64,000 bases of DNA from assembly GCA_016873635.1 (NCBI GenBank), contig VGWJ01000006.1:3102-67101 (forward strand), written 5' to 3'. The translations under genes were made by a program, and so were the position numbers. This document shows positions 1-64,000 of the stretch, one piece after another. Numbering within the stretch: the first letter of the stretch is position 1; every line of letters begins with the position of its first letter. Under the pieces are notes generated by a model. That model saw nothing but the letters and a program-made list of their open reading frames with translations, was not told the origin of the DNA and ran no database searches. Source of the stretch: Lentisphaerota bacterium. Lineage in GTDB: Bacteria; Verrucomicrobiota; Kiritimatiellia; UBA8416; VGWJ01.

Positions 1-3000
1 CGCTCCTGCTCGTCCTCGTGCAGGATGCGCCGCTGATCGAGCTCCTGCGTGGCGCGCTCCTGCTCTTCGCTCAGGGACAGCTGTTCCTGGCGGAGTTGCT
101 CGACCTGCAGGGCGAGCTCGTCCTCGCGCTGGCGGTTGCGGGCGCGCTCCTCTTCGGCCATGGATCTCTGCTGCTCGAGCTCCTGGGTGGCTTCCTCCAG
201 GCTCAGGGCGACGCCGCGGTGCTCGTCCTGCAGCTGGCTGAGGCGCGCGGCGAAGTCGGCCCGCTCCTGTTCGCCGCGCTGGCGCGTTTCGGAGGCCATG
301 GCCCGCTCCTGATCGAATTCGCGCCTGAGTTGATCGTAGCGGTCCTGCGCGTCCCGCAGGGCCTTCTCGTACGCGGCGAGCTTTTCCTCCGCGGTCTGTC
401 GCCGCTGCGCTTCGTCCTCGACCTGCGTGCGCGCGGAGGTGACCGCGTCTTCCCGCTGGGCGATGCGCTCGCGCTCCTCTTCGATCTGGCGGCGGGCCTG
501 CGCCAGCTCCTGCTCGCGCTTCCGGCGCAGCTTCTGCTCTTCGTCGAACAGCTTTCTCTGCCGGCCCAGTTCGTCGGCCTGCTGCTGCGCGCGCGTGCGT
601 TCGGTCTGGAAAATCCTGCGGTCTTCGTCGACCTTGACGTTGAGCGCGCGGTACCGCTCCTGGGTCTGTTCCATGGCCTTCTGGAAATCATCCTCGCGCC
701 GGGTGAGCTCCTGCTGCGCCGTTTCGTAGAGCTTCCGCAGCTCGGCCAGCTCCTGGTCCTTCTGCCGGAGGAGGGCCTCGGACGCCTCGACGCGCTCGGC
801 GCGCTGCGCCAGGTTCTCCTGCAGCGCCCGGTAGTCGGCTTGCGCCTGCGCGATGCGGTTCTCGGCTTCCGCCTGGCGCTCGGCCAGTTGCGCGCGCAGC
901 GCCTCGGCGGCCTCGGTCTGGCGGGCGGCCTGCTGCCGTGCGCCGTCGATCTCGGCCTGCAGCGACTGGAGCTTCTGCTCCGCCTGCTCGAGCCGATGCC
1001 GCGCCAGTCGCTCCTGCTCCGTCGACGTCTTGTCGAGTTCGGCGCTGAGCGTCTTCTGCTCGTCCAGCTCCGCGCGCGCCCTCCCGAGCTGCGCCTGCAT
1101 GTCCTCGCGCTCGCGCTGCAGGCGCGCGACGTGTTCGTTGAGCGCCTTTTCCCTGGTCTGGACGTTTTCCTCGGCCGAGGCATACAGCTCGGTCAGACGG
1201 GTCAGCTCGCGGCGTTCCTGGTCGAGGGCGAGGTGCAGTTCCTGCACCGTCTTGCGGCCCTCTTCAAGCTGCTCTTCGAGATAGGTCTTCTCGTTGCGCA
1301 GGCCCTCGATCTCGTCGCTCAGCGAGCTTTCGCGCTGGCGGCTGTCCCACTCGATCTGGTCCAGCCTGGCCGTGGTCTCGGCGCAGCGGCGCTGCAGCTC
1401 GTCGATGCGCGACTCGGCGGCGGCGTCGCGCGCGCGTCCTTCCTGGGCGGCCTGTTCGGCGGCGGCGCGCTGCTCGGCGAGATCCTCCTCGCGGCGCCGC
1501 AGCTCTTCGCGCGCGTCGTCCCGCAGCTTGGTCATTTCCTCGAGCTCGAGCTCCCTGTCGCCCAGGCGGCGCGTAAGCTCGCGGCACTCGTCCTGGACCT
1601 GGTCGAGGCGCTGCGCCAGCTCGTTGTCGGTCTTCTGCGCCCGCTCCTTCAGTTCGGCGACCACCGCGCGCTCCTGCCCCAGCTCCCTTTCCAGGGCGGC
1701 GGCGCGCGCGGCGCGCTGGTCGCGATCGGCGGCGAGCGCGCGCAGGCGCGCGCCGAGCTCGCCCTCCTTCTCGCTGCCGATGGCCATGGCGTCGTCGCGT
1801 TCGCGGCGCGCCAGATCCAGCTCGGCCTCCAGTTCGCCGATCTTCTCCAGCGCGGCCTTGCGGCGCTCGTAGAGCTTGCGGTGTTCCTCGAAATCGGTGC
1901 CGACAAGGCCTTGCAGGTCGAGTATGCGGTCCTGGAACGCCTTTTCGCGTTCGGCGAACGTCCGGCGCAGGCCCTCGAAAGCCTCGCGCTCGCGATCGAG
2001 ATCGGCGCCCAGGCGTTCGACCTCCTCGGCAAGCACGTGCTTGATGTGCTCGGTATGCGTCAGGCGCTCGGCTTCCAGCTCGCTGCTGCGCTGGAGGATG
2101 ACGTCGTAGCGGGCGCGCTCATCGCGGAGGTCGGCGCGCAAACCGTCCAGGGCCTTTGCCGCGCGCTGGCCCTGCGCCTGCAGGCCGTCAAGACGTCCGG
2201 CCAGGTCGCCCCGGCGCTCCTCGTCGCGTTTCGCGTCTGCGTCGGAAGCGGCGCGCAGGGCGGCCGCATGCGCCCTCGCCCCCGCGACTTCCTCAAGGGC
2301 CCGGCCGGCCGCCTGGCGCATGTCGCGGATGACCTCGCGCAGTCCCTGCTCCCGGGCGTGGCTTTCGTTGCGTATGCGCGCGAACTCGGTGATGCGCCGC
2401 TGGAGATCCTCTTCGGCGGCGCGCAGGCGCGCCGCGGCTTCGGTGGCCTTGCGCTCAAGCTCGGACGCCTGCCGCTTCATGTCGCCGACGCGAGTCTCGG
2501 TCTCCCGCGCCTGCGACTCCGTCCGGGCTCTCTCGGCTTCAAGCTCCGCGCGCGCGCGGTTGAGCTCTTCGGTGGCGCCGGCCAGCGCGGCCTTGAGCTG
2601 TTCGATGCGGGCGCTGAGGTCGCGGGCCTGCGCTTCGGCGTCGGCTCTCTCGGCCTCGAGCCGGCCGCGCGTCGCGCTCAGGTCTTCTACCGTCCCGGCC
2701 AGCGCGCGGTCCAGCTCCTCGATTCGCGCGTTGAGGTCGCGGGCCTGCGCTTCGGCGCGGTTCTTTTCGGTTTCGAGCTGCGCGCGGGCGTCCTCGCGTT
2801 CCTTTGTGGCGTCGGCGAGCGCGGCGTTGAGCTGTTCGATGCGGGCGTTGAGGTCGCGGGCCTGCGCTTCGGCGCGGTTCTTTTCGTCCTCGATCTGCTT
2901 CCTGATGCCGCTCAGATCGTCCTTGCTGCCGGCGAGCGCGCGGTTGAGCTGTTCGATCTGCGCGGCCCGGGCCGTGCTCTGGCGCTCGGCTTCGGTCAGC

Positions 3001-4013
3001 TTGGACGCCGTTTCCTGCGCCGAGCGTTCGAGTTCCGCGATCCGGTCGCGCATGGAGGTGAAGCGCGACTCCGTCTCCACCGCCATTCGCTCGCGGCCGG
3101 AGCCCATCGTCTCGATCTCGCGGCGCGCGGCAAGGAGGGCCTGCGTGGCCTGGTCGGCGTTCCGCCGGAGGGTATCGATTTCGCGGCGCAGCTCGTTCTC
3201 GCGTGTCCGGCTGCGTTCCTGCGCCTGCAAGCCGCTGGCCCGCTCGTCGCGCAGGGCTTTGCGGGCGCGGTCCAGGCGCGCGGCCGCGTCGGCCGCGCGG
3301 GACGCGAGGTCGTCGGCGGCGCGGCTCAGTCCGGCGAGTCGCTCGCCGTCGCCGCGTTTCGCGGCCGCCTGCTGCGCGCGTTCGGCCGCCAGGCGCTCGC
3401 GCGTCTGATCCAGCTCCTTCTCCATGGCGGCGGCGCCGGAGGAGATATCCTGGATGCGGCGCTGCAGGTCATGCTCGCGCGTGCGGCTCTCGGTCTGCAG
3501 CGCGTCAAGCCGTCGCGCGCGTTCCTGGAGGTCCTTCTCCGTCTCGCGCAGGCGGCCGGCCGCCTCGGCGGCCTGTCTTTCCAGCTCCGTCATCCTTTCG
3601 AGATTCTTCTTCAGCGCGGCCATGTCCTCGCCGGCGGGCGCCACGCCGAGAATGACCGCCTTCCGGGCGCCGACGGTGGTTTGCTCGCCGGTTTCCGCGT
3701 TGCGCAGGGGCGCGTCTTCGGTGATGGTCCCTTCCACCACGAGGTCGGCCAGGGCGCGGATGTTAAGCGGGCCGTACGGGGTTCCGTCGGCCAGGGTGAC
3801 CGTCCAGACCATGCGGAGTTCCCTGAGGTTTTCGACGGGAACCCACTTGCGATTGTCGGCGGAAACCTCGTTTCCGGGCGCAATGCGGCCCTGCTCGGCC
3901 CAGGCGATGAGGTCTTTGAGAGGGGCGGGTCCGAACACGGAACCGTCGTCGATCTTGAGGTACCACTGGTCGGCCGGGCCGGCCTTGTCTGTCGGTTTCA
4001 CTGGTTCGGGCAT
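1..4013 (-). CDS. Large coiled-coil protein, C-terminus beyond window. N-terminus has two tandem GYF-like/DUF4339 domains (WYLKIDDGSVFGPAPLKDLIAWAEQGRI... and MVWTVTLADGTPYGPLNIRALADLV...), followed by >1200 aa of E/R/A/Q/L-rich heptad-like coiled coil.
   Basis: I translated the reverse complement myself. It is open from the ATG at 4013..4011 (MPEPVKPTDKAGPADQWYLK...) through position 1 with no stop, and the composition is a typical coiled coil. The same-register + ORF 18..4073 is >30% Leu with almost no E/K, so it is the antisense shadow. The gene is absent from the ORF track, presumably because it has no stop inside the window. Confidence 0.7.
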   Translation of the reverse strand, partial: MPEPVKPTDKAGPADQWYLKIDDGSVFGPAPLKDLIAWAEQGRIAPGNEVSADNRKWVPVENLRELRMVWTVTLADGTPYGPLNIRALADLVVEGTITEDAPLRNAETGEQTTVGARKAVILGVAPAGEDMAALKKNLERMTELERQAAEAAGRLRETEKDLQERARRLDALQTESRTREHDLQRRIQDISSGAAAMEKELDQTRERLAAERAQQAAAKRGDGERLAGLSRAADDLASRAADAAARLDRARKALRDERASGLQAQERSRTRENELRREIDTLRRNADQATQALLAARREIETMGSGRERMAVETESRFTSMRDRIAELERSAQETASKLTEAERQSTARAAQIEQLNRALAGSKDDLSGIRKQIEDEKNRAEAQARDLNARIEQLNAALADATKEREDARAQLETEKNRAEAQARDLNARIEELDRALAGTVEDLSATRGRLEAERADAEAQARDLSARIEQLKAALAGATEELNRARAELEAERARTESQARETETRVGDMKRQASELERKATEAAARLRAAEEDLQRRITEFARIRNESHAREQGLREVIRDMRQAAGRALEEVAGARAHAAALRAASDADAKRDEERRGDLAGRLDGLQAQGQRAAKALDGLRADLRDERARYDVILQRSSELEAERLTHTEHIKHVLAEEVERLGADLDREREAFEGLRRTFAEREKAFQDRILDLQGLVGTDFEEHRKLYERRKAALEKIGELEAELDLARRERDDAMAIGSEKEGELGARLRALAADRDQRAARAAALERELGQERAVVAELKERAQKTDNELAQRLDQVQDECRELTRRLGDRELELEEMTKLRDDAREELRRREEDLAEQRAAAEQAAQEGRARDAAAESRIDELQRRCAETTARLDQIEWDSRQRESSLSDEIEGLRNEKTYLEEQLEEGRKTVQELHLALDQERRELTRLTELYASAEENVQTREKALNEHVARLQREREDMQAQLGRARAELDEQKTLSAELDKTSTEQERLARHRLEQAEQKLQSLQAEIDGARQQAARQTEAAEALRAQLAERQAEAENRIAQAQADYRALQENLAQRAERVEASEALLRQKDQELAELRKLYETAQQELTRREDDFQKAMEQTQERYRALNVKVDEDRRIFQTERTRAQQQADELGRQRKLFDEEQKLRRKREQELAQARRQIEEERERIAQREDAVTSARTQVEDEAQRRQTAEEKLAAYEKALRDAQDRYDQLRREFDQERAMASETRQRGEQERADFAARLSQLQDEHRGVALSLEEATQELEQQRSMAEEERARNRQREDELALQVEQLRQEQLSLSEEQERATQELDQRRILHEDEQE
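2581..2970 (-). repeat. Intragenic direct tandem repeats, 3-4 copies with a ~117-120 bp period, inside the coiled-coil gene. They encode repeated ~39-aa units (...KNRAEAQARDLNARIEQLNAALA...).
   Basis: Near-identical DNA blocks containing gagctgttcgatgcgggcg(c/t)tgaggtcgcgggcctgcgcttcggcg at ~2581, ~2698, ~2812 and a partial one at ~2929. Confidence 0.6.
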
Positions 4014-4097
4014 GCCACACCTCGTTGTTGCGAGCGTCTGCGCCACGGCGCCGGGGGCGGAGGGCCGTCATGATTCCGCGCCACTCAAGTACACGGT

Positions 4098-4400
4098 TCA
4101 AGGAGTGTCAAGCTGTTTTGCCATGCGGAAGTCATCCATCACGAATCCCTTCCCGATGTCCCGGACCGGTTCGCCGGTCACGGCGAACCCCAGGCGGCGG
4201 TAGAAAGCGATGGAGCCGGCGTCATGGCGGTTGACTGTCAGCCACAATTCCCGGATGCCCAGGCCGGTGCGGAGCTCTTCAACGAAGGCGCTCACGGCCG
4301 CGGCGAGCCGTTGCCGTTGCGCCGTTCCCAGGACCGCCGCTCGCGCGGCGGGTTGCGGCAGGGCTGGCGGTTCGCGGCGACGTACACGCTTTCCTCGCCC
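4098..4400 (-). pseudogene. GNAT-family N-acetyltransferase-like C-terminal region (motif A/B-like ...LRTGLGIRELWLTVNRHDAGSIAFYRRLGFAVTGEP...). Probably a fragment or remnant: its ORF 4098..4745 would overlap the 3' end of dnaE by several hundred bp.
   Basis: The last ~70-95 aa of minus ORF 4098..4745 have a clear GNAT motif-B signature (N..A..Y..LGF). The N-terminal 120 aa are Arg/Pro-rich junk and overlap the well-conserved dnaE C-terminus. Confidence 0.3.
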
Positions 4401-7400
4401 AGCGCGTGCTGCAGGCGCGCGATCAGCTCTTCCGACGGCGTGACCCGCATGCTCTCGTCGGCATCGAGAAAAACCTTCTCCCCCGACGGAAACAGCAGGC
4501 AGATGCCCACCGGGACGTTGCCCGGGTGCACGCGGAGCATTTCCCGCACGGTTGCGAGCCTCTGCTCGTCGAGGCCGGCCGCGGGGATGTGCAGGCTGAT
4601 GCGTTTGGCGAACAGCCGCGGCGCTTCGGACAGGGGGTAGATCTCGGCCGCGACGAGGCGCGGGGTATCCTCGCGCCTGGAGATTTCGCCGCACACCATC
4701 ACGGCGCTCTCGGGGACCAGCGCGGCGCCGTACTGGCGGTAGCATTCGGGGAAGACCAGGACTTCCATCGAGCCCTCCATGTCCTCCAGCGTGACCACGG
4801 CCATGGGCTCCTTCTTCTTGGTCATGCGCCTGGCGAGCTGGGCGACGATGCCGCCCACGCGCGTGGAGGCGCGGTCGTCCAGGGCGGCCGCGCCGGGGAT
4901 GTCGGCCAGGCGGTAGCGCATGAGAAGCGGCGCGTGCTCGGCGAGGGGGTGGCCGCTGAGATACATGCCCAGGAGCTCTTTCTCCCCCGCGAGGAGCTGG
5001 CTCTGCGGCCAGGGCGGGCGGTCGGGCAGGCCGGCGTCGACGCCGCGGTCCGGGCTGTCGGCGGCGAGCAGGTCGAAAAGCCGGCCCTGGCCCGTTTCCC
5101 GGTCGCGGACCGTCGCGCTCGCCCGCGCCATCGCGAATTCGATGCCGTTGAAGACCTTGGCCCGGTGCGCATCCAGCGAATCCATGGCCCCGCAGCGGGC
5201 GAGGCTTTCGATGGCCTTGCGGTTGACGAGCTGGCTGTCCAGGCGCGTGCAGAAATCCACGAGGCCGGCGTAGGGGCCGCCGCGCTGCCGCTCGCGCGCG
5301 ACCGCCTCGGCGGCGCCCGCCCCCACGTTCTTGACGCCGGCCAGCCCGAAGCGCACGGCGCTTTCCGACGGCGTGAAGCGCACGCCGCTGGCGTTCACGT
5401 CCGGGGGCAGCACGGCCAGGCCCATGGCCTGGGCTTCGGCAATGAATACGGGGATCTTGTCGGAATTGCCGATTTCGCTGGAAAGCAGCGCGGCCATGAA
5501 CTCGGACGGGAAATTCGCCTTCAGGTAGGCCGTCTGATAGGCGATCACGGCGTAGCCGGTGCTGTGGGCCTTGTTGAAGCCGTAGCCGGCGAACGATTCC
5601 ATGTTGTCGAAGATGCGGCCCGCCAGGGCCTTGGGAATCCGGTTGGCCTTCTCGCAGCCGGCCACGAACTTGGCGCGCTGCTGCCGCATGACTTCCGCCT
5701 TCTTCTTGCCCATGGCGCGGCGCAGGATGTCGGCCTCGCCCAGGGAATAGCCGGCCAGGACGTTGGCGGCCCGCTGCACCTGCTCCTGGTAGACCATCAC
5801 GCCGTACGTTTCCTTGAGGATCGGCTCGAGCAGGGGGTGGTCGTAGGCGATCGCGGCTTTCCCGCTCTTGCGCTCGATGTAGGCGGGAAGCATCTCCATG
5901 GGCCCCGGCCGGTAGAGGGCGATCATGGCGATGAGGTCCTCGACGCAGTTGATCCCGATGCGCCGGATCAGGTCGCGCATGCCCGTGCTTTCAAGCTGGA
6001 ACACGCCGACGGTGTCGCCGCGGTTCAGCAGGTCGTAGGTGGGCCGGTCGTCGAGCGGCAGGTTGTCGATGTCGACGGTCAGGCCCCTGGTCTCGCGCGC
6101 CAGCGCCACGGATTCCTGGATGACGTCGAGCGTCTTGAGCCCGAGGAAGTCCATCTTGAGCAGCCCGATCTCGCCCAGCGGCTCCATGGAAAACTGCGTA
6201 ACCGGCTCGCCGTCCTTGTCGCGGGCCAGCGGGATGATCTCCACGAGGGGTTTCTCGCCGATGACCACGCCCGCGGCGTGCGTGCCCGCGTTGCGGTAGA
6301 GCCCCTCCAGGGAGAGGCCCAGGTCCAGGATGCGGCGGCAATCGTCATCCGTCTCGTAGGCCTTGCGCAGCTCGGGGTTCAGGTCCAGGGCGCGCGGCAG
6401 AGTCATCTTGGGGTCTTCGGGCACCATCTTGGAGAGCTGGTCGCACTTGCCGTAGGGGATCTCGAGCACACGGCCGACGTCGCGGATGACCATCTTGGCG
6501 CCGAGCGAGCCGAAGGTGATGATCTGGGCCACGTTCTCGCGGCCGTACTTGCCCTTGACGTAGTCGATGACTTCCCCGCGGCGGGCCTGGCAGAAGTCGA
6601 TATCGAAGTCCGGCGGTGAGACGCGTTCGGGGTTGAGGAAGCGCTCGAAGATGAGCCCGTAGCGCAGGGGGTCGATGGCCACGATGCCCAGCGCGTAGGC
6701 CAGCAGGCTGCCGGCGCCGGAGCCGCGGCCGGGCCCCACGGGGATGCCGGCGTTGCGCGCCCAGTGCACGAAGTCCCAGACCACCAGGTAGTAGTTGATG
6801 TAGCCGGTCTTCTCGATCACGGCCAGCTCGTGCCGGAAGCGCTCGACGATCTCGCGCTCGCGCGCGTCGCGCGGCCGGTCGCAGTTCTCCACGCCGTACC
6901 TGGCGCGGATGCCTTCGCGGCACAGCCGCGTGAGATATTCCTTCTGGGTGAGGCCGTCCGGAGCGTGGTAGGCCGGGAAGTGCGGCCGGCCGAATTCAAG
7001 CTCGACATTGCAGCGCTCGGCGATGTCCGCCGTGCGGTCCAGGGCCTCGGGAACGTCGCCGAAGAGCCGCTCCATCTCGGCGCGGCTCTTCATGTAGAAC
7101 TGGTCGGTCTGGTAGCGCATGCGCTTGGGATCGCTCATCACGGTCTGGGTCTGCAGGCAGAGCAGCACCTCGTGGGCGGCGGCGTGTTCCTTTTCGAGGT
7201 AGTGCACGTCGTTGGTGGCCACCAGCGGCAGCCCGGTCCGGCGCGACAGCTCCACGGACAGCTTGTTCACCTGCCGCTGCTCGCGGATGCCGTGATCCTG
7301 GATCTCGAGGTAGAAGTTGTCCTTGCCCAGGATGTCCGCGTATGCGCCGGCGGCCTGCGCGGCGCGGGGCATGTCGCTGTCGAGCAGCCGCGACGCGACT

Positions 7401-7861
7401 TCGCCGTGCAGGCAGGACGACAGCCCGATCAGGCCCCCGGCGTGATCGGCGAGGATCTGTTTGTCGATGCGCGGCTTGTAGTAGAAGCCTTCGAGGTGCG
7501 CGGCGCTGACGAGTTTGATCAGATTATGGTAGCCGCGGTCGTCGGCGGCCAGGAGCACAAGGTGATAGTTGGAAGGCTTGCGGTCCTCGGCCCGGCGTTC
7601 GTGGCGGCTGCCCTCGGCCACGTAGACCTCGCAGCCGATTATGGGGCGCAGGCCGTGGGCGCGGGCCTCGCCGTAGAAGTCCACCACGCCGTACATGACC
7701 CCGTGATCGGTGATCGCCACGGCGGACATGTCGCTGGCCCGCGCCTTTTCCATTACCTGGGCCGGACGGCACGCGCCGTCAAGAAGGCTGTAGCACGTGT
7801 GGAGATGCAGATGGACGAACGGCTTGCTCACGGTGGGGCAGTGTAGCCGAACGCCCGGCAT
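4292..7861 (-). CDS. dnaE: DNA polymerase III alpha subunit DnaE (PHP domain HLHLHTCYSLLDGA, polymerase core, OB fold).
   Basis: 1189-aa product with canonical DnaE motifs throughout. Start is the ATG at 7861 (MPGVRLHCPTVSKPFVHLHLHT) or the GTG at 7831. The longer ORF to 8038 is an upstream extension. Confidence 0.9.
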   Translation of the reverse strand: MPGVRLHCPTVSKPFVHLHLHTCYSLLDGACRPAQVMEKARASDMSAVAITDHGVMYGVVDFYGEARAHGLRPIIGCEVYVAEGSRHERRAEDRKPSNYHLVLLAADDRGYHNLIKLVSAAHLEGFYYKPRIDKQILADHAGGLIGLSSCLHGEVASRLLDSDMPRAAQAAGAYADILGKDNFYLEIQDHGIREQRQVNKLSVELSRRTGLPLVATNDVHYLEKEHAAAHEVLLCLQTQTVMSDPKRMRYQTDQFYMKSRAEMERLFGDVPEALDRTADIAERCNVELEFGRPHFPAYHAPDGLTQKEYLTRLCREGIRARYGVENCDRPRDAREREIVERFRHELAVIEKTGYINYYLVVWDFVHWARNAGIPVGPGRGSGAGSLLAYALGIVAIDPLRYGLIFERFLNPERVSPPDFDIDFCQARRGEVIDYVKGKYGRENVAQIITFGSLGAKMVIRDVGRVLEIPYGKCDQLSKMVPEDPKMTLPRALDLNPELRKAYETDDDCRRILDLGLSLEGLYRNAGTHAAGVVIGEKPLVEIIPLARDKDGEPVTQFSMEPLGEIGLLKMDFLGLKTLDVIQESVALARETRGLTVDIDNLPLDDRPTYDLLNRGDTVGVFQLESTGMRDLIRRIGINCVEDLIAMIALYRPGPMEMLPAYIERKSGKAAIAYDHPLLEPILKETYGVMVYQEQVQRAANVLAGYSLGEADILRRAMGKKKAEVMRQQRAKFVAGCEKANRIPKALAGRIFDNMESFAGYGFNKAHSTGYAVIAYQTAYLKANFPSEFMAALLSSEIGNSDKIPVFIAEAQAMGLAVLPPDVNASGVRFTPSESAVRFGLAGVKNVGAGAAEAVARERQRGGPYAGLVDFCTRLDSQLVNRKAIESLARCGAMDSLDAHRAKVFNGIEFAMARASATVRDRETGQGRLFDLLAADSPDRGVDAGLPDRPPWPQSQLLAGEKELLGMYLSGHPLAEHAPLLMRYRLADIPGAAALDDRASTRVGGIVAQLARRMTKKKEPMAVVTLEDMEGSMEVLVFPECYRQYGAALVPESAVMVCGEISRREDTPRLVAAEIYPLSEAPRLFAKRISLHIPAAGLDEQRLATVREMLRVHPGNVPVGICLLFPSGEKVFLDADESMRVTPSEELIARLQHALGEESVYVAANRQPCRNPPRERRSWERRNGNGSPRP

Positions 7862-8030
7862 CGAACAAGAAATCGATCCGCGCCCCTCGCGAGGAACGAA
7901 GGCCGGAATGAGAATTGCCGTCTCTGTGCTTGGCAGAAGCGCGCGCCGCGGCCTATATTCGCTGAAACGCCCGCGACGGGCAGAGGTGCGTTTGAGAACG
8001 GCACATACGCTGCGCAGACGGCCGCGACGG

Positions 8031-8861
8031 ATGGTCATCGTCCCGTTCGCGCTGGCCGCGTGCCTTTCGGCGGCCGCGGGGGAGGTGGACGTCGGGCTCG
8101 AGCTGGAATACGACGGCTATCTGCAGTGCGAGCCGGTGATGGTCTTCCTCAAGCTGCACAACGACACGGCCGCTCCGCTGGTGATCGCCCCTGACCCCGG
8201 CGCCGGCGCCGACACCGCCGCGGTCACCTTCGAGGTCAAACGCTACACGCGCAACAGGACCGTGGATATCAAGCCGTCCGGCGCGGCGCCGGTGGTGAAA
8301 CGCGTCACGGTGCATCCCAACGGCGACCAGGAAATCCTGGCGGACATTTCCATGTTTTACGGGCTGGCAACGCTCGGGCGCTACAGCGTAACGGCCCGCG
8401 TGGAGTGGTTCGGCCGCCGCTACCAGTCGCCGGTGCGGAGCTTCGAGGTGGTGCGCGGGATCGACGTCGCGCACGCCGCGCGCACGGTGCCGGAATACCC
8501 GGATCGCCTGCGCGAATATGACCTGCGCTACTGGACGCGCCGCGGCGCGGAATATCTGTTTCTGACGGTTTCCGAAGAAGACGGGAAGATCAACTGCGGC
8601 GTGTTCCCGCTGGGCCGCATCGTGCGCATGGGCAAGCCCGTTTTGCGCGTCGACCGCGACGGCAACGTGGTCGTCGTGCACCAGTCCGGCCGGAACTGCC
8701 TGACGCGCTCGGCGTTCACCTCCACGCGGGAGGGGGTGCGGTTCGTGGACCAGACTTATCACCTGCCGGACGGCGGGCCCTATCCGTTCGTGCGCGGCGC
8801 GGAAGGCGTTCCCGCCGGCGGCACCAACGGGGCGTCCGCCAAGCCCCCGGCCGGCGGGTGA
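8031..8861 (+). CDS. Hypothetical secreted protein with N-terminal signal peptide (MVIVPFALAACLSAAAG).
   Basis: Internal ATG at 8031 of ORF 7797..8861. Product has diverse, non-low-complexity composition and is divergent from dnaE. Confidence 0.55.
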   Translation: MVIVPFALAACLSAAAGEVDVGLELEYDGYLQCEPVMVFLKLHNDTAAPLVIAPDPGAGADTAAVTFEVKRYTRNRTVDIKPSGAAPVVKRVTVHPNGDQEILADISMFYGLATLGRYSVTARVEWFGRRYQSPVRSFEVVRGIDVAHAARTVPEYPDRLREYDLRYWTRRGAEYLFLTVSEEDGKINCGVFPLGRIVRMGKPVLRVDRDGNVVVVHQSGRNCLTRSAFTSTREGVRFVDQTYHLPDGGPYPFVRGAEGVPAGGTNGASAKPPAGG

Positions 8862-9032
8862 GAGGCGGCGCCTTCGGCCCGGTCAGGTTTTGCCTGCCGA
8901 TTCTCAGGCGCGTCCGCCCGCGCCCGGCTGCCGTCGCGCCGAAGCGGCGCCATGGCGCGGCGCGAAGGCGGAAGGTCGCGGGCCACCTCGCTTCTTCCCC
9001 TGCGAAACCGGCGGGCCGCCGGGTTCCGTAGT

Positions 9033-9202
9033 GGGTCAGTTACGCGGTGGAAACACGCCGGCAGGGCGCGGCGTGCCGCCTTCGCCCGGAGGCTCCGGCG
9101 CGCCAAGCCGGCCGCGCCGCGGCGGACCGGGCTTGCCCGCCATAGCCCGCAGGGCGACGGCGGGACGGTCCGCCCTACCTCGCCTCCCTGCATGACTGAC
9201 CG
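9033..9202. mobile_element. MITE-like GC-rich repeat, copy 1 (~170 bp), with imperfect terminal inverted repeats (GGTCAGTTACGCGGTG ... CTGCATGACTGACC). Carries a ~35-bp insertion relative to copy 2.
   Basis: Matches 17621..17757 at >90% identity over ~135 bp. Lies in the intergenic region just upstream of tRNA-Leu. The ends are inverted complements and there are internal near-palindromes (CCGGAGGCTCCGG). Confidence 0.5.
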
Positions 9203-9274
9203 GTTGCCGGGTTCCTTTCATTCCCGTTGACCGTCTGCCGGGCATGCACTATGCTTTCTTCGGATGGTGTAACC

Positions 9275-9359
9275 GTGCACCCGTGGTGAAACTGGTATAC
9301 ACGCAAGGTTCAGGTCCTTGTGGCCGCTAAGGCCGTGGGGGTTCGAATCCCTCCGGGTG
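9275..9359 (+). tRNA. tRNA-Leu, anticodon CAG. Class II tRNA with a long variable arm, 85 nt, CCA not encoded.
   Basis: Hand-folded: acceptor GCACCCG/CGGGTGC; 3-bp D-stem GTG/CAC with a GG-containing loop; anticodon stem CAAGG/CCTTG with loop TTCAGGT (U33, CAG, G37); variable arm GGCC-loop-GGCC; T-arm GGGGG-TTCGAAT-CCCTC. Confidence 0.8.
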
Positions 9360-9431
9360 CACCCGCCTCCGCCCCGGCGGCGGCTGTGGCGGACGGATCC
9401 GGCGCGTTGCCCGAAGCGGACGAGGTGTCTG

Positions 9432-10376
9432 ATGGCTTTCGGCGAAGGCAAGATCTGGTATGACGGCCGTTTCGTGGACTGGGCTGACGCCACGTGCCAC
9501 GTGATGAGCCACGCCCTGCATTACGGCTCGTCGGTCTTCGAGGGCATCCGCTGCTACGCCCGGCCGGCGGGGCCGGCCGTATTCCGGCTGGACGACCATC
9601 TCCGGCGCCTGTACGACTCGGCCAAGATCTACCGCATGGAAATCCCGTTCGGCCTGGCGCAGCTGCGCCAGGCCGTCCTGGACACCGTGCGCGTCAACGG
9701 CCTGTCTTCCTGCTACATCCGGCCGCTGGCGTTCCGCGGCATGAAGGCCATGGGGGTCAACCCCCTGACCTGTCCGGTGAAGTGCGTCATCGCGGCCTGG
9801 GACTGGGGGAAGTACCTGGGCGAGGATTCCATGGTCGACGGCGTGTCGGTGCGCGTTTCGTCCTGGCGGCGCGCGGCGCCCGACACGTTCCCGGCGCTGG
9901 CCAAGGCCGGCGGGAACTACCTCAATTCGCAGCTGATCAAGATCGAGGCCACTCAGGACGGGTTCGACGAGGGCATCGCCCTGGACCACTACGGCTTTGT
10001 CTCGGAGGGCTCGGGCGAAAACATCTTCATGGTCCGCAACGGCGTGATATACACCCCGCCGTCCAGTTCCTCGATCCTGCCGGGCGTGACGCGGCACTGC
10101 GTGTTCACGCTGGCCCGCGAGATGGGCGTGCGCATCCACCAGCAGGTGATCCCGCGCGAGGCGCTGTATATCGCCGATGAGGTTTTCTTCTCGGGCACGG
10201 CCGCGGAGATCACGCCGGTGACGCGCATCGACAACATCGCCATCGGCGACGGCAGGCGCGGCCCGGTCACGGAGCGGATCCAGGGCGCGTTCTTCGAGAT
10301 CGTCGAGGGCGGCGCGGAAGACCGCCACAACTGGTTTACGCCCGTGGGCGCCGCCGCCCCGGGCGGCAAGGACTGA
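9432..10376 (+). CDS. ilvE: Branched-chain amino acid aminotransferase.
   Basis: Product MAFGEGKIWYDGRFVDW...; class IV aminotransferase motifs (ALHYGSSVFEGIRCY, SGTAAEITPV). Start is the internal ATG at 9432 of ORF 9318..10376. Confidence 0.9.
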   Translation: MAFGEGKIWYDGRFVDWADATCHVMSHALHYGSSVFEGIRCYARPAGPAVFRLDDHLRRLYDSAKIYRMEIPFGLAQLRQAVLDTVRVNGLSSCYIRPLAFRGMKAMGVNPLTCPVKCVIAAWDWGKYLGEDSMVDGVSVRVSSWRRAAPDTFPALAKAGGNYLNSQLIKIEATQDGFDEGIALDHYGFVSEGSGENIFMVRNGVIYTPPSSSSILPGVTRHCVFTLAREMGVRIHQQVIPREALYIADEVFFSGTAAEITPVTRIDNIAIGDGRRGPVTERIQGAFFEIVEGGAEDRHNWFTPVGAAAPGGKD

Positions 10377-10381
10377 CGGCC

Positions 10382-10888
10382 ATGCTGTGCGACGTGTGCA
10401 AGAAAAAGCCGGCCACGGTGCATTTCAAGGAGGCCTGCAACGGCCAGATCCGCGAGATGCACGTGTGCGAGGAGTGCGCCGTGCAGAGCGGGCTGGACGC
10501 GGGCGCGCCCGTTTCGCTGGCCGACCTGCTGTTCGGCGCGGCCGCCAAGCCGCCGCCGGAAAGCCTGCCGGACAAGTCGTGCCCCAACTGCCACATGCGG
10601 CAGCGCGACTTCTCCAAGACGTCGCGCCTGGGCTGCGCGCGGTGCTACGACGCGTTCCGCGAGGAAATGCGGCCGATGCTGGACGGCATGCAGAAAGGCC
10701 GGCAGCACGTCGGCAAGGTGCCGGCGCGGGTGCGCTGTGCGCAAAGCGCCGCGGTGCTGCGCCGGCGCCTGGACACGGCGGTGGCGGCGGAGAAATTCGA
10801 GGAGGCCGCGCACCTGCGCGACCGGATTGCGGAAAGCGAAGCGCGCGCGCGGCCGGCGCGCGGGCGAAACACGGCAGGCGTGGACTGA
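10382..10888 (+). CDS. mcsA: McsA-like activator of protein arginine kinase (N-terminal zinc-finger Cys pairs plus C-terminal UVR-like motif).
   Basis: CDVCKKK...CEEC...CPNC...CARC cysteine pairs and a ...AAEKFEEAAHLRDRI UVR motif. Sits immediately upstream of mcsB. Confidence 0.8.
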   Translation: MLCDVCKKKPATVHFKEACNGQIREMHVCEECAVQSGLDAGAPVSLADLLFGAAAKPPPESLPDKSCPNCHMRQRDFSKTSRLGCARCYDAFREEMRPMLDGMQKGRQHVGKVPARVRCAQSAAVLRRRLDTAVAAEKFEEAAHLRDRIAESEARARPARGRNTAGVD

Positions 10889-10889
10889 G

Positions 10890-11951
10890 ATGCTGGTTGA
10901 CGATCTGGTGCGAAACCCCGGCTCCTGGCTGTCGCACGGCCGGGATACCGGCGTTGTGGTCAGCAGCCGCGCGCGGCTGGCGCGGAACATCCGGGACGTC
11001 GCGTTTCCCGACTGGGCCGGCGAGGAGGAGCGGCTGCGGGTCTGGAGCGAAATGCGCGGGGTGCTGGCCGGGATGCCCGGCCTGGCCGACGCGCTGATCC
11101 TGGACATGGGCGAACTGGCTCCCGTGGACCGGGCCGTGCTGCGCGAGCGGCACCTGGCCAGCCTGGACCTCACGGAAAAGGGCGCCGGCAGCGGACTCGT
11201 GGTCAGCCAGAGCGAGCGCATCGCCGTGATGGTCAACGAGGAGGACCACCTCCGGCTGCAGGCCATCACGCCGGGCATGGAGCTGCTGGAGATGTGGCGC
11301 GAGCTGGACGCCCTGGACACGGCGCTGGAGGAGCGCGTGGAATACGCCTACCATCCGGAGCTGGGCTACCTGACGGCCTGCCCCACGAACGTGGGCACGG
11401 GCCTGCGGGGCAGCGTCATGCTGCACCTGGCGGGGCTGGCCCTGATGAACGAAGTCGAAGCCGTGATCAAGGGCCTCAACCGCATGGGCTACGAGGTCCG
11501 CGGGCTGTTGGGCGAAGGCTCCGAAGCTTCGGGCAACATGTACCAGATATCCAACCGCGTCACGCTGGGACAGAACGAAGAGGACACCGTGCGCGGCATC
11601 ATCGCCATGGCGGAAGAAGTCGTGCGGCACGAGACCAACGCGCGCCTGCGCCTGATGGAGGGCCGGCGCGTGAACGTGCTGGATCACGTCGGGCGGGCCT
11701 ACGGCATTCTCTCGCACGCGCGCGTGCTGTCGTCGGGCGAGGCCGTGCACCTGCTCTCCGCCCTGCGCCTGGGCGTGGATTTCGGCCTCGTGGAGAACCT
11801 GACTCCCGCGTCGATCAACGACGCCATGCTGCTGACCCAGCCGGGCCACCTGCAGAAAACCAGCAAGCGCAACCTGAGCCCGGGCGAAAGGGACGAACTC
11901 CGGGCCGGCATGATCAAGAAACACCTGAAGGGCGTGTGCATCGCGCGCTGA
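10890..11951 (+). CDS. mcsB: Protein arginine kinase McsB (ATP:guanido phosphotransferase family).
   Basis: Conserved ...CPTNVGTGLRGSVMLHLAGL... phosphagen-kinase active-site region. ATG at 10890 lies one nt after the mcsA stop. Confidence 0.9.
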   Translation: MLVDDLVRNPGSWLSHGRDTGVVVSSRARLARNIRDVAFPDWAGEEERLRVWSEMRGVLAGMPGLADALILDMGELAPVDRAVLRERHLASLDLTEKGAGSGLVVSQSERIAVMVNEEDHLRLQAITPGMELLEMWRELDALDTALEERVEYAYHPELGYLTACPTNVGTGLRGSVMLHLAGLALMNEVEAVIKGLNRMGYEVRGLLGEGSEASGNMYQISNRVTLGQNEEDTVRGIIAMAEEVVRHETNARLRLMEGRRVNVLDHVGRAYGILSHARVLSSGEAVHLLSALRLGVDFGLVENLTPASINDAMLLTQPGHLQKTSKRNLSPGERDELRAGMIKKHLKGVCIAR

Positions 11952-11958
11952 GGAAAAC

Positions 11959-14478
<2,520 letters not shown>

Positions 14479-14489
14479 CCTGTGGGTGT

Positions 14490-15626
14490 ATGAGCGCCAT
14501 CGACGCCGTCTTCGTCCACTGCGCGGACCTGGACCGGCTTCACTACCCGGCGGATTGCCCGTTCAAGACCTCGCGCGCCGGACGCACCCGCGACGCGGTT
14601 GCCGCCATGGGGCTGCTGAACGGCCCGCGCCGCAAGGTCGTCGAGCCGCGGCCGCTGACCCGGGCGGAACTCGAGGCCTTTCACGAACCGCGCTATCTCG
14701 ACGCCCTCCGGGCCGCGGCCGGCGGAGAACTGGGGCCGGAGGGCTTCGCGATGGGCCTCGGCACTCCGGACTGCCCCGTCTTTCCCGACATGTACGACTA
14801 CCCGGCCCTGGCCTGCGGCGCCACGGTCGAGGGCGCGCGCCTGCTCCTGGAAGGGGCGGCGCGCGTCGCGTTCAACCCTTCGGGCGGGTATCACCACGCC
14901 ATGCCCGACCGCGCGGGCGGCTTCTGCTACCTGAACGATATCGTGTTCGGGTGCCGCGCGCTGGCCGCGGCGGGGCGGCGGGTAGCGTTCCTGGACATCG
15001 ACGTGCACCATTGCGACGGCGTGCAGGCGGCCTTCTACGACCGGGCCGACGTCATGACCATTTCCCTGCACGAGACCGGGCACAGCCTCTTTCCGGGCAC
15101 GGGCTTCGAGGACCACATCGGCGAAGGCGCCGGGCGCGGCTACAGCGTGAACGTGCCGCTGCCGCCGGGCACGGACGACAGGGCCTACCTGGCCGCTTTC
15201 CACGCCGTGGCCTCGCCGCTCATGGAGGCTTTCGCGCCGGACGCGGTTGTCGTGGAGGCGGGCATGGACGCCTTGAGCGGCGATCCGCTGGCGCACCTGC
15301 GCCTTACCAACAACGCCTACGCCGAGATTGCGGAATGGGCCGTGGCCTTCGGGCGGCCGCTGCTGGTCACGGGCGGCGGCGGCTACAACGCCGACAACAC
15401 CGTGCGCGGCTGGTCGCTGCTGTGGAGCATCCTCTGCGGGGCGGGCGCCGACAACGAGATGAGCCTCGGGCTGGGCGGCGTCATGCTGGAAGGCACGGAA
15501 TGGCACGGCGGCCTGCGGGACCGGCCCATGCTCTCGCGCCCGGGAAGGATTCCGGGAATTGACGACGCGATCGCGCGGACCGTGGAGCGCGTGAAACGCC
15601 TGGTGTTTCCGTTGCACGGGATTTGA
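14490..15626 (+). CDS. Histone deacetylase-family protein (AcuC/acetoin-utilization-like deacetylase).
   Basis: HDAC signature GFCYLNDIV, DIDVHHCDGVQ, SLHE..H.FPGTG. Confidence 0.85.
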   Translation: MSAIDAVFVHCADLDRLHYPADCPFKTSRAGRTRDAVAAMGLLNGPRRKVVEPRPLTRAELEAFHEPRYLDALRAAAGGELGPEGFAMGLGTPDCPVFPDMYDYPALACGATVEGARLLLEGAARVAFNPSGGYHHAMPDRAGGFCYLNDIVFGCRALAAAGRRVAFLDIDVHHCDGVQAAFYDRADVMTISLHETGHSLFPGTGFEDHIGEGAGRGYSVNVPLPPGTDDRAYLAAFHAVASPLMEAFAPDAVVVEAGMDALSGDPLAHLRLTNNAYAEIAEWAVAFGRPLLVTGGGGYNADNTVRGWSLLWSILCGAGADNEMSLGLGGVMLEGTEWHGGLRDRPMLSRPGRIPGIDDAIARTVERVKRLVFPLHGI

Positions 15627-15674
15627 CGCATCGGCCTTGGCGTGGCCGGGGCCGCGTGGTAGTCTGGCGCGCAT

Positions 15675-17024
15675 ATGGCCTCTCTGCTGATAGTGGACGA
15701 CGACCAGTCGATCCAGACGCAGATGAAATGGTCGCTGGGCGGCGACTATTCCGTCGAACTGGCCGGAGACCGCCCCGGCGCGGTCGCGGCCGCCGCGGGC
15801 AGCGGGGCCGCGGTGATCCTGCTTGACCTGGGCCTGCCGCCGCGTCCCGATGAGCCCGAAGAAGGCATCGCCGCGATGCGCGAACTGCTGGAGGCCAACC
15901 CCCACCGCAAGATCATCGTCATCACCGGCCAGGGGGAAAAGGGCAACGCGCTGCGGGCCGTGGCCGAAGGCGCCTACGATTTCCTCAACAAGCCCATCGA
16001 CATGGATGAGTTGAAAATCATTCTCAAGCGGGCCTTCCACCTGGTGCGGCTGGAAGCGGAATACCGCGAGCTGCAGGGCAAGCTTGCGGCCGACGGCTTT
16101 GAGGGCATGCTGGGCACGAGCCCGCAGATGCAGGCCGTTTTCACGGCCGTTCGCAAGGTTGCGCTGGCCGATGCCCCGGTATTGATCCTGGGCGAGAGCG
16201 GCACGGGCAAGGAGATGGTGGCGCAAGCCATTCACCGCCGCAGCCGGCGGCAGGCGGGCCCTTTCGCGGCCATCAACTGCAGCGCAATTCCCGAAAACCT
16301 CCTGGAGAGCGAGCTCTTCGGGCACGAAAAGGGGGCCTTCACCGGCGCCCACGCCCAGCGGCCGGGCCGCATGGAGGCCGCCGCGGGAGGGACCCTGTTT
16401 CTGGATGAGATCGGGGAAGTCCCGCTCGCCCTGCAGGTCAAGCTGCTGCGCTTCCTGCAGGAGAAGAGCATCCAGCGCGTCGGCGGCCGCCGCCCGATCG
16501 AGATCGACGCGCGCGTGCTCGCGGCCACCAACGTCGACCTGAAACAGGCCATGGCCGCGGAGCGTTTCAGGGAAGACCTCTACTACCGGCTGGCGGTCGT
16601 GACCGTCAGCCTGCCGCCCCTGCGCGAGCGAACGGGGGACATCCCCGTCCTGGCCAAGGTCATCCTGCGCCGCTTTGCGCTGGAGAACAACCGCAAGCTG
16701 TCCGGCTTCAACGCGGAAGCGCTGCGCGTGATGTCGGCCTACGCCTGGCCCGGCAACGTGCGCGAAATGGAGAACCGCATACGCCGGGCGGCCATCATGG
16801 CGGAAGGCCGGCACGTCACGCCCGAGGACCTGGAACTCGATCCGGCCGCGGTGGGCCTCAAGATTACCACCTTGAAAGAAGCCCGCGAAAAGGTCGAGCG
16901 CGAGGCGATCAGGAGAGCCATGGCCCGCCACCGCAACAACCTCAGCCGCGCCGCCGAGGAGCTCGACGTCAGCCGGCCCACCCTGTACGAGCTGATGGAC
17001 AAGCTCGGCATCAGGCGGGAGTGA
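15675..17024 (+). CDS. Sigma54-dependent response regulator of the PrsR/PEP-CTERM-box type (REC + AAA+ sigma54 activator + C-terminal HTH).
   Basis: The receiver has the PrsR hallmark LLDLGLPPRPDEPEEG. GAFTG loop and [15 protein letters not shown] present. C-terminal Fis-type HTH. Confidence 0.85.
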   Translation: MASLLIVDDDQSIQTQMKWSLGGDYSVELAGDRPGAVAAAAGSGAAVILLDLGLPPRPDEPEEGIAAMRELLEANPHRKIIVITGQGEKGNALRAVAEGAYDFLNKPIDMDELKIILKRAFHLVRLEAEYRELQGKLAADGFEGMLGTSPQMQAVFTAVRKVALADAPVLILGESGTGKEMVAQAIHRRSRRQAGPFAAINCSAIPENLLESELFGHEKGAFTGAHAQRPGRMEAAAGGTLFLDEIGEVPLALQVKLLRFLQEKSIQRVGGRRPIEIDARVLAATNVDLKQAMAAERFREDLYYRLAVVTVSLPPLRERTGDIPVLAKVILRRFALENNRKLSGFNAEALRVMSAYAWPGNVREMENRIRRAAIMAEGRHVTPEDLELDPAAVGLKITTLKEAREKVEREAIRRAMARHRNNLSRAAEELDVSRPTLYELMDKLGIRRE

Positions 17025-17102
17025 GCGCCGGCGCCCGGCTTCCGGCGCCAGGCACTTGATCTGACGCAACCCGCGCGCTCTCGCGACGAAGATTCATGGA
17101 CA

Positions 17103-17528
17103 CTAGCCGGCGGCGCCGGAAAAATGCGTCACGAGGTAGGCGCAGGCGTCCTCCAGCGTGGGCAGGATCTTGGTGCAGTACCGCACCATCCACGGGCTGC
17201 AGTCCTTGAACTCGAACGGCGCGAAGGCGACCACGAACTTGCCCAGGTCGTGCGCGGCGTAGAACACCTCCATGCTCGTGCCGATGCTGGGCTTGCAGTA
17301 GTTCACCAGCGCGATGTCGCAGTCGCGCACGTCCTGCAGGTCGAACTCGACGATTTCGTTGGCCGAGTCCACCTCGCGATCCTTGAAATTCCTGCGCATC
17401 GGGTCGAGGATCTCGAACGCGGACGCAAGCAGCGCCCGCGCCGCGGCGCGCCACTGCCGGGCATCTCCGTCGCGCGCATCCATGATCGGCCCGCTCAAGT
17501 ACACGGTCTTTCTCGCGTGTTTCCGCAT
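17103..17528 (-). CDS. Nucleoside 2-deoxyribosyltransferase / DNPH1(Rcl)-like protein.
   Basis: Internal ATG at 17528 gives MRKHARKTVYLSGPIM... with NDT-family motifs (VYLSGPI; DIALVNYCKPSIGTSMEVFYAAHDLGKFVV). The longer ORF 17103..17603 has an Arg-rich extension. Confidence 0.65.
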   Translation of the reverse strand: MRKHARKTVYLSGPIMDARDGDARQWRAAARALLASAFEILDPMRRNFKDREVDSANEIVEFDLQDVRDCDIALVNYCKPSIGTSMEVFYAAHDLGKFVVAFAPFEFKDCSPWMVRYCTKILPTLEDACAYLVTHFSGAAG

Positions 17529-17620
17529 GTGCTCTGCCTCCGCCCGGGGCGCGTGCCGCCGCCCCCCGGTATACGCGCCGGCGTGCGGCCGGCGCGGCCG
17601 CACACCGGGATGGATGTAAG

Positions 17621-17757
17621 GGGTCAGTTACGCGGTGGAGACACGCCGGTAGGGCGCGGCGTGCCGCCTTCGCCCGGAGGCTCCGGCGCGCCAAGCCCGC
17701 CGCGCCGCGGCGGACCGGGACGGCCCGCCCTACCTCGCCTCACCGCGTGACTGACGG
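17621..17757. mobile_element. MITE-like GC-rich repeat, copy 2 (~137 bp), with terminal inverted repeats GGTCAGTTACGCGGTG ... CACCGCGTGACTGACG.
   Basis: Near-identical to 9033..9202. Sits in the divergent promoter region between the NDT-like gene and the NT5C gene. Confidence 0.5.
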
Positions 17758-17849
17758 GTTTCGTATGGATGCATTCTAGTATGGACGCCGCCCGTCTCAA
17801 GTGCAGAATGGCGTCCAAGGCAAGGTGCCGTCCGAAAAGGAGCTGCGCG

Positions 17850-18467
17850 GTGACGGAAGGCGTGCGCGTATACGTTGACCTGGACGACGTGATCTGCGAA
17901 ACGGCGCTCCGCCTGGCGGAGCTGGCGGAAACGCAATTCGGGCGGCGCATACCGTTCGAGGAAATCAGGGAGTTCGATCTCGCCTCATCCTTCGGGCTTA
18001 GCGCGCGGGAACACGCGGCGCTCATGGAAGCGGCGCACGCGCCCGAAGTGCTGCTTTCGTTCCGGGAGGTCCCGGGCGCCGTGGAGACAATCCGCCGCTG
18101 GGCGGCAAAGGGACGCCGCATCTGCGTCGTGACGGGACGGCCACCGGACACCGCCGACATATCGCGCGCGTGGCTGGAGCGGCACGGCGTGCCGGTCGCG
18201 GAGCTGATCTTCGTGGACAAGTACGGCCGGCACGACGGCGCGGCGGCCGGCTGCCGGAGCCTGACGCTCGAGCAGCTCGCCGGCCAGCGGTTCGACGCGG
18301 CCGTCGAGGACGAGCCGCGCACGGCGGACTTCCTGGCGCGGCGCCTGGGAGCGCCCGTTGCGGTGCTGCGACGGCCATGGAACGCGTGCGCCCGTTTCTC
18401 CGCCGGCGCCCGGGAGGCCATCGTGCGCTGCCGCGACTGGGCCGATATTGCCGCCCGCTGGCCGTAA
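17850..18467 (+). CDS. 5'(3')-deoxyribonucleotidase of the NT5C/HAD type (VYVDLDDVICE DxD motif).
   Basis: GTG at 17850, preceded by SD AAAAGGAG 7 nt upstream, gives VTEGVRVYVDLDDV.... The ATG at 17808 is an alternative start. Confidence 0.7.
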   Translation: MTEGVRVYVDLDDVICETALRLAELAETQFGRRIPFEEIREFDLASSFGLSAREHAALMEAAHAPEVLLSFREVPGAVETIRRWAAKGRRICVVTGRPPDTADISRAWLERHGVPVAELIFVDKYGRHDGAAAGCRSLTLEQLAGQRFDAAVEDEPRTADFLARRLGAPVAVLRRPWNACARFSAGAREAIVRCRDWADIAARWP

Positions 18468-18564
18468 ATCGCGGAGGGTCAACCCTGAAAATAGAAGTTA
18501 CCTGGTTTTGGGCCATGCCATGAGGCTTGGCGTTCCCGCCTCTTGTCGGTAACCCTATAGAGAG

Positions 18565-18612
18565 CAGTTCAGCCGCTTCGCGGCCGAACTGTTCTTGTTT
18601 TGTGCCTTTTTT
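18565..18612 (+). terminator. Rho-independent terminator downstream of the NT5C gene.
   Basis: 12-bp stem CAGTTCAGCCGC / GCGGCCGAACTG with loop TTC, followed by a T-rich tract TTCTTGTTTTGTGCCTTTTTTC. Local GC content drops here. Confidence 0.6.
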
Positions 18613-18679
18613 CGGGTTAGGCTTGCGATAGAGGATGGGGAGCGGAAAACGAAGGAGGCATAGCGTGTCTGGAGCAATC

Positions 18680-18922
18680 ATGCGGGGAATGCGGCTCATG
18701 CTCATCGGGGCCCTGGTTGGCGCGGGGGTGCTGGCCGGAGGGTGCGGCAAGAAGGAGGCGGCGGCGACGGAAGTGCCTCCGGCGGCGACGGAGGCGGCGG
18801 CTGCCGCCGAGGCGTCGATGCTGGATCTGACGTCGGACATTGAAGCGCGCAAGCCGGCGGCGGGGGCTGTCACGGAAGAGACCAAAGAGAAGGCGGAAGG
18901 CGCGCCCCGTTCCGACGGCTGA
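18680..18922 (+). CDS. Small putative lipoprotein (MRGMRLMLIGALVGAGVLAGGCGKKE lipobox LAGGC, followed by an Ala/Glu-rich tail).
   Basis: Signal peptide plus lipobox. Preceded by AAGGAGG-like sequence (gaaggaggcatagcgtg). Confidence 0.45.
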   Translation: MRGMRLMLIGALVGAGVLAGGCGKKEAAATEVPPAATEAAAAAEASMLDLTSDIEARKPAAGAVTEETKEKAEGAPRSDG

Positions 18923-18954
18923 ACCGGCGCGTTGAGACGGCCGCCCAATGCGAC

Positions 18955-20493
18955 TCACGGGCCCGGGGACTTGACGTAGATCAGCTTGTGGTCGCCGGGT
19001 TCGTAGAAATCCTCGACGACGCCGGCTTTGCGGAAGCCGTTGCGCTCGTAGAAACGGCGCGGCGGCTCGTAGTCGCTTCGCGATGACGTCTCGACCACGA
19101 TCAGGCGTCCCTGGCGGGCGCGGATCGAGGATTCGGCGCGGGCCAGGAGGGCGCGCGCCACTCCGCGTCGGTGGCATGCCGGGCTGACGGCTATCCAGTA
19201 CAGGTCGAAAGCGCCTGCCGTGCACGGCGTCGGGCCGTAGCAGGTCCACCCCACGACGGCGCCGTCGAGCGTGGCCGTGAATGACTGGTAATGCCCGCCC
19301 TCGCCCTTTGCGAGCGCGTCGTCGAGCACTTCCCTGGCCACGTCCAGTTCGGACGGCCGGAAGACGCCCGTTTCCTTGAGCAGGTTCAGAATGGGCTGCC
19401 GGTCGTGGGGCGCGGACCACGCAATCTGCAGATCCGCCGGGGGCGCGGACGTGCGCGACGGGGGCGGCTCCGGGGCCACGGGCTGGCCCGCGTTGGCAAG
19501 CAGCGCGGCCACGAACTGGGCAAAGCTGATTCCCGCGGCGTGCAGGGCGGAGGCGAAACCGGCGTCGGGCGCGATATCGGGGTTGGGATTCACTTCGATC
19601 ACGAACGGCCGGCCTTCGGCGTCGAGGCGCATGTCCACGCGCGCGTAGTCGCGGCATCCCATGCGCTTCCAGGCGGCCAGGGCCGCGGCGCGGATTGCAT
19701 CGGCCGCCAACTGATCGACGTCGGCCGGCACGCGGCGGATGGTGTGGGCGTATTCGAACGAATCCTCGATCCACTTTGCGCGGTAGTCCACGATGCGCGG
19801 CAGATGGCGCGGGAAGGCGCTGAAGTCGATTTCGGCCAGCGGCAGGACCGACACCTCGCCGCCTCGCTCCAGCAGCGCGACATTGAATTCGCGTCCCTCG
19901 ATGTAGCGCTCGATCAATGCGGGCTGATGCAATTCCCTGTGGATACGGGCGGCGCGTTCGAGCACGGCGGCGCGGTCGGCCCCGGACAGGACGGAAGAGG
20001 CGTCAATGCCTTCGCCGGCGTCGGCGCGCAGGGGTTTGACGATGACGGTCGCGGAGGGAACAAAGGCCGGCAGGTCGGTGTCGCCGGCGTCCAGGACCGC
20101 GGCGACGGGCACGGGGATGCCGGCCGCGCGCATTGCGACTTTGCTTTGCCATTTGTCAAGCGCCAGCAACTGGCAGGCCGTGCCGCTGCCGGTCCAGGCC
20201 TTGCCGAGGGCCGCGCACACGGCGGGCACGAGGCAGGCATCGGTCGCGGACCCGTCCAGGCTCTCGACCAGGTTGATGACGCAAGGTTCGCGGCCGGAGG
20301 ATATCTCCCGGCCGGCCTCGCGCAGCGTGCGCACGGCGGCCAGGCGGTGCGGCACGCCGAGCTCGGTCAGGCCCGCGGCGACGGCGGCGGCTTCGACGAG
20401 CACGCCGGCGTCGGATTCGGCGTCGCGGCGGCTGCCGTCGGCGGCCGGGCCGCGCGGCTGATTGTGGAGGACGAGGACGGGGGGGCGTTCCAC
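18955..20493 (-). CDS. Fusion protein: N-terminal D-Ala-D-Ala-ligase-family ATP-grasp enzyme plus C-terminal GNAT acetyltransferase domain.
   Basis: The ATP-grasp core (...KPLRADAGEGIDASSV..., EIDFSAF, IEVNPNPD) is followed by a ~150-aa GNAT domain (...YWIAVSPACHRRGVARALLARAE...RFYERNGF). Start overlaps the upstream stop. Confidence 0.85.
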   Translation of the reverse strand: MERPPVLVLHNQPRGPAADGSRRDAESDAGVLVEAAAVAAGLTELGVPHRLAAVRTLREAGREISSGREPCVINLVESLDGSATDACLVPAVCAALGKAWTGSGTACQLLALDKWQSKVAMRAAGIPVPVAAVLDAGDTDLPAFVPSATVIVKPLRADAGEGIDASSVLSGADRAAVLERAARIHRELHQPALIERYIEGREFNVALLERGGEVSVLPLAEIDFSAFPRHLPRIVDYRAKWIEDSFEYAHTIRRVPADVDQLAADAIRAAALAAWKRMGCRDYARVDMRLDAEGRPFVIEVNPNPDIAPDAGFASALHAAGISFAQFVAALLANAGQPVAPEPPPSRTSAPPADLQIAWSAPHDRQPILNLLKETGVFRPSELDVAREVLDDALAKGEGGHYQSFTATLDGAVVGWTCYGPTPCTAGAFDLYWIAVSPACHRRGVARALLARAESSIRARQGRLIVVETSSRSDYEPPRRFYERNGFRKAGVVEDFYEPGDHKLIYVKSPGP

Positions 20494-20495
20494 GG

Positions 20496-21500
20496 TCAGG
20501 CTCCCGCGCGCGTCGCGGCGGCGGGCGTCAGGCGTTGCGCGGCGCTGTCGATGATTGCGCCGATGAGTTGCACGTAGGGCATGCCTTCCTGCGTGGCGAT
20601 CATGGGCAGATCGGAGTGGGTGGGGTGCAGTCCGGGCAGGGCGTTCATTTCCATGAACGCCGGCTTGCCGCGGCGGTCCAGGCGAATGTCGACGCGGCCG
20701 GCGTCACGGCATTCCAGGGCCCGATAGGCCTTGAGCGCGAGGTCTTCGACGTCCGCCCGCAGCGCGCCGCGCTCCAGGGCCGCGTAGCGCACAACCGTCT
20801 CGCATTTCTCTTTGACGTCGAAGGAGTAGTCCGCGGAGGAGGCGTTGGGAAGCATGCTGATTTCCATGGTGCCGAGCACGCGCGCGTCCGGACCCGTGCC
20901 GAGCACGCCGGTGGTGAACTCCCGCCCGGGCAGGTACTCCTCCACCAGAACGGGCTGGCGCAGCCGCCGCAGCAGGGGCAGGGCCGTGCGCCGCAGATCC
21001 TGCGGGCCGGCCACGCGCGATTGATGGTCGATGCCCTTGCCGGTGCCCTCGGCGACGGGCTTGACGAAAAGGGGGTAGTCCAGGCTTACGGCGTCGAGGT
21101 CTGCGGGCCGGGATACAAGGCAGAAGCGCGGCGTGGGCAGGCCGCAGGCGAGCACGATGCGTTTGGCCACGGCCTTGTCCAGGGTGACGGCGCAGACCAG
21201 CGCGTCGGACATGGCGCAGGGCACGCCGTAGAGGTCGAGCAGGGCCGGGACCTGGGCTTCGCGGCTGCGTCCTTCCATGCCTTCGGCAATGCTGAACACG
21301 AGGTCCCAGCGGTCGCCCCCGACCAGGCGCGCCGCGAGGGCGCGTCCGCGTCCGACGGGATCGACTTCGTGGCCGCAGGCCCGGATGGCATCGGCCAGGG
21401 CGGCGATCGTGCTCTCGGAGTCGAACTCGGCCACGTCCTCCGCCGAGTAGCCCTCCGTGAGGTATTCGCTGCGCAAATCGTAGACCAGGCCGATTTTCAT
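20496..21500 (-). CDS. D-alanine--D-alanine ligase-family ATP-grasp protein (334 aa).
   Basis: MKIGLVYDLRSEY... with Ddl-like motifs (FVKPVAEGTGKGI, EEYLPGREFT, MEMNALPGL). The rest of ORF 20496..22799 upstream of this start is Arg-rich antisense junk. Confidence 0.85.
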   Translation of the reverse strand: MKIGLVYDLRSEYLTEGYSAEDVAEFDSESTIAALADAIRACGHEVDPVGRGRALAARLVGGDRWDLVFSIAEGMEGRSREAQVPALLDLYGVPCAMSDALVCAVTLDKAVAKRIVLACGLPTPRFCLVSRPADLDAVSLDYPLFVKPVAEGTGKGIDHQSRVAGPQDLRRTALPLLRRLRQPVLVEEYLPGREFTTGVLGTGPDARVLGTMEISMLPNASSADYSFDVKEKCETVVRYAALERGALRADVEDLALKAYRALECRDAGRVDIRLDRRGKPAFMEMNALPGLHPTHSDLPMIATQEGMPYVQLIGAIIDSAAQRLTPAAATRAGA

Positions 21501-21544
21501 TGGTTGCGGCGGCTGATTCGCATCGCGGCGCCCGCAAGCCGCCT

Positions 21545-22951
21545 TCAGGCCGTGTGCGGCCACAGCAACTGCTGGCCGGACACGGAGTCGCAGGCGGCCC
21601 GTCGCTGGACGGAACGGCGCCGGTTGCGATTGCTCCGTTGCGACGACCGGCCGCAGGCCAGGGCCCAGACGCCGCTGTTGTCCGCCGGGCCGCCGCCCGC
21701 ATAGAGCGGAAGATCGTTGCAGGGCTCCGGATAGCTGATCATGTCGCCGGCATAGTTGCGCAGCACGGTGTGGGTCGGGCTGGCGGAAATCACGTAGTTC
21801 GGCAGGACCGGGATCTTGCCGCCGCCGTGCGGGGCGTCCACGACGAACGTCGGTATGGCCAGCCCGCTCAGCCGGCCGCGCAGGTATTCCATGATTTCGA
21901 TGCCTTTGGCCACCGGCGTGCGGAAGTGCTCCACGCCCCGCACCAGGTCGCACTGGAACAGGTAGTACGGCCGCACGCGCGCGCGTACCAGGCGCCGGAA
22001 CAGGTCGGCGAGCAGCGGAGCGGAATCGTTGACCCCGCGCAGCAGCACGGTCTGGTTGCCCACGGGAACGCCGGCGTCGGCCAGGCGCGCGCAGGCGGCC
22101 TCGGAAGCGGGCGTGAGTTCCGCGGGGTGATTGAAGTGCGTGTTGACGTACAGCGGATGGTATTTGCGCAGCATCCGGACAAGCTCGTCGGTGATGCGCA
22201 TGGGGAGGACGACGGGAGTGCGCGTTCCGATGCGGATGATGTCCACGGAGGGCGCCTCGCGCACGGCCCGGATGACGCGTTCCAGCGCGTCCGTCGACAT
22301 GGTGAAGGGGTCGCCGCCGGATATGATCACGTCGCGGACTTCCGGATGGACCGAGAGGTATTCCGTGGTCTGCGTCAGGCGCACGCCGGTTATGCACTCT
22401 TCCGTGTGCCCGGCGACGCGCTTGCGCGTGCAGTGCCGGCAGTACGCGGCGCAGGCCGTGGTTGCGATCAGCAGCGCGCGATCGCGGTAGCGGTGCACCA
22501 GCCCCGGGACGGGCATGTCGCCGTCTTCGCCGAGCGGATCGTCCCTCAGGAAAGGCGGATCGACCAGTTCCTTGCCGTCCGGCACGCACATGGCGAACAC
22601 GGGGTCGGTGGCGTCCAGGCGGCGGATAAGCGAGGCATAGTAGGGGGTGATGGCCAGGGGGAACCGGTTGGCCGCGGCCGCCGTGGCAGCCGTGGTCCTC
22701 AGCGAAGGAAAGCGGCGCTTGAGCGCGGCGACGGAACGCACGCGGTGGCGAAGCTGCCACTGCCAGTCGTCCCAAACCGTGACGTCTCCGTCGGCGCAAA
22801 CCGCGGCGTCAGTCCCCGGCAGGGGGGATTGCGCGTTCCGCGGTGTGGCGTCTGACGGCGGAGGTTCCTCATCGGAGTCCCTCCTTTCATCCCGCGCGTT
22901 TGCCAGGGCAACTCCAGCGTCACGGCTGTCTTGCCTCGCACTCTCCTTCAT
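21545..22951 (-). CDS. kamA: Lysine 2,3-aminomutase (KamA/AblA family radical-SAM enzyme).
   Basis: CAAYCRHCTRKR CxxxCxxC motif, the WDDWQWQLRHRV N-terminal signature, and a PLP-binding region. ATG at 22951 is preceded by GGAGAA; the GTG at 22993 is possible. Confidence 0.9.
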   Translation of the reverse strand: MKESARQDSRDAGVALANARDERRDSDEEPPPSDATPRNAQSPLPGTDAAVCADGDVTVWDDWQWQLRHRVRSVAALKRRFPSLRTTAATAAAANRFPLAITPYYASLIRRLDATDPVFAMCVPDGKELVDPPFLRDDPLGEDGDMPVPGLVHRYRDRALLIATTACAAYCRHCTRKRVAGHTEECITGVRLTQTTEYLSVHPEVRDVIISGGDPFTMSTDALERVIRAVREAPSVDIIRIGTRTPVVLPMRITDELVRMLRKYHPLYVNTHFNHPAELTPASEAACARLADAGVPVGNQTVLLRGVNDSAPLLADLFRRLVRARVRPYYLFQCDLVRGVEHFRTPVAKGIEIMEYLRGRLSGLAIPTFVVDAPHGGGKIPVLPNYVISASPTHTVLRNYAGDMISYPEPCNDLPLYAGGGPADNSGVWALACGRSSQRSNRNRRRSVQRRAACDSVSGQQLLWPHTA

Positions 22952-23105
22952 TCTCGATTCTCCCATTGCGGTTTTCAGAATCAGCGGCTGCACTCTATGT
23001 CGCTTCCGTCACTGCCGCAACATATTTCGGCGCGGCAGGATAACGCCGCGACGCCTCGGCGCGGCAGGACTCCTGCGCGCTTCTGCTACTCGCGCGTCAG
23101 AGATC

Positions 23106-23121
23106 TGCAGGGGGCGTGCCA
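23106..23121 (-). promoter_or_regulatory. Sigma54 (-24/-12) promoter TGGCACG-CCCC-CTGCA, oriented toward kamA.
   Basis: Reverse complement of 23106..23121 reads TGGCACGCCCCCTGCA, matching consensus TGGCACG-N4-TTGCW at all positions but one. Lies ~150 bp upstream of the kamA start and immediately downstream of the sigma54 activator gene. Confidence 0.6.
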
Positions 23122-23250
23122 ATCCGCGCGCGGCGGGGCCCATCCTCTGCAACAAACTTGCGCGTAAAAGCTTAGGCGAGAACGGCGCGCGGTCGCCGGA
23201 GGCAGCAGGTTTCTTCGCCGCCGGGAATCGGAAAGGAGATCCGCGCGCAA

Positions 23251-23274
23251 CCGGAAAACGATTTCCTATTCCGG
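23251..23274. promoter_or_regulatory. Candidate enhancer/UAS palindrome CCGGAAAACGATTTCCTATTCCGG (GGAA..TTCC core) ~130 bp upstream of the kamA sigma54 promoter.
   Basis: Inverted repeat seen directly. A similar GGAA-N-TTCC palindrome sits at the equivalent distance from the second sigma54 promoter. Confidence 0.35.
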
Positions 23275-23287
23275 CGTGTCCGGCGGA

Positions 23288-24715
23288 TCATCGCGGAGGG
23301 GCGCGGAAGTCCTCCTTGCGCAGCCCGTAGCGTCTCATCTTGTTGAAGAGCGAGCGCGGCTCCAGTCCCGCGCGCCGGGCGGTTTCGCCTACGCGTCCGC
23401 CGGTGGCGGCGAGCAGCCTGGCAAGGTATGCGCGCTCGAAGCGCTCGACGGCGGTCTCGCGGATCTCCTTCAGCGGCCGTTCGATCCAGTCGTCGGGGAA
23501 GTCCTCGCCGCCGGGCAAGCGCGGCGCGGGCGCGCCTTCACGGCCGCCGGCGATTTCCGCCGGCAGGTCCGCGAGGCCGATCTGGTCTTCCTCGCACAGG
23601 AGCACGGCGCGTTCCAGAACGTTGATCAATTCGCGCACGTTGCCCGGCCAGGCGTATTCGCAGAGGGCGTCCATGGCTTCGGGCGCGATGCGCCTGGCGC
23701 CGCGTCCGATCCGCGCGAAAAGCCCTTCCATGATGGACGACGCCAGCGCGGGAATATCCCCGCTGCGCTCGCGCAGGGGGGGGACCTCGATGGCGACGAC
23801 TCCCAGGCGGTAGTAAAGGTCGCCGCGAAAACGCTTGTGCTCGACTTCTTCGCGGATATCCCGGTGCGTGGCGGCGATGACGCGCACGTCGACGGGTATC
23901 TTTTTTTCGCTGCCCACGGGCGCGACTTCGTAGTCCTGCAGCACGTGCAGCAGCTTGACCTGCAGGTGAAAGGGCATCTCGCCGATCTCGTCCAGGAAGA
24001 GCGTGCCGCCGTGGGCCAGCTCGAAGCATCCGCGCTGGGCGCGCGTGGCTCCGGTAAAAGCCCCTTTCTCGTGTCCGAAGAGCTGGCTTTCCAGGAGGTT
24101 CTCGGGAATGGCGCCGCAGTTCACGGAGATGAAAGGGCCGTCGGAGCGGCGGCCGTCGTTGTGAATGGCGCGCGCCAGCCGCTCCTTGCCCACGCCCGTC
24201 TCGCCGCTGATCAACAGCGGGGTGTCGCTGTCGGCCACGCGCGTCACGGTGCGCATGAAGCGCTGCATGGCGGGGCTGTCCGAAACGAAGTCGCCGAGGC
24301 CGGGGCGCGGCGTGGTGCGCCGTACGGCGACGGTCTTGCTCAGCAGTTCGCGGCGCTTCCTGGTGATCAGGCGGATGGCTTCCCAGATCACGTCGTCGGG
24401 CACGCCCGTGTAGATCGCCGCCTCGGCGCCCGCGGCGCGCAGGATGGCGAGGTCCTCGGCGTCGTCGTCGCCGGAAAGCACGATCAGGTCCGGGGCGTTG
24501 GCGGAGGACGTGAGGCGGCGGACGTTCTCCTCGACGGGTTCGGGAATCACGCGGTCGCAGACAATGAGGACGTCGGACAAAACCTGCCCGACGGTATCCC
24601 ACGCGGCCTCCCTGGCGACCGGAGCGCGCACGAATGCGTCCACGTCGCGCAGCAGGGCCAGCACGCGGGAGCGGAGCTTGATCTGGTCAACCAGCAGCAG
24701 AATGCGAAGCTGCAT
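23288..24715 (-). CDS. Sigma54-dependent Fis-family transcriptional activator (divergent receiver-like N-domain + AAA+ + HTH).
   Basis: GETGVGKE Walker [22 protein letters not shown], and a C-terminal HTH. ATG at 24715 ([11 protein letters not shown]). Confidence 0.9.
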
Positions 24716-24828
24716 CTGACGGTCCCGGCGTCCTGCGGACGATTCCCTTCGCGGCCGTGGCCGCGAAACGGACAATCACGCGGGTGAATCTATCGGAAGG
24801 CATGCGGGGGTCAATGGGAAAAGCGCGA

Positions 24829-24848
24829 CTCGGAACGCCCTTTCCGAG
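24829..24848. promoter_or_regulatory. Candidate UAS palindrome CTCGGAACGCCCTTTCCGAG. A second perfect palindrome ATGTCGTGCGACAT lies at 24901..24914.
   Basis: Inverted repeats read directly, 55-140 bp upstream of the 24968 sigma54 promoter. Confidence 0.3.
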
Positions 24849-24967
24849 GAAGTCGGAAACGGCGGCTGCGAGGCAAGGCGCGCGCGCGGCGGCGCGGATC
24901 ATGTCGTGCGACATAACAGACGGACAGGCAATACGTTGCATCAAACAGGCGGACTTCGGGCGAAGCT

Positions 24968-24983
24968 TGGCACGGTGCCTGCA
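24968..24983 (+). promoter_or_regulatory. Sigma54 promoter TGGCACG-GTGC-CTGCA, divergent from the activator gene and driving two small ORFs.
   Basis: TTGGCACGGTGCCTGCA has the same architecture as the kamA promoter. First downstream ATG is at 25019, ~36 bp after the -12 element. Confidence 0.6.
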
Positions 24984-25018
24984 CGGATTTCCGGCAGTTC
25001 GTATGTAAGGATGCCGGC

Positions 25019-25186
25019 ATGCCGAGGAAGACGAGCAAGACCGATGAGCCGCTGAAGAAACCGAAGCGGAAGCGCAAGGCGCGCGCGGCGGCGGGAGCGG
25101 CGGACGCCGCCGGGAACCGCTTCAAAGCCGACCAGTTCGAGCAGATGGACGGCGCCGAGTGCACCTGGTTCAAGAAGGCTTGAGCC
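25019..25186 (+). CDS. Small Lys/Arg-rich protein of 55 aa (MPRKTSKTDEPLKKPKRKRKARAAAGAADAAGNRFKADQFEQMDGAECTWFKKA).
   Basis: Below the ORF-track length cutoff. AAGGA sits 8 nt upstream of the ATG, directly downstream of the sigma54 promoter. Confidence 0.35.
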
Positions 25187-25223
25187 CGGTTCGAACGCCC
25201 GGGGTCGTTGCGGGAGGAAGCAG

Positions 25224-25406
25224 ATGCCCAACGGAACAAAGCCGAAGAAGAGGGCCGCGGCGCGGCGGAATGCCGTGCGGAAGCTTGCGCCCGAAGAGCG
25301 CTATCGCAAGATCCAGGAAGAAGCGTACCTGCGCGCCGAACGGGACGGCTTTCAGAAGGATCCCGTCGAGTACTGGCTCGCGGCCGAGTCCGTGTTCAAA
25401 GCCTAG
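25224..25406 (+). CDS. DUF2934-family small protein (EERYRKIQEEAYLRAERDGFQKDPVEYWLAAE).
   Basis: Matches the DUF2934 consensus E.IRERAY.LWE..G.P.G...EDWL.AE. 60 aa. Confidence 0.6.
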   Translation: MPNGTKPKKRAAARRNAVRKLAPEERYRKIQEEAYLRAERDGFQKDPVEYWLAAESVFKA

Positions 25407-26827
25407 CGCGGCTCCAGCCGACGGTAGAGGCCTATCGGAAAGAGCAGGAAACGCATCGGCCACGTGCCCATCAGCAGGTTCATGAGCTGAAGGGAACGCG
25501 CGGCCTTGGGTTCCCTGATGCGGCGCACCAGGGCGATGCATGCGATGCGCATGGGGATATTCAGCAGGAACAGCAGGTGGTAGTTGACCCACCGGTGTCC
25601 CATCGCCTCCAGATCGAACCCCGCCGTAAGCTTCAGAAATCCGCCGCCCGCGACGGCCCCCAGGCCGCCGCAGATGCCGGCAAGGCCGGTGATGGACGCA
25701 ATGAACATGGAACGGTTCCGCTGAGGCGCGATTTTGAGCATGTAGCCGTTGCCGGCGACCAGCAGCCCGGCCTCCCACATGCTGTCGAAGAAAAGCATCG
25801 CGGGGAGGAACCACAGGGCCGTTTCCCGGGTTGTCAATAGAAACGCCGCGATTACGAGCGATTTGAGGCCCATGCAGACGGACAGCACCGGCCGATGGCC
25901 GTGCCGGTCGGCGATCTTTCCCCAGAACGAAGAGACCAGCGCTATGCCCAGGCCGATGACCGACCACACCAGGGTGGCCTGCCACACGCTGAGACCGATG
26001 ACCTTGAGCACGTAGACCTGCATGAAAGACGCCGCGAAGAGCGCCGTCGCCGCCCAGGCGCACGAATAGACGACGAAAGGCCGGTACTCGGCGTGGCGCA
26101 AAGGCGCCAGCATGGTTTCGATGATGGGCCTGCCACGCATGACGACGTTCGGCGGTTCGTCCACCCACACGAACAGGCAGATGTCAAGGATGCCCGCCGC
26201 GCTTGCCACCGTCGCCAGGATGGGAAAAGTGATCGTGATGGGCGCGCGCACGAAGGAAACGTAGGCGGCGACCGCGAGGTACGAAAGCGTCCAGGTCGCG
26301 AAAAGCCATTGCTGGCGGCGGCCCCAGTAGCGGTTGAGCACGCGCCGCGGAATCAGGTCCGCCATCCACGACAGGAACAGGGGCCCGGACATGTTGACAA
26401 GCGCGCCGGAAAGAGCGGCCAGGAGCAGCACGAAGGCCACGCCCCGACTGCCGCGCAGGGAGGCAAAGAGCGCCGGCACGACGGCCATCGGGATGTACAG
26501 GAAACGTCCCGCGATCACGAGCGCCATGAACAACGCCTTGCGGCGCGGGACCACGTTGGTGATCACCGCCCCGAGGAACTGCAGCGCGAGCATGATCATG
26601 GGAATCCCGCCCAGCAGCCCGAACTGCGCGTCGGTCGCGCCGAGCGCTCGCAGGAATGCCACGAACGCGGGGCTGCCCGTGCCGACGACGAAGACCATCG
26701 CCAGGCAGCCGGCCGCGGTGATCAGCCGCAACGAGCGCGCGAGCGGAGAGGTGTGGGGTTTATCTTTCACCGTTTCATGCGCATAATCCGCATTGCCGGC
26801 CTTGAGAAGGCCGGCGGGAAGCGTCAC
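25403..26827 (-). CDS. MFS transporter (12 predicted TM segments).
   Basis: Hydrophobic periodicity throughout. Start uncertain: GTG at 26827, GTG at 26770 or ATG at 26698. Confidence 0.8.
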   Translation of the reverse strand: MTLPAGLLKAGNADYAHETVKDKPHTSPLARSLRLITAAGCLAMVFVVGTGSPAFVAFLRALGATDAQFGLLGGIPMIMLALQFLGAVITNVVPRRKALFMALVIAGRFLYIPMAVVPALFASLRGSRGVAFVLLLAALSGALVNMSGPLFLSWMADLIPRRVLNRYWGRRQQWLFATWTLSYLAVAAYVSFVRAPITITFPILATVASAAGILDICLFVWVDEPPNVVMRGRPIIETMLAPLRHAEYRPFVVYSCAWAATALFAASFMQVYVLKVIGLSVWQATLVWSVIGLGIALVSSFWGKIADRHGHRPVLSVCMGLKSLVIAAFLLTTRETALWFLPAMLFFDSMWEAGLLVAGNGYMLKIAPQRNRSMFIASITGLAGICGGLGAVAGGGFLKLTAGFDLEAMGHRWVNYHLLFLLNIPMRIACIALVRRIREPKAARSLQLMNLLMGTWPMRFLLFPIGLYRRLEPR

Positions 26828-26982
26828 TGTTGCGCCAAGTGCCTCGCGAGGAAAGAATAAAGAGGGGGAACGTCAGAACCACGGAAACCGTTCTTTCCAG
26901 GCTGAATCGTTCGGGCTGAGAGCGCGGTCGCCCCGAATCCGCGCAGGCGGCATGGACGACCGGAAACGGCCCCCTTCATACC

Positions 26983-28200
26983 TTACGACGCGGGCAGCGT
27001 CACGATTCCGAACCAGAAGCTGTCGATGGCCTGCACCACCTTCTCGAACTGCTCGAAGTCCACGGGTTTGGTGACGTAGCAGTTGGCGTTGAGGTTGTAA
27101 GCCCGCAGGATGTCTTCGTCCTGCGTCGAAGTGGTCAGCACGACTACGGGAATACGCTTGAGGTCGGGGTCGGCCTTGATCTCGGCCAGGACCTCGCGTC
27201 CGTCCTTCCTGGGAAGGTTCAGGTCCAGAAGGACCATGTCCGGGCGCGGCGCCTTCGTATAGGGAGGCTCCTTCCGCAGAAAAGCCATGGCCGCGACGCC
27301 GTCCTCGACGACGTGCAGCGTGTTGCACAGCTTGTTCTCCTTGAGAGCGATCCGAACCAGGTCGGCGTCGCCGGCATTGTCCTCAACCAGAAGGATGTCC
27401 GCCACATGCGCGTTTTTCATGTCAGGCCTCCTCTTTCGCCCGGGGCAGGGTGAAGTGGAAGGTTGAACCCTTTCCCGGCTCCGATTCAAGCCATATCTTG
27501 CCGCCATGCCGCTGAGTTCCTCCACGGGCCGTGACAGGCCGGCGGCGACGAAGACGGCAAGCAAGACGCCCGCGGCCAGGACGGCCCCGGCGATCAGCAG
27601 GCTGTCGCGCAGATGCTGTCGCAGCAGTACGACGACGAAATCCACTCCCACGCTTGCGCCCAGGCAGTACTTCCGGCCCCGCGCGTCCGTGCGGGGCACG
27701 AGCACCATCCGTCCGTGGCCCCACTCGTTCCGGAAGGAGCTGTAGGAGATGCGATTCTGGCCGAAGACGGCGTCAAAAGCGGAGGGGTCGCGGTGCGTCT
27801 CCCAGAACCTGGCGTGGTCCTGCCTGGTCACGTCATGGCCGGGCGAGGTGGACGTGGTGAAAACGATCCTGTCGTCAACCCGCATGCAGCTCCACAGGTA
27901 CTGCAGGCCCAACTCCCGGCACCGCCGGTTGTTCTCGGCGACGATCAGGCGGTCGTAATCCTCCGGCGAAATGGAATCCGGCCCGTCGAGCCCGTCGAAG
28001 AACTTCTCGTTCCCGGGCGGCACGTTGCCGGCCAGGACTGCCGCCATGAACAGCCGCCGGTCGATGCCTGCCAGCAGCTCGCGACGCATGGTCCGGCAGC
28101 TGACCGTGACCAGAATCGCCGAGACGACCGTGATCATGAGCGCGGCAGCCGCCGCGTACTGGCTGCGCAGGCTCAGGCGATCCATCAGCTTCCGCAACAT
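26983..28200 (-). CDS. Membrane protein with TM1, a periplasmic Cache-like sensor domain and TM2, fused in-frame to a C-terminal CheY-like receiver domain. No kinase or output domain.
   Basis: ORF is continuous from ATG 28200 ([11 protein letters not shown]..., SD GGAG) to 26983. The receiver portion also has its own ATG at 27420 with a strong SD (AAGAGGAGG), so it may additionally be translated alone. Confidence 0.65.
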
Positions 28201-28232
28201 GGCTTCCGCTCCATGCCCTTTCGCGCTGGGGC

Positions 28233-29138
28233 TCAGTTCATGGCCGGCTGCGCGGGTATCGTGAAATAGAAGCAGGCGCCGCGGCCCGGCTCGGACTCGA
28301 CCCACAGGCGCCCGCCATGACGCTCCACAATCGCCCGGCACAGCGCGAGCCCTGCCCCCAAGCCCGGGTATTCGCGCGCGGTGTGCAGGCGCTGGAAAAC
28401 GGCGAAGATGCGGTCGCGCCGCGCGGGATCAATGCCGATGCCGTTGTCGCTGACGGCGAAAAGGTATTCGCCGTTCCGCTCCGCGGCGCTGACGCGGATG
28501 CGCGGCGGCCGGTCTTTGGCCCTGAACTTGACGGCGTTGTCGAGCAGGCAGGCGAGGAGATCGCCAAGCTGCGCCGGGTCGCCGCTCAAGACCGGCAGGG
28601 GCGACTGCTCGATTTCGCCCCCGGCCGCCTCCAGGACCGGCGCCATGCGGCGCCGCACGGACTCGAGCAGAGCGTTGCAGTCCACGGGAGCCGGCGGCCG
28701 GTCGCAGGCCCACACGCGCGCGATCCGCAGGAGCCCGTCGAGCATAGCCTGGGCTTCGGCGGAGGCGCGCTCAACGTGACCGGCCAGGCGGGACAGTTCG
28801 GAGTCGGAGCCGTTCGCAAGGTGGCGGGCAATCAGTTCCGCGAAGGACCGCGCCTGACGGATGGGCCGCTGCAGATCGTGCGAGACGGCGTACACGAATT
28901 CCTTGAGCCTCGTTCCGGACGGCTCGCTGTCCCTGCCGGGCGGTGGACCTGCGCCGCGCGGCGCGGGCGAAGACGCGCCCGCGCAGGCCGACTTGTCGCT
29001 GGACGTCAACGTTCCTCCTTGGCTTGGCGCCTGCCGCGAGCCCCGGGGCGCACGGGGCCGGAAGTCCGCGTCATTTGTCCTCCAGGACTTCCGCCAGCAC
29101 CCGCTCCAGCTCGGCCATCCGGTACGGCTTGGGCACAA
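28233..29138 (-). CDS. Histidine kinase core (HisKA H-box [14 protein letters not shown] + HATPase_c), no TM or sensor domain. N-terminal boundary uncertain.
   Basis: H, N, G1 and G2 boxes are present. The first ~85 codons are Ser/Pro/Gly/Arg-rich and overlap the 3' end of the upstream hybrid kinase. Confidence 0.7.
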
Positions 29139-30615
29139 CGCCGCAGAACCCGTGCTCGCGCGGATTGCTCATGACGGGGTCGTCGCAGTAGCCGCTGGAC
29201 ACGATCGCCCGCGCCTGCGGGTCAATGGCCCGGAGACGCTGCATGAACTCGCGTCCGCCCATCCCGCCGGCGACGGTGAGGTCCGCGATCACGGCGCCGA
29301 AGGGCCGCCGCTCGGCCATGGCAACGCGGTAGGCCTCCAGCGCCGCGGCGCCATCGGCTGCGACAGTGACCTCGAAATGCAGGCGCTCGAGGTAGCGTTT
29401 GGCCAGGCGGCGCACGGCTTCTTCGTCATCCATGACCAGCAGCCTGCCGCCGCGCGCCGGTCGCGGCGTTCCCGCGGGCGGTTCGGCGACGGCCGCGGCG
29501 GAGGAGGCCGGCAGATAGACCGAAAAGGTGGCGCCGCATCCGAGAGTCGAGACCGCCGTGATCGTGCCGCCGTGCCTATGCACGATGGAAAACGCCGTGG
29601 CCAGCCCCAGTCCGCTGCCTTTCTGCTTCGTCGTGAAATACGGATCGAAAATCCGCGTGAGGTGCTCTTCGGGGATCCCGGGTCCCTGGTCCGCAAAAGT
29701 AATCCTCACGTACGCGCCGGGGCTCAGCGGCAGGCCGTCTCTTGCCGTGACGGCGGCGTTCTCCGCGCAAACACGGATCGTTCCGCCCTGGGGCATGGCC
29801 TGGTCGGCGTTCAGGACGATATTCCCGACGACCTGGGCGATCTGCCCGACGTCTACTTCGACGGCGCGGAGGTCCTGCGCAAGCTCGATCTGGGCGCGCA
29901 CGTCCGATCCGCGCAGCGCAAAGCTCACGGCGTCTTCGAGCACGCCGGAAAGCGCCGTGACCCTCTTTATCGGCACGCCGCCGCGCGCGAAGGTCAGGAG
30001 CTGACGCGTCAGGGACGTCGCGCGCGCCGCGGCGTTCTCCGCCTCGTTGAGCAGTTCGGCGCGCTGGTGGTCGGGCGCCGAGCGCGCCAGCGAGATGTTG
30101 CCGAGAATGCCCATCAGCAGGTTGTTGAAGTCGTGCGCGATGCCGCCGGCCAGGACGCCGAGGCTTTCCAGCTTCTCGATGCGCATGTTCTGCTCGCGTT
30201 CGCGCGCTTCCAGGATCTGCTGCTGCATGCGGTGGCGTTCGATCGCGTGCAGCAGGGCGCGTCGCACATCGTCGCGGTCGGCCTTGCCCTTGACGAGATA
30301 GTCCTGGGCGCCGTGGTGCACCGCTTCCAGGGCGACGCCCTCGTCGTCCATGCCGGTGATCACGACCACGGGCGCGGGGATGCCGGCTTCGTGAATTGTC
30401 TTGAGCGCGTCCAGGCCGCGCGCATCGGGCAGGGACAGGTCCAGCAGCACGGCGTCCGGCGTGGCCGCGCGCAGCGCTTCCAGCGCCGCGGCCAGCGAGG
30501 CGGCGGTCTTCACGGAAATGTGCGGCAGGGCGGAATCGGCCAGCATGGCCCGCACAAGGCTGGCGTCCCGGGGATCGTCCTCCACCAGCAGCACATGGAG
30601 CGTCTCGGCCTGCAT
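29071..30615 (-). CDS. Hybrid sensor histidine kinase/response regulator (REC - HisKA - HATPase_c - REC).
   Basis: MQAETLHVLLVEDD receiver, H-box GIAHDFNNLL, HATPase G-boxes, and a second receiver (LLVMDDEEAV...). ATG at 30615. Confidence 0.85.
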   Translation of the reverse strand: MQAETLHVLLVEDDPRDASLVRAMLADSALPHISVKTAASLAAALEALRAATPDAVLLDLSLPDARGLDALKTIHEAGIPAPVVVITGMDDEGVALEAVHHGAQDYLVKGKADRDDVRRALLHAIERHRMQQQILEAREREQNMRIEKLESLGVLAGGIAHDFNNLLMGILGNISLARSAPDHQRAELLNEAENAAARATSLTRQLLTFARGGVPIKRVTALSGVLEDAVSFALRGSDVRAQIELAQDLRAVEVDVGQIAQVVGNIVLNADQAMPQGGTIRVCAENAAVTARDGLPLSPGAYVRITFADQGPGIPEEHLTRIFDPYFTTKQKGSGLGLATAFSIVHRHGGTITAVSTLGCGATFSVYLPASSAAAVAEPPAGTPRPARGGRLLVMDDEEAVRRLAKRYLERLHFEVTVAADGAAALEAYRVAMAERRPFGAVIADLTVAGGMGGREFMQRLRAIDPQARAIVSSGYCDDPVMSNPREHGFCGVVPKPYRMAELERVLAEVLEDK

Positions 30616-30906
30616 GCCCTGTCTCGCGCAGCGGTTTCCCTGAACCTCTCCCGCCGGCGGAGCGCTCGACGCCGCGTCCCGCAAACAGGGTTTCGGACCG
30701 CTCGGGAAAGAATATAGCGGCTAAAACGTTGTGCTACAAGCGCTATCGACGGCCGCGCAGCCGTGGGCGACGGGCCGGTCGGCCATGCGGCGGGCGCCCT
30801 TGCTTCCCGGCTGTTTCTCCGCGGGCCAAAAGGGTGGCGGCGGCGCGCGCGCGCTGCTATGCTCGGGAGGCGAATCGGGTCCGGGCGGCGGCAAGGAGTA
30901 GCGGAC

Positions 30907-32025
30907 ATGACGGGGCATCGTAAGGCGGAGGTTCACCTCGTGCGGCTTCCCGCGCGGGCCGACGCGGAGCAACTGGCCGGCGCGGCGCGGGGCCTGTGGC
31001 GCGCCATGCGGCTTGAGCGGATTGTCGGCCGCGGCGCGCTGGTGGCGGTCAAGCAGCATTTCGGGGAGGAGGGCAGTCCGAACTACCTGCCGGCGGCGGT
31101 GGCGCGGACGATCGGCGCATGCGTGCGCGAGGCGGGGGGCAAGCCGTTCGCGACCGATTCGAACACGCTCTACAACGGGCGCCGGGCCAATGCCGTCGAC
31201 CACCTGGAGCTGGCCCGGCGGCACGGCTTTTCGCACGAGACCCTTGGTTTCCCGGTAATCATTGCCGACGGCCTGAAGGGCGAGGGGCAGCTGGCGCTGG
31301 ACGGCGAGGGTCCGGTGCTGGAAAAGGTTTTTCTCGCCGGCGCCGGATCGCTGGCCGACGCGGCGATCGTGCTGACGCACGTCACCGGCCACATGGCGGC
31401 CGGCATGGGCGGCAGCATCAAGAACGTGGCCATGGGCTTCGCGGGAAGGGCCGGCAAGCTGCAGCAACATCACGACGCGGAGCCCATATTCTCCAGCGGC
31501 CGGTGCAAGGCCTGCGGCCGTTGCGCAAGGCATTGCCCCACCGCGGCCGTCACCGTGAAGGAATACGCCGTGCTCGATGCCGCGCGCTGCATCGGCTGCG
31601 GCGAGTGTTACGCCTTCTGCCCGCACGGCGCGGTGTCGTTCGACTGGAGCGCCACCAGCGAGGGCCTGCAGCGGAAGATGGCCGAGTACTGCCGCGCGTT
31701 CCACGCGGAGAAGGACGGCCGGGCGGCGTACATGAACTTCGTGACCTGCGTCACGCGAAACTGCGACTGCATGGGCGAGTCGGAGGAGGGCTTGCCGGAC
31801 CTGGGCGTCCTCGGCGCGCTGGATCCGGTCGCCGCCGACGCCGCGGCGCTGGACCTGCTCAACCGGCGCGAAGGGCGGGACGTATTCGGCGACTTCTGGC
31901 CGCAGTGCGATGCGCGCGTGCAGCTCGCGCACGGCGAACGGATCGGCCTTGGCACGACCCGCTACGAGCTCATCGAGACGCCGGCGGCGGCTACTATGCG
32001 GTGTCCGCAAAAGGGAGGCGCATGA
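30907..32025 (+). CDS. DUF362-domain protein with a C-terminal 2x[4Fe-4S] ferredoxin-like segment (CKACGRCARHC ... CIGCGECYAFC).
   Basis: DUF362 core (VAVKQHFGEEGSPNYLP..., ATDSNTLY) plus two CxxCxxCxxxC motifs. ATG at 30907. Confidence 0.8.
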   Translation: MTGHRKAEVHLVRLPARADAEQLAGAARGLWRAMRLERIVGRGALVAVKQHFGEEGSPNYLPAAVARTIGACVREAGGKPFATDSNTLYNGRRANAVDHLELARRHGFSHETLGFPVIIADGLKGEGQLALDGEGPVLEKVFLAGAGSLADAAIVLTHVTGHMAAGMGGSIKNVAMGFAGRAGKLQQHHDAEPIFSSGRCKACGRCARHCPTAAVTVKEYAVLDAARCIGCGECYAFCPHGAVSFDWSATSEGLQRKMAEYCRAFHAEKDGRAAYMNFVTCVTRNCDCMGESEEGLPDLGVLGALDPVAADAAALDLLNRREGRDVFGDFWPQCDARVQLAHGERIGLGTTRYELIETPAAATMRCPQKGGA

Positions 32026-33539
32026 AAAAGGTCGGCTTCGACAACGAGAAGTACCTCGGGGAACAGTCACGGGCCATCATCGAGCGGGCGCAGAGCTTCG
32101 GCAACCGCCTCTACCTTGAATTCGGCGGCAAGCTGCTGTTCGACATGCACGCGTCACGCGTGCTGTCCGGCTTCGATCCCAACGTGAAGATGCGCCTGCT
32201 GCAGAAGCTCAGGGACTGCGCCGACATCCTGCTGTGCATTCACGCCGGCGACATCGAGCGCAAGAAGCTGCGGGCGGACTTCGGCATCACCTACGACGCG
32301 GACGCCCTCAAGCTGATCGACGATATCCGGGACTGGCAGCTCGACGTCGCGGGCGTGGTTGTCACGCGCTTTGACGACCAGCCTTCCGTGCGGCAGTTCA
32401 TGCGGCGGCTGGAGCGGCACGGCATACGCACCTACACGCACCGTCCGATCAAGGGGTATCCCGCCAACCTGGACCTCATCGTCAGCGACGAGGGCTACGG
32501 CGCGAACAGCTACATCGAGACGTCCAAGCCCATCCTGGTGGTGACCGGTCCGGGCCCCGGCAGCGGCAAGATGGCCACCTGCCTTTCGCAGCTCTACCAC
32601 GCGCACAGGCGCGGAATGCACTGCGGCTACGCGAAGTTCGAAACGTTCCCCATCTGGAACCTGCCGCTGAAACACCCCGTCAACGTGGCGTACGAAGCCG
32701 CGACCTGCGATATCGCGGACTTCAACCTGATCGACCCCTTCCACCTGGAGGCCTACGGCCAGACGGCCGTGAACTACAACCGCGACGTGGAGGCTTTTCC
32801 GCTGCTCAAGCGCATCCTGGGGCGGATCATGGGCGACAACGTCTGCTACCGTTCGCCCACGGACATGGGCGTCAACCGCGCCGGCTTCGCGATCAGCGAC
32901 GACGCGGCCGTGCGCCATTCCGCCAACCAGGAGATCATCCGGCGGTATTTTCGCTACCACTGCGAGTACGCCATGGGCTTCGCCGTGCGGGAGACGGTCG
33001 ACCGCATAGAGACGATCATGGAAGCCTGCGACCTGCAGCCGGAGATGCGCGATGTCGTGGGCGCGGCGCGCGAGGCCGCGGATGGGGCGCGGCGGGCCTC
33101 GGGCAAGGGGCACGACGGCGTATTCTGCGGCGCGGCGCTCGGTCTGGGGGAGGGGGCCATCGTGGCGGGCCGCAATTCGCCGCTGATGCACGCCTCTTCC
33201 AGCGTCGTGCTCAACGCCGTCAAGCGCCTGGCCGGCGTACCGCGCGAGATACCGCTGCTGTCGGAGCACGTGATCGAGTCCATCGCGCGCATGAAGCAGG
33301 AAGTGCTGGAATCCCGGAACGCGAGCCTGAGCCTGGACGAGACGCTCATCGCCCTGGCCATCAGCGCCACGCAGAATCCGACCGCGCGCGTGGCCATTGA
33401 AAAGCTGCGCGAGCTGCGCGACTGCGAGGTGCACCTCACGCACATGCCGGCGCCGGGCGACGAGGCCGGCCTGCGGCGCCTGGGCGTGAACCTGACCAGC
33501 GATCCGAACTACGCCAGCAGGGAGTTGTTCGTGACGTGA
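32022..33539 (+). CDS. UPF0371/DUF1846-family protein.
   Basis: MKKVGFDNEKYLGEQSRAIIERAQSFGNRLYLEFGGKLLFD... matches the family N-terminus. SD GGGAGG. The ATG overlaps the DUF362 stop (ATGA). Confidence 0.85.
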   Translation: MKKVGFDNEKYLGEQSRAIIERAQSFGNRLYLEFGGKLLFDMHASRVLSGFDPNVKMRLLQKLRDCADILLCIHAGDIERKKLRADFGITYDADALKLIDDIRDWQLDVAGVVVTRFDDQPSVRQFMRRLERHGIRTYTHRPIKGYPANLDLIVSDEGYGANSYIETSKPILVVTGPGPGSGKMATCLSQLYHAHRRGMHCGYAKFETFPIWNLPLKHPVNVAYEAATCDIADFNLIDPFHLEAYGQTAVNYNRDVEAFPLLKRILGRIMGDNVCYRSPTDMGVNRAGFAISDDAAVRHSANQEIIRRYFRYHCEYAMGFAVRETVDRIETIMEACDLQPEMRDVVGAAREAADGARRASGKGHDGVFCGAALGLGEGAIVAGRNSPLMHASSSVVLNAVKRLAGVPREIPLLSEHVIESIARMKQEVLESRNASLSLDETLIALAISATQNPTARVAIEKLRELRDCEVHLTHMPAPGDEAGLRRLGVNLTSDPNYASRELFVT

Positions 33540-33621
33540 CCGTGCCGCGGGGGATGCGCCGGCGGCGGTCCCGCGCGGGGAAACGTCAGAGGAGCATGGC
33601 GCCACGAAAGCGCGACCGAAC

Positions 33622-34578
33622 ATGCGGACCGGGCTTCACCGCGCGATCGTGGTGGCCAACCCGCACGGGTTCTGCGCGGGGGTGAGGCGCGCCGTCGCTT
33701 TGCTCGAGGCGGCGCTGCGCGATTCCGACGGTCCCGTCTACTGCCTGAACGAGATCGTCCACAACCGGCAGGTCGTGGAGCGACTGGGCGGGCGCGGCGT
33801 GCGCTTCGTGCGCGATCCGCGGGAAGTCCCGCGCGGAGCGCGCGTGGTGTTCAGCGCGCACGGGGTGGCTCCGGCCGTGAGGGAGGCGGCCCGCCGCCGC
33901 GGGCTGCGCGTGGTGGACGCCACCTGCCCCTTCGTGAGCAAGCTGCACGCCGAGGTGCGCGCGTATGCCTCCGCCGGCTATACCGTGCTGCTCATCGGCC
34001 ACCACGGCCATGACGAGATCGTCGGCATCCAGGGCGAGGCCCCCGCCAACGTGGTGGTGATCGCAAACGCCGCGGAAGCCCGTTCGGTCCGCGTGCCGGA
34101 TCGGGCAAGGTTGGCGGTGGTCACGCAAACCACGTTGAATATCGACGAAGCGGAGCGCGTCATGCGGGTTCTGCGCGGGCGTTTTCCGCGGCTTGAGACG
34201 CCGCCGACCAAGGGCATCTGCCGCGCGACGATCAACCGCCAGGAGGCCGCAAAGCTCCTGGCCGGCAGGGCGGGGCTGATCCTGGTGCTCGGCTCGCGCA
34301 ACAGCTCCAATACGCGCCGGCTGGTGGAGGTCGCGGAAGCCGCCGGCGCGAGAGCCTGTCTGGTCGACGCGCCGGAGGCGCTGCCGGACGCCGAACTGCG
34401 CGCGGCCGGGACAATCGGGATCACCGCCGGCGCGTCCACGCCGGAGGAATTCGTCGCCGCCGTGGTCGCGGAGCTCAGGCAACGCGGCTTCGATCGCGTT
34501 GAGCGCGTCGCGGGACCGGAAGAACGCATGCGTTTTCCCGTTCCGGACGCACTGCGCCGCGCCGCGAAACGCCGCTAG
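33622..34578 (+). CDS. ispH: 4-hydroxy-3-methylbut-2-enyl diphosphate reductase IspH/LytB.
   Basis: GFCAGV, the three Cys ligands (CAGV / ATCPFV / KGICRAT), SSNTRRL. Confidence 0.9.
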   Translation: MRTGLHRAIVVANPHGFCAGVRRAVALLEAALRDSDGPVYCLNEIVHNRQVVERLGGRGVRFVRDPREVPRGARVVFSAHGVAPAVREAARRRGLRVVDATCPFVSKLHAEVRAYASAGYTVLLIGHHGHDEIVGIQGEAPANVVVIANAAEARSVRVPDRARLAVVTQTTLNIDEAERVMRVLRGRFPRLETPPTKGICRATINRQEAAKLLAGRAGLILVLGSRNSSNTRRLVEVAEAAGARACLVDAPEALPDAELRAAGTIGITAGASTPEEFVAAVVAELRQRGFDRVERVAGPEERMRFPVPDALRRAAKRR

Positions 34579-35210
34579 GCCGCGATCAGCTGCTTGGCCA
34601 GGTCCGCCGCGGAGGCGGCGTCCGGCGCGTAGCCGTCGGCGCCGATCTCGTCGCAGAATGCCTGGGTCACGGGCGCGCCGCCGATCATGACCTTGGCCCG
34701 GGCGGCGATGTCCGACGCCTTCACCTGCTCGACCACGGCCTTCATGTTGGTCATGGTGGTGGTCAGCAGCGCCGAGACGCCGATAACCCCGGCCTTGTTG
34801 TCGCGGGCGCCGGACACGAACTTCTCGGGGGGAACGTCGATCCCGAGGTCGACGACCTTGAAGCCGGCGCCCTCCAGCATCATGGCCACGAGGTTCTTGC
34901 CGATATCGTGCAGGTCGCCCTTGACGGTTCCGATGACGGCCGTGGCCAACGGCTCGACGCCGGCGGCGGCCAGGCGCGGCTGCAGAACAGCCATGCCGGC
35001 TTTCATGGCGCGCGCGGCGATCAGCACTTCGGGCACGTAGACCTCGTTCTTCTTGAAGCGCTCGCCCACCACGCTCATGCCGGCCAGGAGCCCCTCGTTC
35101 AGGATCTTGCCGGGCGGCAGGTTCTCCGCCAGCGCCTTCTCCACCAGCGCCTTGACGTCGTTGGCCTTGCCCTTCATCAGGTTTTCCGCGATCTGCTCGA
35201 CTAGCGTCAT
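34575..35210 (-). CDS. Corrinoid (cobalamin)-binding protein, MtaC/MtbC-like: N-terminal helical cap plus B12-binding Rossmann domain with the DxHxxG motif (GDLHDIGKN).
   Basis: Motifs GTVKGDLHDIGKNLV, GVSALLTTT, MIGGAP. ATG at 35210. Confidence 0.8.
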   Translation of the reverse strand: MTLVEQIAENLMKGKANDVKALVEKALAENLPPGKILNEGLLAGMSVVGERFKKNEVYVPEVLIAARAMKAGMAVLQPRLAAAGVEPLATAVIGTVKGDLHDIGKNLVAMMLEGAGFKVVDLGIDVPPEKFVSGARDNKAGVIGVSALLTTTMTNMKAVVEQVKASDIAARAKVMIGGAPVTQAFCDEIGADGYAPDAASAADLAKQLIAA

Positions 35211-35365
35211 GGCTGCCTCCTCCTTCCGCGTTTGCGCGGGGTCATGGAAGCGGAATCGCGCCCGCGCGGATAGGCCGTCTTTTTCGTGAAGTATAACGAA
35301 TTTGTTGCTTTTGGATTGAAATACGCGCAAAGGTGTGAATATTTGAGCGGTCCGAAGGACTGAAT

Positions 35366-36562
35366 ATGGCGATTTTGTCGAAACGCATCCTGGCCGACGT
35401 GCGCCACGAGTATCACCGGCGTTTCGGGCTGCGTCCGCGGCTGATGGATTTCGCCGGGCGGACCGGCGGCGCCGCCGACCCGCTTGACGCTCTGGCCGGA
35501 GTGCGCCGGCGGCGCGACTACGCCCTGCAGCAGAGCATCGGCGAGGGGCGCGCCTTCGTTTACGAGGCGGCGCCCGGCGTGGCCGCCTGGGTTCTGGGGC
35601 TTGAGGACCGGCGCATGGTGCACGGCGGCCTGCTCGCCGGCGAGGTGCGGGCGGGTGCGGACGGGGAAGCCCCGGCGTGCCTGGCGCGGATGGGCATGGG
35701 CCGTCGCGAGGCCGAGCGTTTTGTGGCGCGGCTGCCCAGGTGGCCGGCGCAGCGCGTGACCGAGGCGGCGGACGCGCTCTACGAGGTCTTCTACGCCGTG
35801 AGCGGCTGGACGCCGGCGCTGTTGCGGGAGAACCGTTTGCGCGTCATGCAGGAGCGCCAGATCCAGGAGGCCGCGGAAGACCAGCGGCGGCGCGGGGGCC
35901 AGGCGTTGTATGCCTTCGAAAAGGAGCGCATGCTGCTGGCGAACATCAGGGCCGGCGACCGCAACGGCGCGCGACGGATCCTGAACGACATGCTGGCCGC
36001 GATCTACCTGTCGTCGCCGAAACTGGTGGTGCTGCGGGCGCGCGCCGTGGAACTGATGAGCTGTCTTACGCGCGCGGCGATAGAGGACAACCAGTTGCTG
36101 GAGCCGCTCATCGACCGCAACCACGCCTGGACCGAGCGGCTGGTGCACGCCGGGAGCTTCGAGGATCTGTCGGTGCAGTTGATGGACGCGCTCGATGAGT
36201 TCATCGACGGCATCTACCTGCACGGCATGAACCGCTCCAACGAAAAGGTGCGGGCGGCGCTGGACCTGATCGGGCGGGGATACGCCGGGCGCATCAGCCT
36301 GCGCACGGTGGCCGCGGGCGTGGGGTTGAGCCCGGTGCGCCTGTCACACCTCGTGAAGGCCTTGACGGGTCGCACCGTCGGCCAGGTGATCCGGGAAGTG
36401 CGCGTCAGGCATGCCCAGCAGATGCTGGAGCGCACGTCCAGAAGCTGCGCCGAGATTGGCTACGAAGCGGGCTTCGGCGATCAAAGCTACTTCATCAAAC
36501 ACTTCAAGCGGCTGACCGGCGTGACGCCGGCCCGCTACCGGCGCCGCCTGCAGGCCCCTTGA
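35366..36562 (+). CDS. AraC-family transcriptional regulator with an N-terminal ligand/sensing domain and C-terminal double HTH.
   Basis: C-terminal ...ISLRTVAAGVGLSPVRLSHLVKALTG...GFGDQSYFIKHFKRLTGVTPARYRR. Confidence 0.85.
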   Translation: MAILSKRILADVRHEYHRRFGLRPRLMDFAGRTGGAADPLDALAGVRRRRDYALQQSIGEGRAFVYEAAPGVAAWVLGLEDRRMVHGGLLAGEVRAGADGEAPACLARMGMGRREAERFVARLPRWPAQRVTEAADALYEVFYAVSGWTPALLRENRLRVMQERQIQEAAEDQRRRGGQALYAFEKERMLLANIRAGDRNGARRILNDMLAAIYLSSPKLVVLRARAVELMSCLTRAAIEDNQLLEPLIDRNHAWTERLVHAGSFEDLSVQLMDALDEFIDGIYLHGMNRSNEKVRAALDLIGRGYAGRISLRTVAAGVGLSPVRLSHLVKALTGRTVGQVIREVRVRHAQQMLERTSRSCAEIGYEAGFGDQSYFIKHFKRLTGVTPARYRRRLQAP

Positions 36563-36750
36563 CCGCCGCTCACTTTTCCGCCCGAATCGCATTGCGCAAC
36601 GGACGGGATGGTGGAAATATGATTCCGCAGCAGGGCGCGGTCGGCCCTCGCCGGGCCGCAACCGTTCGACGGGCGCAATCAGCGCGCCTTGCGGGATTTT
36701 CGGGGCGCGGGCGGCGGAGACGCCGGGGCGGCGGAAAGGAACAAGGCAAC

Positions 36751-37185
36751 ATGAAGATCGAATGCCGGGTCGGTTTGTTCGCGGTTCTGCTGGGGCTGGC
36801 GAGCATGCATTGCCGGGGAGAGGGGGCGGGGGGCGGCGGCGTCGGCTGGGAGGAGATTGACAAGATCTACGGCTTCGGCAGCGAGAGAACCGAAGAGCAG
36901 AAGGCGGAGCTGTGGGGGCAGTACAAGGGGAAGAAGGTGCAATGGAAAGGCACCGTCACAAGCGTGTCCGAGACGTGGGGCAACCTTGCCGTGCAGGTCA
37001 GAATGAATCCGGCGACGCTTACCTCCGACGTGCTGATAATCCTGAAGGAGTCGGAAAGAGACAAGGCTTCGCGGCTGAAGGTGGGCACCTCGGCGACCTT
37101 CGAGGGCTTGCTTGACGCATGGGGCGCGGTGATTCCGATCAGCCTCGTTCAGGGCGAAATCCTGCAGTGGGATCTGCTGCTTTAG
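36751..37185 (+). CDS. Hypothetical secreted/lipoprotein (MKIECRVGLFAVLLGLASMHC).
   Basis: ATG at 36751 with GGAAAGGAACAAGG upstream. Signal peptide present. Confidence 0.5.
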   Translation: MKIECRVGLFAVLLGLASMHCRGEGAGGGGVGWEEIDKIYGFGSERTEEQKAELWGQYKGKKVQWKGTVTSVSETWGNLAVQVRMNPATLTSDVLIILKESERDKASRLKVGTSATFEGLLDAWGAVIPISLVQGEILQWDLLL

Positions 37186-38852
37186 AACTCCCGCCGGGCG
37201 AGGGAGCGCGCGGCCAGCCGCAGGGGGAGGGCCGTGGCGAGAGCGGTGAGCGCCAGCAGCCAGGCCGACGCGGCGGCGAGCCCGAGGCGGAAGTGGAAGG
37301 GCGTCAGGGATCCGACGGCCCGCCAGTGAAACAGCGCCCCGAACGGGACGATAGCCGCCAGCATGAAGGCCAGGCTGAGCACAAGGTTCAGCGTTCCCCC
37401 GAAGCCGGAGACGATGGCGGCGGGATTGGACTGGCGCAGATCCAGGAAGACCGCGCCCAGTCCGGTCGACAGCCCGCACACGGCCAGGGTTACGGCCGAA
37501 GCCAGGGCCACGGCCGTCACGCGGGCGACCCACGCGACGTGCAGCATGGCGCCCGACAGCATGGTCAGGCTCACGGTAACGGCGGTCAGGCCGAGCGCGG
37601 AGCTGAGGAATTTCGTCAGCAGGATGCGGCCCAGGCGCGCCGGGGAAAGGCCCACGACCCAGAAGGCCTGGCCTTCCAGGCTGAGCTGGGGATAGACGAA
37701 CCGCGAGCCGAGCGAGCACATGACGGCCGACACGCTGAACACGTTGAGCAGCGAGATGGCGCTGCGCCAGACGTCAGGCAGCACGTGGTAGCGGAATGTC
37801 CGCAGGTTGGCGAAATACAGCGCCAGCAGGCCGAAGAAGATCAGCGCCTGCGACCACTGCAGGGGGTCGCGCAGGAATGACCGCAGATCCTTCGCCAGGA
37901 CGCCCCGGACGTCGCCGGGCAGGAAAGCCAGCCGGCGGCTGATGCCGTTCAGCAGGAAGGGGGCGTGCCGGGCGGAGGCGCCGCCGGCGGACCGTTCCCA
38001 CGCGGGATAGAAGAGCCGCCCGCCCAGCCATTCCACGAGCACCACGCCCAGGCAGGCCCAGGAAACCAGGGTGGCCAGCAGCAGCGCTCCGCGCGCGAGG
38101 CCACCCCGGGCCATGGTCAGGATGCCCTCCGCGATCCACCAGTTCGGCAGCAGGGGGTTGGAGGCCGCGGTGAAACCGGGCACGAGGCGCGTCAGGGCGA
38201 AGGTGGTATGCCCGGCGCCCAGCAGAACCGGGATGCTCGAGCGCCAGCGCCACAGGATAAAGGCCGCGGCGGCGATCACGGCCGCGGCGCACCACTGCAG
38301 CAGGCGGGCGCGCGGGAACCAGCGCACCAGCAGGAACGTGAACAGCGCGCCGACGGCGGAGCACAGCACCAGGAAAGGCGCCGAAAACACGAAAGCCCAC
38401 AGCGCGAAGAGCAAACTCATGCGCTGGTGCACCGCGTAGGCGCCGGCGAAGGGAATGACAATGATGAAGAAGGCCCAGGAAGAAAAAGCGGTCGACTCCA
38501 GGAACTTGTAGACGGTGATGGCGGACATGCGGAAGGGATGCACCAGCAGAAAGGGAATCTCCTCGGAGCGGAAGATCGTGGAATAGGCCGACACGACGCC
38601 CGACACGGCAAGCATGGCGCCCATGCCCAGGAAGAACACGCCGAACAGGCGGTCGATCAGGATGCCGCCGGCCCCGCCGATCTTGGCGAAGAACCGGAAA
38701 CCGTCCAGGAAAAGGAAAAACAGGCCGGATTCCATCAGCAGGGCGAACAGCAGGATGAACCAGAACTTGAGCGACGACTGCTCGCGCAGGATACGGCCGA
38801 GGTTGACGGCCGAGCGGCGGCACTTGAAGACGAGGGCGCTTCGGGCGCTCAT
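37182..38852 (-). CDS. Large ABC-2-type transporter permease (556 aa, >10 TM).
   Basis: Hydrophobic multi-TM composition. Start overlaps the upstream ATPase gene's stop. Confidence 0.8.
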   Translation of the reverse strand: MSARSALVFKCRRSAVNLGRILREQSSLKFWFILLFALLMESGLFFLFLDGFRFFAKIGGAGGILIDRLFGVFFLGMGAMLAVSGVVSAYSTIFRSEEIPFLLVHPFRMSAITVYKFLESTAFSSWAFFIIVIPFAGAYAVHQRMSLLFALWAFVFSAPFLVLCSAVGALFTFLLVRWFPRARLLQWCAAAVIAAAAFILWRWRSSIPVLLGAGHTTFALTRLVPGFTAASNPLLPNWWIAEGILTMARGGLARGALLLATLVSWACLGVVLVEWLGGRLFYPAWERSAGGASARHAPFLLNGISRRLAFLPGDVRGVLAKDLRSFLRDPLQWSQALIFFGLLALYFANLRTFRYHVLPDVWRSAISLLNVFSVSAVMCSLGSRFVYPQLSLEGQAFWVVGLSPARLGRILLTKFLSSALGLTAVTVSLTMLSGAMLHVAWVARVTAVALASAVTLAVCGLSTGLGAVFLDLRQSNPAAIVSGFGGTLNLVLSLAFMLAAIVPFGALFHWRAVGSLTPFHFRLGLAAASAWLLALTALATALPLRLAARSLARREF

Positions 38853-39604
38853 GCCCGCGGCTCCCCCCCGGCGGCCGACTTCTCGTCCTCGGCCGTCAGG
38901 TGCAGGAACGATTCCTCGAGGTTGCGCTTGCCGCCGGCCCGCACGGAGAGCTCGGAGAGCGTGCCGAGGGCGATCAGCCTGCCCCGCGAGACGATGCCGA
39001 TGCGGTCGGCCACGTCCTCCGCGAGCGACAGGATGTGCGTCGTGAGCATGATCGTGACGCCGTCGCGCGCCTTGCGCAGGAGCATGTCCTTGATGAGGCG
39101 GATCGTGTGCGGGTCGAGCCCCACGAGCGGCTCGTCGATGAAGAGCACCCGGGGATCGTGCAGGAAGGTGCAGGCGTAGATGAGGCGTTGCTTCATGCCG
39201 TGCGAGAGCTCCTTGATCAGCGCGGAACGGTAGTCCAGCAGGCCGAAGAGGGCGAAGGTTTCGCGCATGGCGCGGCGCACTTCGTCGCGCGGAAGATCGT
39301 ACAGGTCGCCGATGAACTCGAAAAACTCGCCCGGGGTGAGGCGGTCGTACAGGTAGGGCATGTCGGGGATATAGCCGATCAGGCGCTTGACCGCCTCCGG
39401 TTCGCGCTGGATGTCATGGCCGCCGATGAGCGCGCAGCCGGAAGTGGGGCGCAGGAGCCCGACGAGAATCTTCATGGTCGTGGTCTTGCCGGCGCCGTTG
39501 GGTCCGAGCAGGCAGAAGAGCTCGCCGCGGGGCACGCTGAGATCGAGGTCGCGCACGGCGTGCGTGCGCCCGAAGCGCTTGTTCAGTCCGCGGATTTCTA
39601 TCAT
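38849..39604 (-). CDS. ABC transporter ATP-binding protein (ABC-2 subfamily).
   Basis: Walker A GPNGAGKTT, signature LSHGMKQRL, Walker B LFIDEP. Confidence 0.9.
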   Translation of the reverse strand: MIEIRGLNKRFGRTHAVRDLDLSVPRGELFCLLGPNGAGKTTTMKILVGLLRPTSGCALIGGHDIQREPEAVKRLIGYIPDMPYLYDRLTPGEFFEFIGDLYDLPRDEVRRAMRETFALFGLLDYRSALIKELSHGMKQRLIYACTFLHDPRVLFIDEPLVGLDPHTIRLIKDMLLRKARDGVTIMLTTHILSLAEDVADRIGIVSRGRLIALGTLSELSVRAGGKRNLEESFLHLTAEDEKSAAGGEPRA

Positions 39605-39605
39605 C

Positions 39606-40454
39606 TCATGACTCCGGCGCCAGCAGGCGCCCGGTTATGATTTCGAGGAGTTCCACGCCCTTGCCCGTGCCCGCCGCCGCCGCCAGGGCTTCCTCCCGCG
39701 TGCACTTTTCCGCCACCCAGCCCAGCGGCGATTCCTGCCGGAGGATGTTGCCCTTCGCGTCGATCCAGGTGCGGAACTGCATGCCCTGGTAGGCGGCGGA
39801 GAGGACGGTGGCCTCGACCGGACCTTCGGGCCCGGCGACGCGTTCCACGCCGACCGCCTTGACGCGCACGGCGGTCTTCTTCAGCGTGAGGGGGTCGAGG
39901 GCCGCGAGCGACATCTCCTGCCCCGGACGCAGCCGCCTCAGCGCCAGGAAGGCGGTCGGAGAGTGGATGACGACGTCGTCGGGGATCTCGACGCGCATGT
40001 TCCGGATCTCGCCGCCCGTGTCGAGGGTGACGTCGAAGATGGCGCCCTCGGCGCGGCGGCCGCTGACGGCGACCCGCAGCGCCCCGGCGGTGAGGTTGAA
40101 CGCGAATTTCCGAAGGCGGTAGGCGGCGTCAAGGGCGGCCGTGCCCGCGGCGTAGAAGCTCTGCGGCTGTCCCATGAGCGTGACGTTCAGATCGGTGCGA
40201 TTGCTGAGCAGGTAGGAGTCCTCTCCGCCGTCGTCCGCGGTGTCGATGCCGGTGTGCGTATAGCCGACGTCCCTTCCGCCGTACTTGACTTTCATCCAGG
40301 AGTCCGACACGAGGACGTCCCGCCGCAGCAGCCGGGAGTAGCCGCGGATGGAACTGGTGAACAGCTCGGGAAAAGCCTCGTAGCGGACGAGCCACGAGGT
40401 CGTGGCGGCGCAGAACAGAACGGCGGCCGCCCTGATGAGACCCAGTTTCACCGC
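39606..40454 (-). CDS. Hypothetical membrane-anchored protein (single N-terminal TM, ~260-aa extracytoplasmic domain).
   Basis: GTG at 40454 overlaps the upstream gene's TGA (GTGA coupling). Product has diverse composition. Confidence 0.55.
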   Translation of the reverse strand, partial: AVKLGLIRAAAVLFCAATTSWLVRYEAFPELFTSSIRGYSRLLRRDVLVSDSWMKVKYGGRDVGYTHTGIDTADDGGEDSYLLSNRTDLNVTLMGQPQSFYAAGTAALDAAYRLRKFAFNLTAGALRVAVSGRRAEGAIFDVTLDTGGEIRNMRVEIPDDVVIHSPTAFLALRRLRPGQEMSLAALDPLTLKKTAVRVKAVGVERVAGPEGPVEATVLSAAYQGMQFRTWIDAKGNILRQESPLGWVAEKCTREEALAAAAGTGKGVELLEIITGRLLAPES

Positions 40455-41662
40455 CGCGGTTCCATTTCGCGCAGCCTGGCGTCCAGCGCGGCAATCTGCG
40501 TCTGCAGATCGGCCGGGACGGCGTTGGCGGGAGGCGCGGCGTGCTGCCTGTTCCATTCCTCGAAGCTCTCCCGGGCGGCCCGGAGCCGGGCGGAGAGATC
40601 CGTCTCGCGGTGCTTCAGGAGGCGCAGCCGGTCGCCGTAGGTCATGCGCTCGGCGCCTTCCGCGGCATCGTACCTGGCGCGCAGGTCCTTGACCTCCGCG
40701 TTGAAGGCGCGCGCTTCCGCCCGCAGGCGCTCGAATTCCGCGCGGTGCGGGTTGCCGCGCAGGGCGGCGTCGCGCGCGGCGGTCTGCGCGTCGGCGATGC
40801 GGGCCTCGACCTCGGCCTTGCGGCGCACGAGGGCCTTTTCCTCTTCGCCGGCTTCGTCAAAAGATCCGCGCCGCACCACGAGATCGGCGGTCTTGAGCAC
40901 GAAGGGCGAGGGCAGGTCGGGCGTTCCGGAAAGGCCGGTGCACACCGCCACGTCGCCGGACGCGGAGGCCACGAGCCTGGCAATGGCCACCGTCGTACCG
41001 GCCGCGAGTTTGCCCCTGGGCTGGCCGCCGGTGTCGTAGGCCGTTGCCTGGGCGGACTTGACGATCCCCCAGCGCGTTTCGTCGGACCGGTACGAACCGT
41101 CCGGTGTTTTGCGGGCCGGGGCGGGCCGCGCGGCGCGGGCATGCGCCAGGGCGACCGGATTGCCGGGATGGCGCGCGCGCAGGCGGCCGGCCACCGGCGC
41201 GAGGCGCGCGCCGTCGCCCCGCAACTCGGCAAGGAGGGCCTCGTATCCCGACCAGCGGGTGAAGCGGAGCGTGCCGCGCGTGTCCACGCAGGTATTGATG
41301 AAGGCGCGGGCCGGCGTCTGGATCGTTTCGAGAAGTCCGGCGCCGCCGGTGAAAGGCGTGACCGCGCTCCGCGCCATTTCCTCGGCCATTTGCTCGGCCC
41401 CCCCGATGTCGCCGGCGCGCGCGAAGCAACGGATCAACTCGCATTCGAGATCCTGGCGCAGCCGGGGATGCGGCTCGGCCCAGGGACGGGCCTGTTCGAG
41501 GCGCGAGGCGGCTGCCTGCCAGCGGCCGGAAGCAAGCAACTCCCGGGCGCGGCGCAGGTCCTCCCGGGCGGCGGCGAACCTGGCGTACGGAACCGCAAAA
41601 AGGGTAAAGGCGCAGCCGAGCAGGGCGAGCAGGTAGTAGTGCACGGCGGCTTTGAACAGCAT
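40448..41662 (-). CDS. Hypothetical protein: N-terminal TM, TPR-like helical region, C-terminal coiled coil.
   Basis: ATG at 41662, 8 bp after the upstream gene's stop. C-terminal heptad-rich Ala/Arg/Glu region. Confidence 0.6.
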   Translation of the reverse strand: MLFKAAVHYYLLALLGCAFTLFAVPYARFAAAREDLRRARELLASGRWQAAASRLEQARPWAEPHPRLRQDLECELIRCFARAGDIGGAEQMAEEMARSAVTPFTGGAGLLETIQTPARAFINTCVDTRGTLRFTRWSGYEALLAELRGDGARLAPVAGRLRARHPGNPVALAHARAARPAPARKTPDGSYRSDETRWGIVKSAQATAYDTGGQPRGKLAAGTTVAIARLVASASGDVAVCTGLSGTPDLPSPFVLKTADLVVRRGSFDEAGEEEKALVRRKAEVEARIADAQTAARDAALRGNPHRAEFERLRAEARAFNAEVKDLRARYDAAEGAERMTYGDRLRLLKHRETDLSARLRAARESFEEWNRQHAAPPANAVPADLQTQIAALDARLREMEPRR

Positions 41663-41670
41663 GGATTACC

Positions 41671-43164
41671 TCAACGGCTGTCGCCGGGGGCGGGCTCGCG
41701 CCGATAGCTTCGCGCGGAGACCCTGTATTGCCGCTCCAGACGCGTGTTGGCCGCCTCCATCTGCTCCGCGTCCAGCACCAGGTCCACGGCTACCGTGCGC
41801 AGCGTGAGGGCCTTCAGCATCCCGTCTTCGCCGGCTATCTTGAACACGTCCCTCATGTTGCTCACCGGACGGCCGTTGACGCGCGTGACCACCATGTTGC
41901 CGAAATGCTGGTACCCGACATTGATGGGGTCGGGAAGAACCGCGGCCAGGATAACGATCCGGTCGCCGGGGCGCTCGGGGGCCAGGCGGCTCGTGAGATA
42001 GAGGCTGGTGAGCCGCGAATCCACGCGGTTCATCCACTCGGGCCCGTGGGACTGAAGGTAACGGCCGGTGAGCTCGCGCAGGAGCAGGCCGCCCTCGAGC
42101 AGGTACTCGGGCCGTTCGCGGGCCGTGTTCTCGGGGATCAGCGCGTCGTCGTCGGACCAGCGGGCCAGTCGGACATCGGCTTCCCGCTCGCGGCCGTCGC
42201 GCAGCAGGCGCACGGGGACCTTGTCGCCGGGCCGCCGGCGCCCCATGATCAGATAGGCCAGGTTGAGGCGTCCGTAGTCGGGGTCGTCGTAGAAGCCGAG
42301 GTTGTCGATGTCGCGGCCGTCCCAGCTCAGCACCACGTCGCCCGGACGCAGCGCTTCGGCGGCGCCGGTGCCGGGCAGGCAGGTCATGATCTGCACCCCG
42401 CGTCCGTCGTCGGGAGCGCGCAGGTAGGCGCGCTTGGCGGGGTCGACCAGCTCCTTCCAGACGAACCCGGCCCACGCCACGCCTTCGTACGGCTCGGTCT
42501 GCGCGTCGGCCACGAAACGCGCCAGCGTGTTGTGCGGCAGCATCGCGCCGATGCGATCCTGGCGGCTGTAGGCGATGAGCACGCCCGCCAGTTTGCCGCC
42601 GTGGAACACGGGCGCGCCGGCGCGGCCGACGTTCAGCTCGGTCAGCACGCTGAAGGTCAGCGCGCCGTGCGGCGCGTGGGGGAGATCCTTGACCGCGATC
42701 TGCACGACGCGGCCGTCGCCGCGCTGCGGGCGGCGCGTCTCGTCGAGCTGCACGATGGCGACCTGCGCGTCCGGGGGGATGGTCTCCGCCACCGGCACCG
42801 CCGTGAGTCCTCCGGCCGCGGGCGCGGCGGTGTCGAAGCGCAACAGGGCGCAATCCAGCCGGCAGTCCGCCATGACGAGGCGCGCGGCGATCTTCTCGCC
42901 GCGGCCCGCGCGGCGCAGCTCGACCAGCGTCTGGTTGCGCACGAGACTCTCCGTCGTGAAGACGAGGCCGTCGCCCACGACCACGCCGTAGCCTTCGCGC
43001 TGGTCGGGCTGGCGTTTCTGCCACGGCAGGAAAGGGTCGTATTCCTGGAAGGTGACGAGCACTTCCACAAGGCTGTCTTCAACCGCGGCCCGCGCGGGCA
43101 GGGCGCGGCCGGCGGCCGCGAGCGCCGCGGCGGCGACAAACAGGCTGAACGCGAAGCTTTTCAT
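41671..43164 (-). CDS. Catalytically inactive paralog of the upstream S1C protease (trypsin-like fold plus PDZ-like region; His to Ser and Ser to Ala substitutions).
   Basis: Aligns with its neighbour. TNAHIV is replaced by FTTESLV and GNSGGPV by GRAGAPV. Signal peptide MKSFAFSLFVAAAALAAAG. The ATG at 43164 overlaps the upstream stop (ATGA). Confidence 0.75.
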   Translation of the reverse strand: MKSFAFSLFVAAAALAAAGRALPARAAVEDSLVEVLVTFQEYDPFLPWQKRQPDQREGYGVVVGDGLVFTTESLVRNQTLVELRRAGRGEKIAARLVMADCRLDCALLRFDTAAPAAGGLTAVPVAETIPPDAQVAIVQLDETRRPQRGDGRVVQIAVKDLPHAPHGALTFSVLTELNVGRAGAPVFHGGKLAGVLIAYSRQDRIGAMLPHNTLARFVADAQTEPYEGVAWAGFVWKELVDPAKRAYLRAPDDGRGVQIMTCLPGTGAAEALRPGDVVLSWDGRDIDNLGFYDDPDYGRLNLAYLIMGRRRPGDKVPVRLLRDGREREADVRLARWSDDDALIPENTARERPEYLLEGGLLLRELTGRYLQSHGPEWMNRVDSRLTSLYLTSRLAPERPGDRIVILAAVLPDPINVGYQHFGNMVVTRVNGRPVSNMRDVFKIAGEDGMLKALTLRTVAVDLVLDAEQMEAANTRLERQYRVSARSYRREPAPGDSR

Positions 43165-44669
43165 TCGCCGAGATACGCGGGCGCGGGGACCGCGTAGGCC
43201 TCCATGATCCGCGGGGCGGCGGCGGCGGCCGCTTCCGCGCCGATGATCAGCTCGTCTTCCATGCCCTCGAAACGGATCACGTGGAATCCGCCCGCCGGCG
43301 ACGCCAGGGCGCCGTTGAACTCGCGCAGATTGCGCACGCGCGTCCCGTTGACCGTCCCGACCACGCCGTACAGGAAACTTTCGCTGTAGGTGTTGACCGG
43401 ATGCGGCAGCCGGCGTGTAAGGACCACGAACTCGTCGCGGCCTTCGCACAGGCCGTCGATCTTGGCGTAGGTGAGGAAATACAGCAGGCGCCGCGCATTG
43501 GTCTCGGACGTGGAAGACTTGATCGTTTCGAGATAGTTGCGCGAGAGGGGCGCGAACACCAGTCCGGCCAAAATCGCGTAGGGCGGACGCTCGTCGTAGA
43601 TGCGGCGGTAGCCAAAGGGGTCCGCGGGACCGGTGAGCGGCACGCTCACGCTCTGCGCGCTTCCCTTGCGCCAGACCTTCAGATCGATCGCTTCGCCCCA
43701 CTGCTTGCGCTCGAGCAGTTCCGCGAAAAGCACGCCGTTGCCGTCGAGCCGGATGGTGCCGTCGTCCGCGATATCGTGGCCGTCGATCGCGAGCAGCACG
43801 TCGCCCTCTTCCAGGCGTCCCGCGCCGCAGCCGAACGGGTCCAGGTAGTGCACCGCCACGCCCGACCGGGAATCCGGCAGGCCGAGGGCGCGGCGGAGGG
43901 CGGCGTTGCGCAGTTCGAGCGTCGCGGCGCCGAGCTCCTGGTAGCCGTGGTACGCGCCGTCGGCGATGTCGTCGAGGAAGCGCCGGATCACGGGCACGGG
44001 GATGGCGTAGCCGATGTTCTCCGCCCACGCCAGTCCCTGGAAGGCCAGGCCGACGACGCGTCCTCTGAAAAGCACCGGCCCGCCGCTGTTGCCGGGATTG
44101 ATCGCGGCGTCGACCTGCAGCACGAGGTGATGATCGACGCCGCTGTGGGAGTAGACGCTGTAGTCGATGCGCGAGACCACGCCCCGGGTCAGCGAAAGCC
44201 GGTCGCCCCCCATGGGGTAGCCCAGCACGGTGACCGTGTCGCTCAGGCGCGGCAGGGCGCCGGCGAGTTCCAGCGAGGTCGTGCCTTCGAAGAAGGAGGG
44301 GTCGGCGACTTCCAGCGTGGCGAGGTCGCAGTCGTGGCCGGCGAAACGGACGGCGGCGTCATAGCGCCGCGGATCGCCGTCCTTCTGGATCTGGATGAAG
44401 CGGGCATTGGAGACGATGTGGGCGTTGGTCAGGATGCGGCGCCTGCCGATGATGAAGCCGGTGCCGGTGCCGTTCATCATGCGGCCGCCCTGCCAGGGCA
44501 GGCTGTAGTCGTCCTCCTGCTTCGTGACGTGGATCTTCACGACCGAGCGGCGCGCGGTCTGAAAGGGCACCGCCAGCCCCGCGGTGGCCGTGTCGGCGGC
44601 CGCGAGCGCGAGGGCGAGGGCGAGGGCGAAGGCCGGGTTGACCGTTGACTTCATCATGCGAAGAGGCAT
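43161..44669 (-). CDS. S1C-family (DegP/HtrA-like) serine protease with PDZ domain and signal peptide.
   Basis: Catalytic-triad motifs TNAHIV, D, GNSGGPV. N-terminal MMKSTVNPAFALALALALAAA. Confidence 0.85.
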   Translation of the reverse strand: MPLRMMKSTVNPAFALALALALAAADTATAGLAVPFQTARRSVVKIHVTKQEDDYSLPWQGGRMMNGTGTGFIIGRRRILTNAHIVSNARFIQIQKDGDPRRYDAAVRFAGHDCDLATLEVADPSFFEGTTSLELAGALPRLSDTVTVLGYPMGGDRLSLTRGVVSRIDYSVYSHSGVDHHLVLQVDAAINPGNSGGPVLFRGRVVGLAFQGLAWAENIGYAIPVPVIRRFLDDIADGAYHGYQELGAATLELRNAALRRALGLPDSRSGVAVHYLDPFGCGAGRLEEGDVLLAIDGHDIADDGTIRLDGNGVLFAELLERKQWGEAIDLKVWRKGSAQSVSVPLTGPADPFGYRRIYDERPPYAILAGLVFAPLSRNYLETIKSSTSETNARRLLYFLTYAKIDGLCEGRDEFVVLTRRLPHPVNTYSESFLYGVVGTVNGTRVRNLREFNGALASPAGGFHVIRFEGMEDELIIGAEAAAAAAPRIMEAYAVPAPAYLGE

Positions 44670-44746
44670 AGTAGAACAGGCGAGGGGCCGGAAGCAATGC
44701 CGGAGTCGTTCGTTGTTGGCGGAGTCATTTGTGTGTCGGCCTTGAT

Positions 44747-44878
44747 ATGGGCCTGAGCGATCGAGACTACATGCGCCCGGAATCGCGCGCGGCGCGGCGC
44801 GGACGGCGGCCGTCCGTCATGGACCGGCTGAAGTTCATGCTGTGGCGATGGGTCCGGCGCCTGCGCGAGGGGCGGTAG
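44747..44878 (+). CDS. Possible small basic protein of 43 aa (MGLSDRDYMRPESRAARRGRRPSVMDRLKFMLWRWVRRLREGR).
   Basis: Intergenic ORF below the track cutoff. No clear RBS. Composition is plausible but unsupported. Confidence 0.2.
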   Translation: MGLSDRDYMRPESRAARRGRRPSVMDRLKFMLWRWVRRLREGR

Positions 44879-44971
44879 CCGGATTTGCTCCCACGCGGAG
44901 GCGCACAGGCGGACCGGAAGGGGGCGGCGGGCGGGGATGCGCGCGCCTTGAGTCGTGCCGTAAGGCGCTTC

Positions 44972-45496
44972 TCAGAGGCTCAGGTTGAGCCAGATGCCGA
45001 ACTCAAGGTCCTTGAGATCGAATTCGCGGAGCGCCCGGCCGTTCTCGAAGACGTAGAACACCATCAGGTCGAAGTCTACGTGCTTGACCGGCAGGTTGAT
45101 GCCCGCGATGAACTGCCAGTAGAAACCGGTCCAGGGGTCGGCGTTGTCGCCGCGGTCAATGTAGGAATTCAGCACGCCCGCTCCGCCGCGCCAGATTCCG
45201 TCGTTGAAGATCAGGTTGAGCTGCGGCGTGTACACGGCCTCGACGGCATTGCTTCCCGTGAACGCCGGCACGTAGTCGAGGGCCACCTGCCAGTAGCCGG
45301 CTTCCTCGTGCCACTGGTAGGCCGCGGCGGCCGAAAAATTGCCGGTAAAGGGAAGGGCCTCGAAAGCCGAGTGGTCCACGTGGTAGCGGGACCCGACCGC
45401 AACGGAGCTGGAGGACGCAGACGAGGCGACAGACGGCCGGGACGGCAGTGACGTCGCCACAAGCGCGGCGGCGGCGATGGTAGTGATGGTCTTCAT
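44972..45496 (-). CDS. Hypothetical secreted protein, possibly a small outer-membrane beta-barrel (alternating aromatic/hydrophobic pattern).
   Basis: Signal peptide MKTITTIAAAALVATSL. Tyr/Trp/Phe-rich beta-strand-like periodicity. Confidence 0.55.
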   Translation of the reverse strand: MKTITTIAAAALVATSLPSRPSVASSASSSSVAVGSRYHVDHSAFEALPFTGNFSAAAAYQWHEEAGYWQVALDYVPAFTGSNAVEAVYTPQLNLIFNDGIWRGGAGVLNSYIDRGDNADPWTGFYWQFIAGINLPVKHVDFDLMVFYVFENGRALREFDLKDLEFGIWLNLSL

Positions 45497-45589
45497 GGCG
45501 CCGATTGTAGGAGGCGGCGACATCAGTGCAAGGTTTAAAGCAATGGGTTCATAGCAATGGGTCAGAAGCTGTAAGTTCCTCCGGGCGCG

Positions 45590-46021
45590 CTACGGGTACT
45601 CGGCCTGGACGGAGATGGCGATGCCCCCGCGCGGGTTGAAGATGCCGCTGACGTGCGCCCGCCTCGGTTTGACGGCGCGGACAAGGTCGTCCAGCACGCG
45701 GTTCACGACTTCCTCGTGGAAAGCGCCGTGGCTGCGGAAGGAGAAGAGATAGAGCTTCAGGGATTTGCTTTCGAGGCAGAGCTTGTCCGGGATGTAGCGG
45801 ATGGTCAGGCGTCCGAAGTCGGGCTGTCCGGTAACCGGGCAGAGCGCGGTGAATTCCGGGCATTCGAAGGTTATCCAGTAGTCCCGGCCGGGATGCGTGT
45901 TGCGGAAGGCCTCCAGGCGCGCCCTGCCCGGCGAAGCCGGATACGGCTGCCGGCTTCGCCCCAGGAGCGTGAGCCCGGCGGTGCCGGCCCGCGCCGCGGA
46001 TTTCTTGCTTGCCTGCGACAT
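45590..46021 (-). CDS. queF: NADPH-dependent 7-cyano-7-deazaguanine reductase QueF (unimodular type).
   Basis: Motifs FECPEFTALCPVTGQPDFG and E..SLKLYL. ATG at 46021. Confidence 0.85.
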   Translation of the reverse strand: MSQASKKSAARAGTAGLTLLGRSRQPYPASPGRARLEAFRNTHPGRDYWITFECPEFTALCPVTGQPDFGRLTIRYIPDKLCLESKSLKLYLFSFRSHGAFHEEVVNRVLDDLVRAVKPRRAHVSGIFNPRGGIAISVQAEYP

Positions 46022-46073
46022 GCGCCCTTCCGTTATCGTTCCCGGACAGCTACTATACGGGCGGCGGCCGTTT

Positions 46074-46574
46074 ATGAGAATGACAAAAGAAGGGAGTCCG
46101 ACGCCCGGTTGCGCGCGGAAGGCGCGGCGCGGCGGCCCGCCGTGGCGCTGGCTGCTGCTGCTGGCGCTGTGCGCGCCCATGGCCGGCTGCGCGCGCATCC
46201 GTCCGCCGCGGGGCGCCGACCCGATTGAGCGCGCGCTGATCGTGACGGGCTACTGCCGCTGCGGGAAATGCTGCGGATGGCGGCGCACGTGGTACGGGCG
46301 GCCGGTTTACTCGAGCGGGCCCAGCAAGGGGAAGACCAAGCTGGTGGGCCAGACCGCCAGCGGCACGATGGCCGTGCGGGGCACGATCGCGGCCGACACT
46401 TCCCGCTATCCCTTCGGCACGATCATGCATGTTCCCGGCTACGGCTACGGGCGGGTGGAGGACCGGGGCGGGGATGTCAAGGGCGACCACATTGACCTGT
46501 ATTTCCGCACGCACGCGGCCGCCCTGCGCTGGGGACGGCGCCAGCTGACCGTCAGGATCTGGCTCGCGCGCTGA
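46074..46574 (+). CDS. 3D-domain lipoprotein (MltA-like 3D domain ...TIAADTSRYPFGTIMHVPGYGYGRVEDRGGDVKGDHIDLYF).
   Basis: Signal/lipobox WRWLLLLALCAPMAGC. 3D-domain Asp triad. Confidence 0.7.
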   Translation: MRMTKEGSPTPGCARKARRGGPPWRWLLLLALCAPMAGCARIRPPRGADPIERALIVTGYCRCGKCCGWRRTWYGRPVYSSGPSKGKTKLVGQTASGTMAVRGTIAADTSRYPFGTIMHVPGYGYGRVEDRGGDVKGDHIDLYFRTHAAALRWGRRQLTVRIWLAR

Positions 46575-46719
46575 AGACCATCGACCAGGAGCCCGTCCAG
46601 CAATTGCCCCCTGGCGGCCGGGACGGAGCCCGACCATTCATTTCCTCGCAAAGAACGCCGGCTTCCCCCGGTTGGAGGGACCGCCTCCGTGCCGTCCGGG
46701 GCGATTCCCGGACCGAATC

Positions 46720-47280
46720 CTAGCGCGCGGCGGGCCGCATGCCGCGCGGCGGGCCGAGAATCTCGCGCAGGAGGACCGCGCGGCGCAGCGCGCCGGCCTC
46801 CGCCACGTCCGCCAGAATCTCCGGCCTGAGCTTCGCGGCGGCGGCGGAAGGACGGCCGCCTTGCTGGGCGTAGGCGTCGGCGGCCAGCGGAGCGGCGGCG
46901 GGCAGGGGAACGACGACGCCGGGCAGCGCGGGCGGAGCCGGGGGGCGCGGTTTGCGCGCGCGCGCCGCGGGGGCCGCGGGGCGTCCGGCTGCGCCTTGGC
47001 GCCGCTCCGCTCCGCCCCCGGCCGGGGCCGCAAATTCGCGCCCGGAAGACAGGGCGGAGGGCCCGGCTATCGCCGGCGCCGGGCGCGGTTGCGGCGGCGC
47101 GGGCGGCCGGGAGCGCGGTTGCGCCACGCCGGTTATTTCCTCCAGGAGACGACGCAGGGTCTCGTCCGGGTCCCGTTCCTCACGCGGCGCCGCGGGCGCC
47201 GGACCGCGGCGCCGCGACAGCTTGACGATCTGCGCCACGATGGTGGCCAGAACGATCAGCACCCAGAACAGGTTCTCCAC
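46720..47280 (-). CDS. Hypothetical membrane protein (N-terminal TM, Pro/Ala-rich tail), last gene of the flotillin operon.
   Basis: Starts 9 bp after the floA stop. Low-complexity composition keeps confidence low. Confidence 0.4.
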   Translation of the reverse strand: MENLFWVLIVLATIVAQIVKLSRRRGPAPAAPREERDPDETLRRLLEEITGVAQPRSRPPAPPQPRPAPAIAGPSALSSGREFAAPAGGGAERRQGAAGRPAAPAARARKPRPPAPPALPGVVVPLPAAAPLAADAYAQQGGRPSAAAAKLRPEILADVAEAGALRRAVLLREILGPPRGMRPAAR

Positions 47281-47288
47281 GTCCGACC

Positions 47289-48332
47289 TCAGCCCGCCGC
47301 CGGGCTTTCATGCCTGCCTTCGCCCGAGATGGACTTGCGCATGCCCGTGTCGGCTTCGATGTTCTGCAGACGGTAGAAATCCATCACGCCGAGATTGCCC
47401 TCGCGGAAAGCCTGGGCCATGGCGCGCGGCACTTCGGCCTGGGCCTCGACGACCTTGGCCTGCATCTCCTGCACGCGCGCGCGCATCTCCTGCTCCTGGG
47501 CCACGGCCATGGCGCGGCGGCCTTCGGCCTCGGCCTGGCGCATCTTCTTGTCGGCCTCGGCCCGTTCGGTCTCGAGCAGCGCGCCCACGTTGGCCACTTC
47601 GCGGGCGCCGCTGACGCCCGCGACGCTGACGTCGGCGATGTCGATGGAGACGATCTCGAACGCGGTCTGCGCGTCGAGGCCGCTGTCGAGAACGCGGCGG
47701 CTGATGTGGTCCGGGTTCTCCAGCACGGCCTTGTAGGTGCTGGCCGAGCCGATGGCGCTGACGATGCCCTGGCCCACGCGGGCGATGATCGTGTCTTCAG
47801 TCGCGCCGCCCACGAGGCGCTCGATATTGGCCCGGACCGTCACGCGGGCCTTCACCAGCAGGCGGATGCCGTCCTTGGCCACGGCGTCAAGCATGCCGAT
47901 GGACGTCTTGCTCGGATCGGGGCAGTCAATGACCTTGGGGTTGACGCTGGTCTTCACGGCATCCAGCACGTTGCGCCCGGCCAGGTCAATCGCGGCGGCG
48001 CGCTGGAACGACAGGTCAATATTGGCCTTGTCCGCCGCGATGAGGGCGTTGACCACGTTGATGACGTCGCCGCCCGCGAGGAAGTGGGCCTCGATCTGGT
48101 CCGTGGCCAGGTCCAGGCCCGCCTTGACCAGCCGGATGCGCGCGTCGACGATCAGCGACGGCGGAACGCGCCGCAGCTTCATGCCGATCAGCGACGCCAG
48201 CGAGACCGGAGCGCGCGACATGTACGCCCGGATCCAGACGTTGAGGAACTGCAGAAAGATCAGCACGAAGACGAATGCGCCGATGGCGAGAATGACCATC
48301 AGAACGGCAAGAAACTTTGATACTAGCGGCAT
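47289..48332 (-). CDS. floA: Flotillin-like protein FloA (UPF0365/SPFH family).
   Basis: [26 protein letters not shown]... plus the conserved SPFH body. Confidence 0.85.
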
Positions 48333-48394
48333 GGCTGTACTCCCCCTTGCTGGCTATTGGTTGTTGGCTGCATTTTCGCCGGCTGCTGAGATCC

Positions 48395-48880
48395 TCACGC
48401 GACCTTTCGCACCACGACGCGGTTGCTTTCCACGCGCACGACGCGCACGCGCGCGCCGCGGGCGAGCATCGCTCCTTCCGTTATCACGTCCACCCGCTTG
48501 CCGTCAATACGGGCGTAGCCGCCGGGGCGCAGATCGGAAAGCGCCTCGCCCTCCCGGCCCAGCAGCGCGGCCATGTCGGGATTGACGGCCTTGGCGTCGC
48601 CCAGGTCGCGGGAAGCGGCCATCTTGCGTCCGATGCCGGTGCGCGGAAAGAAGCGTATCCAGAGCACGATCGAAACGCCCGCGAGCATGACGATGGCCAG
48701 CGCGATGTACATGCCGGCCGCGGATCCGAAGGCGGCAAAGGCGACGCCCGCGGCGGCGACGAGCGCCAGGGCGCCCACGGTGCCCAGGATGCCTCCCGGA
48801 ACGAAGACCTCCGCGCCGACCAGCAGCAGCCCCGCGATCAGGGCCACGGCGAAAAGCTGAACGAGCGTTGCCTGGCTCAT
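48395..48880 (-). CDS. NfeD-family membrane protein, short form (TM bundle plus C-terminal OB fold).
   Basis: Start overlaps the upstream stop. C-terminal beta-rich ...RVRVVRVESNRVVV. Confidence 0.75.
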   Translation of the reverse strand: MSQATLVQLFAVALIAGLLLVGAEVFVPGGILGTVGALALVAAAGVAFAAFGSAAGMYIALAIVMLAGVSIVLWIRFFPRTGIGRKMAASRDLGDAKAVNPDMAALLGREGEALSDLRPGGYARIDGKRVDVITEGAMLARGARVRVVRVESNRVVVRKVA

Positions 48881-50325
48881 GACAAAGCCCGCGGCTCCTC
48901 CTTCTCCACGACCACGCGGTTGCCGCGCGTCTCGACGACCACCACGGGGGCGCCGGCGTCAATGAAGTCGCCGCGGGACACGACGTTCAGACGGCGCTCG
49001 CCGAAAACGGCGATGCCGGCGGGGCGCAGGGGGGTGTCGGCCCTGCCGCGCGCTCCGAGCAGGTCGGCCGGCGCGGCGGACGCGCTGAAGCCGGCCGCGG
49101 CGGTCTCGCTCGTCTCCAGGACCAGTCGCCGGAACAGCGTGGTCCGCGGAAGGAAACGCGACAGGACCAGCGCCGCGGCGATCAGGCCCGCCAGCGACCA
49201 GCCGACCGTCCGCATGGCGCGGTCGATCTGGATGTCCGGAAGGCGATAGACGGGCAGCCCGGGCGAGTGCTGCACCATCGCCATCAGCACCGCCAAGGCC
49301 ATCATCGCGATGCCCGCGCTGCCCACGAGACCGAAACCCGGTATGAAGAAGACCTCGACCAGCAGCAGGATCAGCCCCAGCGCGAAAAGAACCAGCTCGC
49401 CCATGCCGGCCAGGCCGGCCACGTGGTGGCCCCAGAACCAGATCGCAAGCAGGAGAATCCCCGCGATGCCCGGCAGCCCGAAGCCGGGCGTCTTGAACTC
49501 GACGTACAGGCCCAGCAGGCCGCCGATCAGCAGAAGGGCCGACAGCATCTCGATATAGCGGGCGATCTTCTCCGCGGGCGTGATGGTGATCGCGCGCAGT
49601 TCCGCTTCGCCGTGCCCGATGGCCTTCAGCAGGGCCGGCAGATCCTCCGCCGTTCCCTTCGAAAGCAGGGGCTCATCCCGGCCGTCGCGCGACACGACGC
49701 GCTCCGCCTCGACATTGGTCAGCGTGAGGAGCTGGCCGGCGGGGCTGATCACCTCGTCGCCGATCTTGTACTCCATCTCGCGCCGCACCATGGCTTCGGC
49801 GAGCAAGGGGTCGTGATGCTTGCGCTGCGCCGTGGAGCGGATCAGGCCCGCGACGTAGGAAACGGCCTTCTCCTGCATGGCCTCCGGCATCTCCTGGGCG
49901 CCGCCGAAAGGCGACACCATGATGGGCATGGCGTCGCCGATGCGGCTGCCCGGCGCCATGTAGATGCTGTCGGTGCCCATGGCGATGATCGCGCCGGCGG
50001 AGATGGCGTTGCGGTTGACGAAGGTGAAGGTGGGCACGCTTATGTTGGCGATGATGTCGATGATCTCTTCGGCGGCGTCCAGCCTTCCGCCGGGCGTATG
50101 CATGTCGAAGACGATGGCGCCGGCGCCTTGCGCCACCGCCTCGTTGACGCCGCGACGGATGACGTAGGTCAGCCCGCGCTCGATCATGTCGTGGACGGGC
50201 ACCACGTAGACCAGCCCGCGCGCGGACGCGGGCTCCGCCGCCGTCTCCTGCGCGGCGCCGTGCCGCGCGCAGAAAAGGAGGCCGAGCACGGCGCCGGCGA
50301 CGGAAATGACCAATCCCCTTTTCAT
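48877..50325 (-). CDS. NfeD-family membrane-bound ClpP-class serine protease, long form.
   Basis: ATG at 50325 (MKRGLVISVAGAVLGLL). ClpP-like N-domain, TM region, C-terminal OB fold. Confidence 0.8.
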   Translation of the reverse strand: MKRGLVISVAGAVLGLLFCARHGAAQETAAEPASARGLVYVVPVHDMIERGLTYVIRRGVNEAVAQGAGAIVFDMHTPGGRLDAAEEIIDIIANISVPTFTFVNRNAISAGAIIAMGTDSIYMAPGSRIGDAMPIMVSPFGGAQEMPEAMQEKAVSYVAGLIRSTAQRKHHDPLLAEAMVRREMEYKIGDEVISPAGQLLTLTNVEAERVVSRDGRDEPLLSKGTAEDLPALLKAIGHGEAELRAITITPAEKIARYIEMLSALLLIGGLLGLYVEFKTPGFGLPGIAGILLLAIWFWGHHVAGLAGMGELVLFALGLILLLVEVFFIPGFGLVGSAGIAMMALAVLMAMVQHSPGLPVYRLPDIQIDRAMRTVGWSLAGLIAAALVLSRFLPRTTLFRRLVLETSETAAAGFSASAAPADLLGARGRADTPLRPAGIAVFGERRLNVVSRGDFIDAGAPVVVVETRGNRVVVEKEEPRALS

Positions 50326-50346
50326 GACGGGGTCATTTAACCACCA

Positions 50347-50362
50347 GTGCCGCCGGCGGCAC
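50347..50362. promoter_or_regulatory. Perfect 16-bp palindrome GTGCCGCCGGCGGCAC, 22 bp upstream of the nfeD start codon.
   Basis: Read directly. Flanked by an A7 run on the + strand. Confidence 0.35.
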
Positions 50363-50392
50363 AGCAAAAAAAGGAGCTGCGGCGCCTGACGG

Positions 50393-50965
50393 TCACCAGT
50401 TTTCGGCCAGAATCTCGAAATGGGCGCGCGGATGCGCGCACGCCAGACACATTTCCGGAGCCTCGACGCCTTCGTGCAGGTAGCCGCAGTTGATGCAACG
50501 CCAGACCACCGGTTTCGCCTTCTTGAAGACCGTGCCCTGCTCGACGCCGCGGGCAAGGGCCAGAAAGCGTTTCTCGTGCTGCCGCTCCGCGACCGTTATG
50601 GCCTCGAACACGCGGGCCGCGGTCTCGAAGCCCTCTTCGCGGGCCGCGGCGGCGAACGACGGATACATCTCCGTCCACTCGTAGTGCTCGCCCGCGGCGC
50701 CGGCCTTGAGATTGTCGGCGGTGCCGCCGATGACGCCGAAAGGAAAGCTCGCGGCCACGTCAACTTCGCCGCCGTCCATGAGCTTGAAGAGGCGCTTGGC
50801 GTGTTCGCGTTCCTGGTTCGCGGTCTCCTCGAAGATATCGGCGATCTGGCGGTAGCCCTCCTTGCGGGCCTTGCCCGCGAAGAAGCTGTAGCGGTTGCGC
50901 GCCTGCGACTCGCCGGCAAAAGCGGTCATCAGGTTTCGCGCGGTCTTGCTGCCCTTGAGTTGCAT
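50393..50965 (-). CDS. rbr: Rubrerythrin (ferritin-like diiron domain plus C-terminal rubredoxin-like CxxC...CxxC).
   Basis: Motifs E..A..RY, EH.KRF, CINCGY...CLAC. Confidence 0.9.
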   Translation of the reverse strand: MQLKGSKTARNLMTAFAGESQARNRYSFFAGKARKEGYRQIADIFEETANQEREHAKRLFKLMDGGEVDVAASFPFGVIGGTADNLKAGAAGEHYEWTEMYPSFAAAAREEGFETAARVFEAITVAERQHEKRFLALARGVEQGTVFKKAKPVVWRCINCGYLHEGVEAPEMCLACAHPRAHFEILAENW

Positions 50966-51129
50966 GTGCGGCTCTCCTTATCCTTGATTTGTTTCACGGC
51001 GGAAATATGTAATCACGCTAAACCAACCGCCGGACAGGCGTCAAGCGCGCGCTTTCACGGCTTCTGACGGGTTGCCGCCGCGGGGCTGACCGGAAGTGAG
51101 CCAGAAAGAGCAGTTCCGCGGCAGAGGGG

Positions 51130-54100
51130 TCAGACGGCGTCGAAGAGCGAAAGCTGCTCCTGCGGGCGGCGGGCGGCGCGGCGGCGCGTTTGCGAGCGTT
51201 CCAGGAGCTGTTCCTCGATAGCTTCAAGGAAGCGCGACGGATGCATCGACTGCGCCGCGCCGCGCCAGCGCCGGCGCCCGGCGTGGCAGAGATACAGGCG
51301 GTCGCGCGCGCGCGTCATGCCGACAAAGAACAGGCGCCGCTCCTCCTCCGCGGCCGTCGCGTCGTCGCCGTCGCCGGCGTGCTGCAGCGGCAGAACGCCG
51401 TCCTCGCAGCCGACGATGAACACGACCGCGAACTCAAGGCCCTTGGCGGAGTGCAGCGTGAGCAGCGAGACCGCGTCTGCCCGCGGATCCCAGAGGTCGC
51501 CGTCCACGCCGAGCGCCAGCTCGCGCCGGAACTGATCCAGGCTTCCGCAGCGCGCGGCGAGCGGCCGCAGGATTGCGGCCGCCGCGGCCGCCGCGGCGCG
51601 CCGGTCGTCGGGCATCGCCGCGGCGACGGCGTCGAGCCGCGCCGCCACGGAAAGCGGCTCCGGCGGCGCGGGCGCCGCGCTCTCCGCCGCGGCCATGGCC
51701 TCGACGATCGCGCGCACCAGCGGCGTCTCCAGCAGGGGCGCGTGGGTGCGGTGCTGGAACGGCATGCCGGAGCGCGCGAAAGCCTTCTGCAGCAGGGGCG
51801 CCTGCGCCTCGGTGCGGTAGAACACGGCAAAGTCGGCGAAGGAGAAGGCCGTCCGGCCGTCCGCGGCATCGGCGCGGCCGCTGTCCAGGGAAAAGAACGT
51901 CGCGCCGCCGATGAGGCGTTCCACGGTGTGAACCACGAACTCGGCCTCGGCTTCGTCCGTGGCGGCGCGGTGAAGGACGATTTTCGGCGGTCCCTCGAGC
52001 ACGGCGCGCAAGTCGCGGTTGCTGACGAGCGTGGCCGGGGCGATCGCCTGCAGGGCGGCGGCGACGATGGCGCGGCTGGAGCGGTAGTTGCGGGCCAGCG
52101 TCACGACGCGCGCCGCCGGGAAATCCCGCGTGAACCGCTGGAAGAAGCGCACGTCGCCGCCGCGGAAGCCGTAGATCGCCTGGTCGGGGTCGCCGATGGC
52201 GCACAGGTTGCCGTGCGGCGGCACGAGGCGCTTGATCAGGCGGTACTGGAGCGCGTCGATGTCCTGGTATTCGTCCACGCAGACCCACCGGTAGCGATCC
52301 CGGTAGGTGTCGGTCAGCGCGCGGCTCGCTTCGAGCAGGCGCAAGGGCATGAGGATCAGGTCGTCGAAGTCGACGCTGCCGGATTCGCGCAGGGCCCGCT
52401 CGTAGGCTTCGCGCGCCGCGGCGATCTCGGGGTCGGGAGGGGGGCGCGCCGCTTCGGGCGCATTGCCCGGGACCGCGCGGCGGGAGGCCGCGATCGCCCG
52501 CAGGAGGCGCGCGGCCTTGCGGCCGGAGGCGCCGGTGGCGGCCGCGACGAGCGCCAGTTGCTCGTGCGGCGCCAGGACGCGGGGCGGACGGGGCCAGCCC
52601 AGCGCCGCGGCGTTTTCGGCCAGGATGGCGCAGCCGAGCGCGTGGAACGTCATGACGGGCACCCGCGGGGCCTGCTGCGGTATGAGCCGGTCGAGGCGCG
52701 CGCGCATCTCGGCCGCGGCGCGGCGGGTGAACGTGACGGCCAGGCATCGCTCCGGCGGCACGTTCTGGTCCTGCACGAGGTAGGCGATGCGGTGCGTGAG
52801 GGTGCGGGTCTTGCCCGTGCCGGGGCCGGCCACGACCAACAGCGGACCCTTCACGACGCTGGCGGCGAGCCGCTGCTCGGGATCGAGACGGAAGAGGACG
52901 CCGAAAAGCTCGGGCCCGCTGGGCGGGGCAGGGGATTCGCGGACCGCCGCGTGGCGGGGGGGGAAAGCGGCGGGCGGGGGGCGGGAGGCGGCGGGCGGCG
53001 CGGGGCGGGGGGACGGCCTTGACGCCGGGGGCTCCGGGAGGCTGAAGAGCAGGGCGTGCCGCTGTTCGGGCTTGAGTTCGGACGGGTCGAAGACGCGAAT
53101 CGCGCCGTAGGCGCCGTCATACCCGGCGCGCCGGATGACGCGCCCGCTCCGCATGCGCTCGACGGCCTCGGCCAGGAGCGGCGACCCGATGCGGCGCAGG
53201 TCGTCGAGCGGGGCGCGTTCCAGCACGAACAGCTCGGGGCCAACGGCCGCGGCGAGGGCCTCGCGGGCGAGGCGCACCTGCTTCGACGCCGCGCCGACCC
53301 CGAAGATCTCGCCAAGGATTTCGTCCAGCGGTATCAGGCTGCGGAACGGCGCCGCGCCCGGGCGCCGCTCGCCCGCCGGCCGGTCGGCCAGTTCTTCGAC
53401 CCGGTGCATGACGCCGACCGTGACCGGCTTGCCGCACACCGGGCAGAGGCCGTTGCCGGCGCGGGTCTCGGCGGGGGTGAGGCGGACGTCGCACTTGCGG
53501 TGACCGTCGAGGTGGTATTTGCCTTCCTCGGGGAAGAACTCGACGGTGCCGCCGTAGCCTCTGCCCGTGGCGAGGGCGCGGCGCATGGCGTGGTAGTCCA
53601 CGCCGGTCTCGAACACGCAGGCTTCGCGCGCCAGCTTCTCCGGGGAATGCGCGTCGGAGTTCGAGACGAGACGGTAGCGGTCAAGCGCGGACAGGCGCCA
53701 GTTCATGGGCGGGTCGGAGGAGAGCCCGGTTTCCACGGCGAAGACCTGGCCGGCCATGTCCGCGTAGCAGTCGGCGATGCTGTCGAATCCGGACTTGGAT
53801 CCGAGCGCGGAGAACCACGGCGTCCAGACGTGGGCCGGGACCAGGAACGCGCCTTCGCCGGCCTGCAGAACGATTTCCAGGAGGTTGCGCGAATCCAGGC
53901 CGAGGATGGGCCTTCCGTCGGCGGCGATGTTGCCGATCCGCGCCAGCGGCGCGACGATGCGTTCGGCGATCTCCAGCGTGGGGGCGTAGACCAGGTGGTG
54001 GACCTTGCGGGTGCGGTCGTCCCTTTTGTAAATGGTGGAGATCTCCGCCTGGAGCATGAAGCGCACGGCGCGGCGGCAGGTCGGCGGCACCTGTTCCTGG

Positions 54101-54324
54101 ACGCGGCGGTCGAAAAGGTTGTTGAGGCGGAAGAGCCCCGGCTCGGCCGGCACGAGGTCGCGCCGGATTTCGCTCAGCCATCCCGGGTGCGTGAAGTCGC
54201 CGGTGCCCATGACGGCCAGGCCCTTGCGCAGTCCCCAGCGGGCGAGGTTGGGGAGGTCGCAGTCGCGGCTCGTGGCGCGCGAGAACCTGGAATGCACGTG
54301 CAGGTCGGCGTAGAAGGAGCTCAT
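51130..54324 (-). CDS. Fusion of an N-terminal PHP-domain (polymerase/histidinol-phosphatase) nuclease-like module with a zinc-ribbon (CPVCGKP) and a C-terminal UvrD/PcrA-type superfamily-1 helicase.
   Basis: ATG at 54324 (MSSFYADLHVHSRFS..., ...NSDAHSPEKL). Helicase motifs GPGTGKTRTL, VCVDEYQDID, NYRSSRAIV, HSAKGLEFAVVFI, VGMTRARDRLYL. Confidence 0.85.
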   Translation of the reverse strand: MSSFYADLHVHSRFSRATSRDCDLPNLARWGLRKGLAVMGTGDFTHPGWLSEIRRDLVPAEPGLFRLNNLFDRRVQEQVPPTCRRAVRFMLQAEISTIYKRDDRTRKVHHLVYAPTLEIAERIVAPLARIGNIAADGRPILGLDSRNLLEIVLQAGEGAFLVPAHVWTPWFSALGSKSGFDSIADCYADMAGQVFAVETGLSSDPPMNWRLSALDRYRLVSNSDAHSPEKLAREACVFETGVDYHAMRRALATGRGYGGTVEFFPEEGKYHLDGHRKCDVRLTPAETRAGNGLCPVCGKPVTVGVMHRVEELADRPAGERRPGAAPFRSLIPLDEILGEIFGVGAASKQVRLAREALAAAVGPELFVLERAPLDDLRRIGSPLLAEAVERMRSGRVIRRAGYDGAYGAIRVFDPSELKPEQRHALLFSLPEPPASRPSPRPAPPAASRPPPAAFPPRHAAVRESPAPPSGPELFGVLFRLDPEQRLAASVVKGPLLVVAGPGTGKTRTLTHRIAYLVQDQNVPPERCLAVTFTRRAAAEMRARLDRLIPQQAPRVPVMTFHALGCAILAENAAALGWPRPPRVLAPHEQLALVAAATGASGRKAARLLRAIAASRRAVPGNAPEAARPPPDPEIAAAREAYERALRESGSVDFDDLILMPLRLLEASRALTDTYRDRYRWVCVDEYQDIDALQYRLIKRLVPPHGNLCAIGDPDQAIYGFRGGDVRFFQRFTRDFPAARVVTLARNYRSSRAIVAAALQAIAPATLVSNRDLRAVLEGPPKIVLHRAATDEAEAEFVVHTVERLIGGATFFSLDSGRADAADGRTAFSFADFAVFYRTEAQAPLLQKAFARSGMPFQHRTHAPLLETPLVRAIVEAMAAAESAAPAPPEPLSVAARLDAVAAAMPDDRRAAAAAAAAILRPLAARCGSLDQFRRELALGVDGDLWDPRADAVSLLTLHSAKGLEFAVVFIVGCEDGVLPLQHAGDGDDATAAEEERRLFFVGMTRARDRLYLCHAGRRRWRGAAQSMHPSRFLEAIEEQLLERSQTRRRAARRPQEQLSLFDAV

Positions 54325-54669
54325 GGCGCCGGTTTCTCCGCGTCCGGTTCCGCGCCCGCCAGCAGGGCCTTGAGGAAAAAGAAGATCTCGGCGGCGCCCA
54401 GCTCCTTGGCCAGTTTCCCCCTCACGCGGCTCCCTCCCTGACGGCCATGCGCCCGTGCCCGTGCCCATGCCGCCCGTGCGCCGGGCCGGCAGGAGAAGTG
54501 TCCAAGGTTCGACGCGTTTCGTCAAGCGGCGCGACCCGACAACTCCGGGGGGGTGTTCGCGCCGGACCTGAAGCGGACAGACCCCTCCGCTTGCGGGAGG
54601 GGAGGATTCCGCGCAGGGCTTGGCCGCCGCGTGGCGGCTGCAGGCGTGCGCGCGGTCCGGCCGCGGCGC

Positions 54670-54981
54670 CTACCAGCGGCGATCGTTGTCGCCGCCGCCG
54701 CCGCCGCGACGGCCGCCGAAGTCGTTTCCTTCGCGACGCGGCTTCGGCTGGGACTCGTTCACGCGCAGCCGGCGCCCCATGAAATCGGCGCCGTTGGTCT
54801 TTTCGATCGCGCTGAGGGCCTCGTTGCGCTCGGGCATTTCAACGAACCCGAATCCCCTCGACTGACCGGAGAAGCGGTCCATGACTACGCGGGCCGAGGC
54901 GACTTGGCCGTAGCTCTCAAAGAGCGTCCGCAGGTCCGCGTCGCTCGCGCTGTAGGGGAGGTTGCCAACATAGATGTCCAT
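54670..54981 (-). CDS. RRM-domain glycine-rich RNA-binding protein.
   Basis: RNP2 IYVGNL and RNP1 RGFGFVEM motifs, plus a Gly/Arg-rich tail. Confidence 0.85.
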   Translation of the reverse strand: MDIYVGNLPYSASDADLRTLFESYGQVASARVVMDRFSGQSRGFGFVEMPERNEALSAIEKTNGADFMGRRLRVNESQPKPRREGNDFGGRRGGGGGDNDRRW

Positions 54982-55299
54982 CCGTCTTCCTCTCTCGTGT
55001 CATGCTGCCTTCCGACCGATACCTCAACCATGACACAAGATGAAGCCCGGCCATCACCTGCACGACCGGTCGAGGCGGGCTGCAAGACCGCGCTCCGCCC
55101 GGCGTGCCGGCCCCAGCGCCGCGCTCCAAGCGGAGCGGCGTGCGCATGAAGACCGGCGGAATAATATCTCGACGGCCAAAAGCTGAAAACAGAAAAAGAA
55201 GCTTTTTTGACGGCGGGTATTCGGGTATGGGAGCCGCTGCCGCGGGCGGAAGGACCCGGCGGCGGGCGGAATAGACGGGAGCGAGTTTCGGCCGTGCCA

Positions 55300-56502
55300 A
55301 TGCGTGATCCCAGCGACGGCGTGCCGCGCATCGACCTGATGGGCGCGGGCGGGGACGGTCTTGCGCGCGCGCCGGCCGCGGCCCCGGACGCGCACATGAC
55401 GGCGGAGGCTCTTTTCCGCAACTACACGTCCATCGTGGAGTCGCGCGCCATATACTATCCGCTCGCCTACCGCTTCCTGCGCAGCCTCGGGCGCGGGCGT
55501 CAGGGCGAGGTCTTTCTCGGCCTGCGCCAGGGCGCGCGGGGTTGCGCAACGGAGCACGCGATCAAGGTCTTCGATCCTTCGCTCTACCGCAACCCGGCCG
55601 AGTACTGGACCGATATGGGGCGCATCGCGTCGCAGGTTTCGCGCCTGCAGCGCGTCCAGAGCCCCCACCTCGTGACGGGCAACAGCTACGAGGAGACCTA
55701 CGGCGTCGGCTACGTGGAGATGGAGCCGGTGGACGGCGTGGACCTGCGGTATCTGCTCTCGTCGCGCCACTTCTACTACGCCATGAAGCGCGCCCGGACT
55801 TCGGAATGGAGCCGGCTTTCGGGCGCGCTGTTTCAGGAGGACAAGGGCCGCCTGCGGTTCCAGCCGGGACTGGTGGTGTACATCCTGCACGGAATCCTGC
55901 GCGGGCTGGAGCGGCTGCACGCCATGAGCTTTCTGCATTCGGACGTCAAGCCCGGCAACGTGATGATCGACCGGCTGGGGTTCGTGAAGCTCGTCGATTT
56001 CGGCCGCGCGGTGGCGGTGGGCGAGCGGCTGACGCTGCTGCTGGGATCGCCGCCGTACATGGCGCCCGAGATCCACCGGCGCGAAGCCGGCGCGCCGTCG
56101 TCCGACATCTACAGCGCGGGCATCATGGCGCTCGAAATGCTGCGCGGCGTGCCGGTCGACGCGGGGCCGCAGCCGGACGAAGCCGCGCTTCTGGAAGCGA
56201 AGCTCGGGCTGTCCGGGCGCCTGGCGGGCCTGCTGCCGGCGCGCGTGGCCGAGAACCGCTGGCTGGTGGACATCCTGCGGCGCATGATCGAGCCGGAAGC
56301 GCAACGGCGCTTCCGCAGCGCCAAGGAGGCGGATTCCGCGGACTACGGCCTGCGGATCATCGACAAGCAGCTGGTGCGGGCCGACCTGGACAGCGAGCAC
56401 GCGCGCGACCTGGCGGACTACCTGGCGCTGTTCGTGGACGCGGATACGGACCGCGTGGACATGAAACGCCACCTCGACGGCGACGGCGGGCAGCGGGGCT
56501 GA
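55300..56502 (+). CDS. Eukaryotic-like Ser/Thr protein kinase.
   Basis: Motifs HSDVKPGNVMI, DFG, and APE-like PYMAPE. Start is the ATG at 55300, or possibly 55207. Confidence 0.8.
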   Translation: MRDPSDGVPRIDLMGAGGDGLARAPAAAPDAHMTAEALFRNYTSIVESRAIYYPLAYRFLRSLGRGRQGEVFLGLRQGARGCATEHAIKVFDPSLYRNPAEYWTDMGRIASQVSRLQRVQSPHLVTGNSYEETYGVGYVEMEPVDGVDLRYLLSSRHFYYAMKRARTSEWSRLSGALFQEDKGRLRFQPGLVVYILHGILRGLERLHAMSFLHSDVKPGNVMIDRLGFVKLVDFGRAVAVGERLTLLLGSPPYMAPEIHRREAGAPSSDIYSAGIMALEMLRGVPVDAGPQPDEAALLEAKLGLSGRLAGLLPARVAENRWLVDILRRMIEPEAQRRFRSAKEADSADYGLRIIDKQLVRADLDSEHARDLADYLALFVDADTDRVDMKRHLDGDGGQRG

Positions 56503-56532
56503 CCGCCCGCGGCCGGAAGGCAATCCGGCGGG

Positions 56533-57756
56533 CTATGCCCCCGTCCGGCGGCCGAACAGCAAATTCATCAGGTCGCCGTTGCGCATGGCGCCGAGACTGC
56601 CTTGCCGGCAGGCGACCTCGTCGAAGGTCCGGACCCCGTCCGGCGCGCGGCCGGACAGGCGCACGGCCACCGGCACGGGGGTGCGCGTGTGTTTGCCGAG
56701 CGCCACGGGCACGGGATGGTCCGGCAGCACGCACGCGTTCAGGTCCGCGCCGAACGCGTTCAGAACGGGGGCGACCACGCGGGAATCGAAGTCCTCGATG
56801 GCGGCGAGTTTCCTGCCCAGGTTGCGCTCGTGCGAGACTTCGTCGATCGCTTCCACGTGGAGGTAGACCAGGTCGTGCGCGCGCAGGGCCTCGATCGCGG
56901 CGCGCGCCTTGCCTTCGTAGTTGGTGTCGATGTAGCCGGTCGCCCCGGGCACGCGGATCACGTCCATGCCGAGGCAGCGGCCCAGGCCCATGATCACGTC
57001 GACCGCCGAGATGACCGCGCCGGTGATGCCGTACTTTTCCGCCAGGGTGCGCAGCGCCCCGGCGCGTCCGCCGCTCCAGGGCCAGACGCCGTTGGCCGGG
57101 CTCTTTCCGCTCGCGGCCAGCCGGCGGTTCGCGGGCGCCGCCTCCAGCACGGCGGGCGCCTCGGCGATCAGGCGGCGCAGGAACGCGGCGGTTCCGGCGG
57201 CCTCGTCCGCGACGGCCGCGGGCAGGTGCTCCGCGACGCGCTCGCCGTGGTTGTCGTCGGGTTTGTCGGTGCGCACGCGCTCCGAGAAGCGCGGCCCGGA
57301 GAGCACCAGTATGTTGCGGTAGCCGACGCCGGCGTGGAAGCGGACGTCGGGCGCGCCGAAGGCGGCGTTGAGCGCCGCGACGAGCTCCTCCGCCGCGGCC
57401 TGCGGCAGGTGCCCGGCGGAATAGTCTTTGAGGATTCCGTCTTCCACGCTCACCAGGTTGAGCCGGAAGGCCACGTCCCCCGGCCCGAGCGCCACGCCGC
57501 GTCCCGCCGCTTCGAGGGGGCCGCGGCCGCAGAACTCCGTGGGCAGGTCGCAGCCCAGCACCGACATGTTGGCGACCTCGCTGCTGGTGGGAAAGCCCTC
57601 GGGCAAAGTCAAAAGGGTGCCGCTGCAGCCTTCGCGCGCGATGCTGTCCATGGCCGGCGTGCGCGCGGCCTGGAGGGGGGTGCGGCCGCCAAGCGCGGCG
57701 ACCGGCTCGTCGGCCATGCCGTCGGGCAGAAAGATGACGGTGTGCGGTCGGGACAT
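56533..57756 (-). CDS. apgM: 2,3-bisphosphoglycerate-independent phosphoglycerate mutase, archaeal-type ApgM.
   Basis: MSRPHTVIFLPDGMADEP... with family motifs throughout. Confidence 0.85.
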   Translation of the reverse strand: MSRPHTVIFLPDGMADEPVAALGGRTPLQAARTPAMDSIAREGCSGTLLTLPEGFPTSSEVANMSVLGCDLPTEFCGRGPLEAAGRGVALGPGDVAFRLNLVSVEDGILKDYSAGHLPQAAAEELVAALNAAFGAPDVRFHAGVGYRNILVLSGPRFSERVRTDKPDDNHGERVAEHLPAAVADEAAGTAAFLRRLIAEAPAVLEAAPANRRLAASGKSPANGVWPWSGGRAGALRTLAEKYGITGAVISAVDVIMGLGRCLGMDVIRVPGATGYIDTNYEGKARAAIEALRAHDLVYLHVEAIDEVSHERNLGRKLAAIEDFDSRVVAPVLNAFGADLNACVLPDHPVPVALGKHTRTPVPVAVRLSGRAPDGVRTFDEVACRQGSLGAMRNGDLMNLLFGRRTGA

Positions 57757-58025
57757 AGCGCGGGAAGTGTGTCACACGACGCGGAGGCTGTCGAGGATTT
57801 CGGCTATTCCCGCGCGAGGCCGAGGGCGATGATGGCGTCGAGCAGGCGGTCGTAGGACATGCCGTCCCTGGCCGCCGAATCCCAGTGCTTTTCGCCGGCG
57901 GGTTTGCGCGGCGGAAGGGGCCCGATCTCGCGCATGAGCAGGTCCACGTATTCGAGCTTCTTCAGCGCGCCCCATCCGCAAGCCTATACTGGGGCCGGGG
58001 GCCGGCGCTTCACGAACGGGCCGGG

Positions 58026-58964
58026 CTACGGCGGGCATTCGGCGCAGACGGAGCGGAACAGGTTGGTGGAAAGGTAGCGGTCGCCGCGGTCGCAGAGGAT
58101 CGTGACCACCGTGTCGGAAGGCGCGAGCTCGCTCGCCACGCGCACCGCCGCCCACACCGCCGCGCCGCTGCTCATGCCCGCGAACAGCCCCTCCTCGAGC
58201 GCCAGGCGCTCGGTCATGGCGAACGCGGGCCGGTCCTCGACGGTCATGACGCGATCCAGGCGCGCGCGCTCGAAGATGCCGGGCACAATGGACTCCGACA
58301 TGTTCTTCAGGCCCTGGATGGCGTGTCCCGGCGTGGGTTCGACGCCGACGATCAGGACGCCGGGATTGCGCTCCTTCAGGCGCCGGCCCACGCCCATGAG
58401 CGTGCCGGTGGTGCCCATGCCGGCCACGAAGGCGGTGACCTCGCCGCCGGTCTGCGCGAGGATCTCGGCCCCGGTGGTCGCGTAGTGACTTCGCCAGTTG
58501 GCCTCGTTGTCGAACTGGTTGGGCATGTAGTAGCGGTCGGGCGCCTCGGCCAGGATGCGGCGGGCCTCGCGGATCGCGCCGTCGGTGCGCTCGTGCGCGG
58601 GCGTGAGCACCAGCTCGGCGCCGAAGGCCTGCAGGACCAGGCGGCGCTCCGTGCTGACGCATTCCGGCATGGTCAGCTTGACCCGGTAGCCCTTGCACGC
58701 GCCCACCATGGCCAGCCCGATGCCGGTGTTTCCCGAGGTCGGCTCCAGGATGACCTTGCCCGGCGTGAGCAGGCCGGACGCCTCCGCGGCGTTGACCATC
58801 CAGAGCGCGGGGCGGTCCTTGAGCGATCCCCCGGGGTTGTTGCCCTCCAGCTTGGCGAGGATGCGGGCGCCGTGTTCGGGCCGCACGCGGCGCAACTCGA
58901 CCAGCGGCGTGTTGCCGATCGAGTCCAGCAGGCCGCGGGCGGCGGAATCGGATTGCGAAACCAT
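58026..58964 (-). CDS. cysK: Cysteine synthase (O-acetylserine sulfhydrylase, PLP-dependent).
   Basis: LLDSIGNTPLVEL, PTSGNTGIGLAM, GMGTTGT. ATG at 58964. Confidence 0.9.
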   Translation of the reverse strand: MVSQSDSAARGLLDSIGNTPLVELRRVRPEHGARILAKLEGNNPGGSLKDRPALWMVNAAEASGLLTPGKVILEPTSGNTGIGLAMVGACKGYRVKLTMPECVSTERRLVLQAFGAELVLTPAHERTDGAIREARRILAEAPDRYYMPNQFDNEANWRSHYATTGAEILAQTGGEVTAFVAGMGTTGTLMGVGRRLKERNPGVLIVGVEPTPGHAIQGLKNMSESIVPGIFERARLDRVMTVEDRPAFAMTERLALEEGLFAGMSSGAAVWAAVRVASELAPSDTVVTILCDRGDRYLSTNLFRSVCAECPP

Positions 58965-59100
58965 GCGGCAACGATACGCCCCGCACGGGGTACCGTCGAC
59001 GCTAAAACTGACCCACAACGCGGCCGTCCCCTCCGGCGCTTGACGCGCTTCGCCGCGCTGTGTGAATATGCGCCGACACGCGAGGGAAAGGAGGAGCGCG

Positions 59101-60096
59101 ATGAACAGAAAGGCATGTGTTCTGACCTTGGCACTCGCCGCGGGCGCCGTGACGGGCTGCGGGAAGCGGCCGGCGGAGGAAGCGGCGCGCCCGCGGGTGA
59201 TCGCCGTGATTCCCAAGGGCACCACGCACGAGTTCTGGAAGTCCATTCACGCCGGCGCGGCGCGCGCGGCGCGGGAATGCGGCGTGGAGATCATCTGGAA
59301 AGGGCCGCTGAAGGAGGACGACCGCGACGCGCAGATCGAGGTCGTCGAGAACATGATCGGGCGCGGCGTGGACGGGATCGTGCTGGCGCCGCTGGACGAC
59401 ACGGCGCTGCGGCAGCCGGTGGCCTCGGCCAGGGCGGCCGGCATCCCGGTGGTAATCATCGATTCGGACCTGAAGAGCGAAGACTACGTCAGCTTCGTGG
59501 CCACGGACAACCGCGTGGGCGGCGAAAAGGGCGGGCGGCGCCTGGCCGAGATGCTGGGAGGCAGGGGCAAGGTGGTCATGCTGCGCTACCAGGAGGGGTC
59601 GGCCAGCACCATGAACCGCGAGCAGGGCTTCATGGACGCCATGCGGGCGTTCCCGGAGATCGAAGTCGTCAGCGCCAACCAGTACGGCGGCGCCACGACG
59701 GAGAGCGCCTACCGGGCCAGCGAGAACCTTCTGGCGCCGTACAAGCAGGACGGCGGTCTGACGGTGGACGGCATCTTCTGCCCGAATGAGTCAACCACGT
59801 TCGGGATGCTGCGGGCCCTGCAGGACGGCGGAGTGGCGGGCAAGGTCAAGTACGTGGGCTTCGACAGTTCGGACAAGCTCGTGCAGGCCCTCGCGGGCGG
59901 CGAGATCCACGGCCTGGTGCTGCAGGATCCGATGAACATGGGCTACCTGGGCGTGAAGACCATGGTGGCGCACCTCGACGGGAAGCCGGTGGAGAAGCGC
60001 ATCGACACGGGGTCCTCGGTGGCCACGCCGGAGAACATGAACGAGGCCCGGACCCGGGAGCTGCTCAAGCCCGACTTCGCGCAATGGTTGAAGTGA
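59101..60096 (+). CDS. Sugar ABC transporter periplasmic substrate-binding lipoprotein (ribose/RbsB-like).
   Basis: Lipobox LALAAGAVTGC. Periplasmic binding protein fold motifs. Confidence 0.85.
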   Translation: MNRKACVLTLALAAGAVTGCGKRPAEEAARPRVIAVIPKGTTHEFWKSIHAGAARAARECGVEIIWKGPLKEDDRDAQIEVVENMIGRGVDGIVLAPLDDTALRQPVASARAAGIPVVIIDSDLKSEDYVSFVATDNRVGGEKGGRRLAEMLGGRGKVVMLRYQEGSASTMNREQGFMDAMRAFPEIEVVSANQYGGATTESAYRASENLLAPYKQDGGLTVDGIFCPNESTTFGMLRALQDGGVAGKVKYVGFDSSDKLVQALAGGEIHGLVLQDPMNMGYLGVKTMVAHLDGKPVEKRIDTGSSVATPENMNEARTRELLKPDFAQWLK

Positions 60097-61604
60097 CCAT
60101 GCCGCCCTGTTTCGAAATGCGGGGCCTGAGCAAGCGGTTCGGGGCCACGGCGGCCCTGGACGGCGTCGACTTATGCGTGGCCCCCGGCGAAGCGCACGCG
60201 CTGGTGGGCGAGAACGGCGCGGGCAAGAGCACGCTGATGAAGATCCTCGCCGGCGCGGAGCGCGCCGACGCCGGCGAGATGCGCCTGGCCGGGCGCGCCT
60301 ACCGCCCGTCCGATCCCCTGGACGCGCGGCGCCGCGGCATCGCCATGATCTACCAGGAGCTGTCGCTCGCCGATCACCTCACCGTGGAAGAGAACATCTC
60401 CCTCGGCCTGGAGCCGTCGCGCGGCGGCGTGGTGCGCTTCCGCTTCGCGCGGGAGCGCGCCCGCGCGGCGCTGGCGCAGCTCGGGCACGGCGATCTTCCC
60501 GCCGGCGCGCGCACGGGCGGCCTGTCCGTGGCGGAGCGGCAGGTCGTGGAGATCGCGCGCGCGGTGGCCACGGGGTGCCGGGTGCTGGTGCTGGACGAGC
60601 CGACCAGCAGCCTGGGGCAGGCCGACGTGGTCCGCCTTTTCGCCCTGATCGGCCGGCTGAAGAAGCAGGACGTGGGCGTGGTCTATATTTCGCATTTCAT
60701 CGAGGAGGTCAAGCGGGTGGGCGACCGCTACACGGTGCTGCGCGACGGCGCCGTGGCCGGCGGGGGGCGGACGGAAGAGGCGACCGTTGACGGCATCGTG
60801 AGCCTCATGATCGGGCGGCGGCTCGAGCGCCTGTACCCGCGCACGCGCCGCGCGCCGGGCGAGGAAGTCCTGCGGCTGGAGAATCTGTCGGGCGTTGAAC
60901 GGCCGACGGGCGCGTGCCTCGCGCTGCGGCGCGGCGAAGTGCTGGGCATCGCGGGCCTGATCGGCGCCGGGCGCACGGAGCTTCTGCGGGCGGTCTTCGG
61001 GCTGGACGCGGTGAAGTCGGGCCGCGTGGCGGTGGGCGCGGCGGCGTTCCGCCCTTCGCCGCCGGACATGTTGAAGGCCGGCGCGGGGTTCTTGAGCGAG
61101 GACCGCAAGGGCGAGGGACTGGCCGTCGGCATGAGCGTGGCCGAGAACATGGTGCTCTCGCGGCCGGGCGGGGTGGGGCGCTTCGGTTTCGTTGCCCCGC
61201 GGCGCGTCCGCGCCGCGGCCGGGGCATGGTCGGCGCGCCTGGGCATCCGCTGCCGCGACACGTCCGACGCCTGCGCGGCGCTCTCCGGCGGCAACCAGCA
61301 GAAGGTGGCCATGGCGCGGCTGCTCTATCAGGACGCGGACGTGCTCCTCCTGGACGAGCCCACGCGCGGCATCGACGTGGCCAGCAAGGCGCAGATATAC
61401 GGCTTGATCGACCGCCTGGCCTGCGGCGCGGACCGCGCCCGCGCCTGCGCCGTGCTGATGGTGAGCAGCTACCTGCCCGAGCTGCTCGGCATGTGCGACC
61501 GCATCGCGGTCATGTGCCGCGGCCGGCTGGGCGAAGCCAGGCCGGCCGCGGAGTGGGACGAGCAATCCCTGCTGCGGGCGGCCGCGGCCGGGGAGGCGGC
61601 ATGA
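60084..61604 (+). CDS. Sugar ABC transporter ATP-binding protein with duplicated ABC domains (RbsA-like).
   Basis: Walker A GENGAGKST and a second ABC cassette. Start is 60084 (GTG) or the ATG at 60099. Confidence 0.9.
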   Translation: MVEVTMPPCFEMRGLSKRFGATAALDGVDLCVAPGEAHALVGENGAGKSTLMKILAGAERADAGEMRLAGRAYRPSDPLDARRRGIAMIYQELSLADHLTVEENISLGLEPSRGGVVRFRFARERARAALAQLGHGDLPAGARTGGLSVAERQVVEIARAVATGCRVLVLDEPTSSLGQADVVRLFALIGRLKKQDVGVVYISHFIEEVKRVGDRYTVLRDGAVAGGGRTEEATVDGIVSLMIGRRLERLYPRTRRAPGEEVLRLENLSGVERPTGACLALRRGEVLGIAGLIGAGRTELLRAVFGLDAVKSGRVAVGAAAFRPSPPDMLKAGAGFLSEDRKGEGLAVGMSVAENMVLSRPGGVGRFGFVAPRRVRAAAGAWSARLGIRCRDTSDACAALSGGNQQKVAMARLLYQDADVLLLDEPTRGIDVASKAQIYGLIDRLACGADRARACAVLMVSSYLPELLGMCDRIAVMCRGRLGEARPAAEWDEQSLLRAAAAGEAA

Positions 61605-62563
61605 GCGGCGGGGCGCGCAGAGGCGGATTCAGGCTGCCGGGCGCGCTGGGCCCGATGCTGGGTCTGGGGGCGGTGCTGCTCTTCTTCGGTTTCCTGGCGC
61701 CGCCGAGCTTCGCCACGCTGGCGAACATGCAGACCGTCGCGCGGCAGTCCGCCATCGTGGGCACGGCCGCGCTGGGCATGACGCTGGTCATCATCTCCGG
61801 CGGGATCGACCTGTCCGTCGGATCGGTCATCGCCCTGACCACGGTGGTGATCGCCTACCTGCTGAAAACCGCGGGCATGCATCCGCTGGCCGCGGCGCTG
61901 CTGGGCGTGGGCGCGGGCGCGTGGTGCGGACTGGTCACCGGACTGCTGGTGACGCAGTTGCGCATGGTGCCCTTCATCGTGACGCTGGGCATGATGCTGG
62001 TCATCCGCGGCGTGGCCAAGAACATCGCCGACGAGAAGAAGATCGACGCGCCGCTGACCGGCCTGAACAGGCTGCTGGCCGCCGGCGGGGCGTGGGACTG
62101 GCCCCCGGGCGTATGGCTGGTGATCGGCATGGCCGTGATCGTGGCCGGCCTGCTGCGCTACACGGTCTTCGGGCGCCACGTTTTCGCCGTGGGATCCAAC
62201 GCGCAGACGGCGCGGCTGTGCGGCGTGCGGGTTGACGAGGTCAGGGCGCTGGTGTACACGCTTGGCGGAACGTTCGCGGGTCTGGCGGGCGTGATGCAGT
62301 TCTCGCGGCTGACGGTGGGCGATCCGACCGTGGCGATCGGCAAGGAGCTGGACGTGATCGCGGCGGTGGTGATCGGCGGGGGCAGCCTGGCCGGCGGCGA
62401 AGGGTCCGTGCCCGGGAGCCTGATCGGCGCGCTGATCATGACCGTGATCCGCAACGGATGCTCGCAGATGGGCCTTCCGACGTGGGTGCAGGAGGTCGTG
62501 ACGGGCGGGATCATCGTGCTGGCCGTGGCCGTGGACAGCCTGCGGCACAGGCTGCGGAGGTAG
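61601..62563 (+). CDS. Sugar ABC transporter permease (RbsC-like).
   Basis: The ATG overlaps the upstream stop (ATGA). Multi-TM product. Confidence 0.85.
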   Translation: MSGGARRGGFRLPGALGPMLGLGAVLLFFGFLAPPSFATLANMQTVARQSAIVGTAALGMTLVIISGGIDLSVGSVIALTTVVIAYLLKTAGMHPLAAALLGVGAGAWCGLVTGLLVTQLRMVPFIVTLGMMLVIRGVAKNIADEKKIDAPLTGLNRLLAAGGAWDWPPGVWLVIGMAVIVAGLLRYTVFGRHVFAVGSNAQTARLCGVRVDEVRALVYTLGGTFAGLAGVMQFSRLTVGDPTVAIGKELDVIAAVVIGGGSLAGGEGSVPGSLIGALIMTVIRNGCSQMGLPTWVQEVVTGGIIVLAVAVDSLRHRLRR

Positions 62564-62580
62564 GGGAGGAGGAAAGGAAT

Positions 62581-64000
62581 ATGCCGAAACGCACGGACAT
62601 CAAGAAGGTCATGATCATCGGGTCGGGCCCCATCGTCATCGGGCAGGCCTGCGAATTCGACTACTCGGGGACCCAGGCCTGCAAGGCGCTGCGAAGCCTC
62701 GGCTACGAAATCGTGCTGGTTAATTCCAATCCGGCCACGATCATGACCGACCCGGGCATGGCGGACTTCACGTACATCGAGCCCCTCACGCTGGAGACGG
62801 TGTCGGAGATCGTGGCCAGGGAGAAGCCCGACGCGCTTCTGCCCAACCTGGGCGGGCAGTCCGGCCTCAACCTTTCGTCGGAACTGGCGCGCGCGGGCGT
62901 GCTGGAGAAGCACGGGGTGCGCGTGATCGGCGTGCAGGTGGACGCCATCAAGCGCGGCGAAGACCGCCAGGCGTTCAAGGATACGATGGCCAGTCTCGGC
63001 ATCGACGTGCCGCGCAGCGCCATTGCCAATTCGCCGGAAGAGGCGGAGAAAGCGCTGGCCGAGGTCGGTCTGCCGTGCGTCATACGCCCGGCCTACACCA
63101 TGGGCGGAACGGGCGGGGGCTTCGCGTACAACGTCCAGGAGTTCAACGCGCTGGTCGAGCGCGGGCTGCGGGCGAGCCTGGTGGGCCAGATCCTGGTCGA
63201 GGAATCCGTCCTGGGATGGGAGGAACTCGAGCTGGAGGTGGTGCGCGACGGCGGGAACCGGATGATCACGGTCTGCTTCATCGAGAACGTCGACGCCATG
63301 GGCGTGCACACCGGGGACAGCTACTGCACGGCCCCCATGCTGACCATCGCCCCCGAGCTGCAGGAGCGTCTGCGGAAGTATTCCTACGCCATCGTCGAGG
63401 CCATCGGGGTCATCGGCGGCACGAACATTCAGTTCGCCCACGACCCGAAAAGCGGGCGCGTCGTGGCGATCGAAATCAATCCGCGCACCTCGCGCTCCTC
63501 CGCCCTGGCTTCGAAAGCCACGGGCTTTCCCATCGCCTACGTATCCGCGCTGCTGGCCGGCGGACTCACCCTGGACGAGATCCCGTACTGGCGCGACGGA
63601 ACGCTGGACAAGTATACGCCGTCGGGCGACTACGTGGTCGTCAAGTTCGCGCGCTGGGCCTTCGAGAAGTTCCCCGCGCTGCCGGACCGGCTGGGCACGC
63701 AGATGCGCGCCGTGGGCGAGGTGATGAGCATCGGCAAAACCTACAAGGAGGCCCTGCAGAAGGCCGTGCGCTCCCGGGAAGACGGCCGCTACGGGCTGGG
63801 TTTCGCCCGGGACTACAACCGCAAGACGCTGGACGAGCTCATGCTGATGCTGGCCGAGCCGTCGAGCGAACGGCAGTTCATCATGTACGAGGCCCTCCGC
63901 AAGGGCGCCGACGTGCGGAAGCTGTACGCGAAGACCTACATCAAGCCCTGGTTCATCACGCAGATGAAGGAGCTGGTCGAGCTCGAGGAACGGATCCTCG
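62581..64000 (+). CDS. carB: Carbamoyl-phosphate synthase large subunit CarB, N-terminal part; continues beyond the window.
   Basis: MPKRTDIKKVMIIGSGPIVIGQACEFDYSGTQACKAL..., canonical CarB. SD GGAGGAGGAAAGGAA. Not in the ORF track because it has no stop in the window. Confidence 0.9.
   Translation, partial: MPKRTDIKKVMIIGSGPIVIGQACEFDYSGTQACKALRSLGYEIVLVNSNPATIMTDPGMADFTYIEPLTLETVSEIVAREKPDALLPNLGGQSGLNLSSELARAGVLEKHGVRVIGVQVDAIKRGEDRQAFKDTMASLGIDVPRSAIANSPEEAEKALAEVGLPCVIRPAYTMGGTGGGFAYNVQEFNALVERGLRASLVGQILVEESVLGWEELELEVVRDGGNRMITVCFIENVDAMGVHTGDSYCTAPMLTIAPELQERLRKYSYAIVEAIGVIGGTNIQFAHDPKSGRVVAIEINPRTSRSSALASKATGFPIAYVSALLAGGLTLDEIPYWRDGTLDKYTPSGDYVVVKFARWAFEKFPALPDRLGTQMRAVGEVMSIGKTYKEALQKAVRSREDGRYGLGFARDYNRKTLDELMLMLAEPSSERQFIMYEALRKGADVRKLYAKTYIKPWFITQMKELVELEERIL

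Follow-up and report, generated by a model that had tools for sequence, protein, structure and literature searches.

The canonical enhancer-dependent sigma-54 promoters are glnAp2, on which NtrC acts, and the nifH promoter, on which NifA acts together with IHF. In Escherichia coli, PspF works without a phospho-receiver and is encoded divergently from pspA, a stress operon served by sigma-54 and IHF, the first product of which feeds back on the activator; E. coli ibpB, which has a sigma-54 promoter, provides a further precedent. Sigma-54 control of chaperone genes is also already in the literature for the neighboring phylum Planctomycetota, where, according to the accessible part of a study built on matrix predictions, sigma-54 promoters are enriched at the genes for GroEL, GroES, IbpA, DnaK, Usp, and MscS (PLoS One 2025, PMC12316311). 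The enhancer-binding-protein regulons of Desulfovibrio vulgaris have been reconstructed comparatively, in a paper likewise accessible in part (BMC Genomics 2015, PMC4641369). On Lentisphaerae, on the activator considered here, and on its site, our search of the literature found nothing.

The stretch of DNA analyzed here, called the window throughout, comprises 64,000 nucleotides from a Lentisphaerota bacterium, on a contig of lake-metagenome origin that is labeled a Lentisphaerae MAG, and carries, divergent from the gene for an enhancer-binding protein, an element of the sigma-54 type. We put at roughly 85% the probability that this element, at 24968-24983, is a functional sigma-54 promoter driven by the neighboring activator, judging from its motif content and its conservation. 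The regulation is of the canonical enhancer-dependent sigma-54 type, and the mechanism itself is ordinary. The features that bear on the promoter most directly are the following.

24968-24983, plus strand: sigma-54 (-24/-12) promoter TGGCACGGTGCCTGCA, assigned from a strict motif match and conservation across orthologous loci
25007-25011, plus strand: Shine-Dalgarno sequence AAGGA, read from the sequence, 7 nt ahead of the small-ORF start codon (ATG)
25019-25183, plus strand: gene for a 54-aa basic protein (pI 10.2; 10 Lys and 5 Arg)
23288-24715, minus strand: gene for a 475-aa sigma-54 enhancer-binding protein, assigned from its Pfam domains; the presumed activator of both flanking promoters
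23106-23121, minus strand: sister sigma-54 promoter TGGCACGCCCCCTGCA, the second strict match in the window

Around TGGCACGGTGCCTGCA the window reads GCGAAGCTTGGCACGGTGCCTGCACGG. The GG (24969-70) and GC (24981-82) have the canonical spacing of 10 bp; the 17-mer quoted in an earlier, sequence-only reading of this DNA begins at 24967. Relative to the consensus TGGCAC-N5-TTGCW there is a single deviation, a C in place of the T before TGC. The strict pattern TGGCACG-N4-YTGCW occurs twice in the 64-kb window, at 24968-24983 (plus strand) and at 23106-23121 (minus strand, upstream of kamA), where the chance expectation is a mean of 0.02 and where two or more matches were seen in none of 100 dinucleotide-preserving shuffles. 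The sequence-only reading had placed the motif here and given it the TGGCACG-N4-CTGCA architecture in common with the kamA promoter, and both points hold, these being the only two strict matches in 64 kb. When one mismatch is allowed in a looser, generic consensus, the 64-kb window shows no enrichment and the result is not significant by itself, so the statistical weight lies with the strict pattern and with conservation, above all with conservation.

That lack of enrichment, together with the ease with which GG..GC motifs arise in high-GC genomes, speaks for a chance or decayed sigma-54-like sequence, in which case the small ORFs would be transcribed from elsewhere or would be silent. We consider this highly improbable: the strict pattern, expected 0.02 times, is present twice and both times beside the activator, and the related loci all keep the element and its spacing to both the ATG and the enhancer while the neighboring bases change, a phylogenetic footprint that effectively refutes the chance explanation.

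The promoter is oriented away from the activator gene, toward the 54-aa ORF and then a DUF2934 ORF, and in the window 36 nt separate it from the start codon of the first of these. Transcription at sigma-54 promoters starts about 12 nt after the GC element, and by this standard -12 convention the start is predicted at ∼24994, which would give a leader of ∼25 nt. Transcription from 24968-24983 would be expected to depend on sigma-54 in vivo. A regular-expression search for the RpoN box found none in the 64-kb window, and the presence of sigma-54 in the host is deduced from the activator gene.

Upstream of the promoter, three further features occupy the divergent intergenic region.

24830-24858, no strand: putative enhancer (upstream activator site) of three half-sites, TCGGAA-CGCCCT-TTCCGA-GGAAG-TCGGAA; the only perfect match in the window
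24926-24938, plus strand: tentative IHF-like bending site AGGCAATACGTTG, a weak match with 2 mismatches to WATCAANNNNTTR
24787-24814, minus strand: TTGACC-16-TAGATT, a candidate promoter of the sigma-70 type that would serve the activator gene itself; known solely through a consensus scan (9/12 matches)

The half-sites of the enhancer alternate in orientation, and the site sits 138 bp upstream of the -24 TGG. When up to two mismatches are allowed, TCGGAA-N6-TTCCGA has only two matches in the window, the perfect one at 24830 and another at 23251-23268. We infer that the activator would bind the site at 24830-24858. The sigma-70-like candidate directly adjoins the enhancer, and autoregulation of the activator through it is speculation on our part.

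Conservation of this arrangement was assessed in related loci. In every examined orthologue with at least ∼70% identity, a sigma-54 element is found in the divergent intergenic region, facing away from the activator, and a perfect TCGGAA-N6-TTCCGA-N5-TCGGAA lies ∼135-140 bp upstream of each such element. Four examples are given here.

L091, divergent intergenic region: sigma-54 element TGGCACGGCGAATGCG
L096, divergent intergenic region: sigma-54 element TGGCACGCCTCGTGCA
L097, divergent intergenic region: sigma-54 element TGGCACACGTCGTGCA
L093, divergent intergenic region: sigma-54 element TGGCACGGAGAGTGCA

A scan of metagenomes with a motif of the small protein gave seven more loci. TGGCAC-N6-TGC stands before the small ORF in nine distinct loci, each with a perfect TCGGAA-N6-TTCCGA that begins 135-140 bp upstream of the TGG, and in eight of the nine scored loci the promoter is 36-42 nt before the ATG of the conserved 54-aa gene. 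The exception is L097, where the automatic start pick lies 8 nt from the promoter and the annotated start ∼45 nt downstream. The earlier proposals that the element is a sigma-54 promoter and that it serves the small ORFs are both borne out by these comparisons, the -24/-12 element being kept in place in every orthologous locus examined although the intergenic sequence around it has diverged.

When 11 promoter regions are aligned (alignment A2), their mean identity is 55%, and invariant columns occur only in the enhancer half-sites, the IHF-like spacer element, the -24/-12 boxes, and the ribosome-binding site. Within the enhancer, the TCGGAA and TTCC half-sites are invariant and the third is nearly so. 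The spacer, which holds a CATAAC box at 24912-24917 between the enhancer and the promoter, is otherwise unconserved apart from an invariant TT (24936-37) and a near-invariant AA (24915-16), and at the position aligned to 24926-24938 the L091 region has a perfect WATCAANNNNTTR. At the Shine-Dalgarno position a purine-rich GAGG-like box is kept. In 135 kb from 11 nonredundant loci, 17 of the 18 enhancer cores (at most one mismatch) are followed at 114-149 bp by TGGC[AG][CT]-N6-TGC, the remaining core being a tandem copy; by chance, such a pairing of enhancer and sigma-54 element is expected at ∼0.014 per site.

The protein encoded at 23288-24715 matches Sigma54_activat (PF00158, 5.9e-71), AAA_lid_14 (PF25601, 2.3e-24), and the Fis-type HTH_8 (PF02954, 3.8e-7) in Pfam, and its translation includes GAFTGA. 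Response_reg gave no Pfam match at E≤0.01, and none of the NCBIfam equivalogs reaches its cutoff. Across 56 family members we find a receiver-like fold signature, consisting of a DV(L/I) strand and a Pro four residues after position 54. The phospho-acceptor Asp is absent from 55 of the 56: only the window protein has D54, and nearly all the others have R, Q, or H there; in the same alignment the acidic pair (positions 10/11) is variable, and the position of the conserved Lys is Gly or Val. With a pseudo-receiver devoid of these phospho-activation features, the activator should not be classed among the phospho-activated response regulators; its sequence indicates a protein that works like those of the NtrC class but that is not a classical response regulator of the phospho-activated kind.

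A protein search recovered full-length relatives, 50-76% identical to the activator across 99% of the length, from Lentisphaerae, Kiritimatiellae, and Planctomycetota bins, the orthologues of 70-76% identity coming from Lentisphaerae/Kiritimatiellae metagenomes. A scan of species-representative genomes with the whole activator, which was dominated by the universal AAA+ motifs, returned only generic paralogues of at most 48% identity, none with matching context. Among the more distant relatives, a divergent sigma-54 promoter without the TCGGAA site is present in L108 (58% identity) and L109 (54%), whereas both motifs are missing from L100, which comes from the same metagenome, has an activator of 59% identity, and was set aside as a likely paralogue. 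Absence of the TCGGAA site from more distant relatives is the pattern expected from coevolution of the DNA-binding domain with its site.

These data also bear on the identity of the activator. A genuine sigma-54 promoter could be served by some other enhancer-binding protein; TCGGAA-N6-TTCCGA would in that case be the site of this other regulator, and the position of the neighboring gene would be coincidental or tied only to kamA. The contig does carry further response regulators and kinases (26983-30684), the case for binding by the neighboring protein is read from DNA sequence, and the module occurs without an adjoining activator gene in 3 of the 11 loci (L098, L105, and the second small-ORF copy in L093), so adjacency is not obligatory and another protein could in principle bind. 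We nevertheless judge this improbable, since the activator adjoins the small ORF in the other 8 of the 11 loci, across 70-76% protein identity and with other flanking genes changing; the HTH region is highly conserved in the clade that keeps the TCGGAA site; and L100, L108, and L109, at 54-59% identity, are without that site, as coevolution predicts. The neighboring activator thus remains the preferred regulator of the promoter at 24968-24983.

On the other side of the activator gene, the second strict match precedes an operon transcribed in the opposite direction.

23228-23268, minus strand: enhancer of the kamA promoter, TAGGAA-ATCGTT-TTCCGG, then 17 nt, then TTCCGA; a degenerate core with 2 mismatches
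21545-22951, minus strand: kamA, lysine 2,3-aminomutase (AblA model, 478 bits)
20496-21500, minus strand: Ddl-like ATP-grasp gene of the kamA operon
18955-20493, minus strand: ATP-grasp/GNAT fusion gene of the kamA operon

The kamA enhancer lies 147 bp upstream of the kamA -24 TGG and begins ∼20 bp after the stop codon of the activator gene. A sigma-54 promoter is also kept upstream of kamA in L091 (6779) and L097 (4831), where the enhancers are better copies, with 0 and 1 mismatch, respectively. The layout of the kamA type, an inverted repeat followed by ∼16 nt and TTYYG at 147-149 bp to the promoter, is common to kamA of L091 and L097 and to groES of L096 and L099. Two spacing classes can thus be distinguished, one of 135-140 bp for small-ORF and hsp20 promoters and one of 147-149 bp for kamA and groES, which differ by about one helical turn; the window has one promoter of each class, one on each side of the activator gene. 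The sequence-only reading had proposed that one activator is bracketed by two target promoters in a small regulon. Bracketing is supported by the presence of only two enhancer-core matches, 138 and 147 bp upstream of the promoters, whereas "small" does not survive the finding of stress genes under the same module in relatives (see below). AblA and AblB make N-epsilon-acetyl-beta-lysine, and the kamA, ATP-grasp, and ATP-grasp/GNAT operon, in which the fusion protein has a weak match to an N-acetylglutaminylglutamine synthetase model, probably yields a beta-lysine-derived compatible solute. In every long locus the activator is found together with ATP-grasp ligases or MATCAP-like peptidases.

The genes that stand behind the enhancer-plus-promoter module in related genomes place it in a wider context.

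L096 and L099: groES/groEL, preceded by the module
L093: hsp20, then DUF2934, Usp, and further genes, preceded by the module
L096: gene for a 136-aa protein and Usp, preceded by the module
L098 and L101: small ORF and hsp20, preceded by the module
L105: small ORF and Usp, preceded by the module
L102: gene for a 359-aa protein, small ORF, and OsmC, preceded by the module

The occurrence of groES/groEL, hsp20, and usp under the same module in relatives indicates that the promoter belongs to a stress regulon, and, to judge from the genes that follow the module, its most likely trigger is heat, osmotic, or general proteotoxic stress. For groES of L096 and L099, control by CIRCE/HrcA was considered and rejected, there being no CIRCE element with fewer than 6 mismatches. 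Further downstream of the small ORF, L101 has an MscS-like channel gene and L105 has SAM-synthetase and HtrA-like genes.

The first gene behind the promoter had been described as a 55-aa Lys-rich ORF; the Lys-rich composition stands (10 Lys, 5 Arg, pI 10.2), and the length is corrected to 54 aa. The N-terminal ∼37 residues are rich in Lys and Arg and poorly conserved, with a pI of 11.5 (10.6-12.0 among homologues). The C-terminal 17 residues, DQFEQMDGAECTWFKKA in the window protein, are conserved, and the homologues, which occupy the equivalent position in related loci, have an acidic/aromatic tail with the consensus DQFxQMDGAESTYFKKA-stop, in which the position of the stop is kept; the invariant residues are M1, D38, F40, M43, G45, E47, and F51-K52-K53-A54. 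In L108, whose activator is 58% identical, the protein encoded after the divergent sigma-54 promoter ends in ...GAESPYLRKG, a sequence that marks it as a distant homologue.

Homology searches with this protein are nearly empty. Pfam and NCBIfam gave 0 matches, a family profile gave 0 matches among PDB sequences, and a k-mer protein search with the ORF returned the query itself only. An exhaustive phmmer search of 1.84 billion representative proteins found one true homologue; two further matches, to 2,000-aa repetitive proteins, were discarded as spurious. With protein searches yielding so little, the family was recovered by synteny and by the metagenome motif scan. An AlphaFold2 model from a 2-sequence run has a pLDDT of 58.7 and one low-confidence helix; it is uninformative, and its low confidence is consistent with disorder.

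Could the promoter be real and its product a noncoding or regulatory RNA, with both short ORFs being spurious calls? Both are indeed very short, and the first belongs to no database family, finds only itself in the k-mer search, and has a low-confidence structure model. We give this explanation very little credence, however, because the 17 C-terminal codons are conserved as amino acids: 15 of the 17 vary at the third position, compared with 6 and 8 at positions 1 and 2, and the stop is kept. The ATG and the ribosome-binding site are conserved as well, the second ORF passes the Pfam threshold for DUF2934, and the region has no Rfam match at E≤1. Both ORFs were also called independently by metagenome gene callers. 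From this evidence in its sequence, we take the 54-aa ORF to be a real gene, and its product is a member of a previously unrecognized family.

The second gene and the end of the transcription unit are defined by two features.

25224-25406, plus strand: gene for a 60-aa DUF2934 protein, pI 10.0 (PF11154, E=4e-8)
25403-26827, minus strand: convergent MFS transporter gene, with a 4-nt overlap with the DUF2934 stop codon

The DUF2934 match covers residues 25-56, with 33.2 bits against a cutoff of 22. This ORF begins 40 nt after the small ORF and has its own GGAGG ribosome-binding site; no terminator-like site was found on the plus strand between the two, which are most likely cotranscribed, as their spacing suggests. 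With the convergent MFS gene overlapping the DUF2934 stop, the unit consists of two genes. In L097, L093, and L099, too, a DUF2934 gene comes after the small ORF or hsp20. The DUF2934 protein gave 0 matches to PDB sequences, and our literature search found no function for DUF2934. Beyond the MFS gene, the kinase and regulator genes at 26983-30684 are not conserved neighbors in relatives.

What the two small proteins do is a matter of conjecture from composition and regulon membership only; our guess is that both are hydrophilic, highly charged, disordered, stress-induced protectants or binders of nucleic acid or the ribosome. A bolder suggestion, which we regard as rather unlikely, is that the 54-aa protein is a feedback or sensing partner of the activator, following the logic of PspA and PspF, or that its invariant C-tail (...ESTYFKKA) is a substrate of the ATP-grasp ligases or MATCAP-like peptidases. 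If this were true, the promoter, the small protein, and the activator would form a self-contained switch that replaces sigma-32/HrcA circuits and would govern groESL, hsp20, and osmolyte synthesis in Lentisphaerae and Kiritimatiellae. We also considered the 54-aa protein as a RiPP precursor for the neighboring ATP-grasp/GNAT/radical-SAM genes, as in microviridins, and rejected this as the main reading: the ATP-grasp genes resemble Ddl, by its score the radical-SAM gene is a genuine lysine 2,3-aminomutase, the small ORF is also present where the kamA operon is absent, and its N-terminus has no conserved leader motif.

The course of events that we propose for the promoter at 24968-24983 is as follows. 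The activator (23288-24715) would use its C-terminal Fis-type HTH to bind the enhancer of three half-sites (24830-24858), and the intervening DNA would loop, probably helped by an IHF-like bend around 24926-24938. With ATP, and by way of its GAFTGA loop, the AAA+ domain would then open the closed complex of the sigma-54 holoenzyme on GG/GC, and a start near 24994 would yield a bicistronic mRNA for the 54-aa basic protein and the 60-aa DUF2934 protein. The same activator would drive the kamA operon from the second pair of enhancer and promoter, 23268-23106, and in related genomes the same activator family would drive groES/groEL, hsp20, usp, and other stress genes.

With this reading, a stress regulon in an uncultured and barely studied lineage gains an activator subfamily, a defined site, and two classes of fixed spacing. 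The regulon would span groES/groEL, hsp20, usp, small proteins, and what is probably an osmolyte pathway based on beta-lysine. It would put a named regulator and its site behind what has been a purely statistical observation linking chaperone genes and sigma-54 in PVC-related phyla, and it draws attention to a family of small proteins that escapes standard homology searches. That the receiver of the activator does not appear to be phosphorylatable in the usual way raises a testable question as to how stress is sensed.

How does this locus compare with the known systems? Its likeness to the NtrC and NifA promoters lies in the GG and GC spaced 10 bp apart, in the inverted-repeat enhancer ∼110-150 bp upstream, and in the IHF-like element of the spacer; the likeness extends to the activator, an AAA+ protein with GAFTGA and a Fis-type HTH that is encoded beside its targets. 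It differs from them in that the receiver of the activator family is without the phospho-acceptor Asp, in that the targets here are stress genes rather than nitrogen genes, and in that the -12 box in this clade is NTGC rather than TTGC. To our knowledge, TCGGAA-N6-TTCCGA with a third half-site matches no known enhancer site. With PspF and pspA, the locus has in common the divergent arrangement of activator and target, the stress context, and an activator that is apparently not controlled by phosphorylation, and here too the first gene of the divergent operon is the partner most faithfully linked to the activator. However, PspF has no N-terminal domain, whereas a pseudo-receiver is kept here, and the 54-aa basic protein is unrelated to PspA, a 222-aa coiled-coil protein.

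The Planctomycetota predictions, in the accessible part of that paper, resemble ours in their targets (GroES/GroEL, a small heat-shock protein, Usp, and MscS), in concerning the PVC group, and in being computational (PMC12316311). Promoters were scored there by matrix only, and the accessible text names no cognate activator or enhancer for the chaperone genes, has 0 occurrences of Lentisphaerae, and describes no small-protein family. Although they concern another phylum and other activators, the D. vulgaris regulons, as presented in the accessible part of their description, offer the same kind of pairing as the one proposed here, in which an activator is matched with a conserved upstream site and a -24/-12 promoter beside the activator gene (PMC4641369).

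The TCGGAA-N6-TTCCGA enhancer associated with the sigma-54 promoters is an inverted repeat, and its palindromic core can apparently serve both directions, because at locus L098 (208-495), one of the metagenome loci, two sigma-54 promoters diverge from a single, centrally placed copy (344-361), at distances of 137 bp on one side and 139 bp on the other. At locus L099 the groES enhancer (10999-11016) may similarly have a second target, a TGGTAC-type promoter that lies on the opposite strand at a distance of 116 bp. At locus L093 (4518-4758, minus strand) the enhancer-promoter module drives hsp20, with an unusually long leader of ~225 nt, versus ~25-30 nt for the small ORFs; this is long enough to accommodate an RNA thermometer or a small ORF that escaped annotation.

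Judged by its sequence, the receiver-like domain of the sigma-54 activator (residues 1-135 of the 23288-24715 minus-strand product) is a pseudo-receiver. The phospho-acceptor Asp is missing in 55 of 56 family members, being replaced by R, Q, or H and present only in the window protein, and the conserved Lys is likewise missing.

Downstream of the small ORF, the DUF2934 gene and a convergent MFS transporter gene (25403-26827, minus strand) share 4 nt at their 3' ends (25403-25406), where the DUF2934 stop codon lies. No terminator-like hairpin is present between these two genes in the window, so convergent transcription could collide at the overlap. The MFS gene is adjoined by a kinase/regulator cluster:

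26983-30684, minus strand: response-regulator-domain protein, short histidine kinase, and hybrid kinase with two receiver domains

This cluster is not kept beside the activator in relatives, and it is therefore probably not the activator's sensor.

In every long locus of the enhancer-keeping clade, some type of ATP-grasp ligase is found together with the activator. Where the kamA operon is absent, a glutathione-synthetase/RimK-like ATP-grasp gene flanks the activator instead:

L093, 7333-8388
L095/L096, 7009-10789
L099, 6472-10692

Beside the ATP-grasp gene, L095/L096 and L099 carry genes for a MATCAP-like (formerly DUF1704) metallopeptidase and an N-formylglutamate-amidohydrolase-like protein; within the fetched stretch of L093, the ATP-grasp gene is the only one of these. 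No ATP-grasp gene is present in the fetched stretches of L100 or L109, two loci with more distant activators. L108 (4577-4832, minus strand) has a more distant activator too, of 58% identity, and keeps both the divergent sigma-54 promoter and a small protein, remotely homologous to the 54-aa family, whose C-terminus reads ...GAESPYLRKG. The TCGGAA enhancer is absent there; close by are a kinase/regulator pair and an operon of the kamA/ATP-grasp type.

The kamA operon of the window encodes a true lysine 2,3-aminomutase:

18955-22993, minus strand: lysine 2,3-aminomutase and two Ddl-like ATP-grasp ligases

One of the two ligases is fused to a GNAT acetyltransferase, and in relatives L091 and L097 the operon has an extra member, a GNAT/histone-deacetylase-like gene. 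The operon appears to specify a route to an acetylated peptide or osmolyte based on beta-lysine, one that seems distinct from the two-gene ablAB system.

What the first reader, a model, noticed from the sequence alone, without database searches (positions are those of the whole stretch)
26983..28200. Periplasmic Cache-like sensor with two TM helices fused directly to a receiver domain, without a kinase
The ORF is continuous from a TM-Cache-TM module (~260 aa) through a ~38-aa linker into a complete CheY-like receiver. The linker itself contains a strong SD (AAGAGGAGG) plus ATG, so the receiver may also be made alone. A membrane sensor carrying a phospho-acceptor instead of a kinase core is unusual. 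It could act as a ligand-modulated phosphate sink or relay for the adjacent soluble HK core (28233..29138) and hybrid HK (29071..30615). This would be an inverted-logic phosphorelay.
Basis: seen in the sequence. Interest (0 to 1): 0.5.

Follow-up and report, generated by a model that had tools for sequence, protein, structure and literature searches.

The report
Deletion-made sensor–receiver fusion ORF
The continuous "sensor fused to receiver" gene is real, but it is what remains of an ordinary membrane sensor kinase gene after an internal out-of-frame deletion removed the kinase core and ran the remnant into the separate response-regulator gene downstream, so it is gene decay and not a new signalling design.

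Summary
Window 26983..28200 (minus strand) is one open 405-codon frame: TM helix, periplasmic PDC/Cache-fold domain, TM helix, a 30-residue linker, then a complete CheY-like receiver with a strong SD and ATG inside the linker.

The interpretation does not hold. The linker is the 3' end of a histidine-kinase ATPase domain read in the wrong frame. In the other frame, 27513..27422 reads [33 protein letters not shown], and the receiver's ATG follows one base later, a layout typical of kinase/regulator operons.

- Homology to the closest sensor relative (74% identical, continuing into HAMP and HisKA) stops at residue 230.
- DNA homology to "kinase tail + receiver" loci of the closest receiver relatives starts at 27513.
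- None of 163 sensor-family proteins has a receiver without a kinase.
- Nearly all close receiver relatives are stand-alone proteins of about 145 aa, and NCBI annotates this one that way.
- Eleven contigs from independent assemblies of one near-clonal Lentisphaerae population carry the deletion, so it is not an assembly artefact.

Most likely the sensor kinase is dead, and the Rcp1-like regulator is still made from its own start. A fused, membrane-tethered product may also be made. Interest is low.

The parts
26983..28200 (-). Continuous 405-codon fused ORF (sensor remnant + frame-shifted kinase tail + receiver)
   Evidence: ORF list and translation. The exact product is called on 10 contigs, and a one-residue variant on an eleventh.
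28090..28158 (-). TM helix 1 (residues 15-37)
   Evidence: Kyte-Doolittle windows >=1.6. Part of the long N-terminal helix in the AF2 model.
27607..28089 (-). Periplasmic PDC/sCache-fold sensor domain (residues 38-198) of an uncurated family
27532..27606 (-). TM helix 2 (residues 199-223)
   Evidence: Hydropathy. C-terminal helix 187-229 in the model.
27511..27531 (-). First seven residues of the former HAMP domain (RPVEELS). This is the last stretch homologous to intact relatives.
   Evidence: P0001 reads GLSQPVEELSDAAESIAGGDL..., which is HAMP PF00672. The other relatives have S.P...LT at this position.
27510..27513 (-). Deletion junction (AGCG, a candidate 4-nt microhomology)
   Evidence: Sensor homology ends at 27511. 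blastn homology to the L021 and L022 kinase tails begins at 27513. DNA identity steps from 21-28% to 67-68% here.
27422..27513 (-). Relic of the 3' end of the kinase's HATPase_c domain. In its original frame it reads [30 protein letters not shown] (TGA at 27424..27422). In the fused frame it is translated as the 'linker' [30 protein letters not shown].
   Evidence: Three-frame translation. The 21 best PDB hits are all histidine kinases, aligned to the C-terminus of their ATP-binding domains, best E 1.9e-5. It matches the kinase tails of L013, L017, L021 and L022. The codon-position GC maximum shifts to the other frame.
27427..27435 (-). Shine-Dalgarno AAGAGGAGG of the receiver gene, embedded in the kinase's last codons
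   Evidence: Sequence. The homologous KEGAA/AAGGAGG tail precedes the receiver gene in L022.
26983..27420 (-). Rcp1-like single-domain response regulator gene (145 codons + TAA), probably still translated from its own ATG
   Evidence: PF00072. Co-linear with the stand-alone proteins 5te9, Rcp1 and RcpA, E 1e-44 to 1e-52. 100% identical to NCBI MBM4142376.1, 145 aa. Catalytic residues E13/D14, D66, T96 and K118 are conserved.
28233..29009 (-). Adjacent sensorless kinase (258 aa, HisKA + HATPase_c) with its own SD AAGGAGG and TTG start. It is a separate gene and not the missing core.
   Evidence: Pfam. Start-site context. Only 34% identical to P0001's HisKA region, against 74% for the sensor.
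29071..30615 (-). Adjacent hybrid kinase REC-HisKA-HATPase_c-REC (called as 514 aa)
   Evidence: Pfam. Gene call in L001.

Best explanation
The ancestral locus was an ordinary two-gene module. It comprised a membrane sensor histidine kinase (TM, PDC/Cache-fold periplasmic domain, TM, HAMP, coiled coil, Cph1-type HisKA, HATPase_c; about 520 aa), followed immediately by its cognate Rcp1-like single-domain response regulator, whose SD lies within the last codons of the kinase. An internal deletion of roughly 270-300 codons, with a length that is not a multiple of three, removed everything from the eighth residue of HAMP to just before the '(E/Q)RHGG' motif near the end of the ATPase domain. The breakpoint is at 27510..27513. 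The remaining 29 kinase codons are now read one base out of frame. That frame happens to contain no stop, bypasses the kinase's TGA, and coincides with the frame of the receiver gene, so a 405-codon chimeric ORF results. Shown: the two-sided homology break, the out-of-frame kinase relic, the intact receiver gene with its own start signals, and the presence of the deletion in every contig recovered from a natural, near-clonal Lentisphaerae population. Inferred: the sensor kinase function is lost, because there is no phospho-accepting His, no ATPase, and no HAMP to relay a TM2 movement. Also inferred: the receiver is still made as a free 145-aa protein from its own SD and ATG. It may now be an orphan served, if at all, by another kinase such as the adjacent sensorless one. 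Ribosomes that start at 28200 would additionally produce a membrane-tethered receiver on a probably disordered R/S/P/G-rich linker. That product is a by-product of the deletion and not a selected design.
For: (1) Three-frame reading of 27370..27640: frame A reads ...[21 protein letters not shown]..., and frame B reads [33 protein letters not shown], followed by C and then ATG.
(2) The frame-B peptide's 21 best PDB hits are all histidine kinases, aligned to the last ~26 residues of their ATP-binding domains (E 1.9e-5 to 3e-2). It matches the kinase C-termini of sensor-family relatives L013 ([24 protein letters not shown]) and L017.
(3) The closest sensor relative, P0001, is 74% identical over residues 1-230 and continues as HAMP and HisKA. 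Identity ends after PVEELS.
(4) blastn: window 27513..26993 aligns without interruption to the kinase tail, stop and receiver of L021 (78.5%, 521 nt, E 1e-124) and L022 (75.8%). Identity is 21-28% just upstream of 27513 and 67-68% in the tail.
(5) In L021-L023 the 80-87% identical receivers are separate genes that abut or overlap a complete 509-531-aa sensor-HAMP-HisKA-HATPase kinase. L009, a sensor-family member, has the same kinase-then-receiver layout.
(6) Census: of 163 sensor-family proteins, 115 have a kinase core detectable with two queries. 23 have a receiver, always at least 363 residues beyond the sensor and behind a kinase core. None has a receiver without a kinase. Of ten long members without a hit that were scanned, nine carry kinase domains of other classes (HisKA_2, HisKA_3, HATPase_c) and one is GGDEF + HD-GYP. 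Nine of the ten have HAMP straight after the sensor.
(7) Codon-position GC is 0.66/0.46/0.89 in the sensor and 0.66/0.33/0.85 in the receiver. In the linker it is 0.53/0.70/0.60 in the fused frame, so the maximum falls at position 3 of the kinase frame.
(8) All 120 listed receiver relatives are annotated with Response_reg only; 118 are 136-158 aa, and the other two (216 and 181 aa) come from contigs of about 1 kb. NCBI calls this one as a 145-aa protein.
(9) The identical junction occurs in 11 contigs from independent assemblies.
Against: The sensor part shows no further decay. It has no stops or frameshifts in 690 nt, and all 26 family-invariant residues are present in the window copy. That fits a very recent deletion, but also fits continued selection on the remnant. 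Every contig recovered carries the deletion, and no intact allele was found. No intact orthologue with DNA was available: P0001's contig could not be read, and there the kinase is itself split into two ORFs. The deletion size and the microhomology are therefore estimates from more distant relatives. Nothing here shows whether the fused product is made, or whether it is stable.
Confidence: 0.9

Rival explanations
1. Nascent functional fusion. The deletion product has been kept because a membrane-tethered, sensor-linked receiver is useful, for example as a phosphate sink or localised acceptor for the adjacent sensorless kinase (28233..29009) or the hybrid kinase.
For: The ORF is open and present in every contig of the sampled population. 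The sensor remnant keeps all family-invariant residues. The receiver keeps all catalytic residues. Two kinase genes lie directly upstream on the same strand.
Against: The linker is unmodified out-of-frame kinase sequence, so there has been no time or selection to shape it. The HAMP and DHp elements that transmit TM2 movement are missing, so ligand control of the receiver has no evident path. None of 163 family members has this architecture. The only amino-acid polymorphism in the population replaces a family-invariant Leu with Arg (L167R), which suggests relaxed constraint, although it is a single observation. Presence in every contig of a near-clonal population (0-5 SNPs per 5-21 kb) says little about selection.
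Confidence: 0.07
2. Assembly or sequencing artefact. The true genome has an intact kinase gene, and the deletion was produced by assembly collapse or a chimeric join.
For: The data are metagenomic. Kinase genes with similar C-terminal tails lie nearby: the tail of the 28233..29009 kinase reads [16 protein letters not shown].
Against: The same junction is recovered in 11 contigs from different samples and two assembly pipelines, JGI and Logan. These contigs differ from each other by a few SNPs, so they are independent reconstructions. Any shared sequence at the junction is at most about 4-7 nt, far below assembler k-mer sizes. NCBI's MAG carries the same receiver.
Confidence: 0.02
3. Two ordinary genes separated by a missed stop codon.
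For: The receiver has its own SD and ATG.
Against: There is no stop in the fused frame in any of the 11 contigs. The product is identical in ten of them and differs at one residue (L167R) in the eleventh. The only stop is the kinase's TGA, in the other frame.
Confidence: 0.01

Closest known systems
Cph1/Rcp1-type two-component operons: a sensor histidine kinase with an SHDLQEPLR-type H-box, followed by a single-domain CheY-like regulator (Rcp1, RcpA, RcpB)
   Same: The receiver is 1:1 co-linear with Rcp1 (1i3c, 1jlk), RcpA (1k68) and 5te9, at E 1e-44 to 1e-52. Its closest relatives sit directly behind complete kinases with the SHDLQEPLR H-box. P0001, the closest sensor relative, has the same H-box. 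The SD of the regulator lies within the kinase's last codons.
   Different: The input is a periplasmic PDC-fold domain and not a phytochrome. In the window, the kinase's HAMP, HisKA and most of its HATPase_c are deleted.
Extracytoplasmic PDC / single-Cache (sCache) sensor domains of kinases and chemoreceptors, such as CitA, WalK and the formate chemoreceptor 8py0
   Different: Sequence identity is 5-13%, and no Pfam Cache, CHASE or PAS family matches any of 18 members at E<=1. The family has its own invariant motifs: LQYLWS, FTT.TSP and [10 protein letters not shown].
Bacterial pseudogenes and chimeric ORFs created by internal out-of-frame deletions
   Same: There are intact homologues elsewhere, a sharp two-sided homology break, an out-of-frame relic of the lost domain, and read-through into the next gene.
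   Different: Here the new frame stays open and lands in frame with an intact downstream gene, so a full-length two-domain chimera can be translated. Three of the seven relatives' kinase tails examined are stop-free in the alternative frames, so this outcome is not rare in high-GC DNA.

Membership tests
CheY-like receiver / Rcp1-like single-domain response regulator | Receiver (REC) domain recognised by the curated profile | tested here: met
   PF00072, 68 bits against a cutoff of 30.2, residues 269-389.
CheY-like receiver / Rcp1-like single-domain response regulator | Acidic pocket, phospho-acceptor Asp, and conserved Thr and Lys | tested here: met
   E13/D14, D66, T96 and K118 (numbering from the internal Met) are conserved in the alignment with stand-alone relatives.
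CheY-like receiver / Rcp1-like single-domain response regulator | Stand-alone protein of about 140-155 aa with its own translation start, encoded directly downstream of the cognate kinase | tested here: met
   SD AAGAGGAGG lies 6 nt before the ATG at 27420. The protein is co-linear with 5te9, Rcp1 and RcpA from residue 8 or 9. NCBI calls it as a 145-aa protein. Relatives sit behind kinases. Actual use of the internal start was not tested.
Transmembrane sensor histidine kinase (HisKA + HATPase_c) | HAMP or other linker that transmits signal from TM2 | tested here: not met
   Only 7 residues (RPVEELS) remain, and Pfam makes no HAMP call.
Transmembrane sensor histidine kinase (HisKA + HATPase_c) | DHp/HisKA domain with the phospho-accepting His | tested here: not met
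   Absent in all frames between 27422 and 27531.
Transmembrane sensor histidine kinase (HisKA + HATPase_c) | Complete ATP-binding HATPase_c domain (N, G1, F and G2 boxes) | tested here: not met
   Only the last ~29 codons survive, and they are out of frame with the sensor.
Cache / PDC extracytoplasmic sensor domains | PDC fold between two TM helices | tested here: met
Cache / PDC extracytoplasmic sensor domains | Sequence membership in a curated Cache, CHASE or PAS family | tested here: not met
   No such Pfam hit at E<=1 for the window protein or for 17 relatives. No NCBIfam hit in the sensor part.
Deletion-derived pseudogene / chimeric ORF | Intact homologues carry the missing segment, and the homology break is sharp on both sides | tested here: met
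   P0001 and 14 loci continue into HAMP and a kinase. The 5' break is at 27511 and the 3' break at 27513.
Deletion-derived pseudogene / chimeric ORF | Relaxed selection on the remnant | tested here: inconclusive
   There are only two polymorphisms in the ORF: one synonymous, and one L167R at an invariant residue. No further disabling mutations are present.
   This needs biochemistry. Structurally, no transmitter element links TM2 to the receiver.

The most novel reading that the evidence does not exclude
The chimeric protein is actually produced, and it represents a new domain architecture caught at birth. It would be a PDC sensor tethered through a de novo linker, recruited from frame-shifted ATPase coding sequence, to an Rcp1-like receiver. 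It would be present throughout a wild Lentisphaerae population and would act as a membrane-localised phospho-acceptor for the adjacent sensorless kinase.
Probability: 0.07. Interest if true: 0.5.

Novelty: already known. Interest (0 to 1): 0.15.

Why it matters
Mainly as a caution. In high-GC genomes, out-of-frame deletions often leave long open frames, so an "unusual domain architecture" read from a continuous ORF can be a fresh pseudogene. Translating the linker in the other two frames exposes this at once. The locus is also a tidy natural example of a deletion fusing two genes in frame with a linker taken from frame-shifted coding sequence, which is one proposed route to new multidomain proteins. 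Nothing here indicates that this fusion has acquired a function. The annotation consequence is practical: the receiver should be called as a separate 145-aa response regulator, as NCBI does, and the upstream part as a truncated sensor-kinase pseudogene.

Tried and rejected
- **Relocated kinase core:** I considered that the adjacent sensorless kinase (28233..29009) might be the missing core, moved upstream by a rearrangement or duplication. Rejected. It has its own SD and TTG start, its own complete C-terminal tail, and is only 34% identical to P0001's HisKA region, against 74% for the sensor.
- **P0001 contig DNA:** I tried to obtain it to define the deletion precisely. The sample file was too large, and the metagenome scan did not return the contig.
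- **P0025 context:** the NCBI 145-aa receiver is not in the encoding index, so I could not see how NCBI annotates the upstream remnant.
- **Full-length AF2 model:** abandoned. The combined alignment A6 misplaced the sensor homologues onto the receiver, and only session-derived alignments can be submitted.
- **Promoter/terminator scan of 26700..30900:** no promoter-like sites, and 5 terminator-like sites against 2.5 +/- 1.9 expected, so it was uninformative.
- **Pfam on the 39-aa frame-B peptide:** no HATPase_c hit because the peptide is too short. The PDB sequence search and the DNA alignments settled its identity instead.
- **Literature search for kinase-less sensor-receiver proteins:** nothing pertinent.

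Full report
**1. The observation**

On the minus strand, 28200..26983 is a single open frame of 405 codons (ATG to TAA) with no internal stop.
- Two strongly hydrophobic segments lie at residues 15-37 and 199-223.
- Pfam recognises only a receiver domain, residues 269-389, E 1e-18. It finds no Cache, HAMP, HisKA or HATPase_c domain.
- The proportions need correcting: the sensor module is 230 residues, the "linker" is 30 residues (231-260), and the receiver product is 145 residues.

**2. The sensor is Cache-like by fold only**

An AlphaFold2 model of residues 1-230, built on 24 family sequences, is confident (mean pLDDT 90.4, pTM 0.82). It has a long N-terminal helix, a five-stranded sheet, and a C-terminal helix running into TM2.

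By sequence, the domain belongs to no curated family. There is no Pfam hit at E<=1 in any of 18 members, and nothing in NCBIfam. It is nevertheless a large and well-conserved family:
- 801 representatives at E<=1e-3 in the 50%-clustered library, with the domain always at the N-terminus.
- 26 invariant residues, including the motifs LQYLWS, FTT.TSP and [10 protein letters not shown].

**3. The linker is a kinase tail read in the wrong frame**

Translating 27640..27370 in three frames gives two readings of the same bases:
- Fused frame: ...[57 protein letters not shown]...
- Frame one base earlier, over 27513..27422: [30 protein letters not shown], then TGA (27424..27422), one base (C), then the receiver's ATG.

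That peptide is the canonical C-terminal end of a histidine-kinase ATP-binding domain. As a 31-residue query, its 21 best PDB hits are all histidine kinases, aligned to the last ~26 residues of the catalytic domain, with a best E of 1.9e-5. It closely matches the C-termini of kinases that carry the same sensor family: L013 ([24 protein letters not shown]) and L017 ([24 protein letters not shown]).

Codon-position GC supports the frame change:

| Segment | GC at codon positions 1, 2, 3 (fused frame) |
|---|---|
| Sensor | 0.66, 0.46, 0.89 |
| 90-nt linker | 0.53, 0.70, 0.60 |
| Receiver | 0.66, 0.33, 0.85 |

The maximum in the linker falls at the third position of the kinase frame.

**4. The homology break is sharp on both sides and meets at one point**

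- *5' side.* The closest sensor relative, P0001, is 74% identical across residues 1-230. It then continues as ...PVEELSDAAESIAGGDL... into HAMP and an SHDLQEPLR-type HisKA. The window departs from it immediately after PVEELS, at 27511.
- *3' side.* The closest receiver relatives (P0026 at 87%, P0028 at 80%) are separate genes that abut or overlap the end of complete 509-531-aa sensor-HAMP-HisKA-HATPase_c kinases in L021-L023. blastn of window 27541..26983 against these loci gives one uninterrupted alignment of 521 nt (78.5% and 75.8% identity; E 1e-124 and 5e-105). It begins at window 27513 and runs through the kinase tail, the stop and the receiver.

In the three-way DNA alignment, identity to L021 and L022 is 21-28% (random level) in the 57 bases upstream of 27513. 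It is 67-68% in the tail and 75% at the start of the receiver.

The junction is therefore at 27510..27513. AGCG is a possible 4-nt microhomology, inferred from P0001's ...LSD... and the relatives' ...GAGCGGCAT...

Judged from L009, L021, L022 and P0001 plus its downstream ORF, the missing segment is about 270-300 codons. It runs from the eighth residue of HAMP to just before (E/Q)RHGG, and its length cannot be a multiple of three.

**5. Family-wide architecture**

All 14 related loci with DNA carry the sensor at the N-terminus of a longer frame: TM2-HAMP-(PAS)-HisKA-HATPase_c(-REC) in the eleven complete ones, and at least HAMP in the three that run off a contig end.
- L009 has the predicted ancestral layout: a 517-aa kinase, then a separate single-domain receiver 25 nt downstream.
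- L017 has a receiver-containing gene 80 nt downstream.

In a local census of 163 family proteins:
- 115 have a kinase core detectable with two phmmer queries.
- 23 have a receiver, always behind a kinase core and at least 363 residues past the sensor.
- None has a receiver without a kinase.

Of ten long members without a hit that were scanned with Pfam, nine carry kinase domains of other classes (HisKA_2, HisKA_3, HATPase_c) and one is GGDEF + HD-GYP. Nine of the ten have HAMP directly after the sensor.

On the receiver side, 7,523 proteins match at E<=1e-40. All 120 listed are annotated with Response_reg only. Of these, 118 are 136-158 aa, and the other two (216 and 181 aa) come from contigs of about 1 kb. 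The receiver is co-linear from its residue 8 or 9 to its end with the stand-alone structures 5te9, Rcp1 and RcpA. It retains E13/D14, D66, T96 and K118.

**6. The deletion is real, not an artefact**

The exact 405-aa product is called on 10 contigs from two JGI samples and at least four SRA-run assemblies. An eleventh contig, L025, carries a variant with one substitution. These contigs differ from the window by 0-5 SNPs per 5-21 kb. They are therefore independent reconstructions of one near-clonal population, and all have the same junction.

NCBI holds a Lentisphaerae MAG protein, MBM4142376.1, that is 100% identical to the receiver alone and is annotated as a 145-aa response regulator.

**7. 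Age and selection**

The kinase relic is still a near-consensus motif in its old frame. The sensor remnant has no further lesions and keeps all invariant residues. The deletion is therefore recent on the scale of sequence divergence.

Within the population there are only two polymorphisms in the ORF:
- A synonymous change at 27577.
- L167R at 27701, which puts Arg at a family-invariant Leu in the [10 protein letters not shown] strand.

The second is suggestive of relaxed constraint, but it is a single observation.

**8. Mechanistic reading**

*Shown.* The former kinase has lost HAMP, the phospho-accepting His domain, and all but the last ~29 codons of its ATPase. The receiver gene and its translation signals are intact.

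*Inferred.*
- The sensor kinase is non-functional.
- The receiver is still produced as a free Rcp1-like protein from its own start. It may be an orphan, or may be served by another kinase.
- Ribosomes that start at 28200 would read through and make a membrane-anchored receiver on an R/S/P/G-rich 30-residue tether. That tether has no evident capacity to transmit a periplasmic signal.

The adjacent 258-aa sensorless kinase (28233..29009) is a candidate partner for the receiver. It has its own SD and TTG start, and an [10 protein letters not shown]-box of the same general type. It is not the relocated missing core, being 34% identical to P0001's HisKA region against 74% for the sensor.

A read-through of this kind is not improbable. 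Three of the seven relatives' kinase tails examined are stop-free in both alternative frames.

**9. Comparison with known systems, and verdict**

The parts are ordinary:
- A PDC-fold sensor kinase of an uncurated family.
- A Cph1/Rcp1-type kinase-regulator pairing.
- Two further kinases upstream.

What made the locus look unusual is an out-of-frame internal deletion. The [quoted passage not shown] reading is not supported.

| Explanation | Confidence |
|---|---|
| Deletion-derived chimera / kinase pseudogene | about 0.9 |
| Functional neo-fusion | about 0.07 |
| Assembly artefact | about 0.02 |

Novelty: nothing beyond known kinds. Interest is low (0.15). The locus is chiefly useful as an annotation correction and as a clean example of gene fusion by a frameshifting deletion.

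Noticed in passing
window 27607..28089 (-); relatives L007-L020, P0001-P0024, P0145-P0283: The periplasmic domain belongs to a large, well-conserved sensor family: 801 representatives at 50% clustering, with invariant motifs [22 protein letters not shown] and GAS. It has a PDC/sCache fold but matches no Pfam or NCBIfam model at E<=1. It appears to be an uncurated sensor-domain family spread across Lentisphaerae, Verrucomicrobia, Thermodesulfobacteriota and Omnitrophota. Its ligand is unknown.
   Followed up: partly
P0001 contig (JGI 3300042731, 2890 bp; genes at 1202-2311 and 2333-2791): The closest relative's kinase is itself split into a 369-aa sensor-HAMP-HisKA ORF and a separate 152-aa HATPase_c ORF, 22 nt apart. 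This could be a frameshift, a sequencing error, or a second independent disruption of this kinase lineage.
   Followed up: no
window 28233..29009 (-): A sensorless 258-aa histidine kinase (HisKA + HATPase_c) with a TTG start after AAGGAGG and a low-complexity, Pro/Gly/Ser-rich ~35-residue N-terminus directly before the H-box (SHDLQRPIR). It has no input domain at all. It might be the present phosphodonor of the orphaned receiver, or itself a truncated gene.
   Followed up: partly
window 27701 (L025 position 10500): One contig of the population carries L167R in the sensor remnant, at a residue invariant in all 18 aligned family members. The only other SNP in the ORF (27577) is synonymous.
   Followed up: yes
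window 23288..24775 (-): A sigma-54-dependent activator (AAA+ domain and HTH_8) whose N-terminal ~160 residues get no Pfam Response_reg call at E<=1. By eye they resemble a degenerate receiver.
   Followed up: no
P0016 (322 aa), P0009 (202 aa), P0022 (170 aa, Desulfonatronum thioautotrophicum): Other odd members of the sensor family. One is fused to a PgpA-like phosphatidylglycerophosphatase domain (PF04608). Two are truncated copies on long contigs, ending inside or just after the sensor. This suggests that disrupted copies of this family are not rare.
   Followed up: no
L014 (Ga0194125_10048459, same metagenome as L001), 3457..4113: A second member of the sensor family, 48% identical and followed by HAMP, occurs in the same sample as the window's population. 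Whether it belongs to the same genome is unknown.
   Followed up: no
window 29071..30615 and 28233..29009 (-): The best NCBIfam similarities of the hybrid kinase and the sensorless kinase are to the Leptospira LvrB and LvrA models. Both are far below the curated cutoffs (141 bits against 500, and 124 against 1200), so this is a resemblance of domain organisation only.
   Followed up: no

Follow-up and report, generated by a model that had tools for sequence, protein, structure and literature searches.

A composite envelope operon in a Lentisphaerota bacterium joins a live/dead Deg2-type protease pair to a type V ABC exporter with an anchored β-spiral protein

The 64,000-nucleotide stretch of DNA analysed in this study (the window) carries, at positions 37182-44669, six ORFs that all lie on the minus strand, where an earlier sequence-only reading had placed them, and that are joined by overlaps or by gaps of no more than 8 nt. 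In the direction of transcription, these are G1 (43161..44669), a predicted secreted Deg2/Deg9-type HtrA (S1C) serine protease; G2 (41671..43164), its catalytically dead paralog; G3 (40448..41662; 404 aa), a familyless TPR-like/SH3-like/coiled-coil protein with an N-terminal anchor; G4 (39606..40451; 281 aa), the short form of an anchored extracytoplasmic β-spiral protein; G5 (38849..39604; 251 aa), an ABC ATPase resembling the DrrA/ABC-2 group; and G6 (37182..38852), a 556-aa permease of family PF16949 (ABC_tran_2). Upstream, on the same strand and beyond the coordinates first given, lies a seventh gene, c6 (44972..45523), the 183-aa product of which looks like a small outer-membrane β-barrel. 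G1 and G2 overlap by an ATGA common to both (43161-43164), an 8-nt spacer separates the G2 stop from the G3 start (TGA GGTAATCC ATG), G3 and G4 overlap by a GTGA (40448-40451), G4 and G5 are 1 nt apart, and G5 and G6 overlap by a second ATGA (38849-38852). Both ATGA positions had been placed correctly at the outset; the G4 start had not, as it is a GTG at 40451, on which the JGI and NCBI calls agree, and not at 40454. G1 has two candidate starts, an ATG at 44669 or the one at 44657 called by JGI. In the NCBI annotation of the source MAG, the permease G6 is named "hypothetical protein" and the dead paralog G2 "serine protease."

Because homologs of all six proteins keep the same order in other genomes, these are real genes rather than ORFs that a 69% G+C sequence would contain by chance. 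A search within and beside the cluster gave no intrinsic terminator or sigma-70-like promoter signal that stood out from background. The signal peptides of G1, G2, and the barrel protein, together with the membrane anchors of G3 (which may face the periplasm or the cytoplasm) and G4, place everything but G5 in the envelope.

The first notable component of this cluster is a pair of HtrA-like proteins, only one of which retains a catalytic site. G1 can be assigned to the HtrA/Deg (MEROPS S1C) proteases, Deg2/Deg9 subtype, from its sequence: Pfam detects Trypsin_2 (1e-23, 85 bits), PDZ, and PDZ_3 (PF17815; 2e-23, 83 bits), with Trypsin_2 and PDZ_3 above their cut-offs, in the protease-PDZ1-PDZ2 arrangement of this subtype, and Arabidopsis Deg2 (PDB 4fln) matches residues 40-496 at E=2e-78, with Deg9 at 6e-73. 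A hydrophobic signal segment is present at its N terminus, and its triad is intact (H84 in TNAHIV, D115 in HDCDLA, and S195 in GNSGGP), as it is in 15/15 first-paralog orthologs. G2 has the same architecture, also preceded by a signal peptide (PDZ_3 at 7e-24, Trypsin_2 at 5e-08), and lacks both the catalytic His, with TTESLV at the site, and the catalytic Ser, with GRAGAP at the site. Among 31 aligned Deg sequences, drawn from 16 loci, the first paralogs keep H/D/S and the second paralogs lack His and Ser in all 15 other loci, which rules out G2 as an active HtrA protease and bears out the proposal, made from the window alone, of a secreted S1C protease followed by a dead paralog. We conclude that G2 is an HtrA-fold pseudoprotease. 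It directly follows G1 in every locus, with the 4-nt overlap kept in most of them, and is probably a non-catalytic subunit or an activator of a mixed cage. There is a precedent for this in MamO, a dead HtrA paralog that is needed non-catalytically for proteolysis by MamE (PMC4794232). As in MamE/MamO, the gene for an active HtrA is found together with one for a degenerate paralog; however, unlike the Deg2-like PDZ_3 pair described here, MamE and MamO are DegP-like, carry extra cytochrome or TauE domains and serve magnetosome formation, and there is no orthology beyond the HtrA family (the MamE NCBIfam model gives 73.5 bits, its cut-off being 800). In plant Deg2, the second PDZ brings about assembly into hexamers and keeps the protease locked in its resting state (PMC3481350). 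G1 differs from Arabidopsis Deg2 and Deg9 in being bacterial, in being directed to the periplasm by a signal peptide, and in always being encoded with a dead paralog.

The pair is flanked by G3 and c6. G3 has one N-terminal hydrophobic helix (predicted transmembrane segment at residues 6-24), and TPR_19 (E=0.0035) is the sole Pfam match of the window copy. Its orthologs, which are 19-26% identical to it in the alignment, match TPR_14 in 5 of 15 cases (best 2e-5) and SH3_7 weakly in one, and a search of the G3 profile against the PDB returned no meaningful match. What is conserved is a C-terminal helical/coiled-coil region with the motif NPHA..Y..A..Y..F..KV..L..RD.A.G..RM.Y.D.L..MK. On the other side of the pair, c6 is separated from the co-oriented G1 by 300 nt and encodes a signal peptide. 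It has no Pfam match in the window copy, one ortholog giving a sub-threshold match to OMP_b-brl (E=0.003), and its C-terminal residue, aromatic in the orthologs, is Leu in the window. Ten orthologs used as tblastn queries match it at 31-43% identity (E down to 1e-37), and in 10 genome loci and 13 metagenome loci the Deg pair has this gene immediately upstream. It is part of the conserved neighbourhood of the operon.

G4, like G3, has a single N-terminal hydrophobic helix, in line with the two membrane-anchored proteins recognised at first sight. The stretch immediately after this helix is the most conserved part of the protein, with an invariant juxtamembrane motif (WLVRYEAFPE.FT...GY), as would be expected for a docking surface. 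The rest is predicted to form an antiparallel β-spiral/barrel resembling Brucella EipB and PA1994, more weakly LolA, with further fold matches to LmcA, RseB, and YmcC. This likeness is one of fold only, since no gathering score is reached for DUF3108, DUF1849 (EipB), or DUF1089 (PA1994): DUF3108 scores 16.4 bits on the window copy against a Pfam cut-off of 26, and distant relatives stay below threshold as well (21.1 bits for DUF3108, 23.5 bits for DUF6134). The sequence similarity of G4 to EipB (DUF1849, PDB 6ntr) is negligible (8% identity); moreover, EipB is soluble and confined to Alphaproteobacteria, whereas G4 is membrane anchored and in most cases carries a fused transglutaminase-like domain. 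To our knowledge, EipB has no link to an ABC transporter. That additional domain (PF01841) is found at the C terminus of most G4 orthologs (~500 aa), with conserved GDCNEH, FYYHAW, and DPT motifs, the Cys/His/Asp motifs being kept in no fewer than 33 of the 39 long orthologs. The window G4, which ends at residue 281, before this domain, is not itself a transglutaminase-like enzyme. Loss of the domain correlates with Deg adjacency when loci from both scans described below are pooled (Fisher p=0.006); however, within the Deg-containing clade the correlation is weak or absent (~11:5 versus 5-6:7, a hand count from tree labels), and a replacement of the transglutaminase domain by Deg is therefore not established. 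The domain calls on the two hypothetical proteins thus give a familyless TPR/SH3-like/coiled-coil protein for G3 and an EipB/PA1994-like spiral for G4. EipB serves envelope integrity in the periplasm and has a genetic partner in the TPR protein TtpA, with no direct contact between the two found in the same study, which also draws attention to a resemblance to LolA/LolB under the heading "A lipoprotein connection?" and includes lnt in its genetic analysis (bioRxiv 10.1101/551135).

The last two genes encode an ABC-2 exporter, as initially proposed, with a membrane domain of the type V fold. G5 matches ABC_tran (4e-26) and has complete motifs (Walker A GPNGAGKT, Q-loop, signature LSHGMKQ, Walker B VLFIDEP, and H-loop TTH); its best NCBIfam match is the drrA subfamily (234.8 bits, under the cut-off of 312). 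G6 belongs to PF16949 (E=1e-103), and its model is all helical, with 12 membrane helices in a type V exporter fold nearest to NosY (16% identity), CcmB, ABCG, ABCA, and PmtD. Permease family, permease fold, and ATPase motifs all identify G5-G6 as an ABC-2/type V exporter. NosY, CcmB, ABCG, ABCA, and PmtD act on membrane-embedded or periplasm-facing substrates. The size of G6, which had been described as unusual, is most simply explained if two type V membrane domains have been fused, the model indicating that the chain probably consists of two halves of 6 TM helices, both with an amphipathic helix in front.

The initial view that the cluster matches no Lol, Lpt, Gld, or Nos cassette also holds. 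For GldAFG, the GldA score is 170.7 bits where 402.6 are required, and no GldF or GldG model matches any of the six proteins. For LptB2FGC, the LptB score is 126.8 bits against an equivalog cut-off of 240, the permease has no β-jellyroll, and G4 is a spiral and not an LptC jellyroll. NosDFY is approached only through the fold-level likeness to NosY, with no NosD-like protein in the cluster, and LolCDE-LolA differs in its soluble LolA and in a permease of type VII (MacB/FtsX-like), a large part of which forms a periplasmic domain. More generally, in comparison with NosDFY, CcmAB, and LptB2FG-LptC, the cluster has no NosD β-helix, NosL, CcmC/D, or LptC/LptA jellyroll, its membrane domain is a single 12-helix chain, and the acceptor is a β-spiral. 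The mycobacterial drug-efflux pump Rv1217c-Rv1218c is also of the ABC-2 type with a fused permease, but it has no protease or β-spiral partner, its host is a monoderm-like actinobacterium, and it shows no detectable sequence match to the G6-family profile. Every part of the cluster belongs to a known superfamily (HtrA, ABC-2, TPR, or LolA/EipB-like spiral), while no characterised example of the complete system is known; we found no experimental study of any PF16949, G3-family, or G4-family protein, with PF16949 mentioned once in one paper and DUF3108 in passing in five.

Another important finding is that the six genes are not scattered over different conserved neighbourhoods elsewhere, which would have refuted the original proposal, and that the arrangement is nonetheless composite. 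We compared 136 related loci, scanned from the permease side and from the G2 side. The permease is encoded in at least 587 species genomes, mostly of the PVC group, and the G4-ATPase-permease core is seen in ~58 of 80 loci. Sixteen species-level genomes have the full order Deg-Deg-G3-G4-ATPase-permease, their permeases being 47-54% identical to that of the window. These amount to 16 of ~45 informative permease loci, as opposed to ~28 of ~45 that lack a Deg pair in the neighbourhood covered. Locus L033, from a MAG of Victivallis vadensis, carries the complete cassette. In the scan that started from G2, 10 of ~19 informative loci run on into G4-G5-G6 (7 full and 3 partial metagenome loci), and the other 9 have a Deg pair without a nearby exporter, adjoining unrelated housekeeping genes such as homocysteine methyltransferase-like or pyruvate:ferredoxin oxidoreductase-like ones, sometimes in the company of the barrel gene and G3. 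The single, tightly coupled unit described at first is thus real as a unit, but it is a composite of two separately conserved modules, one consisting of the barrel gene, G1, G2, and G3, and the other of G4, G5, and G6. Since both modules occur alone, neither needs the other in cis. The G3/G4 overlap in the window lies across the module boundary, and the corresponding junction is 0-12 nt in six other loci (L008, L010, L012, L023, L026, and L066). G3 travels with the Deg pair in every fused locus that could be scored and follows it without the ABC module in three loci only (L091, L107, and L118), the L107 contig ending after G3. In the permease tree, the fused loci group within a single large section and may stem from one ancestral event, in which case their recurrence reflects retention rather than repeated independent assembly. 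Genes for outer-membrane barrels or channels precede the cluster in several clades (c6 here, a COG4313-type channel, c15, elsewhere). No substrate gene was evident.

What might such an operon do? Envelope quality control or secretion/processing, as suggested by the sequence-only reading, is a reasonable inference, and our best reading, to which we give an even chance, is that of a composite envelope operon for extraction and processing. Two copies of the G5 ATPase would drive one 12-helix G6 permease, and G4, anchored in the inner membrane and presumably docked beside the permease, would present a hollow EipB/PA1994/LolA-like β-spiral on the periplasmic side. On the model of LptB2FG-LptC, LolCDE-LolA, and NosFY-NosD, the pump would extract a hydrophobic or amphipathic membrane-embedded substrate and pass it to G4, candidates being a lipid, or a peptide or protein that is lipid anchored or spans the membrane. 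The transglutaminase-like Cys-His-Asp domain carried by G4 in most lineages, but missing from that of the window, suggests that a periplasmic enzymatic step is part of the core design. The other module, which in the lineage of the window is joined on upstream, would contribute a periplasmic Deg2-type protease, its obligatory dead paralog, G3 as an anchored TPR/coiled-coil scaffold, and a small outer-membrane barrel. Either the Deg pair may degrade or process material delivered by the pump, or the pump may clear products cut by Deg.

The most serious alternative, which we regard as doubtful yet well short of improbable, is that two independent systems share one transcript, quality control by Deg, G3, and the barrel on the one hand and unrelated export by G4-G5-G6 on the other, their adjacency being an inherited accident of one clade. 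This would fit the finding of each module alone in many genomes, the confinement of fused loci to a single region of the permease tree, as expected if the fusion arose once, and the fading of the transglutaminase/Deg complementarity within that clade by hand count. However, gene order and tight boundary junctions have been kept across ~50% permease identity, the boundary gene G3 accompanies the Deg pair in all scorable fused loci and is rarely found with it when the ABC module is missing (three loci), and the products all act in one compartment. Lipid or lipoprotein trafficking, in which the pump would extract a lipid, glycolipid, or acylated protein from the inner membrane and the G4 spiral would shield acyl chains on the way to an outer-membrane barrel, with the proteases as accessories, seems unlikely. 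Related type V systems (ABCA, ABCG, Wzm, and TarG) transport lipids or cargo linked to lipids, barrel or channel genes (c6 or the COG4313-type c15) lie upstream of the cluster in several clades, and the G4 fold resembles EipB, PA1994, LolA, LmcA, RseB, and YmcC, the EipB study itself having raised LolA/LolB likeness and lnt (bioRxiv 10.1101/551135). Against this, G4 is membrane anchored and leaves the system with no soluble shuttle, there are no adjacent lipid or glycan biosynthesis genes, and most G4 orthologs have a transglutaminase/cysteine-protease-like domain, an indication that the substrate is a protein or peptide. A role in peptide export, maturation, or immunity, with an exporter of bacteriocin or PSM-like amphipathic peptides and a processing protease, is very improbable, as neither the window nor the 136 related loci contain precursor-peptide or modification genes, the core, present in no fewer than 587 species genomes, has the distribution of a housekeeping gene and not of an accessory trait, and its neighbours in other genomes are housekeeping genes.

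The composite extraction and processing system that we favour is of interest because its core is widespread in the PVC group, the envelope biology of which is poorly known. The universally kept live/dead Deg2-type pair is in itself an example, beyond MamE/MamO, of a bacterial HtrA pseudoprotease that has been retained. If the two modules cooperate, ATP-driven extraction would be coupled to ATP-independent periplasmic proteolysis, and the enigmatic EipB-type fold would be placed beside a defined transporter. In its most specific form, which is speculative and a long shot when taken as a whole, this would be a new envelope machine of PVC bacteria (Kiritimatiellota, Lentisphaerota, and relatives) in which a type V extractor pulls a membrane protein or lipoprotein from the inner membrane into an anchored EipB-like spiral, to be cut or transamidated by the transglutaminase-like domain and/or by a TPR-held live/dead Deg2 cage. 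If true, this machine would open a new pathway, serving either quality control of membrane proteins or the maturation of lipoproteins or surface proteins, and would provide the first biochemical context for the EipB/DUF3108-type fold.

The principal finding of our analysis is that the six-gene cluster at 37182-44669 is a genuine and conserved unit that is modular in its make-up, bringing together an HtrA-type protease pair and an ABC exporter. The genes, G1 to G6 in order of transcription, are arranged head to tail on the minus strand: G1 (43161-44669; start codons at 44669 and 44657 are both possible) encodes a live protease, G2 (41671-43164) its dead paralog, G3 (40448-41662) and G4 (39606-40451) membrane-anchored proteins, G5 (38849-39604) the ABC ATPase, and G6 (37182-38852) the permease. 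Direct reading of the ORFs and their junctions confirmed the tightly joined unit proposed from the sequence alone. G1/G2 and G5/G6 each have an ATGA in common and G3/G4 a GTGA, while G2/G3 and G4/G5 are separated by gaps of 8 nt and 1 nt, respectively. The start of G4 had been placed at 40454; it is instead a GTG at 40451, giving a protein of 281 aa. Since homologs of every product are found in the same order elsewhere, G1-G6 are genuine genes and not chance ORFs of G+C-rich sequence (~69% along the whole length of the window). An identical copy of the permease gene is present in an NCBI MAG and on metagenome contigs from Lake Tanganyika. In the NCBI records (locus tags FJ225_02155 to 02170; proteins MBM4142386 to 4142391), the products from G1 to G6 are named serine protease, serine protease, hypothetical, hypothetical, ABC transporter ATP-binding protein, and hypothetical; the labels "serine protease" for the dead paralog (MBM4142390.1) and "hypothetical protein" for the PF16949 permease (MBM4142386.1) are misleading. 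Consensus promoter and terminator scans of the cluster returned matches at background numbers only, and an Rfam scan of the whole window found no regulatory RNA near it, the sole match at the gathering threshold being a tRNA gene at 9277-9361 (+). Beyond the permease, a convergent 144-aa ORF (36751-37185, +), the stop codon of which overlaps that of G6 (37182-37184), has only a weak tRNA_anti-like (OB-fold) match (E=0.003) and lies next to an AraC-family regulator gene (35366-36562, +). At the left end of the window (1 to ~4090, -), a Glu/Arg/Gln-rich, apparently coiled-coil protein of more than 1355 aa, with an N-terminal region that is GYF_2-like by eye, runs off the end; its gene explains the AT skew of -0.44 in the first 4 kb, and the long ORF on the opposite strand (18-4073, +) is an antisense shadow of it.

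The conservation of the cluster was analyzed from both ends. The permease-side scan, using one genome per species, identified at least 587 carriers of the PF16949 family, and for the best 80 loci the six proteins were mapped and all neighboring ORFs clustered. These 80 loci are nearly all from Kiritimatiellia, Victivallales/Lentisphaerota, Verrucomicrobiota, and "PVC group" MAGs, together with three Desulfobacterales MAGs. Adjacent G4, ATPase, and permease genes are present in ~58 of them and the full Deg-Deg-G3-G4-ATPase-permease order in 16, whose permeases are 47-54% identical to G6 of the window; one of the 16 belongs to a Victivallis vadensis MAG. The tight G3-G4 boundary is also found in other genomes. 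On a rough neighbor-joining tree of the permeases, Deg-linked loci are confined to one large region, where they are mixed with unlinked ones, and there are none in the other two regions. The reverse scan, from G2, yielded 56 metagenome loci. Among those with enough downstream sequence, seven continue into the full exporter module, three into its start, and nine are without it, the latter adjoining homocysteine methyltransferase-like, pyruvate:ferredoxin oxidoreductase-like, and other unrelated genes (identities from our own reading of the sequences). Because both scans show that the exporter and the Deg pair are each also found apart, the cluster is a composite of two modules, one comprising a putative barrel gene with G1, G2, and G3, and the other the G4-G5-G6 core. 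Fusion of the two is ancient, kept in one clade, and not obligatory. The sequence-only reading, which suggested that the six genes may be one envelope quality-control or secretion/processing system, is thus partly supported: the order recurs and the unit is real, but its modules are separable. The main rival explanation, in which two modules are merely co-transcribed, draws on this separability and has the recurrent full order to contend with; we consider it rather unlikely.

G1 contains Trypsin_2, a PDZ, and a Deg2-type PDZ_3 domain (Pfam), aligns end to end with Arabidopsis Deg2 (4fln; E=2e-78) and likewise with Deg9, and scores far under the cut-offs of the DegP, DegQ, DegS, and MamE equivalog models. 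It is therefore a Deg2/Deg9-type HtrA—these being its nearest known relatives—rather than a DegP ortholog. Both G1 and G2 have signal peptides. While the catalytic residues H84, D115, and S195 are all there in G1, G2, of the same architecture, carries TTESLV in place of the catalytic His motif and GRAGAP in place of the Ser motif. That one protein is active and the other dead, as first proposed, holds well beyond the window: in an alignment of 31 Deg proteins from 16 related loci, the triad is kept in every first paralog, and both His and Ser are missing in every second paralog, with replacements that vary between loci. This consistent loss indicates that the pseudoprotease is old and retained. 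G1 immediately precedes G2 in the G2-side loci (n=56) wherever the contig extends far enough, and the 4-nt overlap is kept in most loci. The nearest known case of such live/dead pairing is MamE/MamO, which shows that a dead HtrA paralog has been kept in other bacteria too: MamO is required non-catalytically for MamE proteolysis (PMC4794232). In Deg2, hexamer formation is mediated by the second PDZ (PMC3481350). G1 and G2 may form a mixed live/dead cage.

Other genes accompany the modules. An ORF at 44972-45523 (-), coding for 183 aa that include a signal peptide, lies upstream of G1 across a 300-nt gap; orthologs of this ~180-aa secreted protein are directly upstream of the Deg pair in 10 of the 16 full-cassette loci and in 13 metagenome loci, and one of them has a sub-threshold outer-membrane beta-barrel match. 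The gene probably belongs to the unit as its seventh member. In another clade, five loci have a 272-aa Phenol_MetA_deg/COG4313-type outer-membrane channel (E=1.4e-6) upstream of a core with long G4, and the outer-membrane protein found with the core therefore differs between lineages. Further loci have at this position a ~220-aa protein that we read as HAD-family-phosphatase-like. Between G2 and G3, nine loci encode a ~90-aa protein, apparently with two or three membrane helices, where the window has only the 8-nt gap. Directly 3' of the permease, on the same strand, many Deg-linked loci (nine were recorded) carry a ~510-aa PAS-domain sensor histidine kinase with a C-terminal receiver; the nearest kinase genes in the window are ~6.5 kb further on from the permease.

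G5 has the complete motif set of an active ABC ATPase and is nearest to the DrrA subfamily, although under the cut-offs for DrrA, GldA, LptB, and NodI. PF16949 matches G6 along its entire length (E=1e-103), and no NCBIfam model does. As a profile search of the PDB found no sequence-level relative, the fold was obtained by modeling (pLDDT 83), which predicts an N-terminal amphipathic helix, six long helices, a second amphipathic helix bearing an invariant KD.R.F.RD..QWSQ motif, and six further helices. The nearest known pieces are NosY/CcmB and Rv1217c. The pump is type V and is constantly paired with an anchored beta-spiral, which usually carries a Cys-His-Asp domain. The initial impression that this is no standard Lol, Lpt, Gld, or Nos cassette proved correct: the defining partners are missing, equivalog scores fail, and the LolCDE permease fold is type VII.

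The beta-spiral partner, G4, has an EipB-type fold, with VioE, YmcC, LmcA, and LolA matching at lower scores; Foldseek concurs on these relatives and adds RseB. DUF3108 and DUF6134 (Pfam) give sub-threshold matches only, in the window G4 and distant relatives. When 1.84 billion representatives were searched with a profile, 1994 relatives, of both lengths, were retrieved at E<=0.001. The window G4 is the short form, whereas most orthologs are ~500 aa with a C-terminal Transglut_core domain, in which Cys, His, and Asp motifs (GDCNEH, FYYHAW, and DPT) are kept in at least 33 of 39 orthologs. The permease tree suggests that this domain was lost several times. We considered the Deg pair as a replacement for it, since short G4 is enriched at Deg-linked loci (16:10 vs. 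7:24, Fisher p=0.006) when both scans are pooled, a pool itself enriched in Deg loci by the scan picked from the G2 side. However, in the part of the tree where Deg-linked loci occur, the short:long signal is not convincing (~11:5 vs. 5-6:7, counted by hand from tree labels), and five to ten loci have long G4 together with a Deg pair. Substitution was therefore dropped as a firm claim.

Orthologs of G3 share only 19-26% identity with the protein of the window. A single N-terminal hydrophobic helix is followed by a helical stretch that resembles TPRs weakly (TPR_19 in the window, E=0.0035; TPR_14 in 5 of the 15 family members scanned against Pfam, best 2e-5), and then by a short beta-rich segment with one weak SH3_7 match. 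Conservation is strongest in a helical region at the C-terminus (NPHA..Y..A..Y..F..KV..L..RD.A.G..RM.Y.D.L..MK), and the original "TPR/coiled-coil" label is fair. No matching family was found in Pfam, NCBIfam, or the PDB, where a profile search gave coiled-coil noise only, and a large search for homologs, run from the G3 alignment, retrieved just two proteins. The nearest known counterpart of G4 adjoining a TPR protein is EipB-TtpA: EipB is a periplasmic spiral-shaped beta protein required for envelope integrity, and it forms a synthetic lethal pair with TtpA, a periplasmic TPR protein (bioRxiv 10.1101/551135). The parallel with G3 directly upstream of G4 is suggestive, nothing more.

All products but the ATPase are secreted or membrane-anchored. 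LptB2FG-LptC, LolCDE-LolA, and NosFY-NosD are transport systems that offer analogies for extraction and hand-over. On this model, the pump would extract a hydrophobic or amphipathic membrane-embedded substrate and pass it to G4, whose conserved juxtamembrane motif may dock on the permease, and a periplasmic enzyme—the fused transglutaminase-like domain, a Deg cage positioned by G3, or both—would act on the cargo. The reverse order would be just as possible: the Deg pair would cut first, and the pump would remove the resulting fragments. We hold this general extraction and processing reading of the whole cluster with evenly balanced confidence. Lol-like lipid or lipoprotein trafficking, with the proteases incidental, would fit the LolA/LolB resemblance of EipB remarked on by its authors (bioRxiv 10.1101/551135); it appears quite improbable. 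Peptide export or immunity seems highly improbable.

We found no experimental characterization of the PF16949, G3, or G4 families in the literature. The value of the finding lies mainly in defining a widespread, unstudied envelope system of the PVC group, and in placing both the EipB-type fold and a conserved HtrA pseudoprotease in a genomic context.

Follow-up and report, generated by a model that had tools for sequence, protein, structure and literature searches.

A conserved tandem of active and catalytically dead Deg2/Deg9-type HtrA proteins in bacteria of the PVC group

HtrA proteases are textbook homo-oligomers, and HtrA proteins without the catalytic serine keep chaperone activity. To our knowledge, dedicated non-catalytic HtrA subunits are known from a few cases only, namely the MamO/MamE pair, the fused DEG7/Nma111 proteins and the PflC scaffold.

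MamO is a dead HtrA-like protein found beside an active HtrA; it activates MamE and promotes its proteolysis, and active/inactive pairs of this kind have evolved repeatedly (PMC4794232). In DEG7, a degenerate protease domain mediates trimerisation (PMC3194040). [quoted passage not shown] In Deg2, Trp134 of loop LA docks on PDZ2, and an internal PDZ ligand, Tyr440, together with an (A/G)G turn locks the hexamer cage (PMC3481350).

Here we describe two HtrA genes from a Lentisphaerota bacterium, which lie in a window of 64,000 nucleotides (the whole stretch of DNA that was analysed). Both are encoded on the minus strand in different frames, the active copy upstream and the dead copy downstream, and the ATG of the downstream gene (43164-43162) overlaps the TGA of the upstream gene (43163-43161) within the sequence GGCGAATGAAAAGC. 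Translation of the downstream gene confirmed exactly the limits assigned to it by an earlier sequence-only reading, and its product is 100% identical to the database entry 'serine protease [Lentisphaerae bacterium]' (P0001). The features of the locus are collected in Table 1.

Table 1. Features of the active/dead gene pair and its downstream neighbours (window coordinates; residue numbers refer to the respective protein).
Feature	Position	Strand	Basis or remark
Active Deg2/Deg9-type HtrA protease, 502 aa	43161..44669	-	signal-like hydrophobic N-terminal segment, protease domain, PDZ1, PDZ2 (PDZ_3)
Catalytic His84, codon CAC	44418..44420	-	active copy, in TNAHIV
Catalytic Asp115, codon GAC	44325..44327	-	active copy, in DLATL
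Catalytic Ser195, codon AGC	44085..44087	-	active copy, in GNSGGP
ATGA overlap of active-gene stop and dead-paralogue start	43161..43164	-	sequence; 4-nt overlap also in 46 of 78 related loci
Dead paralogue, HtrA-fold pseudoprotease, 497 aa + stop	41671..43164	-	BLASTP, Pfam, AlphaFold2 model
Signal-peptide-like hydrophobic N-terminus, residues 1-26	43087..43164	-	putative; ends ARA/AV
Degenerate protease domain, ~residues 30-225	42490..43077	-	Trypsin_2, weak (34 bits, residues 58-194); beta-barrel secondary structure in model
Pro47-Trp48, loop LA	43021..43026	-	Trp equivalent to Deg2 Trp134
Ser73 (AGT) at catalytic His position	42946..42948	-	flanked by Glu72 and Arg76
Asp104 (GAT) at catalytic Asp position	42853..42855	-	retained in window copy
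Ala182 (GCC) at nucleophile Ser position	42619..42621	-	relatives: Glu, Gln, Val, Trp or others
PDZ1, ~residues 235-335	42160..42462	-	Pfam PDZ_2 (256-333) and PDZ (252-289)
PDZ2 (Pfam PDZ_3, residues 343-484)	41713..42138	-	Pfam PDZ_3, E 7e-24
Tyr354 to Gly358-Gly359	42088..42105	-	equivalents of Deg2 internal PDZ ligand Tyr440 and (A/G)G beta-turn
404-aa protein, N-terminal hydrophobic segment	40448..41662	-	weak TPR match; starts 8 nt past the stop of the dead paralogue
316-aa protein (start uncertain), ABC ATPase (38849-39604) and ABC_tran_2 permease (37182-38852)	37182..40556	-	weak DUF3108 match of the 316-aa protein; tightly packed

The two window proteins are 27% identical over 474 aa (BLASTP, E 2e-29). 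In the dead copy the catalytic His is replaced by Ser (TNAH84IV aligned to TTES73LV) and the catalytic Ser by Ala (GNS195GGP aligned to GRA182GAP), with a degenerate GNSGG oxyanion-hole motif, and the Asp, on which the sequence-only reading was silent, is kept (D115LATL vs D104CALL, in an ungapped register that is backed by the family alignment). The active copy thus possesses the S1C triad H84/D115/S195, whereas the dead copy lacks the His-Asp-Ser triad by which HtrA/Deg enzymes are defined (MEROPS S1C). BLASTP and family alignment hence agree with the initial assignment of a dead S1C paralogue next to an active copy, with His and Ser of the triad replaced.

Both window proteins show the HtrA layout of the Deg2/Deg9 type, i.e. 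protease, PDZ1 and PDZ_3. For the active copy, Pfam returned Trypsin_2 (E 1e-23) and PDZ_3 (E 2e-23), and the top PDB sequence matches were Deg2 4FLN (E 2e-78) and Deg9 5IL9. The dead copy likewise has the trypsin-like domain with C-terminal PDZ domains that characterises the HtrA/Deg fold (Pfam, model, Foldseek), and the PDZ-like region that it had been said to retain is indeed recognised by PDZ_2 and PDZ_3 (85 bits). Since NCBIfam gave only sub-threshold matches of the DegP/MamE type, there is no NCBIfam equivalog for either protein. The AlphaFold2 single-chain model of the dead copy (pLDDT 93.8, pTM 0.87) matches Deg2 4FLN and Deg9 5IL9 with TM 0.84-0.89 over about 467 columns, a match that spans PDZ2, and DegP/DegQ with a TM of about 0.5 (Foldseek).

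Further hallmarks of the Deg2/Deg9 subfamily found in the dead copy are a PDZ_3-type second PDZ with C-terminal helices (residues 437-447 and 466-480 of the model) and the Trp, Tyr and GG elements that in Deg2 serve assembly. The corresponding elements of the active copy are LPW59 and Y364...A368-G369. Pro47-Trp48 of the dead copy is invariant in the alignment of close relatives (A1) and 99-100% conserved in the active and dead clades; overall, conservation of the loop-LA Trp, the internal-ligand Tyr and the (A/G)G turn lies at 95-100% in either clade.

The N-terminus of the dead copy, MKSFAFSLFVAAAALAAAGRALPARA/AV, reaches a 12-residue Kyte-Doolittle mean of 2.4 and forms a low-confidence helix in the model. 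This hydrophobic stretch fits a signal peptide; of the retained signal peptide proposed earlier, the signal-peptide-like character stands, and the designation as such is a putative one for an N-terminus whose sequence is not conserved among relatives.

Using an 8-sequence alignment, 79 related loci were collected from Lentisphaerota, Kiritimatiellia, Verrucomicrobiota, Auribacterota and Phycisphaerae. All 79 loci with upstream DNA have an active-like gene as the immediate same-strand neighbour upstream, and the four exceptions are truncated by contig ends. The triad H-D-S is intact in all 75 readable upstream copies and in none of the 79 downstream copies, a pattern of active followed by dead that is far beyond chance. 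Stop and start overlap in 53 of 78 pairs, by 4 nt in 46 of them, 1 nt in six and 8 nt in one, and a further 11 of the 78 loci have a gap of 0-30 nt between the two genes. The initial reading of a dead paralogue translationally coupled to an active one holds in the window and gains strength from the conserved gene order and triad loss, the purifying selection and the retained fold.

The residue at the Ser position is E, Q, V, A or W depending on the sub-clade, with a bulky Trp in place of the nucleophile in some branches. The motif around the His position varies as well, reading TTE-x-LVRN in one dead branch, in which Glu72 and Arg76 are invariant in a 40-sequence alignment of close relatives, and TTA[EQ]xxxD in another; the position of Asp104 is Asn in most family members. 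Because the residues that replace the triad vary between sub-clades, the former active site holds no single conserved new chemistry.

No natural fusion of an active and a dead copy was found among the relatives, and database searches gave no protein match of about 1000 aa. One apparent fusion of 1100 aa (locus L051) turned out to be an assembly artefact, as its reading frame crosses a stretch of N and includes sequence that is out of frame. Database matches to the dead clade amount to hundreds of clusters; no cultured host appeared among the best 120 matches to a query from a Verrucomicrobiales member, all of which are MAG-derived. Dead members are labelled 'serine protease' or 'hypothetical protein', and the precomputed Pfam listing gives PDZ_3 alone for most relatives of the dead copy.

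In a neighbour-joining tree all 79 dead copies form one clade. Identity averages 0.50 within the active group, 0.39 within the dead group and 0.23 across the two. As far as can be judged from these sequences, the dead gene is the product of one old tandem duplication, which took place before several phyla of the PVC group diverged. The upstream gene, which had been called the active twin of the dead one, does have an intact triad, but 'twin' is too strong a word for a paralogue of such low identity and such age.

Purifying selection on the dead gene is as strong as that on its partner (dN/dS 0.05-0.17 for dead and 0.04-0.14 for active copies, Nei-Gojobori, where dS < 1). Sequence constraint is relaxed in the protease domain only and not in the two PDZ domains, column conservation in active vs dead copies being 0.71 vs 0.50 for the protease domain, 0.58 vs 0.54 for PDZ1 and 0.55 vs 0.57 for PDZ2. 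The dead copy is the faster-evolving member of the two in 99.6% of locus pairs. The divergence of the two genes is correlated (r 0.97), for which shared phylogeny is by itself a sufficient explanation.

The 404-aa protein encoded after the pair has a homologue in 30 of the 70 loci with enough downstream DNA and is an accessory neighbour outside the invariant core. The 316-aa protein, the ABC ATPase and the permease are all present downstream in 11 of the 47 loci with room for them, and also in a Kiritimatiellae locus (L001). Neighbours in the window include the ABC transporter, QueF and others. Scanning 36500-45600 for promoters and terminators yielded no excess of sites over shuffled sequences and was uninformative on operon limits.

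In our opinion, the downstream gene probably encodes a periplasmic pseudoprotease of the Deg2/Deg9 type, an old tandem duplicate that is kept as the obligatory partner of the active gene and acts as a non-catalytic, co-assembling subunit. Both proteins would be made in fixed proportion and may co-assemble into a mixed Deg2-like oligomer, either as mixed trimers or as two stacked trimers, one active and one dead. The dead subunit would supply oligomerisation surfaces and PDZ peptide-binding sites and could thereby gate or tune the access of the active subunits to unfolded envelope proteins, which would make the pair a functionally unfused bacterial counterpart of DEG7/Nma111 and an analogue of MamO acting on MamE. 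A role of the dead copy as regulator or adaptor of its active partner, as already envisaged in the sequence-only reading, is suggested by synteny, start/stop coupling, the retained assembly elements and the precedents of MamO/MamE and DEG7. More tentatively, and as an idea that we hold to be quite possible while still short of probable, bacteria of the PVC group might use an obligate hetero-oligomeric Deg2-type cage of active and dead subunits from translationally coupled genes, which would have evolved independently of DEG7/Nma111, stayed unfused, and in which the dead subunit would be the oligomerisation core and gate substrate access.

Several observations speak against co-assembly: operon membership by itself is also compatible with a chaperone that works separately, natural fusions were not found, the dead copy evolves faster, the triad replacements vary, and the correlated divergence has the phylogenetic explanation given above. 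The dead copy might work by itself in the periplasm, as a holdase, chaperone or substrate-delivery adaptor based on its PDZ domains, sharing an operon with the protease but forming no stable mixed oligomer with it. PDZ domains conserved as in the active clade next to a relaxed protease domain would agree with this, as would the lack of fusion proteins among the relatives and the chaperone-like activity of Deg2 (PMC3481350). We nevertheless consider such a solitary function unlikely, since an order and adjacency kept in 79 of 79 loci over several phyla, with a stop/start overlap in two thirds, is more typical of the subunits of one complex, and the features that are retained, namely the loop-LA Trp, the internal ligand and the GG turn, belong to assembly and not to client binding. 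Less probable still is that the old active site was re-tooled, as in MamO, to bind a metal or a small ligand, giving the protein a sensing or binding role, perhaps with feedback on the protease. The Lentisphaerota/Kiritimatiellia branch does have new conserved residues (Glu72 and Arg76 in 40 sequences, and an invariant Asp100) and, at the Ser position, Glu more often than any other residue, and other branches carry a bulky Trp there, as reported for the L1 loop of MamO; these replacements are however not common to the whole dead clade, the window protein has Ala instead of Glu, and no conserved di-His or other recognisable metal motif is present.

That the downstream protein is still a protease with alternative catalytic residues appears very improbable, even though Asp104 is kept in the window copy and a few dead relatives have His at the His position, giving the triads HDE or HNE. 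His and a Ser nucleophile occur together in none of the 79 downstream relatives, the protease domain of the 79 dead-clade sequences contains no conserved His, Ser or Cys column specific to the dead clade, and the GNSGG motif is degenerate. Just two columns of the dead protease domain have at least 40% Ser, and both are Ser to the same degree in the active copies. An alternative His or Ser in the catalytic positions had been named as the finding that would speak against a dead protease; the other protease-domain candidates of the window protein (H163, H166, H188, H211, S172 and S200) are not conserved among 40 close relatives, and alternative catalytic residues were rejected after all dead-clade columns and each of these residues had been checked. 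Finally, the faster evolution of the dead copy might point to a gene that was inactivated recently and is turning into a pseudogene, but the chance of this is negligible: the reading frame is full-length, the predicted fold is confident, dN/dS is about 0.1, and the dead copies form a monophyletic clade over several phyla with hundreds of database clusters, by which a decaying gene is ruled out.

The active-plus-dead pair conserved across a group of bacterial phyla seems to be undescribed before, as no earlier description of such a bacterial pair was found in the literature searched, the coverage of which is incomplete, so that this absence is not proof. The pair is not a new principle. The arrangement, including gene order and start/stop overlap, is however kept over several phyla and hundreds of environmental genomes, and the current labels of the dead member call for an annotation correction. 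It offers a natural system in which to study the contribution of a dead subunit to an HtrA cage, be it assembly, gating or substrate selection, and, as an independent replicate of the DEG7 solution, a test of whether protease domains that degenerate turn into oligomerisation modules as a rule. If the mixed cage is real, HtrA hetero-complexes with dedicated non-catalytic subunits, comparable to ClpP/ClpR, would represent a design that is old and widespread among bacteria and no peculiarity of magnetosomes and eukaryotic organelles.

Compared with known systems, the closest relatives in sequence and fold are Deg2, Deg9 and Deg10 from Arabidopsis (4FLN, 5IL9), which are the top matches of both window proteins and share the succession of protease, PDZ1 and an unusual PDZ2 (PDZ_3). 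In plants, Deg2 and Deg9 occur as active homo-oligomers in organelles or in the nucleus, and cages of six or eight subunits are typical of this subfamily, whereas the window pair is bacterial, presumably periplasmic, and a fixed pair with one member that lacks the triad. PflC belongs to a flagellar disk and has no adjacent active paralogue, in contrast to the dead copy described here, which is paired and has no flagellar context. With MamO, part of the dead clade shares the bulky Trp at the nucleophile position, but MamO and MamE belong to other HtrA branches, are tied to magnetosome islands, and MamO coordinates metal by a surface di-His motif; neither such a motif nor magnetosome genes are present here.

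The pair resembles DEG7/Nma111 (Ynm3) of plants and fungi in its logic and order, with a degenerate protease-PDZ-PDZ unit coming after an active one, an arrangement that in those proteins arose from whole-gene duplication (PMC3194040, PMC3473262). The HMMs of the active and dead clades score 258-461 bits on AtDEG10, AtDEG2 and AtDEG9, just 34 and 11 bits (the latter for the dead clade) on the N-terminal half of DEG7, and neither matches the C-terminal half of AtDEG7. Orthology of the pair to the DEG7/Nma111 halves, be it as ancestor or descendant of the fusion, was rejected, since the HMMs match DEG10/2/9 and not DEG7; as the profiles score best on DEG10/2/9 and the C-terminal half of DEG7 remains without a match, the pair most likely originated independently of DEG7. 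DEG7, for which reports are limited to plants, algae and fungi, is a single fused polypeptide; the window pair consists of two polypeptides.

In the window, a gene for a Deg2/Deg9-type HtrA protease is directly followed by a paralogue whose product shares its Pfam layout of Trypsin_2, a canonical PDZ domain (PDZ1) and PDZ_3 (PDZ2), the two proteins being 27% identical over 474 residues (E 2e-29, pairwise protein comparison). The upstream protein carries the triad H84 (TNAHIV), D115 (DLATL) and S195 (GNSGGP); at these positions the downstream protein has Ser73 (TTESLV), Asp104 (LDCALL) and Ala182 (GRAGAP). The sequence-only reading had claimed the loss of His and Ser in the downstream copy, which proved exact to the base, and a retained PDZ-like region, which the two Pfam domains bear out. 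It can be added that the catalytic Asp is kept in this dead copy. The signal peptide claimed for it stands as far as both N-termini are hydrophobic and signal-peptide-like, and from these predicted segments both proteins would be exported to the periplasm.

Gene pair and downstream genes in the window
Feature	Position	Strand	Description
Active HtrA gene	43161-44669	-	502 aa
Dead HtrA paralogue gene	41671-43164	-	497 aa
ATGA overlap	43161-43164	-	active gene stop and dead gene start share four bases
Four genes directly behind the pair	37182-41662	-	
Third array gene		-	404-aa protein, N-terminal hydrophobic segment, weak TPR match
Fourth array gene		-	316-aa protein, weak DUF3108 match
Fifth array gene		-	ABC ATPase
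Sixth array gene		-	ABC_tran_2 permease

Upstream of the true start, the frame of the dead gene runs on without a stop codon for another 864 nt, across the 3' half of the active gene in DNA of 70% G+C, and appears in a mechanical ORF list as a spurious 785-aa ORF (41671-44028, minus strand). The true start is the ATG at 43164, where both the family alignment and the homologues begin. Over-extension of this kind may also explain several database homologues of 530-660 aa (e.g. P0008, P0058, P0065).

For the locus scan one genome per species was used and the six window proteins were mapped by tblastn; 80 loci were returned. An active-type gene lies directly upstream on the same strand in all 79 loci with DNA upstream of the dead-type gene, and the four loci lacking it are all cut by a contig end. 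The triad is complete in the upstream copy in 75 of 75 readable cases and in the downstream copy in none of 79. In 46 of 78 loci the dead gene start overlaps the active gene stop by 4 nt, while 1-nt overlaps (6 loci), an 8-nt overlap (1) and gaps of 0-30 nt (11) also occur. A conserved overlap and an invariant gene order are the usual signature of subunits that are made together. The triad residues, the ATGA overlap and these triad counts confirm that a dead S1C paralogue stands beside an active HtrA, and its interpretation as a coupled pair is supported within the reach of sequence analysis.

According to the records, the hosts belong to Victivallales/Lentisphaerae, Kiritimatiellia, Verrucomicrobiota (including Limisphaerales and Verrucomicrobiales), Auribacterota and Phycisphaerae. 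Some pair-bearing records (loci L063, L076, L078 and L083; protein P0182) are labelled Gemmatimonadales, Klebsiella sp., Proteobacteria or Haliangiales, which likely reflects mis-binning or mislabelled MAGs since these labels conflict with an otherwise PVC-only distribution. At locus L067 (8007-9567) two overlapping ORFs (8007-8969 and 8806-9567) stand in place of a single active-type gene ahead of an intact dead-type gene, through either a MAG frameshift error or genuine disruption. An apparent 1100-aa active-dead fusion at locus L051 (2209-5511) was rejected as a scaffold artefact because its halves are separated by a run of N (XXXX) and by sequence out of frame.

The pair heads a tight six-gene array on one strand (44669 to 37182, minus), which recurs in loci of Kiritimatiellae and Victivallales (e.g. 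L001, L004, L013, L025, L066) and was not found in those of Verrucomicrobiales. Where there is room, 30 of 70 loci carry the 404-aa gene behind the pair and 11 of 47 the last three array genes, L001 being an example; elsewhere unrelated genes follow (L003). As the downstream genes vary, the two-gene pair is the invariant unit and the transporter module an accessory of the Lentisphaerota/Kiritimatiellia branch. At the window start (1-4000) the AT skew is very strongly negative (-0.44 and -0.39), and the plus-strand ORF 18-4073, with a Leu/Ala-rich, nonsense-looking translation, probably lies antisense to a long minus-strand gene for a Glu/Lys/Gln-rich coiled coil that extends beyond the window start.

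A Lentisphaerae MAG entry titled just 'serine protease' matches the dead protein at 100% identity; the protein has 139 relatives, the best 120 of which, as listed, are 41-60% identical and stem from Lentisphaerae, Kiritimatiellae and Verrucomicrobiota metagenome bins. In these listed relatives His is replaced by Ser, Asn or Asp, Asp mostly by Asn and Ser mostly by Glu, with TTE-x-LVRN and N-x-NGEGA as new conserved motifs. A second search with a Verrucomicrobiales member gave 728 further clusters (E <= 1e-10); among the matches listed nearly all are 'hypothetical protein', and their precomputed Pfam entries show PDZ_3, sometimes with another PDZ family, and never Trypsin_2. Among the matches listed in both searches PDZ_3 alone is given for most dead-clade proteins, and none of their names ('serine protease', 'S1-C subfamily serine protease', 'PDZ domain-containing protein', 'hypothetical protein') flags the missing triad. 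In loci L068-L083, a branch from Verrucomicrobiota, Phycisphaerae and Auribacterota (dead-type gene at about 9001-10450 in most), the nucleophile position is Trp (G[LV]GWAEP, TGWGEI, HWA[DE]P) and the His motif TTA[EQD], unlike the TTE-x-LVRN / NGEGA of Lentisphaerota/Kiritimatiellia.

The solved structures closest by sequence to both window proteins are Arabidopsis Deg2 (4FLN) and Deg9 (5IL9). A confident AlphaFold2 model of the dead protein from 40 relatives (pLDDT 93.8, pTM 0.87) matches Deg2/Deg9 with TM 0.84-0.89 over about 467 columns, and DegP/DegQ with about 0.5. In Deg2 a loop LA Trp, the Tyr of an internal PDZ ligand and the following (A/G)G turn rigidify the protomer and lock the hexamer cage (PMC3481350). 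Both window proteins have all three elements, which in the dead copy are P47-W48, Y354 and G358-G359 and which are 95-100% conserved in both clades. The dead paralogue has thus lost the chemistry and kept the assembly apparatus and PDZ domains.

In a neighbour-joining tree of 154 sequences all 79 dead copies form one clade, so a single duplication preceded the split of these lineages. Active copies share a mean identity of 0.50 and dead ones of 0.39, against 0.23 between the groups, and in 99.6% of locus pairs it is the dead copy that has diverged further. Mean column conservation in active versus dead copies is 0.71 versus 0.50 in the protease domain, 0.58 versus 0.54 in PDZ1 and 0.55 versus 0.57 in PDZ2, so that the relaxation of the dead copy is local.

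The loss of the triad, selection on the dead gene, its fold, the kept assembly elements, the synteny and the start/stop overlap are established by the analysis. We infer a physical complex of the two proteins that affects activity: the dead protein would join the active one, as a non-catalytic subunit, in a Deg2-like oligomer, contribute oligomerisation surfaces and PDZ peptide-binding sites, and thereby gate or tune the proteolysis of unfolded envelope proteins. That the dead protein, with its conserved PDZ domains, acts separately as a chaperone or adaptor is possible but rather unlikely. A re-tooling of the former active site for ligand or metal binding, to which the invariant Glu72/Arg76/Asp100 of one branch and the Trp at the nucleophile position of another might point, is weakened because the replacements differ from branch to branch, and we regard it as improbable.

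Residual catalysis is very improbable: an alternative catalytic His or Ser, which the sequence-only reading had named as evidence against itself, was looked for and not found. The protease domain of the dead clade has no conserved His, Ser or Cys column peculiar to it; the only two columns with Ser at >= 40% hold Ser to the same extent in the active clade and sit apart from the triad positions, and none of the extra His/Ser residues of the window protein is conserved in the family. Pseudogenisation has hardly any probability at all; dN/dS (Nei-Gojobori, dS < 1) is 0.05-0.17 for the dead copy and 0.04-0.14 for the active one in the same genome pairs, and the dead copy is under purifying selection despite its faster divergence.

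The pair adds a new member, widespread and hitherto unannotated, to the class of active HtrAs with a dedicated dead paralogue; no prior description of it was found in the literature searched, the coverage of which was incomplete and does not prove absence. Its closest functional precedents are MamO/MamE, DEG7/Nma111 and PflC, a scaffold protein that has the HtrA fold and lacks the triad (PMC12222027). In MamO/MamE the dead HtrA-like member, MamO, promotes MamE proteolysis, and the same authors remarked that active/inactive pairs have evolved repeatedly (PMC4794232); a bulky L1-loop Trp is reported for MamO, and Trp likewise occupies the nucleophile position in the L068-L083 branch. DEG7/Nma111, reported from plants, algae and fungi only, fuses an active and a degenerate HtrA, the latter mediating trimerisation (PMC3194040; PMC3473262). 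Its domain order is the same as in the window pair, which however consists of two polypeptides. Descent from a common arrangement with DEG7 was ruled out by profile scores: profiles of both clades reach 258-461 bits on AtDEG10/2/9, against 34 and 11 bits on the N-half of DEG7, and neither matches the C-half. The pair therefore represents a known type of arrangement that arose independently; the principle being known already, its interest is moderate, though specialists would find it noteworthy how widely and strictly the pairing holds and how it parallels DEG7.
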